Origin: Blasia pusilla | Lineage: Eukaryota | Assembly: GCA_050084515.1 (NCBI GenBank) | Contig: CM114271.1 | Location: 36,828,001 to 36,892,000 of the forward strand | Length of the DNA stretch: 64,000 nucleotides | Reading direction: 5' to 3' | Part shown: positions 1 through 64,000 of the stretch, piece after piece | Layout: every line of letters starts with the position of its first letter | How positions within the stretch are numbered: the first letter of the stretch is position 1 | Notes under the pieces: generated by a model | Databases searched by the model: none | What the model was told of the DNA's origin: nothing | What the model saw: the letters and a program-made list of their open reading frames with translations, nothing else | Position numbers and translations under genes: made by a program

Positions 1-247
1 AAAGTCTGATGCTACAGTTCTCTTCCAAGAACTACACCTTTTGCTTTGAGCCAAAATAGCCTCCGAGGCACCCTTTGTATACAACATTCAACAGAGATCC
101 ATAGCCTTTAGATTTATTGCCTAAAAACTCCCACATATACTCTTCCGCACAGTAGTCATGTCTTGCAGCAAAAGTACTGTTCTCAGTACTTAAAACGGTA
201 CCAGCCAATAGAGAAACGCGTGCATAGTACAACCGCAAACATCTTCC

Positions 248-252
248 TTTTT

Positions 253-283
<31 letters not shown>

Positions 284-312
284 CTTTTTTTTTTTTTTCT
301 TTTCCTTTTTTT
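248..312. repeat. T-rich homopolymer tract (A-tract on the minus strand)
   Basis: Nearly pure T over ~65 nt; longest pure run 255-283. Confidence 0.9.
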
Positions 313-1917
313 CTATGTTTCTTTCTTTCTTCTCTTTCCTTTTATCATGCACTCGCCAACCTGCAAGAGACAGAGACTTAAAACCAATGTATGTGAAACA
401 GTGAGTAAATCCCAAACTTTAATGCCCACTAAAGAGAGATAAACCAACCAGACACAAAAGGGAGATATTCGGAGAGATGTCCAAACATACAGAAGGCATC
501 ACTATAACGCCAGATTTACTGAGCAAGACATTGTATCCTTACTGTGTCAAGGAGGAACTGTAGCTGGGCAGTTTCCTAATCCTGTCCTCCAGAACAGGTT
601 GAACATAAACAATCCAGAGAAATACAATACCAGGAATCAGCCAGGAATCAACCTGATACAAAGAACCCATGCAAGTAGGTACACCCCACTTCACAGAAAG
701 CATTTTTTGGAAACCCCAATTCACCCATGAATGCAAATGCTAACTACTTACTACAGTCAAATATGTAGAAACAACCAAACCACACTGGTAGCCCACCCCA
801 CCTAATATCGTCCACTACCTACACCAAGACAAGATGGCCATGGTGGAGATTGCTATTGCTGACTATTTGCTATCACGACCCCATCCTGTTCAGACAATGA
901 ATACTCTTCCTATGCACCCTACAGAAAGATGTTCCCTCGTCCAAATGCCAGCTACCCATCTAAAGACCTTTTCTTGATCAATAACAGCACACCCATTGAA
1001 AGACAATAGCATTCAAACTCTACAACTAGTTTCATAAATTTACCAGGTAGTATATAGGCACATCCCACATGACTAAACTTCAATCCTAGATCCTATACCC
1101 ATCTTATTCATCGCAGATCTACTATTTCCACTTTGATCACACACGACAACCAATTTCTTACAACCAAATTTGCATGCCTCTCAAAATATGCATTTGAAAT
1201 CTCACCTTACATACCACCTTTGTAGAAGAGCATCTCGGAGAACCATGCTCAACTCAAATTGTGGCGTGTTTTGTCCAAAACTCTAAAATCTCCACCAAAA
1301 CCTTAGATTCCAATTCTTGAACTAGAACACTAGGAGGAAACATGGAGATGGAAGATTTGGCGTTATAATGCCACTAGTTCAACAAAGTGTGCTCTGGCCA
1401 AAAGAACAAAACACCTCTTGAAAGCATTTCCAAGTGACCATCATCCAAGCTTGGCTCCCAACTCCACAACATGCTGCAACAATGCCTACTAAGCATGACA
1501 CAATGGAACTGAGCACTAAACTTGTAGCAAAACTTGGGATTTTCTGAGAAACTTCGAAAAAAATAATCAGTTTCTCCAAGGTGCAGTTGACAATCCTCCA
1601 CCTCAAACCCAATGAACGAGCCTTGTGACTGCCTTGGTACTCTTGTATCTACTCATGTCTACTCTTTCCTGAGATCTGCCAGCATTTAGGTCAATGACCA
1701 TCGAAGCCAGTGAATCATGAGTCAACAGACTAGAGCCTGAAACACTTTCAGAACAAGAAGGATGCATAATACAAGGTATTAGGGTAATGGGTAGAGCTTC
1801 ATGATCATGCCCAGGATGCAGATGAGCCGAAGTAGACAATCAGCAGTTTACATTCTACTTTTCTACCACCACCAATGCAAGGTACTAGGGTGATAACCAT
1901 CAATCTTGGGCAAGTGC

Positions 1918-4900
1918 CTAATAATAAGGCCTATATCGCATAGGCCTCCTGAACCTTGGCACTTTCCTGTACACAGAATCCATCAGAAAAACAATTACTC
2001 AGCCCAAAGAGGGGCGAATTATAGATGCACCAAGAAAAGCGTCAAAGCAGGAACGAACTCTGGCAATGTCCTGAGCATGTATGAAATGAAGCAGGAAATA
2101 AAGATACTATGAAATATGCACGCCACATGAGTCAGGATGGAAATCCATAGTGGATACCCACCCATAACCATAGGGAGCATACCCATAGGGAGGCGGATAG
2201 GGCCTCCGCGGGCGGTACCCAAAATAAGGGTTGAAGCGTCGACCACGAAATGCCTTCATTCCAGGTACATTTGTCCGCTTTGCTGTCACCTGAATGAATT
2301 CACAACAAACCACTGATTGGAAACCATCTTAAACCCTGATTCGTCACGAACATAATTCTCTGGATTAATAGGAACACAGTGGACTATCAGTTTCTGAAAG
2401 AAAACTGAGCGAAGCTTTTATCATCACGGGGATATACATGGATCTTCATTACAGAGCACTGCCACTACCAAGTGTTGGCAGCTTCTCAGCAGATGCAGTG
2501 TAAAGGCAGAAACATCGTCGAATTACCTTGAGCTGGCGACCATGAAGTTCTGATTCGCTGAGTAGAATAGCATTTTGTACAGCTTCCACCTCCAAAAATT
2601 CAACATATGCATACCTGACAAACAATCACCTCCCACAAATCAGCACTCCCAAGTTTCACAGTTTCAGACACCAGCTACGCAGTCCCCGCTCGAAACAGAC
2701 CATACTGGTAGAATTGACCTTTTTTTTGCCTCAGGATATTGCTACACATCAATAGCATGCGTCAGGTACAAAACTGACTAACCACATTCTCAGTAGGCCG
2801 CTCAGAAAGAGTGGACACACAGGAATGAATTTGAGGTTCTCTACTTGGAGTGCATATGCAGACCAATTAATCAAAACAGTTAGAGGTGTAATTATTCAAC
2901 CACACTAGTGACTAAGGCCAGCATAACGAGTGAAATTACAGTCAGAATGACTCCAGGCAATAAACTTCCTGCTCAAACAGACTTAATCAGACAGCATGTA
3001 TGTCCAGCAGTACTTAGTGACTAAGGCTTATAAGAGGACTACAGTTTCTTCATAAGCAAACAGTTACTATATACCCTAGCACTCAACAAGCTACATAGAC
3101 CAAACTAATCCAAAGGCGCTTAGGGCTAAAGTGCGAAACATGAGAATCTGTGTACACAAGTAGCAAATGTGTCTGCAGACACGATAGCTACTTGATCAAA
3201 AAGATACGTCAACAATTCAGACAGAATCTTCTGTGAGTCGAAAATGCTCCTAATGATCCACCTGACCCTTTAATAAAGCTAATAACAACTTGAAACCTCT
3301 TCAGTGTATCTAACGTAATCCATCATGGCACCATCCTAAAAGAGCACACCTCATGTGGCAGCACGTCCTTGTCCTATCAGTACCAGTTGGTGTCTAGAAC
3401 TATGTCCTGGTTTCCATTTTACTTGGGTTTGGGCTAGCTAGATCTAAAGCCGGCAGGGAATAGCAAAAGAACTCCGCACCACATAGTAACTGAACTTGAT
3501 AGCAGGATTTCACAAGTCTCCCATAATTGCAGAGCAATGCAACTGCCTCAGACTACACCAAGGAACATTTGCACTCTGCTAGCCTGTATTTTTGTTTACG
3601 GTTCAACCACATAATTTAATGAATTATGACAGTGTAATGAATGCACCCACCCTTTCGGCTGACCAAATTTATCAGTCAGAATAGTAACACGGTTCACTGT
3701 GCCACAAGACTGAAAGTGCTGTTGGACTTCTTCAGGGGTGCAGGAGTAATCAACCTGGGAAAAAACCGCCAGAGAACACTTTCAAAATCAGTGTTCAAAG
3801 AAAACATTTCCCAGTGTACATAAGACTATATTCCTGGATAGTATGATTCACAAAAAGAATTAACTATGAAATTCTCTCTCAATCCATATAGCTGGATTTC
3901 TGAAGTTCAAACGTAATATCTATTTTGCTCTCACAGCAGAAAAATGAACTTCCAAATTAACCCTAAGATCCTGAGCAACATACATTTCCCACAAAAACAG
4001 AACGAGCATCAGCTTCCTCCCTGTTCGCTTGTGATGCAGCAGCACTTGCAGGATCTGCATGTAAAACCCACAAACACGTCAAGTCAAGATGATTCAACAC
4101 AGTTTCCAACAGCGTATAACACTATGATTGCCAAAGAAGAGTGCACACAAAATTTCTGCTCAAACATTGCGAAATAAAATTACAACTTAGATTGAACATC
4201 CACACACTTGAATCATGTTGCTTTTTGTGACAATGGACTCCAAACTCTCCATGAATTACTACAACTTTGGACTTGGGGCTCATACCTTGCACCGCACTCA
4301 TTTCTTTTTCGACCTTTGCTTGCATGTCTCTCAGCGCAGCTGCTTCCTCTTCCATCTCTTTCAATCGTTTCTTCATCTCTTCCAATTCCTACCACATATG
4401 AAGGAGAAATCAGCCAATTCTCATCAACAGTTCCCACACACGTGACCAAGGCTATTTTCGTTTTAGGGCTCATAAGTTGAAGAACTTCTGGAATGTAGAG
4501 GAGATAAATTTTGCTATGCATTGCAGAGAAGTTAAAAGAAGAAAAGAGAGGGGTCAGGATTAGCATAGGATCTAAAGGTTTTGTTCCCTCGTTTGAGATT
4601 GGACGTAATTGTCGTTATCAGTAGAGGGCCTGACCTAGCAACCTCAGGGTCTATCAAACGAGAGGAGGATTCGCCTTTGAACTACTAATTCCCACAGGTG
4701 ATGAACACCAAACTAGGTTAACAATTAATGGAACTACAGGGCTCCTTGGTACAACAGCAGCTGCGACAGCATACTTATGAGACCACAAAATCCCATTAAG
4801 AACGAAGCGGAAAGACTAAGCATGTACGTGGGTAGGCAGCTGAACTCTTCCTCTGCAGAAAGAAGCAAGCTCCTCGGCCTAGACAAGGAGTTCAAGTCTC

Positions 4901-5532
4901 CAAGACATATGGAGGGTGGAGGTCTTACACGCAGTACACCGTTCACAATCAAATTACGGTTACTCATGGTGATATATCTACCTTTGGCGTACTCCTAAAC
5001 AGACCACGGGGTGAAAAGACACACTTGGTTCCCCATTGGTTCACGAAACTCAAAGCAAAGGCTAGTAGAACTATGGCAAGAAAACAATGCATGAGTTCCA
5101 GAAAGTGCTACACGTCCCATTGTGATTACTTGAATCTCAGAGACGCGTTTCTAACCAAATAGCGTCCAATGAAATGCGCATTCGTTAATAAGACGACTCG
5201 GCAGAACTATTCCAGAGAAAAAAACTGAATCATGGGCATCCATAACAGGTAAACATTGCAACAAACGTTCGCGACCAACCACAACTTCGACAGGATGTAC
5301 GGTGCCTGAGTTCTACTGATCAATTGGACTAGGGTTTCGACACACCAATCACAAGAACCAGAGAATGTTGAAACGAAAGAGGATTCGGAACTACCTTGGA
5401 GGCCGCGTCATCGGTAACTACATCGTCTACTTTCGTAATTCCATCATCAGGGTGCACATCCAGGTCCCCCTCCAACTCACCCTCTACCTCTTCTGGAATT
5501 TCTCCTCCGTACACCTCGTGCTCTTCCTCCAT
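1918..5532 (-). CDS. PABN: Nuclear poly(A)-binding protein (PABN/PABPN1 family, single RRM), 7 coding exons, 226 aa
   Basis: Exons 5532-5395, 4388-4286, 4054-3984, 3754-3651, 2614-2527, 2289-2162 and 1966-1918, all with GT..AG introns and consistent phases (681 nt). Protein: [13 protein letters not shown]..., coiled coil [23 protein letters not shown] ([21 protein letters not shown]...KFGQPKGYAYVEF...LHGRQLKV), C-terminus [15 protein letters not shown]. Confidence 0.96.
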
Positions 5533-7399
5533 TTTCTGAGCTTGCGCAAGAGAGGAAGAAACTCACAGAAATAAAATTTGCGGCGGCCAGGCACCGAGGT
5601 ACAGCTTAAACCATACTCATGCCCGGCATGCAGTGGCGGGAAACTTCCACGTCCTCAACATACGGCTACGCTGCGGGATATCTCCTTCAACTACACGAAA
5701 AAAACTAAGAATCCGGATTCTCCGATCGTCTCCAATCTCGTCCTCGTCCTCGTCCTCGTCCTAATCTCGAACTTCAGAATACTGTTGTAAATTTGGACGT
5801 GGAGCAAGACTCCCTTCCTCTTTCCCCAGCTTCTCCTTCCCGAGCCTGTGTCTCCGCTGAAGGATCTCTCACCGGCAGCCTCTCCTGCGTATGACTCGAG
5901 CAAAATTTTCGCCACAGAAGGAAAACTAAACCCTTTGATCGCAAACCACCACGTGCAAGGAACTGTAAAATAATTATCGGTAGTCGACTGATGAAACTGA
6001 ACTCCGGCTCTCTTCCTGTCCCTCTGTTTGGGCCAGGAGCGAGCGGTGCTGTCCAGTCCTATTTTCGGGTGGAAATAGCGAATCAGAAATAGGGTTCCGT
6101 CCGCTGTGCCTTGGTTATCGCGGCGTTTCGCTATTCCTCTAACGGGTGCGAGGACGCCCTTCGGAGAATAGCCTCTTGCACTAGGGTTACCTTTTACTAA
6201 AATCTCTTGCTAGCAGTTGTCCCAGAGTTTGTTGGTATCTATCCTCCGCGGCATCTGCGTATTCTACTTTCGTTCTACTCTCGTTGGTTCTGATCAAATT
6301 TTCCCAATAAAAGTAACAACTCTTCGCTTTTGGAACACTTGTACGGCCCCGTGCCACGAACAAAGTTATACGTATACAAAATTAACCAACCCATATTTTC
6401 ACGAGCTAATCCTCCCTCGAAAGTATAGCCTAGTATTACATTCTAATATTACATTGCGTGCGGAATGCATAGGAATGATTTGCACAAAATGTCATTACCA
6501 ATCTTTTCTCCTTTTAAGAAGACTTCACTTTTTATAGTAATTGTTAACTTCCATTCATAAAAAAAAGTTTTTTTGTCTCAGTAGTATATATGAAATTATT
6601 TAGAAACCCCCCAACAAAATATTTACGGGAACATGCCTCCTCAAAATTAATTGTGGTTATATTAGAACTCGAGATCCTGGTTTTGTGACACATGCATAAA
6701 AGTCAACCGTGATTTGCAACTCAAGTGTCGTTGTTGTGCAACCTTCTATTGGACCTGGCCGCAAGCCAGGTCCAAGATGAACCTCAAGATGATGGACATT
6801 CCCTCGATGTCATCCAAGAGAGACACCAACTCCCTCTCAAACAAGTTGGATGAGTTAGATCTATTCGTTGTGACGTCAACGCGATTCCCCGTGAAATTTC
6901 TCGCTAAGTTCCCATAACAAATTTTGGGAAGTGACACAAATCCACTTTTTGAAAGGGTGAGCACGATTGGATTTTGAAATAAAATGTTAAATTTTTAATT
7001 CCACAAAATTACATTACATTGAGCTGAGATTCTTTTTCCGTGTACGTTAGCTTGTAAAGCAAATGGCCTTAGTTGAGGAACAAAAATCCCCGAAGATTCC
7101 GATATTCAACTTCATTTATTATAATACTTTTGTGAATTGGAAGGAGGCAAAGATATTGAAAATCATCATCTACAAGTGCATGGATTGGGGAGGCACGGGG
7201 CTAGCCTTCATGGTACATGTACTATTTCGTAGTTATTTGATTGAAGTCACATTAGAGCGTATTGTCATTCCACATAAGGAAACTTTAGACTTAAGAGAGA
7301 GTCTTAAAGGGCTCGCAATGAACTATGTGTGTAGACTTCAATAAAGCAACCCGAGAGCGCTTAATTGTGGATATAGCCTTAGGACGAGAAGTATATCAT

Positions 7400-9800
7400 A
7401 TATATCATGTGTGATTTATTTGAATGATTGTCCAATTTCTTCCAAAAATTGGTAGCAAATCGCATATTAGAAAATTTTGTAATCGCGTGAAAGATTTCCA
7501 ATGTGATATTTATGGTGGAAAGAAGAGATGGAAGAACAATTTCTTCTCTAACACCTTGTGCAATACTATACAAGACGTTGGAGAAGAAACTAGCAGACGA
7601 GACCCTATAGAGTGGGAGGACGTCGATTTGAGAGGTATTATTAAAGTTTATTTGAGTTTTGCAGATGATGTGTTGTACATTATCATTGGTGGAGATTCTA
7701 CACCCAATTCGTGGGCAAAGTTACAAAACCAATACGCGATGGAGTCTTTGAAAAGTCGATTGACCTAAAGCATAAGTTGTATACTCTGCATATGAAAGAA
7801 ATTGTAAACCGGATGGACCACCTAAGCGCTTCAAATAAATCAAGTAATCAATGAGTTATCTATATGGAGGTAAAGCTTGAAGATGAAGATAAAGTGTTGT
7901 TATTTCTAAGATCATTACCTACTTCTTTGGAGCACAAAGTTATTGCTATACTATGTGGGAAAGATACTCATAGGAATTAGAGCAAAAGTAAATAAAGATC
8001 AAATTCTCAATCTAGTAATAGCATGATGAAAGGTAGATGTTGGACTTGCAAAAAAGGTAGGTCGCATGAGATATTATAGGGCCGGAAGAAGGATCCACAT
8101 GGCTTAGGAAGGTACTTAGAGAGAATGCTCAAACCTCCAAACATACTAGCATAGGAGAGTTGGACGGAGATGATTATGTACTGATTGTAAATTCCATTGG
8201 GATGCTCCAGCAGGTTAAACCATTTGTACATTTGTGAAATTCCCTTAGAAGCATGATGCATAAGAACTCAAACTCAAAATTCCACTTTCGTTTGCCCATG
8301 TCGGTTACATGCCTACATGGCGATCCTTTCCAGGAGTAGCTCGAACTAATCCGAACTTCAAGAGTCGATCTGAGCAACAACAATCGAGCACATATATCTC
8401 TTATGATGCACTGATTAATTATGGATTATGGTTTCCTTTACCATGCATGTCATTGTAAGGAATACTTCTATACATATTGTAATTAGGAAAATGCAATTGT
8501 TATGATGGGGAATGACATGCCATGCAATATAGTAGGGAATGGTTTTTGCCATATCAAGACCTTTGATGGGATTGCTTGAAAAGTGATTGAGGTCAAACAA
8601 GTCCCTAATCTATAAAAGGACTTTATTTCTCTTTGTACGTTGGACATTAATGGTTGCAAATAGGTAAAGAATAATGGAGTTCTAAGATTTTGAAAGGAGC
8701 TTTGATTTTCATAAAATATAAGAATGTTTAAACTTTGTACAAGCTTGAAGGGGGACCATTGTAGGTATAGTTTTTGTAGCACCATAACATGTAGAGATGT
8801 AACAAACACAATGAGATTATATATGGCATCTATGATTGGATCATAAGCCGAACATGAACCAAGGTAGTTATTAGAACGTGAGTTGCTCAAAGAAGCAAAG
8901 GCTTGGAAGTTGGATTTTTTTAAGCATTACGTGTCTCAAAAACAACGTAGAATAAGCTTCAATACTAGTATATATCGGGCAACTGGAGCTCAAGACTCTA
9001 AATTTGGGGTCCTGCATCTCTTGCTTCGCAATTAACAACGTTTCAATTTGTTATCTTTATGGACTACTACTCCAAGAGGGTTTGGATATACTTCTTGAAG
9101 AACAAACCCGAAGTATTATCTTCCTTCACATAATGGAGATAATGGTAGAGAAGCAAACCGGTTGGAAGATCAAGTGTATATAATCTCAAAATGGTGGAGA
9201 ATATTGGTCTGAGCCATCTAAAGAATTTTGAAAGAAGGAAAGCATCGTTCACCACTATTGGTACACCTCAACAAAATAGGATGGTAGAGCGGATTAACCC
9301 CACACTATTGGAGAGAGCACGCATTATGTTGAGCAATGTATGATTGAAGGAGAGCTTCACATCATAAGCTATAACTACTATGTGTTATGTGATGAACCTA
9401 TCCCCTAGTACTACTATTAGATGAAAAAATCCTATAAAGTTGTGCCATGGTTTTCCCAAAAAAAAACTACAAACTTAGATGGATGCCTTACATATATTCA
9501 TTTTTAGCAAGACAAAAGGTCTAAGTTACATATGAAGGCTAGAAAGCACATTTTTGCAAGATATCAATAAGGAGTGAAAGGATATAGATTGTAGGATCCT
9601 AGTACATGCAAGACCATTGTCAATAGAGATGTGTTTTTTTATGAGAAGCCTACGTTGAAAGGCCACATTGCAAGTGAGGTAAAAGATGAGATTCAGATTT
9701 TTGGGCCTTAGAGGTGAAGGTAGACATTGATGACATGTCTATTTTAGAATTTTGGTTTGAGAATCCTATTGCAATTCATAGTGTGGCAGAACTTTGCAGA
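7400..9800 (+). mobile_element. Degenerate Ty1/copia retrotransposon fragment (gag, protease, integrase)
   Basis: Interrupted motifs in copia order: gag (SFADDVLYIII...WAKLQNQYAMESLKSRL, KLYTLHMKE), zinc knuckle (CWTCKK), protease (IMDYG, MMGNDMPC), integrase (DYYSKRVWIYFLKNK, TPQQNRMVERIN, GVKGYRL). No RT or LTR recognised; ends approximate. Confidence 0.85.
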
Positions 9801-10739
9801 TTAGATAGACCTAGGAGACCCCTTTAGCAATTGTGTTTTTTGAGTTTAGATGTTTTTACAGTTTTTGAGTTTAGATGTTGTTACATTTTACCTTCTTACA
9901 TAGAATGGTCAAAAGAGGAAGGATTGTTTTGCTTGCACATACATTGCTACACAATCCACATGGATGGTCATATCTCACCATTAACAACAATGATTTTCCC
10001 AAAACACGTGTATATCTACACACATGAAAAATACATTTACGCATGTACATCAAGATTATGCTACAAAGTCAAAGTAAAAATGACTCACACTGCCATTTCC
10101 AATCATGAATTTAATTTAGCATATTAAGCCACATCCACCCTTTGCCATAGGGAATCTGGACTCTAACACACTAGCTCCTACCAAATTCTAACATTAGAGG
10201 TACTCCAAAGGCTCCATAAAAAAAAAATGGTTTGAGAAAGCCATATCTCCCCCTCTTACACCCTTATGAAGAGGAAAAACCCTTTCCCCCATAAATAACC
10301 CACTCATTAGTAACTTGCTCACACATGTTACTAAATGACCGCTGACTCGGTCATCTAGCCCAAATAGTAAAAGAGGGGAATTGTCCCAAATGAAAATCCC
10401 AATGGAATGGAGTTATTGCCAATCTCACTTAACACTTAGAATGAAGTTATGCCTGAAAAACCTATTGAACCTTTATGGTGTCGACATAGTATAATTCTAC
10501 ATATCGGTTAACCAAGATGTGTCAATTATCATGCATAGATATCTCACTAAATAATACACATTATTTTTCATATCTATACAACACAAAACATCGATCTTCC
10601 TAACACATGGGTAGATTCACACACATACACATATACACCAAGATCCTGCAACCATCTATCTAATTGGAAACTCCCCCCTTAACATCAGATAGCACATATC
10701 ATATCCATCTTACATGGTCTACTACCGTATACATATTTA

Positions 10740-11340
10740 GCATTATCGTGCGCCTACTCCTCTTGAACGTTGGTCTCATGTATTGTTGAAGCATACGCAT
10801 AGTAGGTCACGCTCTCCTTACTCATTTGCATCCAAACACACTCACGTTATCCATTGTTTGGGTTCACCAATATCACATATCCTAAGTCTTGGACTCATAC
10901 CATCCTTCAAGCTCAACAAATCTAAGCGAGGCTAGATACCGACATATGTAACCCCTCGCTCCCCAACACAGGAAAGTCTTCCAAGACATAGGTCATAATT
11001 TCTTGATACCATAGAAGCCTAAAACAAAATTAGCATTTGTGGAGGTCCCACTTGCCAAATGGATCTTGAACGCGTCTTTGGGCAGACCCAATGCTTCAAT
11101 CACAAGTCAAGGTCTAAGGTTGATATCCATAATTAATCCCCTTGGACTTGGCTTGATGTCCATACCCCAAAGCCATCCTCTAAATCCATCTTCTGGCCTT
11201 GGTTTAACCCCACCCCCTTAATAAATTTTCAAATCCCTTGGGACCCAACTCTTCGCGGAAATTAAGCTCGTCTCAAGTTCCGCTTGGCATTTAGTCTTGT
11301 GCTACTATGTCACAACCATCATCACTTGAGATGCCCATCA
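10740..11340 (-). mobile_element. Heavily decayed retrotransposon gag-like fragment
   Basis: Minus-strand translation loosely resembles Retrotrans_gag helices, with many stops. Family not resolvable. Confidence 0.3.
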
Positions 11341-11459
11341 AGGCTCGCATCTTGCTTACAACTCATGTCTCATTTTATAGACTCCGACGCGCTTCCATTG
11401 TAGTGTGAGCCCTCATGTTCCTCATTGTTCACACATTTGGCTACAAGGGTCACAAAACT

Positions 11460-11622
<163 letters not shown>

Positions 11623-11629
11623 ATACATC

Positions 11630-14600
11630 ATTTGTGCAATATCTCCTAACACATCTCATCCTCAGATCCATCTCATTTATTTCAACCTAGAGCTATCGAT
11701 GTATTTGTATCTTGGGTTGCAACACTGGAACTAGCTCTCCATGTTGATACCTTTGAAGATATCTAACAATCTCACACCCTCCTCCAGATGTTGCCATACA
11801 ATAGATATAGTGTCAAAGGATATCAAGTCTCCACCCCAAAGCATGACCATCACTTTACTTTGTTTGCTCCATGTCAAAGGTACAACTCCACATCTCCCTC
11901 ATGAGCTTGTATGCACTCCTCATAGGACTAGCTGCTATTGGGATGTCCTTAGGATGGGTGCTCCCCTCGAAGAACTTTCTTGGCCACCGAATACTATCCA
12001 TGAAGGTTGTCAACGTGGTTGTGCCAACACATCGTGGATCAACACTACACCCTACAAATCGCATAGGTAAATGGCTCACATGTCCATCACTTGATCACCA
12101 TCATGGCCGATAAGAAATTATCTACTCCCAAAAATCAAGGATGAAACCAAGGGGATACAACATTTTACTCCTTACCAACACATCATATGACTCTTCTAGT
12201 ATCATAATCATACGAATGCGCACCATTTGAAGCATGCTATAGCAAGAGTTCGACAACTAGCTCATGTGGAGTCATATATTGGATGGATGACATGCTCTTA
12301 ATAGAGGTATATATTTGAAAGGGATAAGGTCGGCTCAATATCGCCTTTCCATAATTCCAACGCCAAATACGTCGCATTCCCTAATATCAAGGTACGCGCT
12401 CTCAAATCAAGAGGACGTGTTGAATGTTGTACAACGACTTGTGGGACTAACCAAGCCATAGACTCGAGCTCTGTTATCCAAAAACACCACATTTGGTATG
12501 ACCATGGTTTGCTCTATTGTTGGTCTCGTTGGCATATCCCCCAACTTGGCCACTGTAACCTGCCTTGACTCAACGGAGGACATCATGAGCACTTGCCCAA
12601 GGCCAGGTCCACAACCTCCCCAACAACTATGTCTTAACAAGAGGCAATAACCACTCCATGCTTTATGTAACATTGTGGCATGCCATAGCACGTGCGCTAG
12701 TCCGTCTCCCACCACTACCAAGTCCGAGTGGAAAACTCAAGTGGAAAACTCCAATAATGTAGTCAACATTGACTCCATCTAAGCCAACATATCAATTGCC
12801 TCTCCAACTCTTTGTGACATTGATCTACCCATCACCTCTACATGCACAACTTGTCATATAGGCATCATTGATGGTATAGGAATATACCTCTATCAAAGTG
12901 AAAGATTGTGGAACCTCGGCATATTAAACATCCATCCACTCCTATAGGTCTATCTCAATCCTATCCCTACGTGGCTTACTTGCTCTTAGAGCACCTCGAG
13001 TCATCATAACAACAATCTCTATATTAGCCACATTGCACATAAATCTCAAACCAATGTTCTCTTCCCTTGTATTCTGATACAATGTAAAGGTCAAAGCTAA
13101 AGTAGATACTCTCATCTCTGTATTCACCACTTGCTATATTATCACCATGACAAAAATTCTCTACTCCAACTAATCGATTCAAATGAGGAGCCTTGCATTT
13201 TGTGCAACCAATGTAGCCCTCCTTACGTGCATCAATTAGTTGATTTCTTTGACTGATGGTTGAACTCTAGCACCATGATTATTAAGTCATTAACCTCCAC
13301 TTACTCCCCCAAGCCCTCAACCTACCTCTGGATGTATCTTTCGGCGAAGTTTGAAACATCTATCCCAAGTGTAATCATATCGGGAATAATGATCACATTG
13401 CAACTATGGTTGGGCCATCCAACGTGGCTCTAGAAAAATGGGAGGCACTCTAGGCCCTCTACCATGATGTGGAAAATCCCTCTTCCTATGGGGTCCAACA
13501 AGGGTTTACGGTTTTTAAATCGGGTTTTTTCCGTTGCCTCATGGGCTCGTAATACATGCTCTCCTCTTTAGATACATCTATATTCTCTTATGGCATTGAT
13601 GCACAATAACGCTACCGAAATCCATGGATCCATCAATTTTCATGGGAATCCTATGGCCACAACATGCTCCTCACTTATGTATAGCTCAACCTGCTTAGAC
13701 AACTCAAAGATCCCCTTGAACATAGGTTTCATTGTATGAAGAAACATTGCATCCTAAATTAACCTTTCCTCCATAGATCTTGATCCAATTTTGATCTACT
13801 TGTGCATTCACCAGTTTATGAGTGGCAATGATTAATCGTCAAATGCGTGTAAATGCCTCTCATAGACTCTTACCTGATCTAAAGTGCAACTATCGTAGAC
13901 TCTTCTACATGTTGGTTTGCACACCCTAGCAGTTCTTCGATCCCCAGCTCTCATAAGAAATTCAATATAGGATTGAAACTAGATGGCCCTCTACCATCTC
14001 ATTACCCATTACTCTCATCGCCTCCATCTAGTCCATTGATTGAGGATGTGGGCCTAACCTCCCTCACTATCTGATCATATGCCTCACGACCACTAATGGA
14101 CATATACCATGATACACAATACACCTTCTAGGCATCGATCTCTACAACATGTAAAGATCAAAACTTCGGATAATAATTTGTCAGGGGTCCATCCAAATAT
14201 TGGAACAAACCCATTCCCGCCTTAAAAGGTTTGAATTTGGTGAGGCTCATATCTCATGGAAGTCACACCACGTGTCGAAATACTCAATGAAGTCATCAAG
14301 ATCAATGGTGACTACCGCACCTAAGAAACAATGCATACCCTCGTGGCTCATGTTGTCCATGTCTCTCCACATGTGACTGTCTCCATCTTCAATCTCATCT
14401 CCAAACCATTATACAACGATGATAATCCAATCATGGATGGGGGTTGGGGTGGTTCCTCACTCGAAACCTCTAGAAACCTCATTCCGGTTTGTGTTATATC
14501 ACTACCGCTACTCAAACTACTTTGTGCTTATAAATCGTAGAAGAATGTCATGATGAAAACCTTGACTCACATGCTCAAATACTTTAACTTGCTGAGAGTC

Positions 14601-15146
14601 TCCCAAACTTATCATCAGCTCACCTACACTAATATTAATCTTGTGACAACACGTATGGCCTTACGTACACTCACTCAATTACGCTCATCTCGAGCCTTCC
14701 ATACTAGCTTACCTAAGCTAACCAATAACCTCATGTCATACAAACAAAACGCTACAAATGGACAAATTCTACACTTGATACCATAACTACACCCATCTAA
14801 CACCAACTCTACTTGATACCTAGCGCCCTCAATGACATAAGAAAATAGCAAGAAAAGAGACTTTAGAAAGTAACATAAACATCTGTGTCATAACTCTATT
14901 TTACAGTCACTACTAACTATTCCATGTGGTGCGACAACCTTTGTGGCAAGACAATCTCCTTGAAAAGTACATTGAACCTTTCATCAATGGATTTGGACTA
15001 TCCATCGACATTAATACAAGTGTCACCACTTATCATTTCACCATATATTGTGGGTGTAGACAACCTATCTCACTATGAGTAGGCAAAGTACTAGCAAGTT
15101 AAAAATCTAACAAAGACTCCCAATGGCTAACAAGTCTTGCTACAAA
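11630..15146 (-). mobile_element. DNMT-gypsy family copy A: old, decayed leader, gag, protease and start of DNMT
   Basis: Homologous to copies B and C: gag start near 14560; VAKLGDMPTRPTIEQ (cf. AAKLVDMPARPAIER); protease VLLDLRARTL (cf. LLDSGAQPL) near 12400; DNMT motif I region IVWQHLEEGVRLLDIFKGIN near 11745-11805. Truncated at the (TG)n tract. Confidence 0.8.
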
Positions 15147-15589
15147 CACTAGAATGATTTCAATCCAAAAACCACTATAATTTAATACTCAATTTAGTTC
15201 TCCCGGACTAATAACACTAACTTATAATTAGAAAACAAGTAGTATCAAATGACTCGTCATATAGGATTTATAGTGTCACAATGACACGTTGGCATAGATT
15301 ATTAACGTTGAGCTGGAAAGTGTACAAGTGGATAGAATCCTAGTCATCAATCTACTGAGTATGACATGGAATTCTTACGATGCTTACGTGGATGTTTGTA
15401 TGGTTCTGACACGTGGTAAAGAATAAGTGGTTGTGGTTGAAGTACAAGTGTGACACGTGGACGAACGTTCTACATGCAGTGTATACAAATATTTCCCGGC
15501 AACTATTTGACACTAAATGTAGTCATTCTAGTCATAGATTTTCTATAGAATCCATTTTAAGTGTTTTATATGAAACTACTTACAATTAT

Positions 15590-15830
15590 CCTGAACCAGT
15601 GGTTATTTCTAGTTGTATCCTTATAACTAAATATAGTTATTCTTTTCAGTGTATAGTTTTGGTATTTGATTAAAAACTAGCGGTTATATCTTGTTCTATA
15701 ATTGAAACTAAATAGTCATTCTTTCTAAATGTACAATTTTGGTATTTGATAAAAAAACTAGTGGTCCTTTCTTTTTGTATAAGTGTAACTAAGTATAGTC
15801 ATTCTTTTTTAGTTCTATAGTGTTTGAATC
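15590..15830. repeat. CACTA subterminal repeats, ~80-bp unit x ~3
   Basis: Recurrent aactaa..tagt(c/t)attcttt...ttttggtatttgat..aaaactag. Confidence 0.75.
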
Positions 15831-16156
15831 TAATTAAAAACTAGTTCTAGTTTCATTACATTATTAAGATTATTTCTTTTATTGTTGTTTGATTGTTTCT
15901 GTACATTGAACAGACTATAGATTTCTTTAGGAATGAATGTCTCACATACACTCATTTCAATACATTGAGTTGTGTGGTTCACATCATTTATCAGAAGCAT
16001 GACATCGAGCAAATCATAATATTTTTAACAGTGAATGCATACAATCATTTGTTCACATCCAATCCAACTTTATTCCATAGAGGATCAACAAAAATGGAAG
16101 ATTTCTTCAACAAGAACAAGATGTAGAGCCATCATGGAAAAAGAAAGGAGCCCTAA

Positions 16157-18960
16157 TTAACTTCGGAGTGAAATCTTCTTCATTGATTTCTCTGGCCATA
16201 AGACGCTAGTGCCAGAAGCATGCTTTAGAAGTGTGTGGGAGGGATCATCTTCCATGTTTGGAAATGGAAGCTCTACATCCCCATCAATGATGGTCAATAC
16301 ATCCACTTTGACAAGTCCCAAAGGAATAATTTTTCTATGACAAGAATCCCTACCAGCAATGCCTGATATGCGTCCAGTGCCTACATGTTCCCAACCTCTT
16401 CGACTCTGTGATAGAAAGATTGTATCTCCTATACTCAACTGCAAAAGCCACACAATGCAATGAATCAACCCATAAGAAATCACCTTAAGCATATACATAG
16501 GTAGATAAAGCATTTTTTTACTGTCAATCTGAAAATTGTACCTTCATGAAACTCCAAGCAGGGCTTGCAATGTTGGATGTATAGCTCACTTGCTGCAATC
16601 AATTAAGTCATCAACGCGGAAATTGAACCACAAGTTCTTTTAGTACTGCAATCTTATTGAATCAAACTAAAAATCTAAGATCATACAAAGGTTCAGATCA
16701 TGTAGAGTTACAGAATTGACTCACCATATTTCTTTCTTTCCTCTCGAGAAGCGTTCAACCCTTCCTCGTGGGCTTGCTTTTTTGCTTCAATTCTTTTTCC
16801 TTTTTTTTTTATCCCCAACAAGGTTTTGAAGTGGCTCCACAACCATTCTGGATTCTTGTTGAGAATCTTTAGGGGCAGCAAGCACGGATTCACGAGTCTC
16901 CTCCATGCCAATAGAGACACATTGTACATTCTTGGGCACAGGGATAACTTCATGAGGTTTTTGTAGAGTAGAGATAGGCATAGTATCTTGTCTCTCTATA
17001 AGATTCTTAAGTGAAGAAGATGCTTGAACTTCAATAGATCCGATGTTCTCACCGAGAGGATCAAGAATAGAATTTGAAATTTTTGGGATCACAACAACCT
17101 CAGGGATCTCAACTGGTGATGGAGGAGGTGGTGTATTGTTTTGTCCCTTACTTACCATACCCTTTAGTTCTGTCATCATTCCCATCAAGATTTCCATGCT
17201 TTATTAAAGACCACCCAAGTCCTTTTCCACCACTTGTATCTTATCCGTCAAGGTGGATAAACTACTCTAAGAAACAATACCAACATACAAGTGAGATATT
17301 TTCTGGTAAGAAAAAATGGATGAAGATACAATTTTAGGTCATATGACCAACTTCTAAGTTCACTTTACTGCAAGCTAATTCACCATACTATGCTAAAGAA
17401 ACTTCTGTTTCTGTAGTTTCACTTTACATAAGGCCAATTTTGAATATTATGCCAAGACAACTTCTGAATTTGTAAGAGAAATTTACAACAAGCCAATTTT
17501 GAATATCATACAGCAAGACAACTTTTGAAATTGTAAGAGAATTTTACAACAAGCCAATTTCGAATACCATACAACAATTCAACTTCTGAAAGTGTAGCAA
17601 CGTCTTGCAGCAAGCCAATTAAGAATACTATGCCAAGACAACTTCTGTTTTTTTGTAACATAATTATCAAGAAGGTCACATATTAGCTTACCTTATTAAC
17701 AGTTGCTTGGCTTGGGGATGCTTTTACTACATCCAAAGACTCCTCAAAGTCTTGTAGTGATGGACTTCTCCCGCCCATCTCTTTCCGCTACATTCCATCA
17801 AATCAGGTTAGGATTGCAATTTAAGCTTTAGATATCTATAAGATTTAGAAACACAATATAAACTTGCTTGAAGAGATACTGAGAACAAAAGCACGAGTTT
17901 ACCAAATTGTGCTTTGCTCCTACATAACCACGCCTTCCATTGGGATTGGGATTCTCCACCTTTGAGCGATTGGCCTTCATGACGCTTAGATTTGTTTTCT
18001 CCTTCGGGAGACAACCAATATGATTTCAAACTTTCCCAACTCTTAGGATTCACATCCGGAGGAGAGGGGCATTCAGGAGAACACCCTACCTCTATCCACA
18101 TCCTCTTCAATCGAGCCCTCTCTCTCTTCATTAGTTCTTGGAGAGAGTTTCGCCAAAATTTCTCACTAAGTTCACCCCCCGTGTATTCATAGTGGGCATC
18201 AACATCCCTACGCACAACTTTTAAATTTGTATATGTTTGTTTAGCAACATCAACAATGCTGATGTCTAAGTGTCGATGCACTGCAACCTTTACTTCATCG
18301 TACCAACTACTTTTTCCGTCACAACCATATACTATCTCACCCTCTGTTGTAACCTCAACCAAGATTTTTAGCCCTGCTCGCTCTCGAATCTTGTTGGCCG
18401 CCTTCCATGCATTATAATCCTCCTTTCTCTTAATCCGTTTAAGAGATGATTCTACACCAACAATTTCCCACTTCTACACTTTAGAAAAATCAGAATCCCT
18501 CTCCTTACTACATGGTCCAATCAGACATAATATGACCCCATTAATACAGTGACTTATCTTACCAAGTGGACCAGGTTGGTGATCAGTTGGTGGAACCTGT
18601 GGGGCAAGGCCAGGATTTGGGGCAAAGAAATGTCCACCAAAGAAGCCAGGTGGTTGGCCCCATCCAGGAGGAATAGAACCTGCATGCCATACTTCAATAT
18701 GCATCAACAATATGCTTATAAGGGCTCATGGAGCCTGCAAAAAATGACCCCTTGTTCAAACTTCTAACTTCGTGAAACATTATGGCAGGTGTTTAGGATC
18801 CTTTTGAGTACCTGACATGGCCGAAGGCCATTGTGTGGGCATCTGGAACCATGGGTACATCCCAGGAATCGGCCATTGTAGGACTCCAGGAAGATGGGAA
18901 AGTGGATTCTTCTCACTTTCTTTTTGCTCCATTGCCCTCCTCTCTGAACTTTCTGCACAA
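16157..18960 (-). pseudogene. CACTA TnpA-like multi-exon gene, disrupted
   Basis: Ptta/En/Spm-type segment PPDVNPKSWESLKSYWLSPEGENKSKR (ORF 17808-18362) and Tnp1-type C-terminal domain VGTGRI...CHRKIIPLGLVKVDV...ELPFPN...SVLWP (ORF 16157-16513). Frameshifts present. Confidence 0.75.
17345..17650. repeat. Imperfect ~60-bp tandem repeat x ~5, in a TnpA intron
   Basis: Unit approximately aagccaattttgaatat...caagacaacttctgaa.ttgtaagagaa.tttacaac. Confidence 0.85.
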
Positions 18961-19108
18961 TAACCAGCGATGACAAACTTTAAAAAAACCAACACCTTCC
19001 ATTAACTACAAAAGGTAGTTATTTCTTGCCTGGACAAATAATTTGATTCGATACAAATAGAAAGGCTAGAAGGAAACTAGATGGAAAGAATTTACATAAC
19101 ACTGGTAC

Positions 19109-21960
19109 TTACTCCAACCCTACTGTGAAACATTCACTATTGTGGAGCACATATGCATGTGCCACTTTAAGAATTTCAGAGCTCATTTGATGCTTGGTCC
19201 CGGCACCTTCTAACACCTTGCCAATAACTCCTTCATCCTCGCTCGCATCCCAAACTCTTGTTCGTATGACATCATAGTTTTGCATGTATTCGGTGATGAA
19301 ACCAAGAGCTTCATCAAGTAGATATCCTTCGGCCATACAACCTTCTGGTCTAGCACGTGATCTGGCATAATTCTTCAATACACCCAAATATCTCTCCATA
19401 GAGTACATCCACCGACATGGAACAGGGCCACAAATATCAAGCTCTTCAACCAAATGGACAAGGAGGTGAGTCATCACGTCAAAGAAGGAAGGGGGAAAGT
19501 GTATCTCCATGAGGCAAAACGTGGTAGAAACGTCTTCTTTTAAGGATTCAAAATCCTCAGGGTTGTATGTCTTCAGACAAAGGCGTCGGAAAATTCTGGA
19601 GATGCGCATGATAGTCATCCTGACTGGGCTTTTCAGGAGTCCACGCAAAAAGAATGGTAAGAGTTGTTGCATAAAAATATGATGGTCATGGGACTTAAGT
19701 GCACACACATTCTTCCGTAGAAGATGTTTCTGTAAAGCGCCAGCATAACCGCTATGAACTTTTAGACTTTGTACCCTAGCGTCAAATATCTTAACCTCCT
19801 CAGGGATAAGCACGTAATCTGCCTTTGGTTTTAACTTGACGGATGATCTACTAGGATGCGCTTGAAGCCACAAGTGACGTCTAATTCCCCTAACCTCCAT
19901 GTCTTGCCTAACTTGAACCGAGTCCTTGTTTTTCATACCAAACAAGGTTTTCAACATATTGTCCGCAACATTTTTTTCACAATGCATAATATCAAGGGTA
20001 TGACGGATCAATAAATCCTAAAAATTTATCAAGAAGGAATAGTGTGAATTTCGGGTTCATCCATGCACTCAACAAAGAAACCAGTAGGTGATCAAACCAA
20101 CAAAATTACCACAATAAATGGAAAGTGTGGAAAAGTATGAAAAAATGCAAACATCTTCAATAGGTTTTACTCACCTTCCAATAAGGCAGCTCGAATAGAA
20201 TGCTCTTTCGTTGAACCCCATACACTTTGTAGGGATCAACCAGAACCTGCTCACCCCTCTTGTGCCTAGGTCTTGGCGTTTCATCAAATATCTTCTTCAT
20301 TTCAGCCCATCTCAATATGTCATGACTGGTCACGCGCTTGGGCGTTGGATGATTTTCAACCTGTCGATTGAAAAGATGCGCAAATTGGATCTTCCTGTAA
20401 GGATAATTCCTATCTTTATACCGCCGGTGGCCTTGAAATGTTGGCTTATGCAAAGGTTTAGAATAATATGAATATACTTGTGGTTCACATACCACGCATG
20501 CCATTTTTCCCTTGGTACGTTGGCCAGAGACCACACCTAGCCCAGGATAGTCACTAAAAGTCCATATGATCATGGCTCTAAGAAGGAACTTATCTTGGCC
20601 TTCAGGAAGAGAACTATCATATGCAACAACTCCTTTGCAAAGTAGTTGAAACTGGTTTACAAGTGGAGCTAAATACACATCTAAGTTATGAGAAGATACT
20701 GACTCCTTACCATGAATGATCAAAGCCAATTGGAGAAAGAATTTCTTTGTACACAACCATGGTGGAAGATTGTAGTTCACCAAAATAATAGGCCAAGTTG
20801 ACCAAACTGAACTCTTGTCCCTAAAAGGATTTACTTGATCTAAAGCGAGCCCTAATCGACAATTACGAGGCTCGTTCATGAACTCTGGCCAACGCTCATT
20901 TATATCTTTCCCACTGTCAACAATCTCCAGCATGACGCACTTTACCATCGCTACTTTTGTTTTCTGATGTCCATTTCATTAGTTCGGCTATGGTCTTACA
21001 TCTATACATACGTTGTAGCCGTGGGATAATTGGAAAGTGTCTGAGAACCTTTACAACAATCTTTGTTTTCCCTTGCACCTTATATCGAGGGGAGTTGCAC
21101 TTTGAGCAATTCAACAAGTCCTTATGCTCTCCATTGAAGAGCATACAACCATTGGGACAACAATGAATTTGAATATAATTCAAACCCAACTTATTGATCA
21201 ATGTTTTGGCATCATAGTGGTTTCTTGGAACCACATTCTCATTGGGCATGACTTGCACTGCCAGGAATTTTAGGATCTCATCCACAGCAATATTTGAGAC
21301 ATTGTGAGTACCACATATGTTTAAGAACAACATGGTGAATGCAAGTTTGCTAGTTTTAGAACCCGTAAATAAGGGTTGACAAGCATCCCTTAACACCTTA
21401 GACTGTGTAGCCCATTCCTCCTCACCACATCCCCTTTCAAATTCGTCTAATCCTATCTCAAATGGCACTTGATCCTCATCTTTGATTCTAGCATCTACTT
21501 GTATCTCTGTTGGCACATCTTGGACTTGTCCTATGTCAAAGGTATGGAAAGCCTCGTTGATCATCCTATGGATATCTAACGTTTGGTCAATTTCCAATGG
21601 TGGATCACTACATGACTGATTTAAATAAGTTATAACATCACTATGATCTAGAGTAACGTGATTATCACCATGATGGGCTTCATTTGATTTCCCCTCCTCA
21701 TCTGATGAATCATAATCATCAGGATTTACCCAGATTCGTTTGGGAGGATATCTCTTATTTTTAATGAGGTGCTTTTCTACGATGTGTACTAATCTCAATT
21801 TTATCCCTGTGCATTCACTACACGGGCACCTTAGTTTCTTCAACCCAAGAACTCTTGCTGCTTCCTTCTCTCTACGCCAGATCTTTTCGTCATGGGAAGC
21901 GATTCTCCCAACATCACTTAGACCTGGCCTAGCTCTTTTAAATTGCCCCGTTCTCTGCAT
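19109..21960 (-). pseudogene. CACTA TnpD/TNP2 transposase, frameshifted near 20920, intron ~20020-20175
   Basis: Transposase-associated domain (LRCPCSEC...HL), IHCCPNGCMLF...CSKCNSPRY, KVLRHFPIIPRLQRMY; Transposase_21 (EPRNCRLGLALDQVNPF...STWPIILVNYNLPPW); DUF4218-type (LDIMHCEKN, LKSHDHH, FPPSFFDVMTHLLVHL, RWMYSMER, RARPEGCMAEGY). Confidence 0.93.
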
Positions 21961-22049
21961 TCTAATAGACCAAACAATATGTGTGAAAATGGGCTACATA
22001 ACGACCGCAGTGTATCACCATGGCAAGATGGTGCCATAAATTATCTGCA

Positions 22050-23642
22050 AGTAAAGAAAGGGAAAACTGTTCACAAAGAAAAGGATGATGGTAGTGAGGA
22101 AGATGTCAGTCACGGCAGGAGAAGAGAACGTGGACCCGTTTCTTCCAAATTTCAAGGTCGGCTCCTAGCCATGACCGGCATAGCAAGCCCGACCTTCACG
22201 ATTCAAGGCGATCAACATCTAGTCATCATGGCCGCAACTATCAGGTTCAAGCTCCGCACGCCAGTCGTGATTCTTACGGTGATGCCCGACGCAATGGAGA
22301 TTACGATCATCCGGCACGCAGCAGACACAGTCCCGATAGAGGATACATGGACCGGGATAGAGAGAGGGACAGAGAAAGAGATAGAGAACGAGAAAGGGAA
22401 CGAGAAAGAGGAAGAGAAAGGGAAAGAAGGAACAGGGATCGAGAAAGAGATACTGAATTGGCGGCCAAAGGTAAAATTGGAGTTAGGGAGTCTAACATTG
22501 ACAAAGATATGGGCAGGGAAGGGACAATTGAGAGAGATAAGAGCAGGGAAAGAGAACGTGAAAAAGGAAGAGAACAAGGCAGGAGCAGGTTGGAAGGGAG
22601 GGACTTCTTTGACAAGGATACGGACCTGGAGAGGAGGAATGGAGGTGGTCGGAGCAGAGACGGCTACAGAGATAGAGATAGAGATAGAGACAGGGACAAT
22701 GAAAGGAACAGAAGTAGGTACACCTCTAGAGATTCCAGCAATCACAAAGAGATGGATTCCCGGGAGATGGACAGAGGGAGGAGCAAAGACAAAGAGAGAG
22801 GGAGAGTCAAATTCCAATCCAAAGCGGGAGCTAAAAGTTATCCATACTTGGATGGAGAAGAGAAGGATGTGATTCGTGACAAAGAGAAAGAACGAGAGAA
22901 AACTGGAGACAAGCCTTCATGCAAAGAAATCCTTGTCGACAACAATTTAGATATGGAGAAGGAAAATAATCGGACCAAGAACAGAGATTCCGGTAGAGAT
23001 AGAGAGAGAGAGGGGGCTGGCGACCGAGGAATTTGAGAGCGCAGTGTCTCAGACTTAGACAAAGATAAGGCCTCGAGAGATTGGGATGACAACAAGGGTC
23101 AAGATCGCCGGAAAGGACAGGATCGGTACTCTGAGGGGGTTGATCGAGAGCAGAAATTGAAAGACATTAAAGATATTGTCGGGCCTAAAGATGGGAATGA
23201 ACAGAAGGAACAAGATGGTCCTAGGGACAAAGTTGAATGTAGAGACAAAGATCTGCATATTGAGAAAGATGAGTTGGGAACCGCTAGTGAGCTCTCTAAA
23301 GTCAAGTATCGGCAGGAGAAGATCAGCAGCGGGAACAAAGTGAAAGATGGGGGAAATAGTGTTCCAAAGGATAGAGTTCAAGGGAGTGACAGACGATCCG
23401 GGGAAAGACAACGTGACAATGAAAAGATTCCGCATAGTCATGTTGTGGCAAATGATCACGGAGTGAAAAGGAGCCAACAGAGCACGAAGGAGTGTGATGG
23501 TGATGGAAACTCAAAGCTAGAGACGAGGGATGGAGAAAGTAGAAGCGATTGGAAGGTCAGCAAGGGAGATGTGGAGAGTGCAGGGCAGGGGGCAGGTTTA
23601 TATGGTTTGGCTAATGATTCAGAAGTTGCAAAGTTCATGTAA
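22050..23642 (+). pseudogene. Arg/Asp/Glu-rich low-complexity coding-like segment inside the CACTA element, antisense to the transposase
   Basis: Successive frames (22347-23036, 23157-23642 and in-frame upstream sequence) read ...RSRHSPDRGYMDRDRERDRERDRERERE...; broken by a few stops or frameshifts. Confidence 0.5.
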
Positions 23643-23863
23643 TAATAAAGTTACAAAAAGAGTCAAAGTGGGATCCTCAGGCATCAGATTCTGCCATTGT
23701 AGAATCTACCATGGCACGAGCCTTTAGAACATCACACGCAATTGCATTCAGTTCTTATGCTCGAGGTTATGATTTCAGGATAGGAAGTTCCTCGGACTCG
23801 ATTACAAGAGGCGTGAAAACGACCACCATTTCTGAAGCATCGGAGGATTGGCGGCTAGTCCTA

Positions 23864-24019
<156 letters not shown>

Positions 24020-25051
24020 ATATCGAGCCGTCGTGAGAACAGATAATGTCAAATAACTTTGACATCCGTAAGCCTTCCAAAGGTCGGGCGGACGGTAGTA
24101 TTTGTAAGTAGCGTTCTTGAGTTGTGCACCTCGGAGTAGAGTAAGAGAGGAGAGAGAAGAAGGAAGGAAGGAGGTAAGTAAGGGCTTTGCAGTGCATGGC
24201 CCGTAGTCCAAACCAAATAATAATCCAACTCACGCAATATGGTTTCTCTCTCCCTGACGGGGAGGAGTTGGAAAGATGCATGAGGTGTCCTTCCACCTCC
24301 CAGCTCGGGAGAGAAAGTGATCAAATGTGTAGAAAAGAAAAATGGGTAAAAGAGAGAAAGTGCACCTTCAAGACTCAGGACCCGAGGGATCATTTCCAAT
24401 CTTTGAGGGCTCGACCGGTGGTTGGATGCATATCCTTTCTTTACAAAAAGAGAAATGTGCTACACCTCTCCTTCCCCAAATACGCACTTCGTGCTTATGG
24501 CATGCATTGGCAGCTAAAGGCCCTTCGTCCCACCCATTCAAAAGCTTTGATGCGACCTTTCTAGCCGGAGTCACAGATGCGGTAGATATTTCTTCCTTGC
24601 GCTCTTCCTAGCCCGAGTCAGAGATGCTTTCTTTGCCCTTTCTTCGTGATGATATCTACTTATCCACGGATGAATCCACACTCTTCAGAAAATAGATACA
24701 GATTGAGGATCGATGCTATCATCTCGAGTTCTTAAACTTCCAACTTAGATTTTTCTCAAACTTTCAACCTAAAGCATATGCGCGGCCGCGGGACGTGAGC
24801 TCCAAGAGTGTGGGAAAGTACTAGGAGTGCGAGAAAGTACTTAGCGTCTCACAACTCAAAAAGAGGGTCTAAACAAACTGATGTGGCTTTATTTTATTAG
24901 GATCTTATTTGCCAACTTGGCAATAATTTTAATGTACCAACTATTTTTAAAATTAGATGGAAGTTTTTTTAATCCTACCAGTTCTAATCTCGTCTTATTT
25001 TTACATGTCATGTTATGAATTAAATTTTAATTTTAATTAATTCATAAGAAA

Positions 25052-25452
25052 TGCCATGTCTAAGTCCTTTTCGCAGTAATCTAGTCTTTCCTAATGACAT
25101 GCCATTAATTTATAGTAATTATATTAAAAATTTAATTAAATAATAAATTTCCATGTCATATCCTCTAGTCATTTTTAGTAACTAATTAATACTATAGTAT
25201 GCCACCTAGACCTCTCTAGTTACATGTAGTTGTATTGGACTTCAATTGTAAGCGACTAACAAGCCATGTCCACGTCCTTTATGCACTAATCTAGTCATTT
25301 ATAATAACATGTCATTACTTTATAATACTTATTTTTTAAAATATTCTAAAAATCTAGAAAGAAAATTCCATGTCATGTTCTCTGTCATTCTCAGTAACTA
25401 ATTAATACTATATTTTGCCATCTATGACTCTTTAGTAACATGTAGTTGTATT
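25052..25452. repeat. CACTA subterminal direct duplication, ~200 bp x2
   Basis: gccatgtc...taatctagtc...ttccatgtcat...agtaactaattaatactata...acatgtagttgtatt at ~25052-25236 and ~25263-25452. Confidence 0.85.
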
Positions 25453-28400
25453 TTAGTTGTAAGTGACTTAGTGCTAAATTCGCTATATTCCTTCTAGTGA
25501 AATCACAAGCCACGACCGGAAAGTATCACATCACAAAAAGATCTCATAGTATATCCGACCCTTGCTACCACATCAACATGTCTTGCCATGTGCAAACCTT
25601 TACCATGCAGCTACTCAATCACATCCAAACTAGTTGGATTGCAAATATGTTCGACGATGTAGACTGGATTACTCTATCTTTTCGATATCACGTTTTATCC
25701 TCTCGACCTTGTATGCTGCTCTTCTACATTTTATTCCTCATTGACCAACCTAGCACTGCGCCAACTCTGAGCTACCTCCTTCCACTCTTGAGCTCCCGTT
25801 TGTATGTATATAGTAGGCTTATACAAAATTGCTAAAGAAGCATGATTGATGGTATACCACTCACACACATACATCACGATGGAGAATGGAATTTTGGAAT
25901 TTGGAATGAGTGGGGGTTGATCCCTTTCTCAATTATATAGGATATATACAAGAAACCCTTATCCTAACCATGGTCTCAAATTATTCTAATTATGGTTTAC
26001 TAACCTTAGATAAGATAATCGTGCTTAATTAACTAACCAAGATTAACCTTTCATATTTCGTGTGAGTTATAGATATAGTAGTTGGTATGTCCATGAGCTT
26101 GATTATAATTCAATCTTCAATACTCTCTCTTAAGCTGCTATCAATGTCTCTAACACGTAAATCATTCATCAACGTCTTAAACTTATCTCTAGACAATGCC
26201 TTAAAAAATATCAGTAATTTATTGATTTCACTAGAAGAAATATTGGTTTTTAGGCCTACAATAAATGACTAGGTCGAGTAATTATTCATTGTAAATAATT
26301 CACAATTACTAATGACCATTAGAATCATGTAAATCAAGTCATTTGTAGAAAATGAACAAGGACATCCAATCGGTAAATGACTATAGTTGTTAATTACTCA
26401 ACCATTAATATATGTGTAATGTACCGTGTGTGAGTGCCACGTCATAATGCCACCTCTGCGTATAACATGGCAAGAAGATGATATTATAATTACCAATGAA
26501 CGACACGTGTATGAAATGACCCAATCATACCTACACTTTCCATTTCATTACATGACATGGCATGATGAGTATGATTTGAATAATAAATCGTATGTAACCA
26601 CATAGCACCATGCGAGAAACAATTTTGTCATGAAATAATCGTATAATGAGATGTGTTAATAGATTATCTCTAGCGCTTGTAGCATGTGTTAGAAATGACT
26701 CTGTCATAAAGAGTACTAGATCAATCATATTTTATGACTTGTTGGGTCATTACATATGACCATATGAGTCATTAAAAAATCTTATGAGTAACTAGGTGTG
26801 ACTCTAAATGACTAGAGACGTTGATTACATTAGTCATTTACACGACTACATCAATCATTTCTAATTAATGGATTTGATATCGTCGTGATTGCATTAGTTA
26901 TATCGACGACTAGATCAGTTATATAATTAGTGAATCGGTATTGTATTGACTTTACTAGTCAATTAATAACTCCACAAAATATGATTGGATTTGTCATGTC
27001 CGTGCCTACATGAGTCATATATAACTACTAATTCAAATATCATCTTGACTCTATTAGTCGTTTAAAACGACTAAGTTAGTCATATTAAATTACATCACTC
27101 AACAATGCAACTATTGTGAATTTTTTTATTGAATATATCAGTCATGTTAAGAACAATATTGACATTTTACTATTCCTCTAATAGCGCGATGACTATAATA
27201 GTCATTATTGTCTTCGAATGAGCCAAACACAAAGGTGTGGGTGGATGTTCTTATCTTAATACGATGAGATGTATGCAACAGTAAAAAATAATCAAGGTGA
27301 ATTAGAGTGCATAAACAAGTCATAATAGTGAAGATGAACTTCAAGGATGTGTTGTGGGATTTTGTAGATGCATAGCTCACTTATTGTGAATGCAAAATAC
27401 AACACAATCATGCATTCTATACTTTATATTACTAGAATATTGAAGAAGCATTGTAAATAAGAGTCAAAATCTCTTCAACGTGGAAAATAGGAAAATAGAT
27501 AATGAATGAAAATAACGGACACAAGTTAAAAGAAGGGTATGATGTAGTCATTATGCCATCTCTAAATTCTCTAGAAGTCACCAAAATCAGAGTTCCTCAT
27601 CAGCTAGCTTTTTTTAGACTTACCTATGGCCAAATGATAGCATTTCCAAGTGTGAGTTGAGCAGGTTTATCCATTGTGTTTGGCTACCATAGTTGGTAAT
27701 TAGGTTTGGTTGTATCCTCTATGTCCATCTTGATAGAACCGCAACCAATATCCTTCCCATGGAACTTTGTCTATGGTACTCAAGCGTGAAACTACTCTAT
27801 GACCCAATATCTTTCAGTTGAGCTTGATTACATAAGGTGTAGTTCATATCCCAAACGCAACTACATACATGCCAATTCAAAAGAGTAGATTAAATGCCAA
27901 TAGAAGAACGTAATAATAGTTGATAAACTATTATAACCACATTCATTATCTTTTTAACTCCATCCCGTATTATTTTCATTCAATCTATTTACTTGGTTAG
28001 GTAGAAGAATTTGAGAATGAAAACACACATGCATGTTGAGTGTTTTTACATGTCCATTAAGAACATATTAACTATACTTGCAAACTACGGAAAGCTTTAA
28101 TATTTACCCTTTTATTCTTGGTGTTGATGACTTTTAGATCACACTTTGACATACTACCCACACTCCCAACCAACTTAGTGACTACCTTATCCTTCTTCTT
28201 CAGTTTTGGCGAAGCATATATGTCCATTATTATTTCACTTATACAACAAACAACTTGTATAATAATATTAAATTATACAATATATTCTCACAATCTCCAC
28301 ATGTTTCGAGGGCGGTTTACATAGTTTGATATTTGTACATATCAACAAGAACAAATGAAGTAGATAATTCATGGAATCAAAATATGAAGTGGTAGAGAGA

Positions 28401-31156
28401 TACAAATTGAAACTTTGTAGTAGTCACAGTCTTGCTTTTTCATTGATGCTTGCACGAGGATGATAATTTTTTTCTTTTCCAACATAGAATGGGTTTCAGT
28501 CATGATTTCCAATATTTATTTTAGGCCTTACTAACAAAAAATTTGAATCTCACCACAAACCACTCACTCCCAAGAGCAGTCTAAATTTACACACTTAGTA
28601 GGAATTTCTAGATGTCTCCTAATTATGAGTCAAATTTACCAATGAGGGGATGAGTAAAAGCATCTCATGAAAAATAATAGTATGATCCTTAAAGCCAACA
28701 TTCATATGCAACTTTATCTCTCCTTTTTTAAGGGACTTCAAAGATATAATGAAAACAATAAGGATTATCTAAGAAGTGGAACTTCTTAATTAGAGAACGG
28801 AATAGAAATAAATCAGTTGATTCACTATCCCTCCCTCTCTCTGTACGCGTTGTCCTTGGTATTAGAGAATCGACTCTTAGTGAGATTGGTATTGGTTATC
28901 AATTGCCCCACTATGTACAAAGCATGTTTGCTCATTACATGTTGGAGTAGAAGCAAAGTCAATATGTTGTTATGGCAAGCGAATCTCACTACTTGTCTTC
29001 ATCTGTGCCTTCAATAAGCAAGAAGATAATGTGTGTGCATCGATTAGTGTCGACACGGCTCCAAGAGGCGCATTGGACTTGGGTAGGCCTAATGATGCAA
29101 GAGTAGAGAGTGGTAGAATGTAGAGAGAATATAAAGGCGCTCAGTAGAAGAGAAATCATAAACTATATGGCCAAAGTAACAAAGTTATGAGAGAGTCAAG
29201 AACCAAAATCGTTTGTACTTGTATCCTCTAGGATCTAAATTTATTCTTCTGGACCCATGCAATTCACTTGCATTCGATGATTAGGTTGTCAAATGCTCGG
29301 CACCTTTCCTCCATGATTATGCTTGAGTGCCAGAGGAATTGGGAAGCAACTCACGCAACAATCAAATGAAAATTCTATCCTTGAGTAAGAATGAAATCCA
29401 TTAGGTAACTAATGCATTATCACAGCCTCCAAATGACTATGAGGTTGGAAATAGTTATCACTTCTTTTTGAAGGATTGTTGAGTTTCCATGCAATCTGTT
29501 TGAAGAGACTTCTTCCGTAGTGAAGCTCAGGCTATAACGTTGAAATGGTGATAGGACCTTCACATGAGACATCTAGCCGTTTCTAGCACAAACGCCCATA
29601 ATTTGACATAATCTTGGCTTGCATCAGAAAAAAGAAACCAGACCTTGGGCACAAATTTTCCAAAGATTTTATATATATATGTTGGACACTCTTGCAGTGC
29701 ACCTTAGATTTTGGTGAAAGTGCACAAATCAATTTATCTACAGTGGTCTTGATCTTGTAGTTGTCCAACTTTGTTACTTGGAGAGCGTTTGCATCAAGAG
29801 AATTCAAGAGTTGTTTTCTTGCCATAAGGAATTGTGAACACAACCATGAATTTATGATTGGAGCATAAATATGGATTCTCTCAATAGTTCAACAATATGA
29901 CTAGTACATACTAGTTTTTGGGCAACAGTATAGGGAAGGATTACGGATGATGCTACCACGAGCTTGCCACAACACGTCCTAATATACATACTATTGTAGG
30001 AGGATATCTTCTTGATTCCACTCTCTTACCAAGAGAGTTGACAAATCCAATAAATTTGTCATCTCTTTTGATGAGACACACAGTATATTTGAAATTCAAA
30101 AAATAAAAGATCACACCTGATGCAAAGCACATGCACTAGTTTTATATCACTTGCACATTATTCCTCATTACTTGAATAATCATTCCATGCTCTAATTGTG
30201 GTGAACATGAGGGCATACACTATAACTATAAGGTTGGCAATCATGATTGGGATTGCAAAGCCACAGTGGACTATGAGCTCATACTCGAGCATGGATATTC
30301 TATGATCATAGATCAGGGTTCAAAATGCACTAACATTGTTAATGTTGATCCGAATACGAATGAGGAAACGGTGCATGTGACCTTATTTGATTGGTAAAAA
30401 TATGCATCTATGGGCACTATCCATATTTGCACCTTTTGAGGTCATGTGCACTTTTCCGCAATCTTATTGTATTGTAGATTAGTTGAGAGTCTTCTTTGCT
30501 ATCGGGAAGAGTACTTCCATGTAAGTTTTTCTTGGATGTGTAGGAGTGGTTTCTGCCAATAGGTGTTCTTCCACCATCCTCTACTTTTATGAGTTATTGT
30601 CCTTGAAAGAGCCAACTAGTCCATCTTCATTCCCCTTGTAGATTCTCTACATGAGGATGGCCATTTCTTCCTCCATGGACCAATCTTCTTTGAGTTTTTC
30701 ATTCGAGAACCAATCACTCATTATTAGTCAGCCATCTTGTTTGTTCATTGTCAGATTCGCATAGATATTGTGTAAAATGCCGTAAGATTTTTTGAAAATC
30801 TCCAAACAACGGATGTTTGATTATAAGGAGAGGATTCTCTACTTTTCCACTCTCATCCAAGACATCCGGAGCTTTTGAAAATCCAGTACTTCTGATTTTC
30901 TATTGTTTTTCAATCTAACAGAGGGTGTGGAGAAAAAACTCCATGATCAAATCATCAACTAGATCTCACATCATCTTTACTCTTTGGTTGCGTACGTGGG
31001 GGGCGAAGCGTAATACTATTTGTGTTTTGGATCTAACTTTAGTCATTTTTATCTCAACATTCCTTTTGGGGTCACTCTACCAGGGTATTTTTGTCATTCT
31101 ACCTCCTTTTTATGTTTAATAGCTCGTTTTATCATAGTCTAATTATGAGTTATGAG

Positions 31157-31157
<1 letters not shown>

Positions 31158-31240
<83 letters not shown>
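31158..31240. repeat. Compound (TA)n(GA)n microsatellite
   Basis: Directly visible. Confidence 0.98.
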
Positions 31241-31243
<3 letters not shown>

Positions 31244-31508
31244 GAGATTTTATGTGTATATATAAATGAATATATGAAGGGCTAAAATAACGTACTATGA
31301 GTTAACAAGTTTTTGAATGTGAAGAATTATACCTTTGTTTATGGCTTTTTACCCCTTTTCGCATACACACTAAACCTTAACAACACCTTAGAGCAATCTT
31401 CAAGACTCAATTGCTACAGCTGCTCGCTAGGTTATATTCTTTCAATGTCTCTCACTCTCCAAAATTGTCAACAAATTTGATCACGTTTGAACTTGCCTTG
31501 CCTCATCC

Positions 31509-31645
31509 GCCAAAGCCGCCACTCTCAAGCTTTGATTTCAACAAGCTACACCTAACTCGCCATTTTCTAAACCTCTCTTACCTCACCTGCCAAAGCCGCC
31601 ACTCTCGAGCTTTGATTTCAACAAGTTGCACCAAACTCGCCCTTT
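31509..31645. repeat. Short direct repeat, ~55 bp x2
   Basis: gccaaagccgccactctc.agctttgatttcaacaag.t.cacc.aactcgcc at ~31509 and ~31589. Confidence 0.85.
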
Positions 31646-32058
31646 CTTTGACTCATATATGACTTGGCACCTTGCCCTCATCTTACCCTCTCCCTTTGCT
31701 CTCGAAAACCAAGAGGACCCTCCTCTCTTACTCTCCCACCAATTGCACCATAGTGATCTTCTCCATCCCTCCTCCTAACATGCAAGAGACTTTAATGCAA
31801 TTGTTAGAGTGAGCCCTTAGGATGAAGCGATCCTTAGTTTGAATCATAAATCACACCTAAATTTTTGTTGAAGTGCTACTACTCTTCTACTTCACTTTTA
31901 ATCTCTCTTGCCGGGTTCCGTTTGGCCTCTAAACTTGAGCCGTAACCCCTCGTAGTTGCAACTCTCATGTTTACAAGCTCGCCCTGAACTCGAGACTCTG
32001 ACCCTCCCCTCCTCGTTGCCGCTCTCCCTTCTACAAGCTCTCTTGCTTACCTCTCCTA

Positions 32059-32541
32059 TGTCACAACTTTTTAGGATAGATCGGAGAGATTTGGTAGAGC
32101 GCCTTTGCAAGTAGAGGAGGATAGGTTCAGCAAGTCAAGGATGACTTGTTGAGGTCATGGGAAACCTGAGACAGCAGGCTTCCCCTTTGTTTCGGCTCAT
32201 GAGGAGCCATATAGAGAAACTTATTATTTTGGGTAAGTTCCCATGTTTAGTAGAGTTGACTCTCTACTTTGGGAAGTGGCCTTTGACTGGTTACCGTAGG
32301 TCAAGAGCCAAGGAGGTGACTTGCAGGTTATTGAGGAGAGAGCTTGGGAGAGGGAAGGGGATATACCTCAAGGAGAGAGAGTTTGAGAGCTCATTCTCTC
32401 TTTTTTGAAGCTCTTGGCATGAGGCGGCAAAGCTATGATCTTGCTTGCCTTGTGAGTGTAACCCAAGCCTCTCATCAGGCGAGTGGGTTTGGTTTGACAT
32501 TGAGAGAGACATGTGAGAGTGCACACATTCGAGAGCTTATG
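32059..32541 (+). repeat. Terminal repeat A1 (~480 bp) of element B/D
   Basis: Aligns by eye with the reverse complements of ~45110-45562 and ~54080-54548; similarity stops after gagagct(t)atg. Confidence 0.9.
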
Positions 32542-33910
32542 ATTTGGAGATTGGAGCACGGAGTTATGATCATTTTTGTTGGGCTGCCATAGCCACCGTT
32601 CCAAGGTGTGAGTGAAATTTCAAAATTTTTGGGTAGAAATTATTTCTTGAGAGGTAGAAAAAAGAAATCAGTTTACTCGGTGGATAGGACAAGTGGATTC
32701 TGCTATTTGGAGGTAGGGTGAGTAGATCCCATTTGTTGGGGGATGTTGACCCTCAATCTTAGGAGGGATTTGTTGTAAGGCATTCAATTTGCATACCTAT
32801 TAGGAGGGGGCTGTCAAGTTTGGAAAGATAACGGAGATCAAATTCTCCTGGGGGGTTATTCTAGAATAAAAATAGAAGAAAATAAAATATTTTCATGGGG
32901 GACAACGTTTTTCCTACCACGTCATAGCCGACAGTCTTGGAGATGCGCAAATCGACTATACACTTGCTACCGTCGTTGTATGTTGTGTGGTTAGTCTACG
33001 CTTCAAGGCCGCTACCCGGTGTCGCATCTCCTAGTGCCAAAAAAATATTGAGCCACGGTGTAGTTGTGTGCTGCTCCGTCTGACCCTATGTTACTACCGC
33101 TTGTACAGTCGAGCGTCTGAATCTCTGTCCTAGATCCCCCCGGCTGCCTATGTTCCCGATGGGCCGTTAACATTTTTGGATTGATCAAAGTGTTCCGTCC
33201 GCTTTGTTATGCCATGATTTGTAGCCGCTCGAGAATGATCGAGTACCGTGCCATGATTTGTAGCCGCAATGCGCCGCTCATTGCCGCACCATGTCGCTTA
33301 TGGCCGCACCCCCCTGTCTCGATCGCCAAGCCGCACCATCACTGGAGAGCATAACGTGTATTGCTATTGAGGAGGGTTTGACGTTGAGTGTCGCATATTC
33401 TTACCAAGTGTCATGATGTTTGTAGCTCTTCCATGCCGCAAGTATCGCACTGTACCGTTGGACCCGCACCGCACATCGAGGAGATGTAAGCATCGTCTGT
33501 ACTACAGGAGTACGACTGGCTATTTGGAGGATTTGTCTTCACGATCGAGTTGGGGTCAAGGTTTTTCAGTTGCTAAGACGCGACATCGGCACTTGTTGTT
33601 ACGTAACCCATTATGGTCTCGAACTGTGCACGTGTTAGGGAGTCTCGATATTGGGCAGTTATTTGGGATATTGGGTTTCGTGTTGATTTTGAGAGCATCA
33701 TTGATGTATGGGTTAGGGGACATAAACTTGTGTGGGATGTCAGAGTTGAGGGTGTGTCCTGTCGATGAGATGATAGGACAATACAAAATTTTCCGCACTA
33801 TGTCGCTTGTTGTTGCACAACACGCGTATCAGTGAGGGAGTGTAGATTAAATGTCGCATATTGGATTGAGTGATTACTCACGATATTGAGAGTGGTCGTG
33901 TGAAAGGGGC

Positions 33911-35400
33911 ATGAGTTTCATCACGGCGTCCTTTCGGAACTTTGAGAGTCAAGGTGGTGGACCTGAGAGTAGCTCTAGAGGGTTTAGCTACAGTGGTGCA
34001 AGGTTTCAAGGATCTCCACGTAAGAGACCACATCGATCTCCTTGTGTGTCGTCTTCAGACGAGGGGGAAAGTGTAGAGGAGTGTGTTAGTGATCCACCCC
34101 ACACATTGAGTGGTCCTACCAATTGAGCGTACAAGATGGACGATCAGGATAGAGGAACGCGTAGGTTTTCGGGTGCTATAGGCACTATAGTGCTACACGA
34201 CTTCATCGCGGAGTTTAGGAGTTGGTTGAACTCTAGAGGTTCAACTCGTTTACATCATGGAACCGTATGTTCCAGCATTTAGAGGGAGCACCCATGGATG
34301 ATTACCATGAGTTCTCACAGAGATATACCCATGAGATTGAGGTTTGGAGACTCTACTATGACCCACACTATGTGTTAGCAGTTTCTCGATGAGGAGGAGG
34401 AGTGAGGAGAGGGTTCCTCCACCAGTGATGTTGTAGGAGGGATGACTTGCACTAGAGCAATTGCATCGTCTAGTCCACTTCGTACCATGTTCAACACCGT
34501 GGTTGAGTTCTTCGCTGAGTTGAGGGCGAGCTACCAGGGGTACGGACGGAGAAGTTACGAAGCATCCACGACTTCCAGAGGCGCATGGGTGAGAGTTTGC
34601 GTGAGGCCTACATCCACTTGCACCGATTGATTAACGTCACTCAGGGGCACACAGAGGCTCAGGCTATCCAAATCATGGTACGCGATGTTGGGCCGGACCC
34701 AGCGGACATGTGTGCGGGAGGGGATGCTTCTATTGAACACCTCCCCTACGTTGAAAGATGTTTTTAGGACCTCCAAGAACATTGAGTGCAACATGGGGGA
34801 GGAGACTGTAGCCACCATGGGTTCTAGGCGAGAGTAGTCACGATTTCCTGCACCACCAATGTAGCAAAGTGGATTCCGAGATAGGTCTATGGCACCATGA
34901 GCTCAGGGAGGATATCGAGAGGTCGTGCCATAGAGACATGCGCCTTCATATGCGGCTCAGCAGCAACTACCTCGAATTACTTGTTTGTCATTTGGTGGAG
35001 CCCATCATCAACGCGATTACAGTTATTAGGGTCATGGTCGCGTGCCTTTGCATGGAGAAGGAGATGGTGCTGCACCAAAAGTTTATCAGTGTGACTATTG
35101 TTAGAGGTACGATGACACACGCGCTAGGTGTTTGAGCTTGCACATTGAGTTACGTTCGGACCGAGGGTCATAGAGGGCACTCAAGCGAGATGCTTGTCCG
35201 GGTTGGCCAATAGGTCGTGCACTAGGTGGTCCCGTTGGGGGACGAGGAGTTGGATTTTCCTGAGGGGATGGTGGAGTTGCCCATGGAGGAGGTAGAGTCC
35301 CACCACCCACACGCGTTGAGGGAGACGCCCGGCGTGAGGCTGGGATGGCTGCTTAGATCCATTAGCTACAGCTGTAGATTGCCGCTATGGCATTGAGGTT
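33911..35400 (+). pseudogene. gag of element B (disrupted)
   Basis: MSFITASFRNFESQ start; Retrotrans_gag-like segment EKLRSIHDFQRRMGESLREAY; degenerate CxxC...C knuckle near 35090-35135 followed by a Gly/Arg-rich tract. Confidence 0.65.
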
Positions 35401-36339
35401 ACCTGATGCCGGATCCGTGGCATCGACGTCTTATGGAGCCGCCAGAGATATGGAGGATCTTGGTTGGATATGCGGGATTGCCTAGATGGAGGCCGCTGTA
35501 GTTGTTACGCGTGGAGCAACCGCAGAGTTGGATCCACAACAAGGGGAAGCCATGAAATAGACCAAGATACCTCAGTCCTTCAAGTTATCCGAGGCGATGA
35601 GCACCCCATCGATGGATCATGGTCAGAGTTCCTGGAGAGTTGGTGATGTTGTTGATGTGCAGGCACGGAGGGCGATGGGAAAAGTGAGTGCTACGACTTC
35701 TATTGCTGATGCTGAGGAGGAGCATGTGTTGAGCACATTGTTGGGGGCGGCCATTGTTGTGTACCGTGCTCCTTTATTTTCTACTTCCAATGTTATGACG
35801 TTGGGAGGTATGCCCGAGGAGGTTTTCTGGCTGGTTGCTACGCTATGTGAGCGTGGAGTTGGAGTTTCTGCATCACATTTAGAGGTGATTGCAGAGGAGG
35901 TGATGGACTTGCCCTTAGAGCTGATGCTCGGGCTGTCCACGTCATATTCATGGTAGACTACGACTGCTAGGATAGCGGAGATGCCCACTAGACCGGCGAT
36001 AGAGCATGTCATGGTGTTGTTTTGCAGTTGGAGAGTCGAGGAGGTTGTCACATCTGAGTAGCCGATAGGCCCAAATCTATCATGGATAGGGCGTAGGAGC
36101 CAACAGACTATCTTGAGTGTAACTTTGTCCCACGGTGTCGGACGACGTTCTGACAACATGAAAGTTGTCAGAAACGACGTTCCATTGTGTCAGGAACGTC
36201 ATTTCTGACAACTTTCATGTTGAGGTCTTTTACAGCCGGGTGACTTGTTGACCAGGTCACCCGCCCCGGGTAACCTGTGCGCGCAGGTTACCAAGGGAAG
36301 GGCTATTTTTAGGGGAAGAGCCTTTTGGCTCTTCCCAAC

Positions 36340-36352
36340 CCTATATAAGAGA
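36340..36352 (+). promoter_or_regulatory. TATA box in the 5' terminal region of element C
   Basis: CCTATATAAGAG ~300 bp inside the 5' end, flanked by hairpins. Confidence 0.6.
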
Positions 36353-37976
36353 GGAAGATGGCTTTCCTAAGCCATCTTTCTCATGTTGGGCCGTTGGAGC
36401 ACCTCCCTTGCATGTGTGTGAGCTAGGACTAGGGTGCTAGCGTCCGGATTCCTTGATAGCACAGGGTGGACGAGGCTCGATATGCCGATGTAGATTGAGG
36501 AGTGGAGTTTTAGGCCGGGTGTGCCATTTTTACTACTCTTTATTTAGGGTGACCATTGCCACAGATATGGTCACACTAGGGATAGATGTTTTGACCTTCG
36601 CCGAGGGGCACGTCTAGAGGTAGGCAGGGGGTCTGGGGGCGGTCGTCCTGGAGGAGGTCGGGGAGTTCTTCCTGGACGTGGTGGTAGAGGACCACCACCA
36701 CCCAGAGGAGATGGAGCAGGAGTACCAGAGCCGGCACTTCTCTCACACATCGATCAGTTGGAGCAGAGGTTTGCTGCCATGACGATGATGCAGCTTAGGA
36801 AGGCACGGACTGCGGCGCCTAGTGTGACTCAACTTCTACCTCTTACCCGACCCGGGTGAGGATCTCTCTCAAGATGGGATTCATGTGTAGTGCAAGCCCA
36901 GGTTGAGGCAGGTTGGCAAAGTGGTGACTGGGAAGTCTGCGAGAGGCACTGAGCCATCGAGAGGTGGAGTTGAGATTGACCCACTAGAGGGGACCGATGG
37001 GCGGGGAGGCCAGGGTTCCACAGTCGTTCACATTGTTGGAGGTACTACACACACCATCGATGGTGCCTCGACGACCAGCGGTGCCTACAGTTCAAGCACC
37101 TACGTCGACGTCACGAGGAGTTGGAGTGACAACTCCTATGCCGGCTCGAGTGGATTCACTGTCGACTATAGTGTTGGAGGTGGCCACTAGAGTGAGTCAG
37201 ACTCCGCTATTTTCCGCCATAGAGTTGGCGACGATGGGAGTTGGACCAACTAAGGTATTCCGGTTGGCCGCCACGTTGTGTGAGCGTGGAGAGATTACTG
37301 CTTCTTGTTCAGAGGTAGTTGAGGAGGTGGTGGACTTGCCCTCAGAGCCGGTGATTGGGACGTTCCCCACAGAGTCATGGCATACGGCGGCGGCAAAGTT
37401 GGTAGATATGCCAGCTCGACCGGCCATAGAGCGGCAAAGTGGTGACACTGGAGTAGTGTTATTGGATAACCGAAAGTGGAGTATTTCGCTTGGTTAGTCC
37501 GATGGGGGGTATACCACCCAGCCGGCCAGCGTCCTACTTGATTCAGGAGCGCAACCCTTGATGTTAGGGAAGGCGGCGTGTTTAGCGTTGGGGTTACGGA
37601 AGGCCGACATTGAGCTTTGTCCCTTCCAGATACAGACCTCGATTGGGGGCATATCACCCACTCAGTATATGACTCGACAGGAGATTGTTGTCAGAGTCTA
37701 GCCAGAGCATGCGACGGATAGTGCTATGGTGCGCACCCCTGCAATTACGACACCAGCTGAGTCGTATGATGTGTTGGTGGGGAGTACAGTGTTACATCCC
37801 CTAGGATTCATCCTTGACTTTTGGGAGGAGACCGTTGCTTATCGGCGAGGATGGCGGTCAGGTGACGCCCGGATGAGTCAGTTACCGTGCAATTTGCGGG
37901 ATGAGATGGTCGATCACGAGGCGAGTCTGTGACCACGTTGGCAGCTTTCACATGTAGTGTTAGCTGACCAGGAGAG

Positions 37977-39467
37977 TTGTTGGAGGGGAACGCACATGCG
38001 GAGGATGTCCCAGTAGCGGATAGTCCCACGGAGAGACAGGCCATGGCGGGTGTCTCTTCCCATGTTAGCGATGCCTCTTCACCATTATGGGGTACGACTC
38101 AAGAGCTACAGAGGAGTGCCGACGACCTCGTGAGGCAGGCGTGGAGTCATGTTTTTATCCCAGAGCAGCAAGAGTCACGTGGCAATCGGGCTCTTGGAGT
38201 GGAGACGATGACCCCACTAGATACCACACCTGTTGTGTGGCAGTTCCCAGAGGAGGGTGTGAGGGTGTTAGATCTCTTCGGAGGGATTAAGACCGGATTG
38301 GTTGCCATATTGCAGGCGGGCATACGGGTGCATCAGTACCTTTATGTGGAGAGAGATGAGACCGCGCAGCGAGTATCATTACGTTACGTGGCGAGATTGG
38401 TCTTGAGGTATCCTGAGTTGTTGTCGGTATTTGCAGTACGGGGATACCAGCATATGCTACCCGCCGACATCTCTTTGGTGGGGCCGCAGGATCTGGATAG
38501 AGTTGGCACCATTCATTTGGTGATTCTTTGGATGGCCATGTCGGGTCATTCATCAAGAAGGCGAGGATTTGGATTGCAGGATCCGAGGTCATGGATGTTT
38601 TGGGAGATGCTGCGAGTAGTACGACACTTGCAGGAGAGTCAGATATGTTCTCCTGCGTACATTTTGGAGAACGTGGCATTGTTGGGAGACACTCGTGCAC
38701 CTATGATGACGAGTGTACATCAGGTGAGGTCCTCGTTGGGACCTGCTGTGTTGTTAGATGCAGCGAGAGTTGGGTCACGTGCCCATCGTCCACGACTGTG
38801 GTGGACGAACCTGATACCATCACAGGTACTGAGTCGAGCATACAGTGGAGTCCAGAGAGCACCACATCTCACGGTGGATGCTATTTTGGGCTCAGGGCGT
38901 CGGTCTCAGGTGGTGACACGCGATGATAGACCACCGTTGGCCACGGCCAATAGGGTGGGGGAGTTGAGGGCATCCTTACCTACGTTGGTGAGCTTCCCAG
39001 CATCCCATGCCTTTTGTCAGGGAGGGCCAGGCATGATTTGGAATGAGGTGACCGGAGCATTGGAGGAGCCTACAGCAGATGAGCGCGAGCGCGCCATGGG
39101 GTTCACCACCGATACTACGGCGGTGCCACGGATGACTGAGGCATCACGGAGACAGATGTTGGGGCAGGCGATGGACCTCAATTGTCTCACATGGATAATC
39201 AGCCTAGGTATGGCTGAGCAGAGACGGATGCGAGTGTCATCCATGCCGTCACGTCCACGAGTTGGACCATTGCCTACAGGGTCTGTACAGGCATTGGCTG
39301 GGGGCGAGACGAGGAGAGATAGGCACCCATGGACTTCCTGGGACGTCGTTCGAGCAGAGAGTGCGAAGGCGGCTAGAGAAGCACATATTCATTTTTCAGA
39401 TGTGGAGCATGGTGTAGGAGGTCAGAGTGGAGTGGCTATTGCAGAGGTGGCTAGGGTTGCTACATAG
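37977..39467 (+). CDS. DNMT3-like C5-cytosine DNA methyltransferase domain within the retroelement polyprotein (catalytic motif IV locally out of frame)
   Basis: Motif I VRVLDLFGGI; II YLYVERD; IV GWPC in a shifted frame at 38530-38541; VI YILENV; VIII LLDAARVGSRAHRPRLWWTNL; IX ERERAMGF; X RRQMLGQAMD. The order and wording parallel the DNMT3 catalytic domain (IRVLSLFDGI, GGSPC, LFENV, AAHRARYFWGNL, EMERVFGF, RQRLLGRSW). Confidence 0.92.
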   Translation: MLEGNAHAEDVPVADSPTERQAMAGVSSHVSDASSPLWGTTQELQRSADDLVRQAWSHVFIPEQQESRGNRALGVETMTPLDTTPVVWQFPEEGVRVLDLFGGIKTGLVAILQAGIRVHQYLYVERDETAQRVSLRYVARLVLRYPELLSVFAVRGYQHMLPADISLVGPQDLDRVGTIHLVILWMAMSGHSSRRRGFGLQDPRSWMFWEMLRVVRHLQESQICSPAYILENVALLGDTRAPMMTSVHQVRSSLGPAVLLDAARVGSRAHRPRLWWTNLIPSQVLSRAYSGVQRAPHLTVDAILGSGRRSQVVTRDDRPPLATANRVGELRASLPTLVSFPASHAFCQGGPGMIWNEVTGALEEPTADERERAMGFTTDTTAVPRMTEASRRQMLGQAMDLNCLTWIISLGMAEQRRMRVSSMPSRPRVGPLPTGSVQALAGGETRRDRHPWTSWDVVRAESAKAAREAHIHFSDVEHGVGGQSGVAIAEVARVAT

Positions 39468-39599
39468 CAACCAAAGCCGGAGGTTGCGTCCTCTGCCAGT
39501 GAGGTCACGATGGAGACTTGGGAGCCTGTGATAGGTCTCAAGTTGATAGGAGGAGAGCGACGGCGAGTTCATAGATTTCTGAGAGGGCATGTCAGTTGT

Positions 39600-40905
39600 T
39601 TTGCCTTCAGTATGAGAGACTTGGGTACGCTGAAGGGTCATGGTATACGGATTGAGTTGGCTAGTGATACGCCGGTCTTTCGTCGACCCTACAGGTATTC
39701 TGATATGGAGCGAGCCTTGATTGAGATCAGGAGTCATGACTTGTGGAGTTATCACATGGGGAGTATGCATCTGCCACAGTCATGCCGACGAAGAAGGATA
39801 TGTATGGCAATTGGACGGATATGCGGATGTGTGGAGATTACCGTCCTATCAACCGACAGACGAGGTCAGATCGCCACGCCATGCCTACTCGTGAGGAGAT
39901 CTTTGATGTGGTAGGGCATGCAAAGATCTTCAGTACATAAGATCTCCGTGTTGGCTATCATCAGCTTCCTATCAGGTTGGAGGACAGGGAGAAGAGAGCA
40001 TTATGGGGGATAGATCGATTCGGGAGAGATTGCTAATATCAGTGGCGGTTCTTACCATTTGGGTTGAAGAACGCGCCTGCGGAGTTTCAGAGAGTGATGG
40101 ATAGGATTCTGGCTGGCTTGGATTTTGTACGATGTTACATAGATGATATTCTTATCTTTAGTTCCACGGTTGAGGAGCATGAGCGACACTTGGAGGAGGT
40201 GTTTCGGGCGATTGATTACATGGACTGAAGTTACATCCAGGCAAGTGCAGATTCTTTCAAGAGCAGATTGAGTACTTGGGACACACCATATACCCGAGTG
40301 GGTTAGGCGTTCAGCAGACAAAGGTAGAGGCTATTGCGCAGATTCCACGCCCTACAGATGTGAGTCGAGTCCGAGCATTTCTTGGACTGGCGAACTTCTA
40401 TCGACGGTATGTCAAGGATTTTAGTGCGATCGCAAAGTCTTTGACCTTGTTGACGAGTCTTGATCATGTTTGGTTTTGGGGAGATGATTAGGAGCGAGCA
40501 TTTCAGGAGCTCAAGGACAGGTTGACGTCCTCACCCATTTTACAGAGACCGGTTAGGGGTCGCCCATTCCAGTTACATATGGATTGGAGCATGTTGGGTC
40601 TAGGAGCAGTGCTTACTCAGAGGGATGATGAGGAGAGGGAGTTCGTTGTGGCTTACGCGAGCCGATCGAACAACATTGTAGAGGCAAAGTACAGCTCCTA
40701 CGAGGGAGAGTGCTTGGCTGCAGTATGGGCCGTGGCACATTTTAGGTGCTATTTATTCGGCAACCCTCTCACACTTATCATTGATCATCAACCGTTGAGG
40801 TGGTTGATGGAGTCCCACAAGCTTATGAGAAAGCTTGCCAGGTGGGCTCTATTACTACAGGAGTATGAGTTTGAGGTGGTTTATAGGCCAAGTCGCATGA
40901 ACTAG
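39600..40905 (+). pseudogene. Ty3/gypsy reverse transcriptase and RNase H of element C
   Basis: RMCGDYRPIN, GYHQL, LPFGLKNAPAEFQRVMD, YIDDILIFS, VRAFLGLANFYRRYV; RNase H FQLHMDWS...GLGAVLTQ...VAYASR...YEGECLAAVWAV...DHQPL. Several stops and frameshifts. Confidence 0.95.
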
Positions 40906-41254
40906 GATGCGGATGGGTTGAGTCGTAACCCATGTCCGAGTCAGAGAGACGACACAGGAGCTCGATGGCACGGAGAGAGTGATGAGGAGATGGTGCTCGG
41001 TTGGCATGCATCTGCCTATCTTTGTTGGTTGACTATGGCAGGTCAGCCACAGGTGATGACTCCATTGGTGGGATTGGATGATGAGTCTTTGGATCGGGAG
41101 GTTAGTGAGGAGGCGACAGGTGGTCGTGATATCCATGACGACGTGGAGGTTGTGGAGTTCTTGCGATTTGGCGTCATTGTAGTGAAGTGAGTGCTAGGGA
41201 GCGGATCGGATCCCTGAGAGAGCCAAGAGGTTCAGGTGGGAGGGGACTCACATT

Positions 41255-42544
41255 TTGCGGGTATGGGGAGATGGTAGGATACGAGTGGTACCTCATCCTT
41301 CCCAGCGAGCACGTGTAGTGCGACATGCTCATGAGGAGTTGAGACATTTTGGAGTAAAGCGTACTTACAACTTACCCAGGTTCGATATTGGTGGCGCGGC
41401 ATGCATCTTTGGGAATCTGTTGTTTGTGGCGGATGTATGGTATGTGACAGAGTGCGAGCATCCTTCAATGCTTCCACTCCGCAGTTACATCCTTTGCCGA
41501 TTATCGATTTAGGTTATCGGTGGAGTTTAGACTTAACGGGACCTTTGCCATTGACAGGGCGTCATCATAGGTACGTGTTGGTCATGGTGGAGCATTTCTC
41601 CAAGTGGATAGAGTTGGTGGCACTACCGGACAAAGCGGCGAGGAACGGCTTATGCATTTCTAGATCGTGTGCTTAGTCACTTTGGTGCACCGGCGGAGGT
41701 GTTGACTGACCAAGGTACTGAGTTCAGGGGAGAGTTTCAGGCCTTGTGTGATCAGGCGCTGATAGATCACCGCACCACCTCCAGAGATCATCCTGAGGCG
41801 GATGGGTTGGCGGAGAGAGTGGTACAGACGGTGAAGAGAGGATTACGCAAGTATACGTGCGATTGAGGGAGTGGGATGTTGCCATGGTTGGCTATGGGTT
41901 ATCGCTTTAGTCGCGCGCAATTGTGCGCCATGTCATCTTCGAACGAAGATGGGGACGGTGGATCCGAGCTTGGCGCGATGGTACATCCAGGCTTGAGTTG
42001 TATGTTGTGCGGATCTGGTAGCCACCATGTTGGTATGTGATCGAGGCTTATGCATTTCTAGATCGTGTGCTTAGTCACTTTGGTGCACCGGCGGAGGTGT
42101 TGCGACCATGTCATCTTGAGTTCAGGGAGAGTTCAGGCCTTGTGTGATCGGGGCCGATAGATCACCGCACCACCTCGAGAGATCATCTGAGGCGGATGGG
42201 TTGGCGGAGAGAGTGGCCAGGCGGTGAAGAGAGGATTACGCAAGTATGGCTTGCAGCGGGTACAGTTGAGGGAGTGGGACCTACAGTTGCCATGGTTGGC
42301 TATGGGTTATCGCTTTAGTCGACGCAATTGTGCGCCATGTCATCTTCCGAACGTAGATGGGACGGTGGATCCGAGCTTGGCAGTGGTACCTGCAGGCTTG
42401 AGTTGTATGTTGTGTGGATCTACGAGGGGTGCAGCCACCATGTTGGTATGTGATGGTTGTTCTCGAGGGTGGCATATGTCATGTCTGACCCCCCCTCTTG
42501 ATGTGGTTCCCACGGGACGATGGATGTGTCTGAGTTGTGTATAG
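41255..42544 (+). pseudogene. DDE integrase with C-terminal PHD finger, element C
   Basis: HHCC (AHEELRHFG...CMVC), WSLDLTGPLP, VLTDQGTEF, HPEADGLAERVVQTVK; PHD CMLC...LVCDGCSRGWHMSCLTPPL..VPTGRWMCLSC. Confidence 0.92.
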
Positions 42545-42762
42545 GGTAGTAGGTCATGTCAGAGAGATGTGATATTTTCTATCTGGAGTTAGGGGGATCA
42601 AACTGCCAGCTAGGGGGGCAGTTGTGTGATCTCCATGTGTATGTATGAGTTGATTTTTGTACATGTGTGGATCGACCCGTGTGCGGGGAAGATCGGTGTT
42701 GTGTGGTGTAGATGTGACGAGCGATGTATGTTGTGTAGCGATATATATGCGCACGACAAGGT

Positions 42763-44201
42763 AGAGCTTTTAGTCCGCAGCGCATCTTCTTGGATTCAGG
42801 AGCGCAACCCCTATTGTTGGGGAAAACGACATTTAGAGGATTGGGCTTGACCAGAGCCGATGTGGAGCGTTGTCCATTCCGGATACATACATCCTTGGTT
42901 GGAGCAAGTACCACACACTATATCACCCAACATGAGGTTGTGGTAAGGATTCACGATGGACATCCTACAAATGAGTCTGTGGTGCGAGCCAAGGTGATAG
43001 TGATTGATGCAGAGACCTACAATGTCTTGGTTGGTGGAGTAGTGTTGTACGCTATGGGGTTTTCGTGGATTATTGGGAGGAGTCGTAGACCAAGATGGCA
43101 ATCTGGTGATGGATGACTTTGTTCATTCCCCGTTTGATTCACAAGTGTAGTGATCGAGCGGCGGCCATAAGAGATGGCGACCTAAGCAGCATTTAGCAAC
43201 GCCATCACTTGGCCTAGTGATTTGATTGAGGGACATGTCCATGCTGAGGATAATCCCATTCCTGATATTTCTATAGAGAGGAGTGTCATGGTCTCCGCAT
43301 CAATCCGTAGAGGAGAGGTGCCGCTTTGGGGCTCAACTGAGGAGCTTCGACGTTTAGCCACTGAGCATGTGCAGATCGCGTGGAGCGAGACATTTACACC
43401 AGAGCGTGACGGGTCATAGGAACCAAAGGTATCCGAGAGTGCTACTATGACCCCTTTGGACACCACCCCGATTGTGTGGTGCATTCCAAATGAGGGTCTT
43501 CGCGTGTTAGATGTCTTTGGCGAGATTAGCACTGGTTTAGCTTTTTTTTTACATGCATGAGTACACGTGCATCAGTACTTGGATATGGAGATTGATAATG
43601 TTGCGAGGCGCGCTTTACTTCACCATGTGGCGTAGTTACGCCTCCATTTTTCGGCCTTGTTCTTTGCGTCCGCTGTCCCGGGATATCATAGTTTCCTACC
43701 GAGGGATATTTCATTGCTAGGGGTGTAGGACTTGGAGCGAGTAGGGACCATAGACTTGGTCATTTATGGTTGGCCGTGTTAGGGCCAATGGAGTGTTGAC
43801 TCTTGATCCAGGTTATTTTGGGAGATGATGCGGATTTTGTGACACTTGCAGGAGCATCAGTTCCGTTCTCCAGCATACATTATAAAGAATGTGCCGAACC
43901 TAGGAGATTTGAGGTCACGGGTGGTGACAAGTGCACATCATGTGCGTGCATGGATCGGCTCAGTAGTGTTTTTGGATGCGGCGAGTGTAGTGTAGGTTTT
44001 GGAGCTCACCGCCCCCATCTTTGGTGGACCAACTTGGTGCCACATGAGGTGTTGCAGAGGGCATATGCGCGAGTGGAGCGCCCCATTGATTTGTTGGTGG
44101 ATTCCATTCTGGATCCAGGTCGTCGATCATAGACGGTGAGGCATGATGATAGACCGCCGTTGACTGTGGTGAAGAGGATTGGCGTGCCACAAGCAGCCTT
44201 G
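42763..44201 (+). pseudogene. Protease and DNMT motifs I-VIII of element B
   Basis: FLDSGAQPLLLG; GLRVLDVFGEISTGL (~43495); IDLVIYGWPC*G (~43750-43785); YIIKNV; AHRPHLWWTNL. Confidence 0.88.
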
Positions 44202-44429
44202 GAATGAGAAAGAGATAATTATATTATAATAAAAATTTAAATAAAGAATATTTATTTTGACAATCCACATTCAATTATAAAATTAGCATCATTTGAGAGG
44301 ACATCGATAATATGGAATACTTTCAATACATAATAATAATAATATAGCTACTATTTGATCTAGTCACAAACAAGTATTAAACCTACTAAAATAAAATAGT
44401 ATTAAAAAAATAAAATATTAGATATGTGA

Positions 44430-44430
<1 letters not shown>

Positions 44431-44468
<38 letters not shown>
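44431..44468. repeat. (AAT)n microsatellite
   Basis: Directly visible within an AT-rich block. Confidence 0.95.
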
Positions 44469-44470
<2 letters not shown>

Positions 44471-44952
44471 TCAGAAAAAAAAGTGAACCAGAAAAATATG
44501 TTAAAAAAAAAGAGAGTAATAAGATGGAAATCTTGAATACAAAACTCTCAATGATAAATAATATCATGTATAAATAGTAAATATTTGATAAAACAATAAT
44601 AAAAAAATCCAAAAACAAAAAAAAATCCATGTTTGGACAACAACAACCTTAAGTATATCATAAATAGGCAAAATTTAATCATTAAAAAAATAAAATTATT
44701 CACACATAATAATTTTAAATAAGAAATAATTACCTAATGGTGTTTTAAAGTTTCTAATCCAACAAGATAACAAATAAAGCTTGAGTACTAATTTGTATGT
44801 TTAAAAAAATATTAAAATAAAGTCCAAAAACTAAATTATCTAAGGCAGTGAGAACGAAGTCTATAGAGCACGGTATAAGATTGTACGTGAACGAAGAGAG
44901 GCCATGGCGTGACATGTTAAGGCGTGAGCAAAGAGCATGTGAAGGAAGTAGG

Positions 44953-45675
44953 TGTCGTGCGTATATACATTGCTACATAAAATACATAATTGTCGACAAA
45001 CATACACACAAACACACACAATCCGATGCTAACTCATGGCATCCAAAAACGAGACAAGAATAATAAAATATCTCCAATAAATCAAGTAGATCCAATCTCT
45101 CTTAACACCATAGCTCTCAAATATGTGCACTCTCACGTGTCTCTCTCAATGTCAAACCAAAGCCACTCTCTTAATGAGAGGCTTGGGTTACACTCACAAG
45201 GCAAGCAAGACCATAGCTCCGCCATCTCATGCCAAGAGCTTCAACAAAGAGAGAATGAGCTCTCAATCTTTCTCTCCTTGAGGTATACCCCCTTCCCTTT
45301 CCCAAGCTCTCTCCTCGATAACCTATGCTCGCAGGTCACCTCTTTGACTCTTGACATGCTGTAGCGGGTCAAGGGACAACTATAATAAATATGGAAACTT
45401 ATCCAAAATAGCAAGTCTCTCTATATGGCTCCAAATCAGCCGAAACGAAGGGGAAGTCTGATGTCTCAGATTTCCCGAGACGTCAGTAGGTTATCCTTGA
45501 CCTCCTCTACTCGCGAAGGTGCTCTATCAAATCTCTCCGATCTATCCTAAAAAGTCATGATAAGTGTCGTGCGCATACACATCGCTCTTGAAAAATATAC
45601 ACATAAATACGCACAACCCCATGCTAACTCATGACATCCAAACAACGAGACAAGAAGTACCAAAATATTTCCAAT
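44953..45675 (-). repeat. 3' split-repeat block of B/D: B1 (45565-45675), A2 (~45110-45562), B2 (44953-45078)
   Basis: Two copies of a ~110-128 bp B segment bracket one A segment. Confidence 0.9.
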
Positions 45676-48600
45676 CGCCCATCTAGTTGGTGGTTAGGTC
45701 CCTCTAACTCCAAATAGCCATCTATCCGAATCTACAATGACATACATCTCTCAAACGCTAGGAGAAAAGAGGTTGGGTGTTGATGTGGCCCCATTTTTGT
45801 CGTCTTCTTGTCATTAATGTCAGAGACACAAGTCGAAGTCTAGAACTACCTACCCTATGTAAATGTGGGACACATTTATCATCCTTAGGAACCCTAGTGA
45901 GAGGTGGTGTCAGACATGCCATATGCCACCCTCTCGAACACCCATCATAGACTAGCATAGTGGCTACACCACACCCGAAACCACATAACATACATTGCAA
46001 GTATGCACGAACTACTACTAAGATTGGATCAATTGTAGCGTCAATGTTAGAAAGGTGACATGGCGCACAATTACGCACATGGTCCTTTCAAACCATACCA
46101 TCGCGTACCTCCAATAAGAGAACACAGATGGCAAAATCTCATGATGGTGCGCCTTGTAGTCACACCCACCGTTGTAGGTGCCGTATGTTGCAAGTAGACA
46201 TAGTCTCCTTCATGAAACCTCCGGATAGAAGGTCGATAACCACCTCCCCAAATAGTTGTATACCTCAATATATCCTGATGCTGCATAATCGCAAAGTTCT
46301 CAAACGCCATGGGCATCACTCTCCGAAACAACTCAGCCCTCTAAGAACATGCTCGTATCCATACATCATGGTCATCAAGGTTCAACACCTCACCAACATC
46401 TTGACAAATGGCCGCATGTAAATATGGCTCTCGGCCATAAAGCAACAAGTATGGTGAAAAAGACGCTAAGGATGCCTGCCTGCCTGTTGAATCTGTATCC
46501 CATCGCCAAGTATGGCACCTAAAGGTCCCAATCTCTTAGCTGACCTCTTCGCAAGCCATACTTGCGTAATCATCTCTTCACTATCTGCACAACCCTCTCC
46601 GCTAGTCCATCCGCCTCGGGATGATCTTGCAAAGTGGTGCATTAGTCGATCAGCGCTTGATCACACAAGGCTTCAAACTGCCTACGAAAATCAGTACCCT
46701 GGTCTCTCAACACCTCAATTGTTGCGTCGTAATGACTCAACACTCGATCTAGGAAGACATACGCTACTCCCTCACTCGCTTTGTCAAGAAATGCAACCAA
46801 CTCTATCCACTTTGAGAAATGCTCGACAATCAACAACACATAAGGACTCATCAAAGGCAAAGGTCCTAAAAATCATCAAAGGCTAAAAGGACTGCAACTG
46901 TGGAGTCGAAGTATTGAACATGTGTCTCCTAGCGACACCTGGATGCCTCGCCAAACTCGTTTGTTTCACTCCAAAATGACCCAACCGCCGTGGGCATGAC
47001 GCACCAAACGTGCTCTTTACAAAGGGATCCAATCCGCATCCTCCTAGCATCCTCTTTGCTCGCAGGATCCAATCCCGCTCTCTAGCATCCTCTTTGCTCG
47101 CGACACTGCTAGTACACAGGTACTCTGAGACCACTCCATTGTCATGAATGCCTCGACCACTTGTCGTCTCCTCACCGGCCTCTTCATCTAAGGACTCTCC
47201 ATCAGACCTCGCCATCGAAGTCTCAGCAATCTAGCTCTCCATAGCCAACAAGCCCAAATAGGCTAAGGTATGTCATCGTGGCACCAACTTCTCGTCGCTC
47301 TCGCCATGCCAACCAGCTTCAATCACATCTCCTTGACTCAAGCATGGGTTATGTCCCAAACCATCTGCATTCTAGTTGAGTATCTAAGGTCTACGCACCA
47401 CCTGGAAGTCATACTCCATCAACCACGTAAGTGGCTAATGATCTGTAATAATGGTGAAGGGATTGCCGAATAAATAACATGTGAAATGTGCAACAGCCCA
47501 CACCTCAGCCAAGCACTCACCCTCATACAAGCTATACTTTGCCTTTGTAGCGTTGTTCAAGCGACTAGCATAAGCCACCACGAACTCTCTACCATCATCG
47601 CCATGTTGGGTGAGCACGGCTCCAAGCCCCAACATGCTCCAATCAATATGCAACTGGAAAGGACGCCCCTTGATTGGTCTCCTCAATATGTGCGTGGACA
47701 TCAAATTGTCCTTGAGCAGCTGAAATGCTTTCTCCTACTCATCCTCCCATTGCCACTCCTGATCCACCTTGGTCAGCAAGGTTAGCGACTTTGCAATCAA
47801 TACGTACCATCGATAGAAGTTCGCCAGTCCCATGAATGCACGAACTCGACTCACATCTGTAGGGCGTGGAATGCCTGAAATAGCCTCTACCTTCGTTTGG
47901 TGCATACCGACGCCCCTTGGGTATATCGTATGACCCAAGTACTCGCTCTGGTCGTAGAAGAACTTGCCCTTGCCTGGATGTAGCTTCAACCCATGTTACG
48001 ATAATCATCGAAACACCTCCTCTAGATGTCGCTCATGCTCCTCAAGCGTGGCGCTAAAGACTACGATGTCATCAATATAACACCTATAAAAATCTAGACC
48101 TGCCAAGATCCTATCCATGACCCTCTGAAACTGAGTTGTGGCTTTCCTTAAACCGAATGGTAAGAATCGCCACTAGTACAAGCAATCCTTCCCATTAGGA
48201 TTGATACCCCAAAATGTCATCTTCTGCTTGTCCTTCAATCTGATAGACAACTAATGGTATCCGACTCGCAAATCCAATGAACTGAAGACTTTTGCATGCC
48301 CAATCGCATCAAAGATCTCCTCAGGGGTGGGCATGGCATACGTGTCGGACTTTGTTTGCCAATTGATAGGTTGGTCATCTCCACACATCCGCCTATCTGT
48401 CCAATTGCCATGCACATCCTTCTTGGCGAGCATGATAGTGGCAGATGCATACTCTCCGTACGACATCTCTACTAGTCCTACTCCGACAAAGTCTTGGCTC
48501 CTACTCTGAATCACAGCCCTCTCAATGTCACTATTCCTCTAGGGTCATCGGAAGATCGGCGTGTCACTTGACAACTTAATGTGGATCCCTGGACCCTTCA

Positions 48601-49288
48601 ACGTAACCAAATCCTACATGCTAAATGCAAAATAGCTCCTATGACTCCATAGGAACTGATGTATCTGGCGCCGCTCTCCTCCTGTCAACTTAGGGCCCAT
48701 GTCTGGCTCCCAAGTCTCCATTATGACTGCGGTAGGACTCTCCAACGCGGGTGTAGGTGGTTGCTATGATGCAACCCCGTTTCGAAAAACGGAACTCGAC
48801 TGCTCTCTTGCAGCCAACTGCAAAATTTGATCTCCATGTGCAATATCTGGAACCATGCTCGATGTTGTGGCTACCATCTCTTGGCGTACCTACAAAATAT
48901 CCCAAGAAGTCCAGGGGTCTCTCTCCTGATCACCCCTGGTGTATCAATCTCCTCGGGTCTTGCCCCCAACCACTGCCTCAACCGTCTCGGTAGGCATGGG
49001 GCTCACCGACGCAACAGTTGTGATATGTCGCATCCTCAAACGATGTTGCTCAGCTACTCCTAAGCTGAAAATCCATGTCAAGCAATTCAGGTCCATCGCC
49101 CGATCCAAGATATGATGTCGTGATGCTTGTGAAAGTGACGGTTTTATCGTCACTCTTGTGGAAAATCCCATCGCTTGCTCACGCTCATCGGCATTGGGCT
49201 CCACCAACCTGTGTATCTGGTCATCCCAAACCAAGCCAGGCCCGGCCTCCTTGAATGCATATGAAGCAGGGAAACTCACCAATGTGGC
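44953..49288 (-). mobile_element. DNMT-gypsy segment D (3' half of element B, inverted): DNMT C-terminus, RT, RNase H, INT, PHD, B1-A2-B2
   Basis: Begins at TLVSFPASYAF...EREQAMGF...HILDRAMDLNCL. ORFs 48251-48514 (RT), 47435-47704 (RNase H), 46642-46860 (INT), 45758-46078 (PHD). Ends in ...CACGACA followed by CCTA. Confidence 0.92.
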
Positions 49289-52200
49289 ATATTCTCCAAA
49301 TTATGTTTTCTAGTACATGTGTGTGAAAGAATAACTCTCATTACTGAACCAGTCATGGAATATGATTTGTAAATGATTGAGTCATTTCTTATACTATTTG
49401 AGTGATAACGTTATGACAGATTTAGTTTTCCCACTCATAAAAAATGCCTAAACCAATAGATTTGTACTTTCAATCATTTTGTGCATAAGTCATTAATGGT
49501 CAAGTCATAAAAACCATAGTTTTCTTCTAATGTAGCTAAGTTGATCCAAATATCTAAACCCTTCAACGTATTAAAGTCATGTGTAATGGAGATGAAGCAC
49601 TCTTTCTAAACCCATAGGATCTCATGTATCCGTCTCCTCTCTCCTCATGTGTACATAGGATGAGTCATCTGGTCCTAAGTGTCTCTTGTGACATCACTAG
49701 AAGACGATTACTCCCAAGTATTTGGAGTTTGTTACATTACATGATCCAAGGGAAATGGGGGGATACTTTAGGTTGCTTTTACATTGGTTCAGATATTTGG
49801 ACTTCCAAATTGTGGAATCTTAATCGTGTGGGTTGGATTTTTGTTCAAAAGGGGGTAAGAGGAATCAAGAGTCACTCAAAAAGTAACAAGATATCTACAT
49901 CTAGCCAAAAATAAATTCGATTCTAGAGAGCCATAAATGGTCATAAAACTTGTAAGTGCAACTTCAAACCCATGTTTCAAAGATTTTCATGATAATTTTA
50001 CTCTTGCTGACTAGGTGTAGTTTTCATAATCTTGTGGTAGACAAAAGGATTTTATGAAATTTGAAAATTTTTCAATTTGTAGAGATTTTCAACGATAGGT
50101 AGCTTATGACTTCATATTTAAAGAGTAATAATAAGTTACATCCAAAATTAAAATATCGCATGATGCCAAAACATGGCAAACAAATATTTCTAGAAACCTA
50201 TTGGCATCCTTCTAAAATTGGAAATCCTATTAGCATGCTTCTTATGGCTCTCAACCCAACCATCGATTCGAAAGTTCAGTGATGGTTTGTACATCTTTGC
50301 TCGATGCGTTTGTCTAGATCTTTACTATGATGGAATTATTTTGTCACAATTGTTTAAAAACAAAATATTCATCCTAAATGCATCTTAGGTCTAGCCATTA
50401 TGATCTCAAATATAGAGAATCCCCAAACACTTGGTCAAGTTCCAAACTAGGTTGCAATCCCTTTGGTACGCAACTCTCGTGTGAGTTGAGCTCTTCTCAA
50501 CTTTCGTTTGGAATTTGGCCTTACTCTAATAGGTTATACCCCCATTATTTGATATACCCATTAAGGCTTGCATCTCGCTTTTGCAACTTGTGTCTTACCT
50601 GTGAGGCTCTAACGTGCTTTCATCCTGGTGTGAGCCTACTAGAGTTCCAATGATGTTTACCGTTGAAACTTTGAGATTTATTCATATTCTTCTTTAACAT
50701 CCATTTTTTTTCTTATCCCAAAAAAATTGTGAGACTCGATTCCATTAGAGAAAAAACTAGTTGCCAAGTGAGGAGAGGAATCTAATAAAGTTGGGAGGAA
50801 AAGCGAAGATGGAGTAGTTTGGAAATGAAAGGGATTTTTTTTTGGTGGAGATTTCATTGTTCGCAAGTGCCTTCATAAGGGCCATGTGAGTTTTTTTTTA
50901 GTGCATTTGTAATATTCAATACTTGCACTTTGCGATTCATTTGTGAATTACACTCCCAAACCTCAATGCAAGGTGTTTTCCAATCTTCTACGTATCTCTA
51001 GACTTGCAAACGTGAGATACTTGCAAGTGACTTGCAATCGACTCACAAAGTTCGGAATAGTCGCAAAATATAGTTTATCACTATAATTGGACACATAAAT
51101 GGCTTGTAAATGGCTTGCAAAAACTGGACTTGCAAATCTAAGCACATAATCTAGGCAGAAAGGCAACCTAGAAAAAATGAAAAAATGATGAACGTGCGCA
51201 TGTCATCCCCAACTTTGAAAATTATGTGTGCCTAGATAGCGATGCATGGAACCTTGGATACACAAAGATGATAATCCAATCTCACATATGCCATGTTAAC
51301 AAGCTCCTTGAAGTCCCTCTCCCTCTCTCGACGTCTGCTACTACTTGAGTTGGTTTTCTCGTTTCAACTGATGCTTCTATTGGTGGTATTTCCACTATTG
51401 TCGCCAATGGACCTAGCATGTGCATCCAAATCACATATATTGATGTATGGTTGTGCTCATCCATGTTGCGAGCCATGATGCCGACTACTACTCAAATATA
51501 TTGATGGAATGGATCCTCATTTTAGATGTAAAAGCTTTGATTGAACCCAGACTAGATACCTCCCTCTTCCAACTTCCCTAATCCTTGCTTTCATTTGGTA
51601 TAGGCATCTATGGTGCTAGACAAGATTAAAATTAAAGATTACAAGAGCTTGGCTAAAAAGTAGAGAGTAGAAATCATGATAGGGAGAGAGAATGATAGGG
51701 AGAGAAAGGAAATTTCAAATCTTGAAAGGAGAAATATGATGCAAGGAAAAAACTTAATGGATTGGGAGGTAATGGGGAAGAGTGGCTACTTTTCCCTCTC
51801 CATAGTTGCAAATGGAGTTTCCTGACAGTGTTGTGATAGTTGCATGATTTTGGCAACTCTAGGGGATCATATCAAGCCACGAAAACACATGAAGTAGTCC
51901 TTTTGTTCTAGTGTCATGGACTCCATAATATAAGGGATCTCATTTAAAATTAAAGTCTTGTTGACGAATCACTTCTTAGAGTGATAAATATAGAGAATAA
52001 GTGGTGCAATAAGAAAAAAAAACAAGAAGGGGAAAAAATAGGAGTTATAAGCAAGCATTTTCGTGAAAAAAATAAATATAAGAAATGTGATAGAGAAAGA
52101 AAGTGATCAATTTGAACCGTGAAAATGTATGAACTGCCTTTCTAAATAAGTTATGTTATTTATTTTACTATAGGAAATAAGATAAGGTATTTACCACTCA

Positions 52201-53920
52201 CACTATCACTTTTATGCCCATGTGATACACGGGGCTATATGGACCCTCCTCAAGTCACCACGAAGAAGGAGTCCATGCAATTTTGCATTGCCTTCTTTGT
52301 TGATAAAAGAAGGATTCCTCCTTTATTCTTCTATTGTTTTATCTCATTTCTCCATGAAAGATCATAGAAGAAGATGGGAAGATGGAGAAAAACCCATTTT
52401 ATTTCTCCTTTAGCATGGGTAGGGATTGATGAGACATCCATCAATCTCCAAAATTCCAAGACTTTAACGTGGTAGGAAAAAAATTTTGGGGCATAGAGAG
52501 TTCCTTTGTATTTTCTATTCTAAGATGTCATGATGACATACTACTCTAGAGATAACATATAAATATATTTCATCCTTCTTTGTTTATATAATGATGTAAT
52601 TCAAGGTTACTATCTTCTTCTATATCTTGTGGTTCATTTAGATTATGCACCTACTATTTATAATATTAATCTTTTGTGTGGCAAAATCTCACATCTGACA
52701 TCAAACAGATGTCAGATGTGAGACAACATGTGAACAGTCATCGGATTGGAGAAGGGATATAAGATATAATATCAGTGCTTTCAAAGGGCACCCAATGTTC
52801 ATGCCAACTCATCCCTCCAAAGATTCTACACAATTAGAGGAATATTTATAACATTTGTTCATACGAGAGATATGTTTTAAGCACCGTTTTGACTACTCAA
52901 CACAATATCAAGCAAGGATCACTCTAAATTAGTAACAAAGTGCCCATGCACTTGTTGATTTTCCCCACTCAATTAGCCATCATTGACCATGATTTCCTCG
53001 TCAGATTTCTCTCAAGTACTCTCATCCTCAGATATAATATCGATTGCCATTGCACTTGAGAAATTCTCAAGAATTGATAAGCCTCTCCCTCTTCAATTCC
53101 TCTCAAATCTTTTGTACTTCAACAAATTTCCCAATTATGAAATATGATCTTGATTTCGTGAATTTTTTGCCCCATGTACTCCCATATGGTCAGGATTCGT
53201 ACTTTTCCAAGTTTTGAAACATAAAGCATCTCAATTTTCCTCTAATATTAATTGATTATCAATATCTCTTACTATTGAAAAATAATGAGGATCTTTCTTA
53301 AATACCAAATCAAGCTTCACATATACACTCAAAAGGCAAAAGGGTCCGTAATGTAAAGTTGATTTGGAACGTACTATTATAACATTCACTCCCACCATAT
53401 ATGGCTCAACATTCACTTAATGATACACCTTGCGATAATAGTAACAAAATATGAGATAATCTTCACTTTACTATGAATGTGTGATCTTTGATCAACCTTA
53501 TGCCACTCTTACTCAAGAGAATCCATGCTAAATACAACAACATAGTTACTCCATCACGGATCCAAACAAGGCTATTATCGAGGGAAAATAACTCCAAATG
53601 AGCTCCTATAGGGATATAATCCTTCTCCCAAAAAATATATGTTAAATCTACAAATATATGCATCAAGATCACACCACTGCCCTCTTAAGTTTCGATTATG
53701 ACTCCTAACTCCAAATAACACTTAACATATCTAACATTATATAATCCTCTTATCTACGTAGTTTAAACATGTCCATTCTCCTATGGGAGAGATGTTGAGA
53801 GGGAGGATAAAGCATGACATATGCCTCCATTTATAACAACCTTCATGCTAGTTGCAACCTTCAAAGATCCTCACAACATCCATCAAAATCCCATAAGTAC
53901 AACTACATACCGAGCTCATA

Positions 53921-54678
53921 TGTCGTGCGCATACACATCGCAACACAACATACATCGTTGTCACCGAACACACACACAAACACGCACGATCCCATGCTAA
54001 CCTATGGCATCCAAACAACGAGACAAGAAGTACCAAAATATCTCCAATTAAAGTAAGATCCAATCTCTCTCACAACACCATAGTTCTCACATGTCTCTCT
54101 CAACATCAAACCAGACCCACTTTCATAATGAGAGGCTTGGGTTACACACACAAGACAAGCAAGACCATAGCTCCGCCGCCTCATGCCAAGAGGTTCAACA
54201 AAGAGAGGATGAGCTCTCAAGCTCTCTCTCCTTGAGATATACCTCTCCCCTCTCCCAAGCTCTCTCCATGATAACCTATGCTCCCAAGTCACCTCCTTGG
54301 TTGTTGACATGATGTAGGAGGTCAAGGGCCACTTACAAAAAATAGAAAGTCAGTAACATACTCAAAATGGTACTTACCTAAAATAGTAAGTTCTCAATAT
54401 GGCTCCAAATGAGCCGAAACGAAGGGGAAACCTTTCTCTCAGGTTTCCCAGGGCCTGAGTAGGTCATACTCGGCCTACTGAGTCTGTCCTCCGCTACTCA
54501 CGAAGGCGCTCTACTAGATCTCATCGATCTATCCTAAGAGACGTGACAGTTATCGTGCACATACACATCGCTACACAACATACATCGATATCACCGAACA
54601 CACACACAAACACGCACGATCCTATGCTAACTCATGGCATCCAAACAACGACACAAGAAGTACCAAAATATCTCCAAT
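53921..54678 (-). repeat. 3' split-repeat block of E: B1 (54551-54678), A2 (~54080-54548), B2 (53921-54048)
   Basis: Near-identical 128-bp B copies flank A; purine tract ACTAGGGGGGCG lies immediately before B1. Confidence 0.93.
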
Positions 54679-54858
54679 CGCCCCCCTAGTTGGTAGTTAG
54701 GTCCCTCTAACTCCAGATAGCCATCTATCCCTACCTACGATGACATACATCTCTCGGACGCTAAGAGCAAGAAGATTGGGTGTTCATATGGCCCCATCGT
54801 TAGTCGCCTTCTTGTCATCCATGTCACAGACACAAGTCAAAATGTAGAACTACCTACT

Positions 54859-55909
54859 CTATGTACATTTGGGACACATCCATCGTCCCTTAGGAACCCT
54901 AGTGAGAGGTGGCGTCAAACATGCCATATGCCATCCTCTCGAACACCCATCATAAACTAGCATAGTGGCTGCACCACGGGCGGAACCACACAACATACAC
55001 CGCAAGCCTGCATGAACTATTGCTAAGCTCGGATCAAGTGTACCATCAATGTTCGGAACAGTTACGCACATGGTCCTTCCAAATCATACCATCGCGTCCC
55101 TCCAATAAGAGAACACCGGATGGCAAAACCGCACGCACTCTCAAGATGGTGCGCCTTGCAGTCACATCCAACGTCGTGGGTGCCATCTGCTGCAAGTAGA
55201 CATAGTCTCCTTGATGAAACCTCCAGATAGTAGGTCGATAACCACCTCCCCGAATAGTCGCATACCTTAACGTATCCCGATGTTGCGCAATCGCCAAGTT
55301 CTCAAACGCCATGGGCATCACTCTCCAAAACAACTCAGTCCTCTCAGAACATGCTCGCATCCATACATCATGGTCATCAAGGTTCAACGCCTCACTAGTA
55401 TCTCGATGAATGGCCGTAGGTAAATCTGCCTCACGGCCATAAAGCAACAAGTACGGTGAGAAAGACGCTAAGGATGCCTGCCTGCTGAATCTGTATCCCA
55501 TCGCCAACCACGGAAACTGAAGGTTCCAATCTCCTAGGTGACCTCTCTGCAAGCCATAGTTACGTTGTCCTCTCTTCACCGTCTGCACAACCCGCTCCGC
55601 TAGTCCATCCGCCTCAGGATGATCTCGCGAAGTAGTGCGGTGGTCGATTAGTGCCTGATCACACAAGGCCTGAAACTCCCTGCGGAACTCTGTACCCTGG
55701 TCTGTCAACACCTCAGCTAGTGCGCCGTAATGACTCAGCATTCGATCTAGGAAGGCATACGCTACTCCCTCACTCGCTTTGTCAGGCAATGCAACCAACT
55801 CTATCCACTTCGAGAAGTACTCGACCATCATCAATACATAACGACTATAGCGCTCCGTCAAAGGCAAAGGTCCTGCAAAATCCAAACTCCATCTATAACC
55901 TAAACCCAT
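54859..55909 (-). pseudogene. Integrase core plus PHD finger of copy E
   Basis: WSLDFAGPLP, VEYFSKW, VLTDQGTEF, ADGLAERVVQTVK, SPYLLLYGRE; PHD CMLC...WHMACLTPPLTRVPKGRWMCPKC after a small frameshift. Confidence 0.92.
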
Positions 55910-58900
55910 GATGGGAAGTGTTGTGGAGTTGCAGCATTGAACGATGCTCAGACTCGATCACACACCATGCATCTTGCAACAAACTGCTGAACGTCAGTCT
56001 GCATGCCTTGCCACCAATACTAAATCTAGAGCAAGCTATATGTCCGCTTCATTCCAAAATGACCAAAATCCTCATGGGCATGACGCACCAAACGTGCTCT
56101 CTACGAAGGATGAGGCACTACACCCACTCTACCATCCTCCCACACTCGTAACACATGTATCCCCTCCCAACGGAACCGTCTAGCCCGCTATAGGACCCGA
56201 TCCCGCTCTCTAGCACCCACTGTGCTCGTAACGCTGCCAGTACGCAGATACTCCAAGACTACTCCATCATCGTGAATATCTCGACCACCTATCGTCTCCT
56301 CACTGGCCTCGGGATCTAAGGACTCTCCATCAGACCTCACTATCAAAGTCTCCACACTCTGGCTCTCCATGGCCAACAAGCCTAAATAGGTTGACGCGTG
56401 CCATTCCGGCACTGACTCCTCATCACTCTCTCCATGCCATCGAGCTCTTGTTGTATCTCGGTGACTCAGGCATGGGTTACGACTCAGCCCATCTGCATCT
56501 TGGTTGAGCGTCCCAGGTCTATGAACCACCTGAAAATCGTACTCCTGCAGCAATAGAGCCCATCTCGCAAGCTTCCCTATAAGCTTGTTGGACTCCATCA
56601 ACCACTTTAGTGGTTGATGATCAGTGATGATGGTAAAGGGGTTTCCAAATAAGTGACACCTGAAATGTGCGACAACTCACACCGCAGCCAAGCACTCACC
56701 CTCATACGAGTTGTACTTTGCCTCTACAACGTTGTTCGAACAGCTAGCTCACCCATTGTGGCACGACATGCAACATAAAATCCACATGGCAAGAATGTAT
56801 TATGTAGTATCTATATGGATGCCTTACTCTAGTTTCCAGGTTACGGAGAGCACCTGACTCCTACGATAGTGGATGATGTATGGCATGGATGGAAGACTCA
56901 TAACCAAGTCTTCTCCAACCATGATATCCTAGCAAAAATTAATGGTAAGTTCCTCAAACTCTCAATAGGATTTAATACAATCTCTTGTATTTAGTCATTT
57001 CACAAAAGAGATTAACTCTACATTGTGTGTATGGTATAACATGAGATGCGGCATATGCATCCTTATGGACCCCGTTTGGAGGAGGAGAAACGAGGACAAC
57101 ACATGTTTATGTTGATCGGCATAGATAATCCTCTATCCTTCTACAATAAAGGAATTGATTATTTAGAGAACCTCTTTATTTGCGAGATGGATTCTGGAGG
57201 AGGACGAGGAGACCTTATAAAGTGTACACCCACCAGCTCTAAGATAGAGTAGGATGCCCTGGTTGGATAGTGCTTTCAATGGATGTATACTAAAAAAAGA
57301 AGAAGATGCATATGCATGTAAATCCAAAATCATCTCCTTGTCGCTCTCTCCATGTCATTGAACTCCTTTCTTATCTCTTTGATTTGTACATGGATAGCAA
57401 CTCAACCCATCTACTTCTTGGTTCAACCAACATGGCCCATGAACCATGTAAAACCATATTCATATAGTAATAGAGTCCACGTGCCAACCTTACGTACAAA
57501 CTTTTATGCTACGCTCTCGAAAGTGATATACACTCAAACTCACTCATAATAGCCATGCTTTGGATCAACGAGCATTGCTTCTCCCGAGTTTGCATCTCGT
57601 GTCATCCCTCAAACTCAACAATCCTAAACAAGCTCATATACCAACTTAAACCTCGCTCCCTAAGACATGTAGGCCATTCAAGAAGCGGGACAAACTTCCT
57701 TCATAATATAGGGATATAAAATTATACCAGTATGCTTGATGACCACGACTTTCCGATGGACCTTGAACGAGTCTCTAATCAGACCTCGAAATTGGTGTCC
57801 AAATGCAAGGCTCGATGTTAGGAGTGAGAACTGGATTAGATGGACTTAACTTCGTATCAACCTCAATGCTAACTTTTTAGTCCATGTTGTTGCCTTGGAT
57901 CGACCTCGCAATCACCAAGGTGGATTTAGGCCTCAAAATTCCTTTGGAGATCCTCCCCTTTTTTTTCTTAGAGAATTGAACAACATATTCTCCTACAAAT
58001 CCCTTTTGGATTGCCCCACGTGGTCCTTAAACCCAAACAATGATTTTGATAATTGAAGCCCTACTTGAATAGTTTTTATTTTTATTTGTGGTGTGTTGTA
58101 ACTAGCTCCTCACAACTTTTCCAACACCACCTCGTTCATCATAAACAAATATTTGATGTAATGACCACGACCTCAACGCGGAAAACCACTACAAGATAGG
58201 TTCAAATTTCTCCAGAGTCTATCTTTTTTGGGACTTGAACTGTTTTTACGTTCTAGTTGGTTAGCGTCCTTCTTGCTTACAACTACTATCATTCTAGATG
58301 CCCATTTAATCTTGGGTCTCGCCTCTACAACTCTTGCCTCGTTTGCGAGACTTCGACGTATTTCCATCATAGTGAAAGCCATTAGAGTTGTGACGATCCG
58401 CATTGGTGTAGTTTGGTCATGGAAATTGCTATATCTAAAAAGTCTTATAGTGAGTAATGCTACTTGCTTAGCCTCAAATATGCAACATTCTAAACTTTAT
58501 AAATTCAACATTGTTATAAGACTTTACACTATCCAACAAATTACCAAAAATAGTCATATCTCCTAATCATTTCGGGTCTATTTTCCATGTCTGTAGTCCT
58601 CTTTACGATATTAGGATCTGTTATAAAAAAAATTGTATTTGTCACCCCCAACGATCCAATGCATTTAATAGGAATTAAGTTGCAGTATAGAAAAATCATA
58701 GTTTTGTGATTAATTATGATTCGGAACATTTTTTTTTTCAAGTTAAATATAGCTATTTGGACTTCCCACAAAACCTCTAGTTTATAATTGATTGATCACT
58801 AGTAACCAACCCAAATATCAACATTAATACCTTACGGTGAGAAAGGAATGAAACTAACCACACATGCTTGTTCTATTGATAGTTAACATATCCCATTATA

Positions 58901-60379
58901 GAGTAGCAAACAATGCCTCATTTTATTCATCCAAATATAGAAGATGTTTAAAGTAGATATACTTGAAAACGGGAACGAATCTTAAGATGAACATGTGCCC
59001 AAATAAGAGATTTAGGGATAAAAACTATTGAGCACGAATATACATGAAAAGTGCAATCAAAGAAATATGAAACAAAATTGGGTAAGTGTTGTATATATAA
59101 GTATTATTGAAATGGATAATCAAATTGGGGGTTTTTTTGGAGTGGTTGAATAGATCAATTTAAACAAAAAAGAACGGAAGAACAAAAGAAATGATGTTGG
59201 ATAAGTCACGAGCAATAATATATGATAAACTAATGTCTTATTAATACATATTACATTTTATCATGGTGGACAGTGCTGTGTTTTTAAAATAACACATACT
59301 CTTAAAGATTTATTACTTCATTAAAAGTCTTCCAACTTTATTATCTTCTATTGTGTAGAAGCTAATAAACTATGTGTCTTGCATTCTTTATCATCTTAAA
59401 GAATCGTTGGACAGATAATTGAAAGTGTTTGTTGGGAAAAGGAAGATTAAACGATTGATGTTATTTTTTTAATCGAGAGTTGGGACGTGAAAAAGGAAGA
59501 TAGATTTCTCCCCAACTTAGAATAAAGAAGACATGATCTTTTTCCAAAGTGAAGGTGAAGTAAGAGTTTCATTGCCATTAATATTCAAGAGGGAGTATGT
59601 CTTTACCATTTGTTTGTCATTAAACTAAATGAATTCAATTTGTGCCCATTCTTTATTATTATTGGAGAGTACTTCTTCATTGTGCAAACTTCTTTCCTCT
59701 CGACACTTGGCACTTTCAGCCGATGGGATCGTTCCCCTTTTGAACCAATAGGATCGTTCAAAATGGGACTTGAGAATTAATTACGGGAGGTTATATAAAC
59801 TCATGCAATGCTCGGGCTTATTCTAGCGACTCTATATTGTCATTCTCCATGGGTTGATCCAACGTATAATATTATCACTCTCCGTACTGGTAAGGTGCCG
59901 GTATCATGCACGAGCAATAAAAAGGTGTTTGAAGAGCTTTTGCTAGGATATAGCGTGTGAAGGGACTAGTGATGTTGCATACGAATTCCATTTTTTTTTA
60001 CCCATAGCATATGAAACATTTTCTTGTTGCCTAATTGCCAGGTGTTAGATAGGGAGGCGTCAATAATAATATCGAAGTTAATCCAATGCATCACGGGAAA
60101 CAAATTATTGATAGAAATAATAAACAAAATTTGCCATGGCAGATTTTGCTTGAGAGCGATGTAAAAAACAGGGATATATAATAAGAAAACCATTGAGATA
60201 TTTTGATTTGTAGTACTAATACAAAGAAAAAAGTGAAAGGAATGGATTAGTAGCATTGAAGGTGAAAAAGAGGACTAATCGGAACGAGAGGCCAACGAAT
60301 CACTTTTGAAAGCACGGAAACATGCGCTAAAAATCAAACACACCAACTAAAATGAACCTTGAAAAATGGTTTTCTTTGT

Positions 60380-62227
60380 CATTTCACAATTTCGACTCCG
60401 ATGTGGGACGCTTCATATTCGAACACTGCCCGTGGAAACGGAGAAGAATGGGTGCACTTGCTTTCCTCGGAGACGAGAATTCATCCCGCACGAGGGAAGA
60501 ATCTGCTAAATTTGACGGGGAGCCCGTCTCACGAAGGCGCAAGTAGCAAGCATATTCCTTCCTTCGTGACGGACCGAAGCAAGCGCTACAGTAGCTAGCT
60601 CTCCGAGGCCTTGGCAAAACGCAACGCGGACATAACGAAACCGGCAAACGTAGACCGACGGAGAGTACCCGGCGGAAACCGGTCTTGAAAGCCAGCACGA
60701 AGAAGTCCGTTGGTGCGATTGAACCAGTCCTTCCGGAGGACGAAAGAGCCGGGAAGGTCTCGCAGTGCGCGCAGGTCAAATGGAAGACGAGAGGATCATG
60801 GCATTCCGGCGTCGGCTCTGACTCCGGGCAAGTGGAAGGGAGGAAGGAAGAATGATAAGTTAGAACTTAGAAAAGGCTCGCCATACCGTATGGAGCTGCC
60901 AGGGCGGACATGAGATCAAAACAAGCGACACCGCCCGCGGCATCTCTGGCTTGTCGCGCAAGTCTTGCCCGGCCTCAGTGGCCGCCGGTCTCGTGGAGGT
61001 CCGTATGCGAGGACGCTCCGCTGCCGACACGGAGGATCCTCCCCGAGTTCCCCAACAGAGAGAGAGAGAGAGAGAGAGGGAGAAGGGTCCGATGTAAATG
61101 GGGGAGCGCGCAAAAGGTGTAGTTACATCGGCGAACGGGGGACACGTGGCGAGCGGTGAGTGGGGAGGGTCGGGATGGCCGGGTGCTTATTCGGGAGCAA
61201 TGGTAAAGCGCCGCGTCGGACCGCGGACGAATTAAGGGAAGCGGGGAGGCAGTCGTCGATACTTTAGGGGATTGGGGGAACTCTGCGGAGTTCGTCTCTC
61301 TTTCTTTCTCTGCCAGGTTGGATTGACGGAAGAGTGGAGTGGGACGACGACGAAAGAAGACGAGGAAACGGGGTGTGGGAGAGGGAGGACCTGACCGATA
61401 GGAGACGAAGGTGTGGATCGCTCGCGGTCAGACCGACGGAGGGAGGGAGGCAAGGCAGGTTGGCTGGCGGGCGGTCGGGCGGGCCGGTGGGAATTGGAGA
61501 GGAGGAGGCCCCGGGGATCCCTAAGAGGAGAATAGAGAGTCTGAGAGTTTTTAGGCGGACGATTGCTACATCCACGACTGTCGTAGGTGGATTGGGAGCC
61601 TACGCTGGGCTGCTAGCGGGAGGAAAGCTGCAACGCTTACCAAGAGCGCCCGCGTGTGGCCGGGTCGAGAAAAGTGGTGGCGAAGGAGCGAGGCCGAGGG
61701 GGAACGTAACTCGCAAACTTCGGGCCGGGGAACGACGAGGAGCGAGCGGGTCATCGATTGTTTGGGTGCTCTGTCGACGTGATCGTGGTTGTTTCAGTAA
61801 GAGTGCCTCATGGTTGAATCGGGCGTGAGGGCTGCCCGTGTTTTTCGTTGTCAAATATGGGAGTGTTGATATGGATCCGTGTATCTGCGTCTCTACTCTT
61901 AGTCCCCACTCTTCGTGAAGGATCGGCCCTCAGCTGCGGGATCTTTTGATCGACTCCTCTTCGTTCGTATCATCGAAACGTCTGCCGGCGTTTTCGATTG
62001 GAAAACGTTATGCTGGAACGGGGACCGCGTATGAACTCTTAGCTAGGGATTCAATTATCCTCGGGTTTTACATCCACCTGGTCCCTTGAAGCAGGTTTGT
62101 TCGTCGCCTCTGAGCACCAGGGACGGAGGGCGATTGCGAAAGTGGACAACCGTTGGACAGGCGCCTCTCCTTCTCGATTTCTGGTTTAGGGCTTAGGGAA
62201 GAGTTGTGGAGCAGGTTTTGAGGTTCT
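60380..62227 (+). promoter_or_regulatory. GC/CpG-rich promoter and 5' UTR region of the cullin gene
   Basis: Abrupt rise in GC and CG dinucleotides compared with the preceding AT-rich DNA; includes (AG)n near 61058-61078. TSS and any UTR intron not resolved. Confidence 0.6.
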
Positions 62228-62370
62228 ATGACCATGAGTAATGAGCGGAAGGTAATAGAGCTCGAGGAGGGATGGACGTTCATGCAGAAAGGCATCACGA
62301 AGCTAAAGAACCTCTTGGAGGGCGTCCCAGAGCAACAGTTCAACTCCGAAGAATACATGATGCTGTACAC
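62228..62370 (+). CDS. CUL1: Cullin-1, first coding exon (gene continues beyond the window)
   Basis: [48 protein letters not shown] matches the plant CUL1 N-terminus; GT donor at 62371. The expected next exon (TIYNMCTQK...) was not seen in the window. Confidence 0.93.
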
Positions 62371-62400
62371 GTATCCTCTTATCTTTTCTTTTCGGCAGCT

Positions 62401-62403
<3 letters not shown>

Positions 62404-62444
<41 letters not shown>
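62404..62444. repeat. (AG)n microsatellite in the CUL1 intron
   Basis: Directly visible. Confidence 0.97.
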
Positions 62445-62448
<4 letters not shown>

Positions 62449-63051
62449 GACACTCGAGTGCCTCTACCGTGCATATTCTGGCATGCCAACACAGCGGAAA
62501 CCCTAGATCGTTGAAATCTCTTGAATAGGAGATCGACGGAACGGGAAATTGGCGGAAGGAAATCTAGTCCAGCTGCAGCGGCCCCTGCGTTTCATCCTTT
62601 CACTACGCATTCGGAATTTTCCTTGCAGTTGTTGGCTCTCGGTATCCATGAAGATCGTGGACCGCCCCCAGTGGTCATTTGCAAGGCAATAGCAGTGTCG
62701 TCCTGGGTGACATAACCACGCCCAGTCAATACACGCTTTTTGTCTGTCGTCTTTTCGTGTAAGGATGTGGATTCCAGTGGTGCGTTTGTTTTCTTTCCTT
62801 GTCATAAACGCTGAAATGCTCTGGAAAGTGTGCGGAATTCAGCCTCTGCTACGGTAGCTGTACAATGCACACCATCCGGTATTGGAATTCGTGGAATACT
62901 TTTGATTCCAATGTTTTGCGCGTTGGATGTGAAACAATCTTCTTCACCTCCCTGATTTGTGCACTCCCTTACACACACAGAGAGTGTGCTTTTAACTAGT
63001 GCTTGGTAAGATTTCTGAAGACCTGGTGTTGGACGGTGCCAGGACACAAAG

Positions 63052-63054
<3 letters not shown>

Positions 63055-63102
<48 letters not shown>
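63055..63102. repeat. (GA)n microsatellite in the CUL1 intron
   Basis: Directly visible. Confidence 0.97.
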
Positions 63103-63105
<3 letters not shown>

Positions 63106-64000
63106 CTGTGGACCTTAATTTAATTTGTCTCCGAGACCAACGTAAGCTTGTAGAACCCCTTCCATGTGTGTGTTAGTGACATCTCATCCAACAAGAACCC
63201 TCATATCCAGGTTTTCAAGTACTTTTTCTGCGTGATGTTTCCCTTATAAGAGATTCTGTTTTCTCAGTGAATTTTTTGGATTTATCCCTAGCTCTTAACC
63301 CGGGAGTATGGTCACATCACACACATGATAGGCACATCAGCGTTTTGCAAGTTCATGGCTAGACAGGACCAGGTTCAGATGGATAACTTCTTGCATTGGT
63401 CTGTGAAAGCTAGGGAGCATCACCTGGCCCAAAGGACCTCTAAGGCCCTCGCTGGTGATGCCTTTTTCTTGTCCAACTGCTGTACAACTTGCAAAACTAA
63501 GTCCTAAGGTCTTTTGGGGTCGTGGTGGACGATAAATCCATGTATTCCTTCTTTCTCTCGAGCAAGGGTCCTCCATGTCCTAGGGTAGGGGATGGGACCA
63601 CCCCTGACAGTCCACACTGGGCGTTGAACTTGTGATGAGTTGCACAAGAAGTTCTTCAATGAGTTCACCTACGAGAGTCGGCCATCTATTGCCTCAGTGG
63701 CTCCACTTGTTAAGTAGTCCCTCTTGTAGACACTCGTTGTCTCTCTCTGCACTCTTGTAGACTTATTAAGGGTCTACAAGAGTGCAGAGAGAGATTTTAG
63801 TAATCAAGTAGTGCTTGTCGTAGCCTTGAGATCATAAACCCTGTACCCTGGTTGGACGGTTCTGGAGACTGGGATGAGTGCAAAGAGGTAAACATGAAGA
63901 AAGTACCATATGAGAGCAGGGAGACTCTCAGATCGTGTGAGTGCTAACAATAGAGTGTTGGTGAGGAGCTTCCAAGTGTCAGCAAAGAAGTTCGTTACGG

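What the first reader, a model, noticed from the sequence alone, without database searches (positions are those of the whole stretch)
37977..39467. Gypsy-like retrotransposon carrying its own DNMT3-like cytosine methyltransferase between protease and RT
Seen: C5-MTase motifs I, II, IV, VI, VIII, IX and X lie in the pol region, after the LLDSGA protease and before the RT. The same placement recurs in copies A (~11750), B (43495-44201) and D (48944-49288), so it is a family trait and not a chance insertion. Established: the motif wording resembles the DNMT3 de novo catalytic domain. DNMT-bearing retrotransposons have been reported from dinoflagellates and charophyte algae (de Mendoza et al. 2018). 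I am not aware of a well-characterised land-plant family, but cannot exclude one. Inference: the enzyme could be packaged with Pol and methylate the new cDNA or the integration site, giving self-encoded epigenetic control.
Basis: partly seen in the sequence, partly recalled or inferred. Interest (0 to 1): 0.92.

Follow-up and report, generated by a model that had tools for sequence, protein, structure and literature searches.

The report
Dead copies of DNMT3-carrying Gypsy retrotransposon
The window holds decayed, nested copies of a retrotransposon family that carries its own DNMT3-type DNA methyltransferase; the family was described in one green alga and, as shown here, also occurs in liverworts and mosses.

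Summary
The core observation holds. Window 37968-39464(+) is a 499-codon stop-free frame between a protease and an RT. It matches the DNMT3A catalytic domain (E 1.3e-5) and has relatives at E 1e-167.

This copy is dead. Catalytic motif IV lies out of frame, Pfam PF00145 is not significant (11.9 bits against a cut-off of 22), and RT, RNase H and integrase are broken.

Copy C inserted into X with an AGGT duplication.

The DNMT is a family trait:
- 443 protein clusters match at E<=1e-30.
- The catalytic Cys is kept in 156 of 159 domains.
- dN/dS is 0.21 between deep lineages.

Named relatives come from Marchantia, Calypogeia, Riccia, Sphagnum and Closterium. One is Klebsormidium nitens GAQ93235.1, which has the same CCHC-PR-DNMT order and sits in the same DNMT clade. 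The family also shows the DIRS-like split direct repeats (A1...B1-A2-B2) reported for KnitGypsy-Dnmt3, here with 4-bp target duplications, and a PHD finger after the integrase.

Verdict: a land-plant-type member of the known streptophyte Gypsy-DNMT3 kind. Enzyme activity and its target are not shown.

The parts
32055..32058 (+). Target-site duplication CCTA, 5' side of outer element X
   Evidence: The same 4 bases flank D's 3' end (44949-44952, read on the - strand).
32059..32537 (+). Terminal repeat A1 of element X (starts TGTCAC)
   Evidence: About 80% identical to 45112-45555(-) and 54085-54537(-).
34151..36019 (+). gag of element X, broken
   Evidence: tblastn with Marchantia P0051: residues 9-199 and 395-607.
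36042..36045 (+). Target-site duplication AGGT, 5' side of inner element C
   Evidence: Repeated at 42759-42762.
36046..36545 (+). Terminal repeat A of element C (starts TGTCAC; holds the palindrome 36154-36222)
   Evidence: Reads and contigs from other copies join 36545 directly to 42621, which is an A|B junction.
36548..37497 (+). C: CCHC zinc-knuckle stretch and C-terminal gag. The N-terminal part of gag is absent.
   Evidence: CHRYGHTRDRC aligns with the knuckle of P0030. P0051 residues 464 onward map at 36988. Pfam itself gave no hit on these pieces.
37498..37932 (+). C: aspartic protease (LLDSGAQ), with an in-frame stop at 37699-37701
   Evidence: Relatives carry Asp_protease_2 at the same place. 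The window piece gave no Pfam hit.
37968..39464 (+). C: DNMT3-like C5-methyltransferase frame, 499 codons without a stop; catalytically dead
38530..38541 (+). Codons for GWPC (motif IV), lying out of the frame of the surrounding ORF
39468..40491 (+). C: reverse transcriptase, broken by a stop at 39465-39467 and two frame changes
   Evidence: RVT_1 4e-15; frames.
40492..40905 (+). C: RNase H
   Evidence: RT_RNaseH 9e-33.
41198..41866 (+). C: integrase (H2C2 finger and DDE core), broken across three frames
   Evidence: Integrase_H2C2 E 0.001; rve 6e-7, 30.2 bits, below the cut-off of 32.6.
41647..42454 (+). Tandem duplication inside C (41647-42041 and 42045-42454, 86% identical)
   Evidence: RNA reads from other copies skip it: joint 41828>42222.
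42404..42541 (+). C: PHD finger after the integrase
   Evidence: PF00628 1e-10. Best PDB matches are DPF2/DPF3 second PHD, PHF12 and CHD4.
42612..42758 (+). C: purine tract AGGGGGG, then terminal repeat B (ends GCACGACA). No A2-B2 follows.
42759..42762 (+). Target-site duplication AGGT, 3' side of C
42763..44201 (+). PC motif is in frame; many stops.
44202..44952 (.). AT-rich (GC 0.23) former 3' flank of X, carried along in the inversion. It ends with the CCTA duplication (44949-44952, - strand).
44953..45675 (-). X 3' terminus: B2 (44953-45078), A2 (45112-45560), B1 (45590-45675)
45850..49285 (-).
10961..14360 (-). Copy A: a more distant family member with gag and protease, and only faint DNMT remnants
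53921..57417 (-). Copy E: RNase H, integrase, PHD and a B1-A2-B2 terminus. The 5' part is missing.

Best explanation
The locus is a pile-up of decayed copies of one retrotransposon family, the streptophyte 'Gypsy-DNMT3' kind first described as KnitGypsy-Dnmt3 in Klebsormidium nitens.

Intact relatives encode one gag-pol frame with this order: CCHC gag, aspartic protease, a DNMT3-type C5 cytosine methyltransferase domain without PWWP or ADD, RT, RNase H, H2C2+DDE integrase, and a C-terminal PHD finger. The element ends are split direct repeats (A1 ... B1-A2-B2), not plain LTRs. The element integrates with a 4-bp target duplication.

In the window, an old element X (32059 to 44201, with its 3' half inverted at 49285-44953) was hit between gag and protease by a second element C (36046-42758). 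C holds the flagged DNMT frame. C is non-functional: motif IV is out of frame, there are stops and frame changes in PR, RT, RNase H and IN, and the N-terminal part of gag and the A2-B2 repeats are missing.

Inferred mechanism for live family members. The DNMT is made as part of Pol. It de novo methylates cytosines of the element's own new DNA, either the cDNA or the freshly integrated copy and its surroundings. The PHD on the integrase steers integration to nucleosomes whose H3 tail is unmethylated at K4.

What is shown: anatomy, family membership, conservation of catalytic residues, constraint, and target duplications. What is inferred: enzyme activity, its substrate and timing, and what the PHD reads.
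For: DNMT identity.
- DNMT3A at E 1.3e-5 for the window frame.
- Family profile against PDB: DNMT3A 1.2e-21, DNMT3B/3C about 1.5e-19, DRM 7.5e-13, DNMT2 2e-7, M.HhaI 3e-5. No DNMT1 or chromomethylase among the 52 sequences at E<=0.01.
- AlphaFold model of relative P0005 (pLDDT 65, pTM 0.68): every listed Foldseek row up to rank 50 is DNMT3A, 3B or 3C, best E 8.6e-13.

Family trait.
- 49 near-length relatives and 20 longer relatives. Of the longer ones, 14 are Marchantia gene models, some with PF00145 plus RVT_1 plus RNase H.
- 443 clusters at E<=1e-30.
- RT follows the DNMT by about 510 nt in 21 of 22 metagenome loci with a long RT match.

Constraint.
- Over 159 distinct domains: Cys of motif IV in 156, Glu of motif VI in 158, Asn of motif VI in 150, the two Arg of motif VIII in 155 and 156.
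- dN/dS is 0.21 for 72 deep pairs.

Link to Klebsormidium.
- GAQ93235.1 (P0103) has zf-CCHC, Asp_protease and DNA_methylase in that order.
- It is 37% identical to P0005, E 4e-59.
- It lies in the same clade as the window: SH-like support 99 in FastTree and SH-aLRT 97 in IQ-TREE.

Repeats and integration.
- A1...B1-A2-B2 in window copies X/D and E and in L051, L074 and L078.
- Matching 4-bp flanks in 5 of 5 elements whose two ends could be read: CCTA, AGGT, CATA, AAGG, TCTC.
- The legend of Fig. 4c in PMC5890265 says the repeats of KnitGypsy-Dnmt3 are those of a DIRS element while the domains are those of Gypsy.

PHD. PF00628 at 1e-10. The best PDB matches are fingers that, from recall, read unmodified H3K4.
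Against: - No activity data exist for this family. The K. nitens domain gave no methylation in yeast; the authors called this inconclusive because human DNMT3B also failed.
- The window copy fails Pfam's cut-off and lacks an in-frame catalytic Cys.
- Among closely related decayed copies, dN/dS of the DNMT is only 0.54-0.71. This is weaker than RT in the same pairs, 0.37-0.45.
- Between window copies the DNMT is 48-57% identical, against 59-81% for RT.
- RNA reads at >=95% identity cover RT to PHD but give zero depth over 37852-39027 in three runs.
- Placement inside the DNMT3 clade relative to canonical DNMT3, DRM and other plant DNMTs was not tested with a tree, because no reference sequences were on hand.
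- The host organism was not identified, so 'land plant' rests on the nearest named relatives.
- The structure model is of moderate confidence only.
Confidence: 0.75

Rival explanations
1. The pol-borne domain is conserved but does not methylate DNA. It methylates RNA (the genomic RNA or a primer), or it serves as a nucleic-acid-binding or structural module in the particle.
For: The only assay of a family member found no DNA methylation in yeast (PMC5890265, section 10). The same paper raises RNA methylation as a possibility for another retrotransposon DNMT (section 11). In the chlorophyte sister clade, motif IV reads ECQ instead of the usual PCQ in 68 of 159 domains.
Against: The profile matches DNA enzymes DNMT3A/3B at 1e-21, far better than the tRNA enzyme DNMT2 at 2e-7. 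All catalytic residues of a DNA C5-methyltransferase are kept. The yeast result was inconclusive by the authors' own control.
Confidence: 0.15
2. The enzyme acts mainly in trans on the host genome or on competing transposons, so its benefit is not self-marking. For example, it could silence rivals or damp the element's own copy number to the host's advantage.
For: Nothing in the sequence ties the enzyme to its own DNA. The idea of a host-beneficial slowing of transposition is raised in PMC5890265, section 11. In the window and in 46 of 48 metagenome loci the DNMT frames carry stops (208 in all), which fits heavy silencing and decay of the family itself.
Against: A domain embedded in Pol is expected to be made in small amounts and to sit with the cDNA. 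No data here separate cis action from trans action.
Confidence: 0.07
3. The DNMT is a passenger: a captured host gene piece, or a host DNMT3 pseudogene that merely lies among transposon debris, with no role for the element.
For: This copy is dead and fails Pfam's cut-off. The window is a nest of rearranged repeats.
Against: The domain occurs in one frame with PR and RT in Marchantia, Closterium, Klebsormidium and metagenome proteins. It is found in 443 deep clusters with catalytic residues kept and dN/dS 0.21 between lineages. Its position is fixed in 21 of 22 loci.
Confidence: 0.03

Closest known systems
KnitGypsy-Dnmt3 of Klebsormidium nitens (de Mendoza et al. 2018, PMC5890265; I read passages and sections 9-11)
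   Same: Both have a DNMT3-type domain inside the Pol frame of a Gypsy-type element. The order is the same, CCHC gag, protease, DNMT, as seen in K. nitens GAQ93235.1. Both lie in the same DNMT clade. Both have DIRS-like repeats with Gypsy domains (Fig. 4c legend). Both show dN/dS below 1.
   Different: The window family is only about 37% identical to the K. nitens protein in the DNMT (P0005 vs P0103). Its nearest named kin are liverwort and moss proteins, not algal ones. I could not confirm that GAQ93235.1 is one of the copies the paper calls KnitGypsy-Dnmt3, because the supplements are closed. The PHD finger and the 4-bp target duplications are not mentioned in the passages I read.
Chlorophyte pol proteins with a DNMT (Scenedesmus sp. 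PABB004 'pol', Haematococcus lacustris, Monoraphidium neglectum, Chromochloris zofingiensis)
   Same: Homologous DNMT domain (profile E<1e-63), the same RT, RNase H and integrase types, and a PHD finger after the integrase.
   Different: The DNMT sits between RNase H and integrase, not between protease and RT. These proteins form the sister clade: 126 rows with all 103 'post' architectures, against 49 rows with all 6 'pre' architectures. Motif IV is often ECQ.
SymbioDIRS-Dnmt3 of Symbiodinium (same paper)
   Same: A retrotransposon Pol with a DNMT3-type domain. This one was shown to methylate CG de novo in yeast.
   Different: It has a DIRS backbone with a tyrosine recombinase, and the authors infer an independent acquisition. 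No sequence comparison was done here.
PAT and Ngaro tyrosine-recombinase retrotransposons
   Same: Split direct repeats A1-B1-A2-B2 (passages of PMC4157794).
   Different: Those elements encode a tyrosine recombinase. This family has an H2C2+DDE integrase and 4-bp target duplications, and Pfam found no recombinase domain in the full-length relatives.
Mammalian DNMT3A/3B catalytic domain
   Same: Best sequence and fold match. Motifs I, IV, VI, VIII and X occur in the same order.
   Different: Only about 20-24% identity. There is no PWWP or ADD domain. The domain is embedded in a retrotransposon polyprotein.
Chromoviruses (Gypsy elements with a chromodomain on the integrase); this comparison is from recall
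   Same: A chromatin-reader module fused behind the integrase, presumably to steer integration.

Membership tests
C5 cytosine methyltransferase (Pfam PF00145) | Score above Pfam's gathering cut-off (22 bits) | tested here: not met
   The window frame scores 11.9 bits, E 0.15. Relatives pass: 30.5-36.9 bits in 5 of 7 scanned, and 58.4 bits for K. nitens P0103.
C5 cytosine methyltransferase (Pfam PF00145) | Catalytic Pro-Cys of motif IV in frame | tested here: not met
   The window frame reads ILWMAMSGH; the GWPC codons lie in another frame. Window copy B keeps GWPC in frame, followed by a stop. The Cys is present in 156 of 159 family domains.
C5 cytosine methyltransferase (Pfam PF00145) | Motif I (FxGxG), motif VI (ENV) and motif VIII (RxR) | tested here: met
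   LDLFGGIKTG, ILENV and RAHRPRLWW in the window frame, aligned to DNMT3A and to relatives.
DNMT3 subfamily | Closest solved relatives are DNMT3 enzymes, with unpermuted motif order (unlike DRM) | tested here: met
   Profile against PDB ranks DNMT3A 1e-21 above DRM 7.5e-13. The top Foldseek rows are all DNMT3A/B/C. The motif order I-IV-VI-VIII-X is seen.
DNMT3 subfamily | Placement inside the DNMT3 clade in a tree with DNMT1, DRM, DNMT5 and bacterial enzymes | not tested
   No reference sequences of those families could be obtained. The published tree places K. nitens retrotransposon DNMTs as a divergent Dnmt3-related clade (PMC5890265, section 9).
DNMT3 subfamily | N-terminal reader domains (PWWP, ADD) | tested here: not met
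   Pfam finds none in full-length relatives. A PHD finger sits after the integrase instead.
Ty3/Gypsy LTR retrotransposons | Domain order PR-RT-RNase H-integrase, with an H2C2 finger and a DDE core | tested here: met
   for the window; for relatives.
Ty3/Gypsy LTR retrotransposons | Two identical long terminal repeats | tested here: not met
   The ends are A1 on the left and B1-A2-B2 on the right. Element C has A on the left and B on the right.
Ty3/Gypsy LTR retrotransposons | Short target-site duplication and TG...CA termini | tested here: met
   4-bp duplications in 5 of 5 elements with both ends readable. The termini are TGTCA...GACA.
Ty3/Gypsy LTR retrotransposons | tRNA primer-binding site next to the left repeat | tested here: inconclusive
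   No TGG-type site lies directly after A1 in L051, L074 or L078 (read by eye). No systematic search was made.
KnitGypsy-Dnmt3 (streptophyte Gypsy-DNMT3) | DNMT3-type domain in the Pol frame, after the protease | tested here: met
   for the window. K. nitens GAQ93235.1 has zf-CCHC at 297-313, protease at 598-691 and DNMT at 833-1149.
KnitGypsy-Dnmt3 (streptophyte Gypsy-DNMT3) | DNMT domain groups with the K. nitens retrotransposon DNMT | tested here: met
   Same clade with support 99 (FastTree, 175 rows) and 97 (IQ-TREE quick, 54 rows). P0005 vs P0103 is 37% identical, E 4e-59.
KnitGypsy-Dnmt3 (streptophyte Gypsy-DNMT3) | DIRS-like repeat structure with Gypsy domains | tested here: met
   The legend of Fig. 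4c. The figure itself could not be seen.
DIRS / PAT / Ngaro retrotransposons | Tyrosine recombinase | tested here: not met
   Pfam scans of full-length relatives show rve and Integrase_H2C2 and no recombinase.

The most novel reading that the evidence does not exclude
The window samples an old, largely overlooked retrotransposon superfamily of green plants. It is a Gypsy-type element that writes and reads chromatin: a DNMT3-type methyltransferase plus a PHD finger of the unmodified-H3K4-reader type. It has DIRS-style split direct repeats yet integrates with a DDE integrase, leaving 4-bp duplications.

Its streptophyte branch (DNMT before RT) branches in the order Klebsormidium, then Closterium, then the liverwort and moss clade. 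That order fits vertical persistence since before plants colonised land. A chlorophyte sister branch has the DNMT moved to between RNase H and integrase.

If its presence in land plants is indeed unreported, the many Marchantia polymorpha gene models give a tractable model in which to ask why a transposon carries the host's silencing enzyme.
Probability: 0.45. Interest if true: 0.7.

Novelty: new member of a known kind. Interest (0 to 1): 0.55.

Why it matters
Cytosine methylation is the main way plants silence transposons, so a transposon that carries a de novo methyltransferase is a paradox. Only one plant-lineage case, in one alga, has been described, and its enzyme activity is unresolved.

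This work shows that the same kind of element sits in liverwort and moss genomes, including annotated 'hypothetical proteins' of the model Marchantia. It has a large sister group in green algae. Both points turn a curiosity into a testable system.

The combination of split direct repeats with a DDE integrase and target duplications also bears on how such repeat structures arise and replicate.

For this window itself the result is ordinary: dead, nested and rearranged copies.

Tried and rejected
No earlier notes were used.
- No whole genome is held for this window, so no genome-wide census of intact copies was possible.
- Pfam gave no family for 4 of 10 window pieces: the CCHC stretch, gag C-terminus, protease, and RT N-terminus.
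- No Klebsormidium protein surfaced in the three word-based searches. One was found only by naming a representative of the profile search.
- Protein atlas: the top cluster is a streptophyte PF00145 cluster and the next two are phage methylases at the same score. Nothing was added.
- Sequencing runs: no RNA holder is listed among indexed runs.
- I considered and rejected reading the repeats at 32066-32537 and 45112-45555 as DIRS1-type inverted terminal repeats. They are A1 and the inverted A2 of one element, as shown by the shared CCTA flank and the residue 286/288 continuity.
- I considered and rejected reading C as a fragment without ends. It has its own TGTCA...GACA termini and an AGGT duplication.
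- Literature: nine searches found no paper describing DNMT-bearing retrotransposons in bryophytes or chlorophytes. [quoted passage not shown] The preprint 10.64898/2026.05.21.726589 refers to 'streptophytes (Gypsy-DNMT3)' (passage). The supplements of these papers and of PMC5890265 are closed and may list bryophyte sequences. The library also lacks most subscription journals.
- A replication scheme for the A1...B1-A2-B2 structure with a DDE integrase could not be worked out.
Full report
**The flagged frame.** Window 37968-39464(+) is a 499-codon frame without a stop. Pfam's DNA_methylase model gives only 11.9 bits, E 0.15, against a cut-off of 22. A sequence search of solved structures returns only DNMT3A, 3B and 3C at E 1.3e-5 to 0.05, plus one unrelated row at E 0.92. 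The alignment covers motif I (VLDLFGGIKTGL), motif VI (ILENV), motif VIII (SRAHRPRLWWTNL) and the C-terminal ERERAMGF...LGQAMD block. The frame follows a protease frame (LLDSGAQ, 37498-37932). It precedes RT (RVT_1 4e-15), RNase H (9e-33), an integrase (H2C2 E 0.001; rve 6e-7, just under its cut-off) and a PHD finger (1e-10). Four of the ten window pieces gave no Pfam family: the CCHC stretch, gag C-terminus, protease and RT N-terminus.

**This copy is dead.** Relatives read DLVIAGWPCQGHTRAG at motif IV, whereas the window frame reads HLVILWMAMSGHSSRR. The GWPC codons start at 38530 and lie in a different frame over a short stretch, after which the original frame resumes. This also explains the failed Pfam score, because relatives score on exactly this part of the model (profile positions 58-120, 30-37 bits in 5 of 7 relatives scanned). 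Elsewhere in the element there are in-frame stops at 37495, 37699, 37930, 39465, 40489, 40903 and 41188. The reading frame also changes between PR and DNMT, twice in RT and three times in the integrase.

**Anatomy of the locus.**
- A repeat of about 450-480 nt (A) lies at 32059-32537(+), 45112-45555(-) and 54085-54537(-).
- Behind the PHD fingers of the two minus-strand copies D and E the order is purine tract, B1, A2, B2, where B is about 85-125 nt.
- Marchantia protein P0051 (gag-PR-DNMT) maps at 34151-36019 (residues 9-607). It maps again from residue 464 at 36988-39413, then from residue 627 at 42760-44201, and from residue 1122 on the minus strand at 49285.
- The 4 bases before the left end at 32059 (CCTA) recur directly after D's right end at 44953, read on the minus strand.
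- B and D are therefore one element, X, whose 3' part (together with about 750 nt of AT-rich flank) was later inverted.
- The flagged copy C runs from 36046 (TGTCAC...) to 42758 (...GCACGACA) and is flanked by AGGT on both sides. It inserted into X between gag and protease.
- C has repeat A on the left and B on the right, with no A2-B2. It lacks the N-terminal part of gag, since A abuts the CCHC stretch.
- Reads and contigs of the same species label join 36545 directly to 42621 (4, 4 and 5 RNA reads; 12 DNA contigs). This is the A|B junction present in other copies.
- Copy A (14360-10961, -) is a more distant relative with gag and protease and only faint DNMT remnants.
- Copy E (57417-53921, -) holds RNase H, integrase, PHD and the terminus.

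**The DNMT is a family trait.**
- The window frame finds 49 near-length relatives (best E 3.6e-167, 58% identity). Named ones come from Calypogeia fissa, Marchantia polymorpha, Riccia sorocarpa, four Sphagnum species and Closterium.
- It also finds 20 longer relatives, 14 of them Marchantia gene models. Some carry PF00145 together with RVT_1 and RNase H.
- A profile of 17 DNMT domains finds 9099 representatives at E<=1e-3, 2071 at <=1e-10 and 443 at <=1e-30. The best 150 are all below 1e-63, and many are polyproteins of 1000-3456 residues.
- In 80 metagenome loci, 22 have a long unbroken RT match. In 21 of these, RT lies about 510 nt downstream of the DNMT.
- Most of these copies are decayed. 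Of 48 loci with an unbroken DNMT alignment, only 2 have no stop, and 208 stops were counted in all.

**Constraint.**
- Over 159 distinct near-complete domains the catalytic Cys is present in 156, the motif VI Glu in 158 and Asn in 150, the two motif VIII Arg in 155 and 156, and the motif I Gly in 151.
- Pairwise dN/dS of the DNMT among the 48 loci is 0.57-0.71 at dS below 0.6. That is expected if most recent change is neutral decay after insertion.
- dN/dS is 0.21 for the 72 pairs at dS 1-2, although saturation of dS makes this rough.
- In the 13 loci with both domains, RT is more constrained than the DNMT in the same pairs: 0.37-0.45 against 0.54-0.66.
- Between window copies C and X the DNMT is 48-57% identical, RT 59-81%, RNase H 64% and integrase 75-76%.

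**What kind of methyltransferase.**
- The family profile ranks solved structures as follows: DNMT3A 1.2e-21, DNMT3B/3C about 1.5e-19, plant DRM 7.5e-13 to 2e-10, DNMT2 2e-7, M.HhaI 3e-5. No DNMT1 or chromomethylase appears among the 52 sequences at E<=0.01.
- The motif order is I, IV, VI, VIII, X, so the domain is not permuted as in DRM.
- An AlphaFold model of the intact relative P0005 is of moderate quality (pLDDT 65, pTM 0.68). Its Foldseek matches listed up to rank 50 are all DNMT3A, 3B or 3C (best E 8.6e-13, TM 0.46/0.56).
- No PWWP or ADD domain is present.

**Link to the known family.**
- De Mendoza et al. 2018 (PMC5890265; passages and sections 9-11 read) describe KnitGypsy-Dnmt3 in Klebsormidium nitens. 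These are intron-less Dnmt3-related domains in the Pol frame of a Gypsy element, with Ka/Ks below 0.2. The figure legend says the repeats are those of a DIRS element while the domains are those of Gypsy.
- Naming ten representatives of the profile search showed that P0103 is K. nitens GAQ93235.1. It carries zf-CCHC, an aspartic protease and DNA_methylase in that order. It is 37% identical to P0005 over 322 residues, E 4e-59.
- I could not verify that this accession is among the copies used in the paper, because the supplements are closed.
- In a FastTree of 175 near-complete domains the family splits into two clades, each with SH-like support 99. One has 49 rows and holds the window, Marchantia, Calypogeia, Closterium, K. 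nitens and all 6 proteins with the DNMT before RT. The other has 126 rows and holds all 103 proteins with the DNMT between RNase H and integrase, including Scenedesmus.
- Further named members of the second clade are Haematococcus, Monoraphidium and Chromochloris. Their order RT, RNase H, DNMT, integrase, PHD was confirmed by Pfam.
- An IQ-TREE quick search of 54 rows, rooted on the second clade, keeps the first clade (SH-aLRT 97). It places the K. nitens group and then the Closterium group outside a 28-row clade (97) that holds the window and the liverwort and moss sequences. The basal nodes have support of only 87-89.

**Repeats and integration.**
- Split direct repeats, 'A1-B1-A2-B2', are described for PAT and Ngaro tyrosine-recombinase elements (passages of PMC4157794).
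- Of 13 metagenome loci of at least 11 kb, three (L051, L074, L078) show A1 (about 310-340 nt) ... B1 (about 115 nt)-A2-B2 spanning 9.1-9.2 kb.
- Two more (L005, L062) show A1...A2 up to the end of the locus, one shows B...B only, and seven show neither.
- In those three loci and in window elements X and C the bases outside the termini match: CATA, AAGG, TCTC, CCTA, AGGT. The termini read TGTCA...GACA, and a run AGGGGGG precedes B1.
- That is 5 of 5 elements whose two ends could be read.
- Together with the DDE integrase, and with no recombinase domain found in full-length relatives, this points to integrase-mediated insertion of a unit with split repeats.
- Element C (A ... B) could derive from recombination between B1 and B2. 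This is an inference.
- How the structure is regenerated during replication remains unexplained.

**The PHD finger.** The finger behind the integrase (42404-42541) best matches the second PHD of DPF2/DPF3, PHF12, CHD4, KAT6A, KDM5A/B PHD1, ATXR5, AIRE and PHF21A, at E 1e-14 to 1e-10. From recall, these read the H3 tail with unmodified K4. What this finger binds is untested.

**Expression.**
- Three RNA runs with the same species label gave 152, 158 and 170 reads at >=95% identity. Most are 95-99% alike, so they come mostly from sister copies.
- They lie chiefly with the first mate on the minus strand over 39.0-42.85 kb (RT to PHD). In most stranded libraries this means sense RNA.
- They give zero depth over 37852-39027, within the DNMT.
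- This shows low-level transcription of close relatives. It says nothing firm about the DNMT part, which diverges faster.

**Mechanism.** The Pol-borne enzyme would methylate the element's own new DNA, and the PHD-integrase would choose H3K4-unmethylated chromatin. The only assay of a family member was negative but inconclusive. Rivals are an RNA or structural role, action in trans, and a passenger; the last is contradicted by the conservation data.

**Novelty.** The kind has been known since 2018. Nine full-text searches found no description of such elements in bryophytes or chlorophytes. Two later papers speak only of 'streptophytes'. Closed supplements and journals outside the library may hold more. 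The host of the window was not identified, because run organisms are coded. 'Land plant' therefore rests on the nearest named relatives. I file the finding as a new member of a known kind, with added detail on anatomy, distribution and integration.

Noticed in passing
window 32059-32537, 44953-45675, 53921-54678; L051, L074, L078: The family's ends are split direct repeats (A1 ... B1-A2-B2), as in PAT/Ngaro elements. Yet the element has a DDE integrase, TGTCA...GACA termini and 4-bp target duplications in 5 of 5 elements with both ends readable. The B-end|A-start junction is a near-palindrome. How this structure is replicated is unexplained.
   Followed up: yes
window 36046-42758 inside 32059-49285: There is a nested insertion (C into X, AGGT duplication). 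The 3' half of X, plus about 750 nt of AT-rich flank (44202-49285), is inverted.
   Followed up: yes
window 42404-42541, 45872-46075(-), 54859-55083(-): A PHD finger follows the integrase in every copy that reaches that far, and also in the chlorophyte sister clade. Its best solved matches are fingers that, from recall, read unmodified H3K4.
   Followed up: partly
proteins P0094, P0098, P0149 and about 100 others: A large sister clade, with named members from chlorophyte algae, has the same DNMT placed between RNase H and integrase. Motif IV reads ECQ instead of PCQ in 68 of 159 domains, which is an unusual replacement of the conserved Pro.
   Followed up: partly
window 41647-42041 and 42045-42454: An 86%-identical tandem duplication spans the end of the integrase core in copy C. 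RNA reads from sister copies skip it (joint 41828>42222, in 4 and 6 reads in two runs).
   Followed up: partly
L001-L080: Most metagenome copies of the DNMT are broken by stops rather than by frame changes: 208 stops (TAG 88, TGA 75, TAA 45) in 48 loci with an unbroken alignment. This pattern would fit decay by C-to-T change of methylated DNA. That cause was not tested.
   Followed up: partly
window 36154-36222: A 69-nt near-perfect palindrome (87%) lies inside repeat A of copy C. The surrounding 36088-36675 has 10-15 times the contig depth of the coding part in a DNA run.
   Followed up: no
window 23866-24018, 31211-31247, 62404-62447, 63055-63102: Long dinucleotide microsatellites of one type recur at four places.
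   Followed up: no
window 36020-49285 against flanks: The elements are GC-richer (0.47-0.55) and less CpG-depleted (observed/expected 0.68-0.75) than the surrounding sequence (GC 0.36-0.40, CpG 0.41-0.56). The stretch 58000-64000 has CpG 0.90.
   Followed up: no

Follow-up and report, generated by a model that had tools for sequence, protein, structure and literature searches.

Split direct repeats in a Ty3/gypsy-type retrotransposon family with a DDE integrase: probable architecture of a repeat block in Blasia pusilla

The window analysed here is a stretch of 64,000 nt of Blasia pusilla DNA (contig CM114271.1, positions 36,828,001 to 36,892,000 of the forward strand), within which three elements together make up the region 32059-45690, namely a host, an insert nested in it and the tail of a third copy (Table 1). 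Host element H opens at 32059 with segment A1 (first letters TGTCAC). Element N is nested inside this host element; once N and one copy of its TSD are removed, the reading frame of H runs unbroken from gag into PR. The third copy (copy 2) carries the repeat block 44953-45690, and two further blocks of the same kind lie elsewhere in the window, one in copy E and one in a degenerate relative of element N.

The coding order of the family, obtained by tblastn, is PR, a Dnmt3-like C5 methyltransferase (DNMT), RT, RNase H, DDE integrase and a PHD finger. Pfam domains RVT_1, RT_RNaseH, Integrase_H2C2, rve and PHD were matched among the ORFs of the window and of the related locus L035, with RT_RNaseH matched in element N itself. 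The RT had Ty3 as its best PDB match (E 3e-44). The DNMT ORF sits between PR and RT and has homologs carrying PF00145; all 25 of its PDB matches, weak ones with an E of 1e-5, were to DNMT3A, 3B or 3C. No match to Phage_integrase (PF00589) was found in the ORFs scanned, namely 18 of the 20 L035 ORFs of at least 90 aa and nine ORFs of the window. The gypsy order RT-RH-IN, the TG..CA ends and the 4-bp TSDs that an earlier note on this DNA had described are thus borne out, by the tblastn and Pfam order, by the AGGT duplication around element N and by the TSDs of related loci. Named homologs came from Marchantia, Calypogeia, Riccia and Sphagnum, and also from Closterium, the nearest alga found, with no Klebsormidium protein among the homologs found. 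Many Marchantia proteins match the family, and the window was matched by tens of thousands of contigs at 80% likeness.

Table 1 Features of the elements and repeat blocks in the window.
Feature	Positions	Strand	Basis or remarks
Host element H, 5′ part: A1 (32059 to ~32541), leader, gag-like region	32059-36045	+	Broken at 36045 by element N
Nested element N, 6.7 kb	36046-42758	+	Ends TGTCAC...CACGACA; TSD AGGT at 36042-36045 and 42759-42762
Element N, order of parts	A′ 36046-36545, gag, PR, DNMT 37968-39464, RT, RH, IN, PHD (stop near 42543), G-tract 42610-42620, B′ 42621-42758	+	
Host element H, continued: PR and N-terminal part of DNMT	42759-44201	+	tblastn; junction reading
Purine tract GAAGGAAGTAGG	44941-44952		Flanking DNA outside the element; equivalent flank of copy E without conservation
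Terminal B, copy 2	44953-45078	-	True 3′ end of element; minus strand reads ...CGCACGACA; boundaries read from sequence
Segment A (A2), copy 2	45079-45562	-	Reverse-complementary to A1 by blastn; MAFFT concurs
2-nt spacer, copy 2 (CT on minus strand)	45563-45564	-	Between CA end of internal B and start of A
Internal B, copy 2	45565-45675	-	Sequence match to terminal B
G-rich tract, copy 2 (CTAGATGGGCG on minus strand)	45676-45686	-	Directly upstream of internal B; candidate polypurine tract
Copy 2 pol remnants: PHD, integrase, RNase H, RT, C-terminal part of DNMT	45887-49285	-	tblastn with element N ORF pieces
Copy E 3′ block	53921-54689	-	Terminal B 53921-54048, A 54049-54548, nn 54549-54550, internal B 54551-54678, G-tract 54679-54689
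Copy E pol remnants (PHD, integrase, RNase H)	54862-57417	-	tblastn
Fourth 3′ block, degenerate relative of element N	9929-10680	-	G-tract end near 10671, B″1 ~10670-10527, nn 10526-10525, A″ ~10524-10061, B″2 ~10060-9929

The repeats of the block at 44953-45690 are real, as the earlier note had it, with 85% identity between its B copies over 86 nt. Their orientation had been misread. By blastn, A1 (32066-32537) aligned with the minus strand at 45555-45112 (80%, 478 nt, E 8e-129), so that A2 is an inverted and not a direct repeat of A1. Because of this inversion, and of the minus-strand RT, RNase H, integrase and PHD remnants to the right, we read the block as the 3′ end of a minus-strand copy instead of the end of a plus-strand element that starts at 32059. 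Copy 2 is truncated at its 5′ end. The purine tract said to precede B1, GAAGGAAGTAGG, lies in flanking DNA, and copy E carries CCGAGCTCATA in its place. Copies 2 and E become homologous precisely at 44953 and 53921, respectively. A conserved G-rich tract stands on the other side of both blocks, and the position that it takes in copy 2 is held by CTAGGGGGGCG in copy E, element N and family M. Since B-A-B reads alike in both directions, the architecture proposed for the family survives the strand error.

Contigs joining 45045-45053 to 45640-45654 were seen in run X1 only, with short sides of 20-22 nt. They were considered as copies without A and set aside, as each seems to derive from a single B copy whose parts were assigned to different Bs. 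Contig depth dips at 32968-33451 and 44100-45067, to which no evidential weight is given.

Copy E shows the same layout independently, as had been claimed, with B copies that match at 94% over 126 nt (E 5e-49) and an A segment whose minus strand (54537-54085) aligns with A1 at 81%. Its remnants gave Pfam matches to rve in 55046-55957 and to RT_RNaseH in 56188-56676. In the fourth block, A′ of element N aligns to 10331-10073 at 69% and B′ aligns twice, to 10629-10526 and 10032-9935. Three minus-strand 3′ ends in the window read G-tract-B-nn-A-B. The stretch G-tract-B′ at the 3′ end of element N matches its counterpart in copy E at 69% over 186 nt. Among Logan contigs of four runs, the end of A′ was joined to the start of B′ in 14+5 contigs of X1, three of X2, 2+1 of X3 and one of X4, and the end of B′ was joined to the start of A′ in two contigs of X2, three of X3 and one of X4.

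Two 5′ ends in the window (A1 and A′) open with A, and no B follows it. The earlier statement that only A stands at the 5′ end held for A1, where local alignment of B to the sequence before and after gave scores of 12-24, where shuffled sequence averaged 15-18 and reached maxima of 21-30. Two short collinear B-like matches, not significant, were the only ones in the flanks of A1.

The same layout was then compared across 73 related metagenome loci, whose contigs come from short-read assemblies. No 5′ A copy had a B before or after it (0/16, with 13 distinct flanks). A G-tract followed by B was present in at least 12 of the related loci; the tract always adjoins B, and a G-tract directly before A was never seen in the related loci or in the window junctions read. 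Complete B-nn-A-B was found in L033, L051, L055 and L065, while in L005 the series B-nn-A is interrupted by the contig end. The spacer at the B-to-A junction was 2 nt in all eight junctions read, and the junction forms a short inverted repeat, ...GACA-nn-TGTC.... Two loci, L065 and L033, hold whole A-internal-B-A-B elements with 4-bp TSDs (AATC and TCTC); L032, L035 and L023 hold A-internal-B elements with no internal B-A, each with its own 4-bp TSD (TACA, TGTT and TGTG). The duplications are perfect in these five two-ended relatives (5/5), which with element N makes six of six complete elements. The layout is common to three sequence-unrelated A families (the A1 type, the A′ type and family M). 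Identity between A1 and A2 within an element (86-94%) is not above that between elements (80-90%) and so carries no age signal. L065, L012 and L009 contain nested repeats of ~800 nt, which were considered as possible solo A-B units and rejected; they belong to a different element, ending ...GGGGTTGCGACA.

The A...B forms need separate comment. At one locus, L023 (A...B) and L055 (B-A-B) have flanks that are 95-99% identical and element sequence that is 91% identical. As the relatives are metagenome contigs, A...B forms could come from an assembler skipping the B-A-B loop; copies with A...B only would be assembly collapses, or else deletions by recombination between the two Bs.

Taken together, 44953-45690 is very probably the 3′-terminal repeat block of a 5′-truncated minus-strand Ty3/gypsy-type copy, from a family of the form A-leader/gag/pol-G-tract-B-2 nt-A-B with TG..CA ends and a 4-bp TSD, in which the repeats are split direct repeats and not an LTR pair. 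The combination A1...B1-A2-B2 with a DDE integrase accordingly stands as the architecture of the family, in the window and in related loci, and falls as a description of a plus-strand element at 32059-45690.

Three simpler accounts of the block were weighed against this reading. A single plus-strand element running from A1 at 32059 to a purine tract-B1-A2-B2 end at 45690 would make sense of the 12.9 kb between A1 and the B-A-B block, with plus-strand pol genes in between, and of the GAAGGAAGTAGG just before 44953; it is extremely improbable, as A2 matches A1 in reverse complement, the block is followed by pol remnants on the minus strand, the plus-strand pol is part of nested element N, which stops at 42758 and has a separate TSD, and the purine tract is missing at copy E. 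Hardly more credible is an ordinary LTR consisting of A+B, with copies rearranged, deleted or misassembled and the internal B a chance partial duplication. A+B does read TGTCAYG...CRCGACA, a normal LTR outline, and the short-read origin of the contigs and the many fragmentary copies in the window would suit such an account, but B follows the 5′ A in none of 16 relatives and neither of the two cases in the window, the G-tract adjoins B and never A, the layout recurs in the three unrelated A families, and the TSDs enclose the whole A...B-A-B unit. Copies with A+B at both ends, which the earlier note had named as contrary evidence, were found neither in the window nor among the related loci. The same note had pointed to A2-B2 units with TSDs of their own, and A2-B2 might be a separate solo insertion or tandem partner beside an A...B element. 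Elements of the A...B form with their own TSDs are indeed known here (N, L032, L035 and L023), and the B-to-A joint resembles two element ends 2 nt apart. No A2-B2 unit with its own TSD was found, however: the 4 nt before A2 and after B2 differ (CAAT/AATC in L065, CAAT/TCTC in L033) and it is the outer flanks that match. With the constant 2-nt spacer (8/8) and the recurrence of the arrangement in diverged subfamilies, this makes a separate origin of A2-B2 extremely improbable.

How such ends might be rebuilt is suggested by the candidate priming sites of the split-repeat family. The tRNA-iMet PBS motif had three matches in the window against 4.99 expected, none of them beside A, and ARAGORN found no tRNA genes in the window. 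In family M, A holds CTCAAAGAAC-ATA-GTTCTTTGAG ~30 nt after GTATAAAG, and the leader opens with CTCAAAGAAC; by hand count, the 3′ hairpin arm and the leader form 8 to 10 of 10 pairs in eight loci, with two compensatory changes of the pairing in the L023 lineage. Element N has the same arrangement in other sequence, with GGGTGAC...GGTCACCC inside A′ and AGGGTGACC in the leader. The best TATA box in N is found downstream of this hairpin, at odds with transcription beginning from the hairpin arm. In host element H, A1 contains a covarying hairpin with no complementary leader.

The G-tract adjoining B may be the plus-strand primer site, and the leader segment right after the 5′ A, pairing with the hairpin arm in A, may be a self-priming minus-strand site as in Tf1/sushi. 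The candidate self-priming proposed here resembles that predicted for Tcn1 elements of mosses and club mosses (PMC6317226). Reverse transcription would then yield a cDNA with B-nn-A as its functional LTR, and the copy found integrated would be a circular permutation of this cDNA, opened inside one LTR at the ...GACA-nn-TGTC... junction, which would supply the ends used by the integrase. This specific mechanism, with its G-tract, self-priming, B-nn-A LTR and permutation at the inverted-repeat junction, is drawn from sequence and is offered tentatively, as possible but less likely than not. We regard as improbable the broader proposal of a streptophyte-wide DDE-integrase lineage that makes an ordinary cDNA with a B+A LTR, its integrase using the internal GACA-nn-TGTC, most likely on a 2-LTR circle, with all integrated copies permuted. 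If a 2-LTR circle were opened at either LTR, A-B-A-leader copies would be expected; 15 independent 5′ ends included no such copy, so a simple model of random cleavage misfits.

Reverse transcription of the PAT/Ngaro type would give another route to the same ends. The transcript would be missing the first part of A1 and the last part of B2, which template switches would restore from the internal B1-nn-A2 junction, and a linear A-internal-B-A-B cDNA would be inserted by the DDE integrase via its TG..CA ends. The layout equals the A-coding-B-A-B of DIRS-type elements as given in one figure legend (Fig. 1e of de Mendoza et al. 2018, PMC5890265), integrated copies invariably open with the start of A and close with the end of B, between 4-bp TSDs, and the lack of A-B-A-leader 5′ ends (0/15) suits a directed product over random opening of a circle. 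Against this, the G-tract adjoins B1 and the leader complement adjoins A1, from which an ordinary scheme would make an LTR of B+A, and no template-switch path to A-internal-B-A-B could be derived from these primer positions. We consider the PAT/Ngaro-type scheme possible, if somewhat unlikely.

Compared with canonical Ty3/gypsy elements (Metaviridae), the family shares the PR-RT-RH-IN order, a Ty3-like RT, TG..CA ends and the 4-bp TSD, and differs in having no identical LTR pair, with A only at the 5′ end and B-A-B at the 3′ end, and in the added DNMT and PHD. PAT/Ngaro/TOC1-type elements and SymbioDIRS-Dnmt3 encode a tyrosine recombinase and are not known to make a TSD or to carry a protease or a DDE integrase. 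The family resembles both in its A-coding-B-A-B layout and in an internal B-to-A joint that equals the joined element ends; it differs from them in rve and Integrase_H2C2, in the 4-bp TSDs and in the absence of any Phage_integrase found.

The closest published description is of KnitGypsy-Dnmt3 from Klebsormidium nitens, to which a figure legend assigns DIRS-type repeats with Gypsy domains (Fig. 4c of de Mendoza et al. 2018, PMC5890265). By description, that element likewise has a Dnmt3-related methyltransferase within a Gypsy-type Pol and DIRS-like repeats, here A...B-A-B. Its host is an alga, whereas the family described here is found in bryophytes, and the text passages on it make no mention of TSDs, termini, PPT position or junction. 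The same combination having been noted in that legend, the novelty of the family is weakened, and the bryophyte member is what is new. The earlier note had proposed Troyka elements as candidate relatives. Both are gypsy-like lineages whose atypical ends may escape standard tools, but Troyka is described as having 3-bp TSDs, CG..CG termini and animal hosts (Kojima 2025, PMC12440569), against 4-bp TSDs, TG..CA ends and streptophyte hosts here; identity with Troyka is therefore ruled out by TSD length, termini and host. Nothing relevant was found in PMC11982613. The Klebsormidium legend was the only published remark found on split repeats together with a gypsy integrase. A search of the literature on split-direct-repeat retrotransposons gave no integrase element among the matches listed, at the level of titles and abstract openings; one on integrase retrotransposons with a DNA methyltransferase in bryophytes or Sphagnum gave no match, and the relevant reports found on A1-B1-A2-B2 concern DIRS/Ngaro only.

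Split direct repeats count as the signature of retrotransposons that encode a tyrosine recombinase and integrate from circles; in this family they occur together with a DDE integrase, TSDs of 4 bp and ends in TG..CA. Annotation tools that seek paired LTRs will mis-annotate such elements. The Dnmt3-like and PHD domains within them also make the family interesting for the study of epigenetic interplay between transposon and host. If the streptophyte-wide proposal were true, circular cDNA would be a productive integration precursor of an integrase-bearing element, and gypsy-type and DIRS-type replication would be linked. The family is abundant in bryophyte genomes, including that of the model liverwort Marchantia, and its G-tract-B, self-complementary leader and A, 2-nt inverted-repeat junction between B and A, and TSDs around the whole unit make the rebuilding of element ends testable in a tractable plant.

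Self-comparison of the window and a repeat scan confirmed the B-A-B repeats of the interval 44953-45690 (copy 2) as well as the like block of copy E, an A segment lying between two B segments in both. The 5' A segment at 32059 (A1), of which the earlier note had taken the A of the block (A2) as a direct repeat, aligned at 32066-32537 to the minus strand of both blocks (45555-45112, 80% over 478 nt, E 8e-129; copy E 54537-54085, 81%). MAFFT agreed, and A2 is therefore inverted relative to A1. Nor does the block end a plus-strand element, as had been proposed: tblastn with pieces of plus-strand ORFs placed PHD, integrase, RNase H, RT and a methyltransferase C-terminal portion between 45690 and 49285, in each case on the minus strand, and the identical domain order beyond the copy E block, out to 57417. 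Copy 2 and copy E share 81% identity across 2 kb, with similarity starting exactly at 44953 and 53921, positions that mark the true 3' terminus of the element (minus-strand reading ...CGCACGACA). In element orientation, both ends run PHD, a G-rich tract (CTAGATGGGCG or CTAGGGGGGCG), B, 2 nt, A, B and flank. The purine tract at 44941-44952, previously assigned to the element as preceding its first B, is flanking DNA; copy E has CCGAGCTCATA at the equivalent position.

Downstream (element orientation) of a diverged family member's gag-PR-DNMT N-terminal fragment (11639-12920, minus) lies a fourth block. This copy, for which no 5' A was found, looks non-autonomous, with RT, RNase H and integrase lost. 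A perfect (TG) x 79.5 microsatellite (11462-11620) sits inside it, between the DNMT fragment and the 3' block. Elsewhere, a perfect (GA) x 76.5 microsatellite (23866-24018) contributes to the strong purine skew of 22001-24000, and two tandem copies of an 80-nt unit (31490-31645, 86-88% identical) occur in C/T-rich DNA just upstream of A1.

Coordinates of retroelement features in the window and in related metagenome loci (family M)
Feature	Location	Coordinates	Strand	Remarks
B segments, copy 2	window	44953-45078; 45565-45675	minus	mutual match 85% over 86 nt
B segments, copy E	window	53921-54048; 54551-54678	minus	mutual match 94% over 126 nt, E 5e-49
Fourth block	window	9929-10680	minus	degenerate, layout as in copy 2
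Element N	window	36046-42758	plus	TG..CA ends, 4-bp TSD
Element H (owner of A1)	window	32059-36045; 42759 to about 44201	plus	split by element N
Dnmt3-like C5 cytosine methyltransferase	window	37968-39464	plus	499-aa ORF between protease and RT
Further Dnmt3-like stretches	window	43213-44201; 48833-49285; 11639-11983	plus; minus; minus	
A...B-A-B elements	L065; L033			TSD AATC; TCTC
A...B elements	L032; L035; L023			TSD TACA; TGTT; TGTG
Repeat ending AAAGTGGGGTTGCGACA	L065	6476-7282; 10286-11076		
Repeat ending AAAGTGGGGTTGCGACA	L012	2438-3077; 4811-5457		
Repeat ending AAAGTGGGGTTGCGACA	L009	6439-6895		
Repeat ending AAAGTGGGGTTGCGACA	L023/L055			just after PHD finger

What had been read as one plus-strand element starting at A1 is in fact element N nested in a host, element H. 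AGGT at 36042-36045 is repeated at 42759-42762, and with 36046-42762 removed the frame is continuous from the gag-like region into protease, which together identify element N as an insertion inside element H. Its A-type segment (A'), different from A1, starts at 36046 with TGTCACATC. On the 3' side of the PHD stop (near 42543), CTAGGGGGGC is followed by a 138-nt B-type segment (B') ending GCGCACGACA at 42758, and the two align to their counterparts in copy E, its G-tract and internal B. Logan contigs from four runs of the source organism, at 80% likeness to the window, show both an A' end joined to a B' start and a B' end joined to an A' start, so both adjacencies are present elsewhere in the genome. 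The integrase region of element N carries a ~400-bp tandem duplication (41647-42041 and 42045-42454, plus; 86% identical, a 58-nt stretch 100%).

A methyltransferase alignment led to 73 metagenome loci with family M. Its A segment (about 338 nt, TGTCATGACC...CATTTTCA) was found at 16 5' ends, which have 13 different flanks between them. Two outcomes would have spoken against the earlier note, A and B together at both ends, or A2 and the terminal B (B2) as an independent insertion; B was found neither before nor after the 5' A at any of the 16 ends, and no TSD of its own was found on an A2-B2 unit in family M elements. One conserved leader follows the 5' A at 13 of the 16, a variant leader in L023 and L053, and unrelated sequence in L004. 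In at least 12 loci, B (117 nt, AGTTGTGGTAC...CGCACGACA) comes directly after CTAGGGGGGCG, on the 3' side of the PHD finger. It is followed by 2 nt and A in L005, L033, L051, L055 and L065 (in L044 the B/A joint carries a small deletion), with the full B-nn-A-B (nn, 2-nt spacer) in the last four of these five; in 10 loci unrelated flank follows B directly. Five elements have both ends in a single contig, each with a perfect 4-bp TSD. The flanks of L023 (A...B) and L055 (B-A-B) are 95-99% identical, a pair that fits loss of A-B through recombination between two B copies but could also reflect a contig skipping the B-A-B loop; the A...B form is therefore less secure than A...B-A-B.

Family M elements also contain several insertions of a different repeat (about 650-800 nt, ending ...AAAGTGGGGTTGCGACA). 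L011 (same locus as L017) holds a rearranged copy at about 6200-6700 (minus), in which an inverted copy of the leader and A end runs straight into the 3' untranslated region that precedes G-tract-B. In L041, an ordinary 786-nt LTR pair (1398-2183 and 8444-9228, 94% identical) surrounds a gypsy-type element of another kind, nested in opposite orientation within the DNMT of a family M copy; canonical LTR elements thus coexist with family M in one host.

Pfam matches were RT_RNaseH and rve in the window, and RVT_1, RT_RNaseH, Integrase_H2C2, rve and PHD in the relatives; Ty3 was the best solved relative of the RT (E 3e-44). The 499-aa ORF itself had no Pfam match at E 0.01. All 25 of its PDB matches were DNMT3A, 3B or 3C, at weak E (about 1e-5), and its homologs in Calypogeia, Marchantia, Riccia, Sphagnum and Closterium (identity up to 64%) carry PF00145. 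Methyltransferase relatives are annotated "hypothetical protein" in Marchantia polymorpha, Calypogeia fissa, Riccia, Sphagnum and Closterium. A PHD finger at the integrase C-terminal end (window 42191-42541, plus; L035 10661-10963, PF00628 in L035) holds the place of the chromodomain in chromoviruses.

In KnitGypsy-Dnmt3 of Klebsormidium nitens, a Gypsy-type Pol contains a Dnmt3-related methyltransferase, and the Fig. 4c legend gives it DIRS-type repeats with Gypsy domains, the same combination as in the window family (de Mendoza et al. 2018, PMC5890265). The phenomenon is thus already in print, if only as a legend remark. A literature search returned no further paper naming KnitGypsy and none about members in bryophytes; more may be found in the PMC5890265 figures and supplements. 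Troyka, suggested for comparison, does not fit, given the 3-bp TSDs, CG..CG ends and animal hosts described for it (PMC12440569).

The conserved G-tract adjoins B. The first 10 nt of the family M leader, CTCAAAGAAC, can pair with the 3' arm of a hairpin within A (CTCAAAGAAC-ATA-GTTCTTTGAG, about 30 nt after a GTATAAAG box); by hand count 8 to 10 of 10 positions pair in 8 loci, and in the L023 lineage two compensatory changes keep this pairing and weaken the hairpin. Element N has a like arrangement of unrelated sequence (GGGTGAC...GGTCACCC inside A', leader AGGGTGACC). In standard retroviral replication, the polypurine tract sets the LTR start, immediately downstream of it, and the minus-strand primer site sets the LTR end, immediately upstream. 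If the G-tract next to B and the leader next to A were both used, cDNA LTRs would be B-nn-A, and integrated A...B-A-B would be a circular permutation of the cDNA, opened at the B/A joint. We propose this specific model tentatively, as possible but doubtful. The B/A joint forms a short inverted repeat (...GACA nn TGTC...), CA and TG being exactly 2 nt apart in each of the eight junctions read, and retrovirus work indicates that integrase may cut such a junction in circles. The arrangement in family M and element N resembles Tf1/sushi-type self-priming, which has been predicted for moss and club-moss Tcn1 elements (PMC6317226).

Against permutation, random opening of 2-LTR circles should give A-B-A-leader copies, and none occurred at the 15 independent 5' ends; in element N the TATA box is 3' of the hairpin, and element H showed no leader matching a hairpin. 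The main rival, PAT/Ngaro-like template switching that would make linear A...B-A-B cDNA directly, is in our view only slightly less probable than the permutation model. DIRS-type elements have the repeat layout in common with the window family, but the tyrosine recombinase is theirs: Pfam found no such domain among 18 of the 20 ORFs of at least 90 aa in L035, a complete relative, or among nine window ORFs.

The earlier note was thus right about the repeats and wrong about strand and element assignment; its interpretation holds in part, since split repeats do occur together with a DDE integrase, and recurrently, across diverged subfamilies and hosts. With the window family, a kind previously noted in a charophyte gains a bryophyte member. 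New here are the correct anatomy of the window, whole elements bounded by TSDs, the positions of the G-tract and of a candidate self-priming site, and the constant 2-nt junction, and the replication mechanism is now testable.
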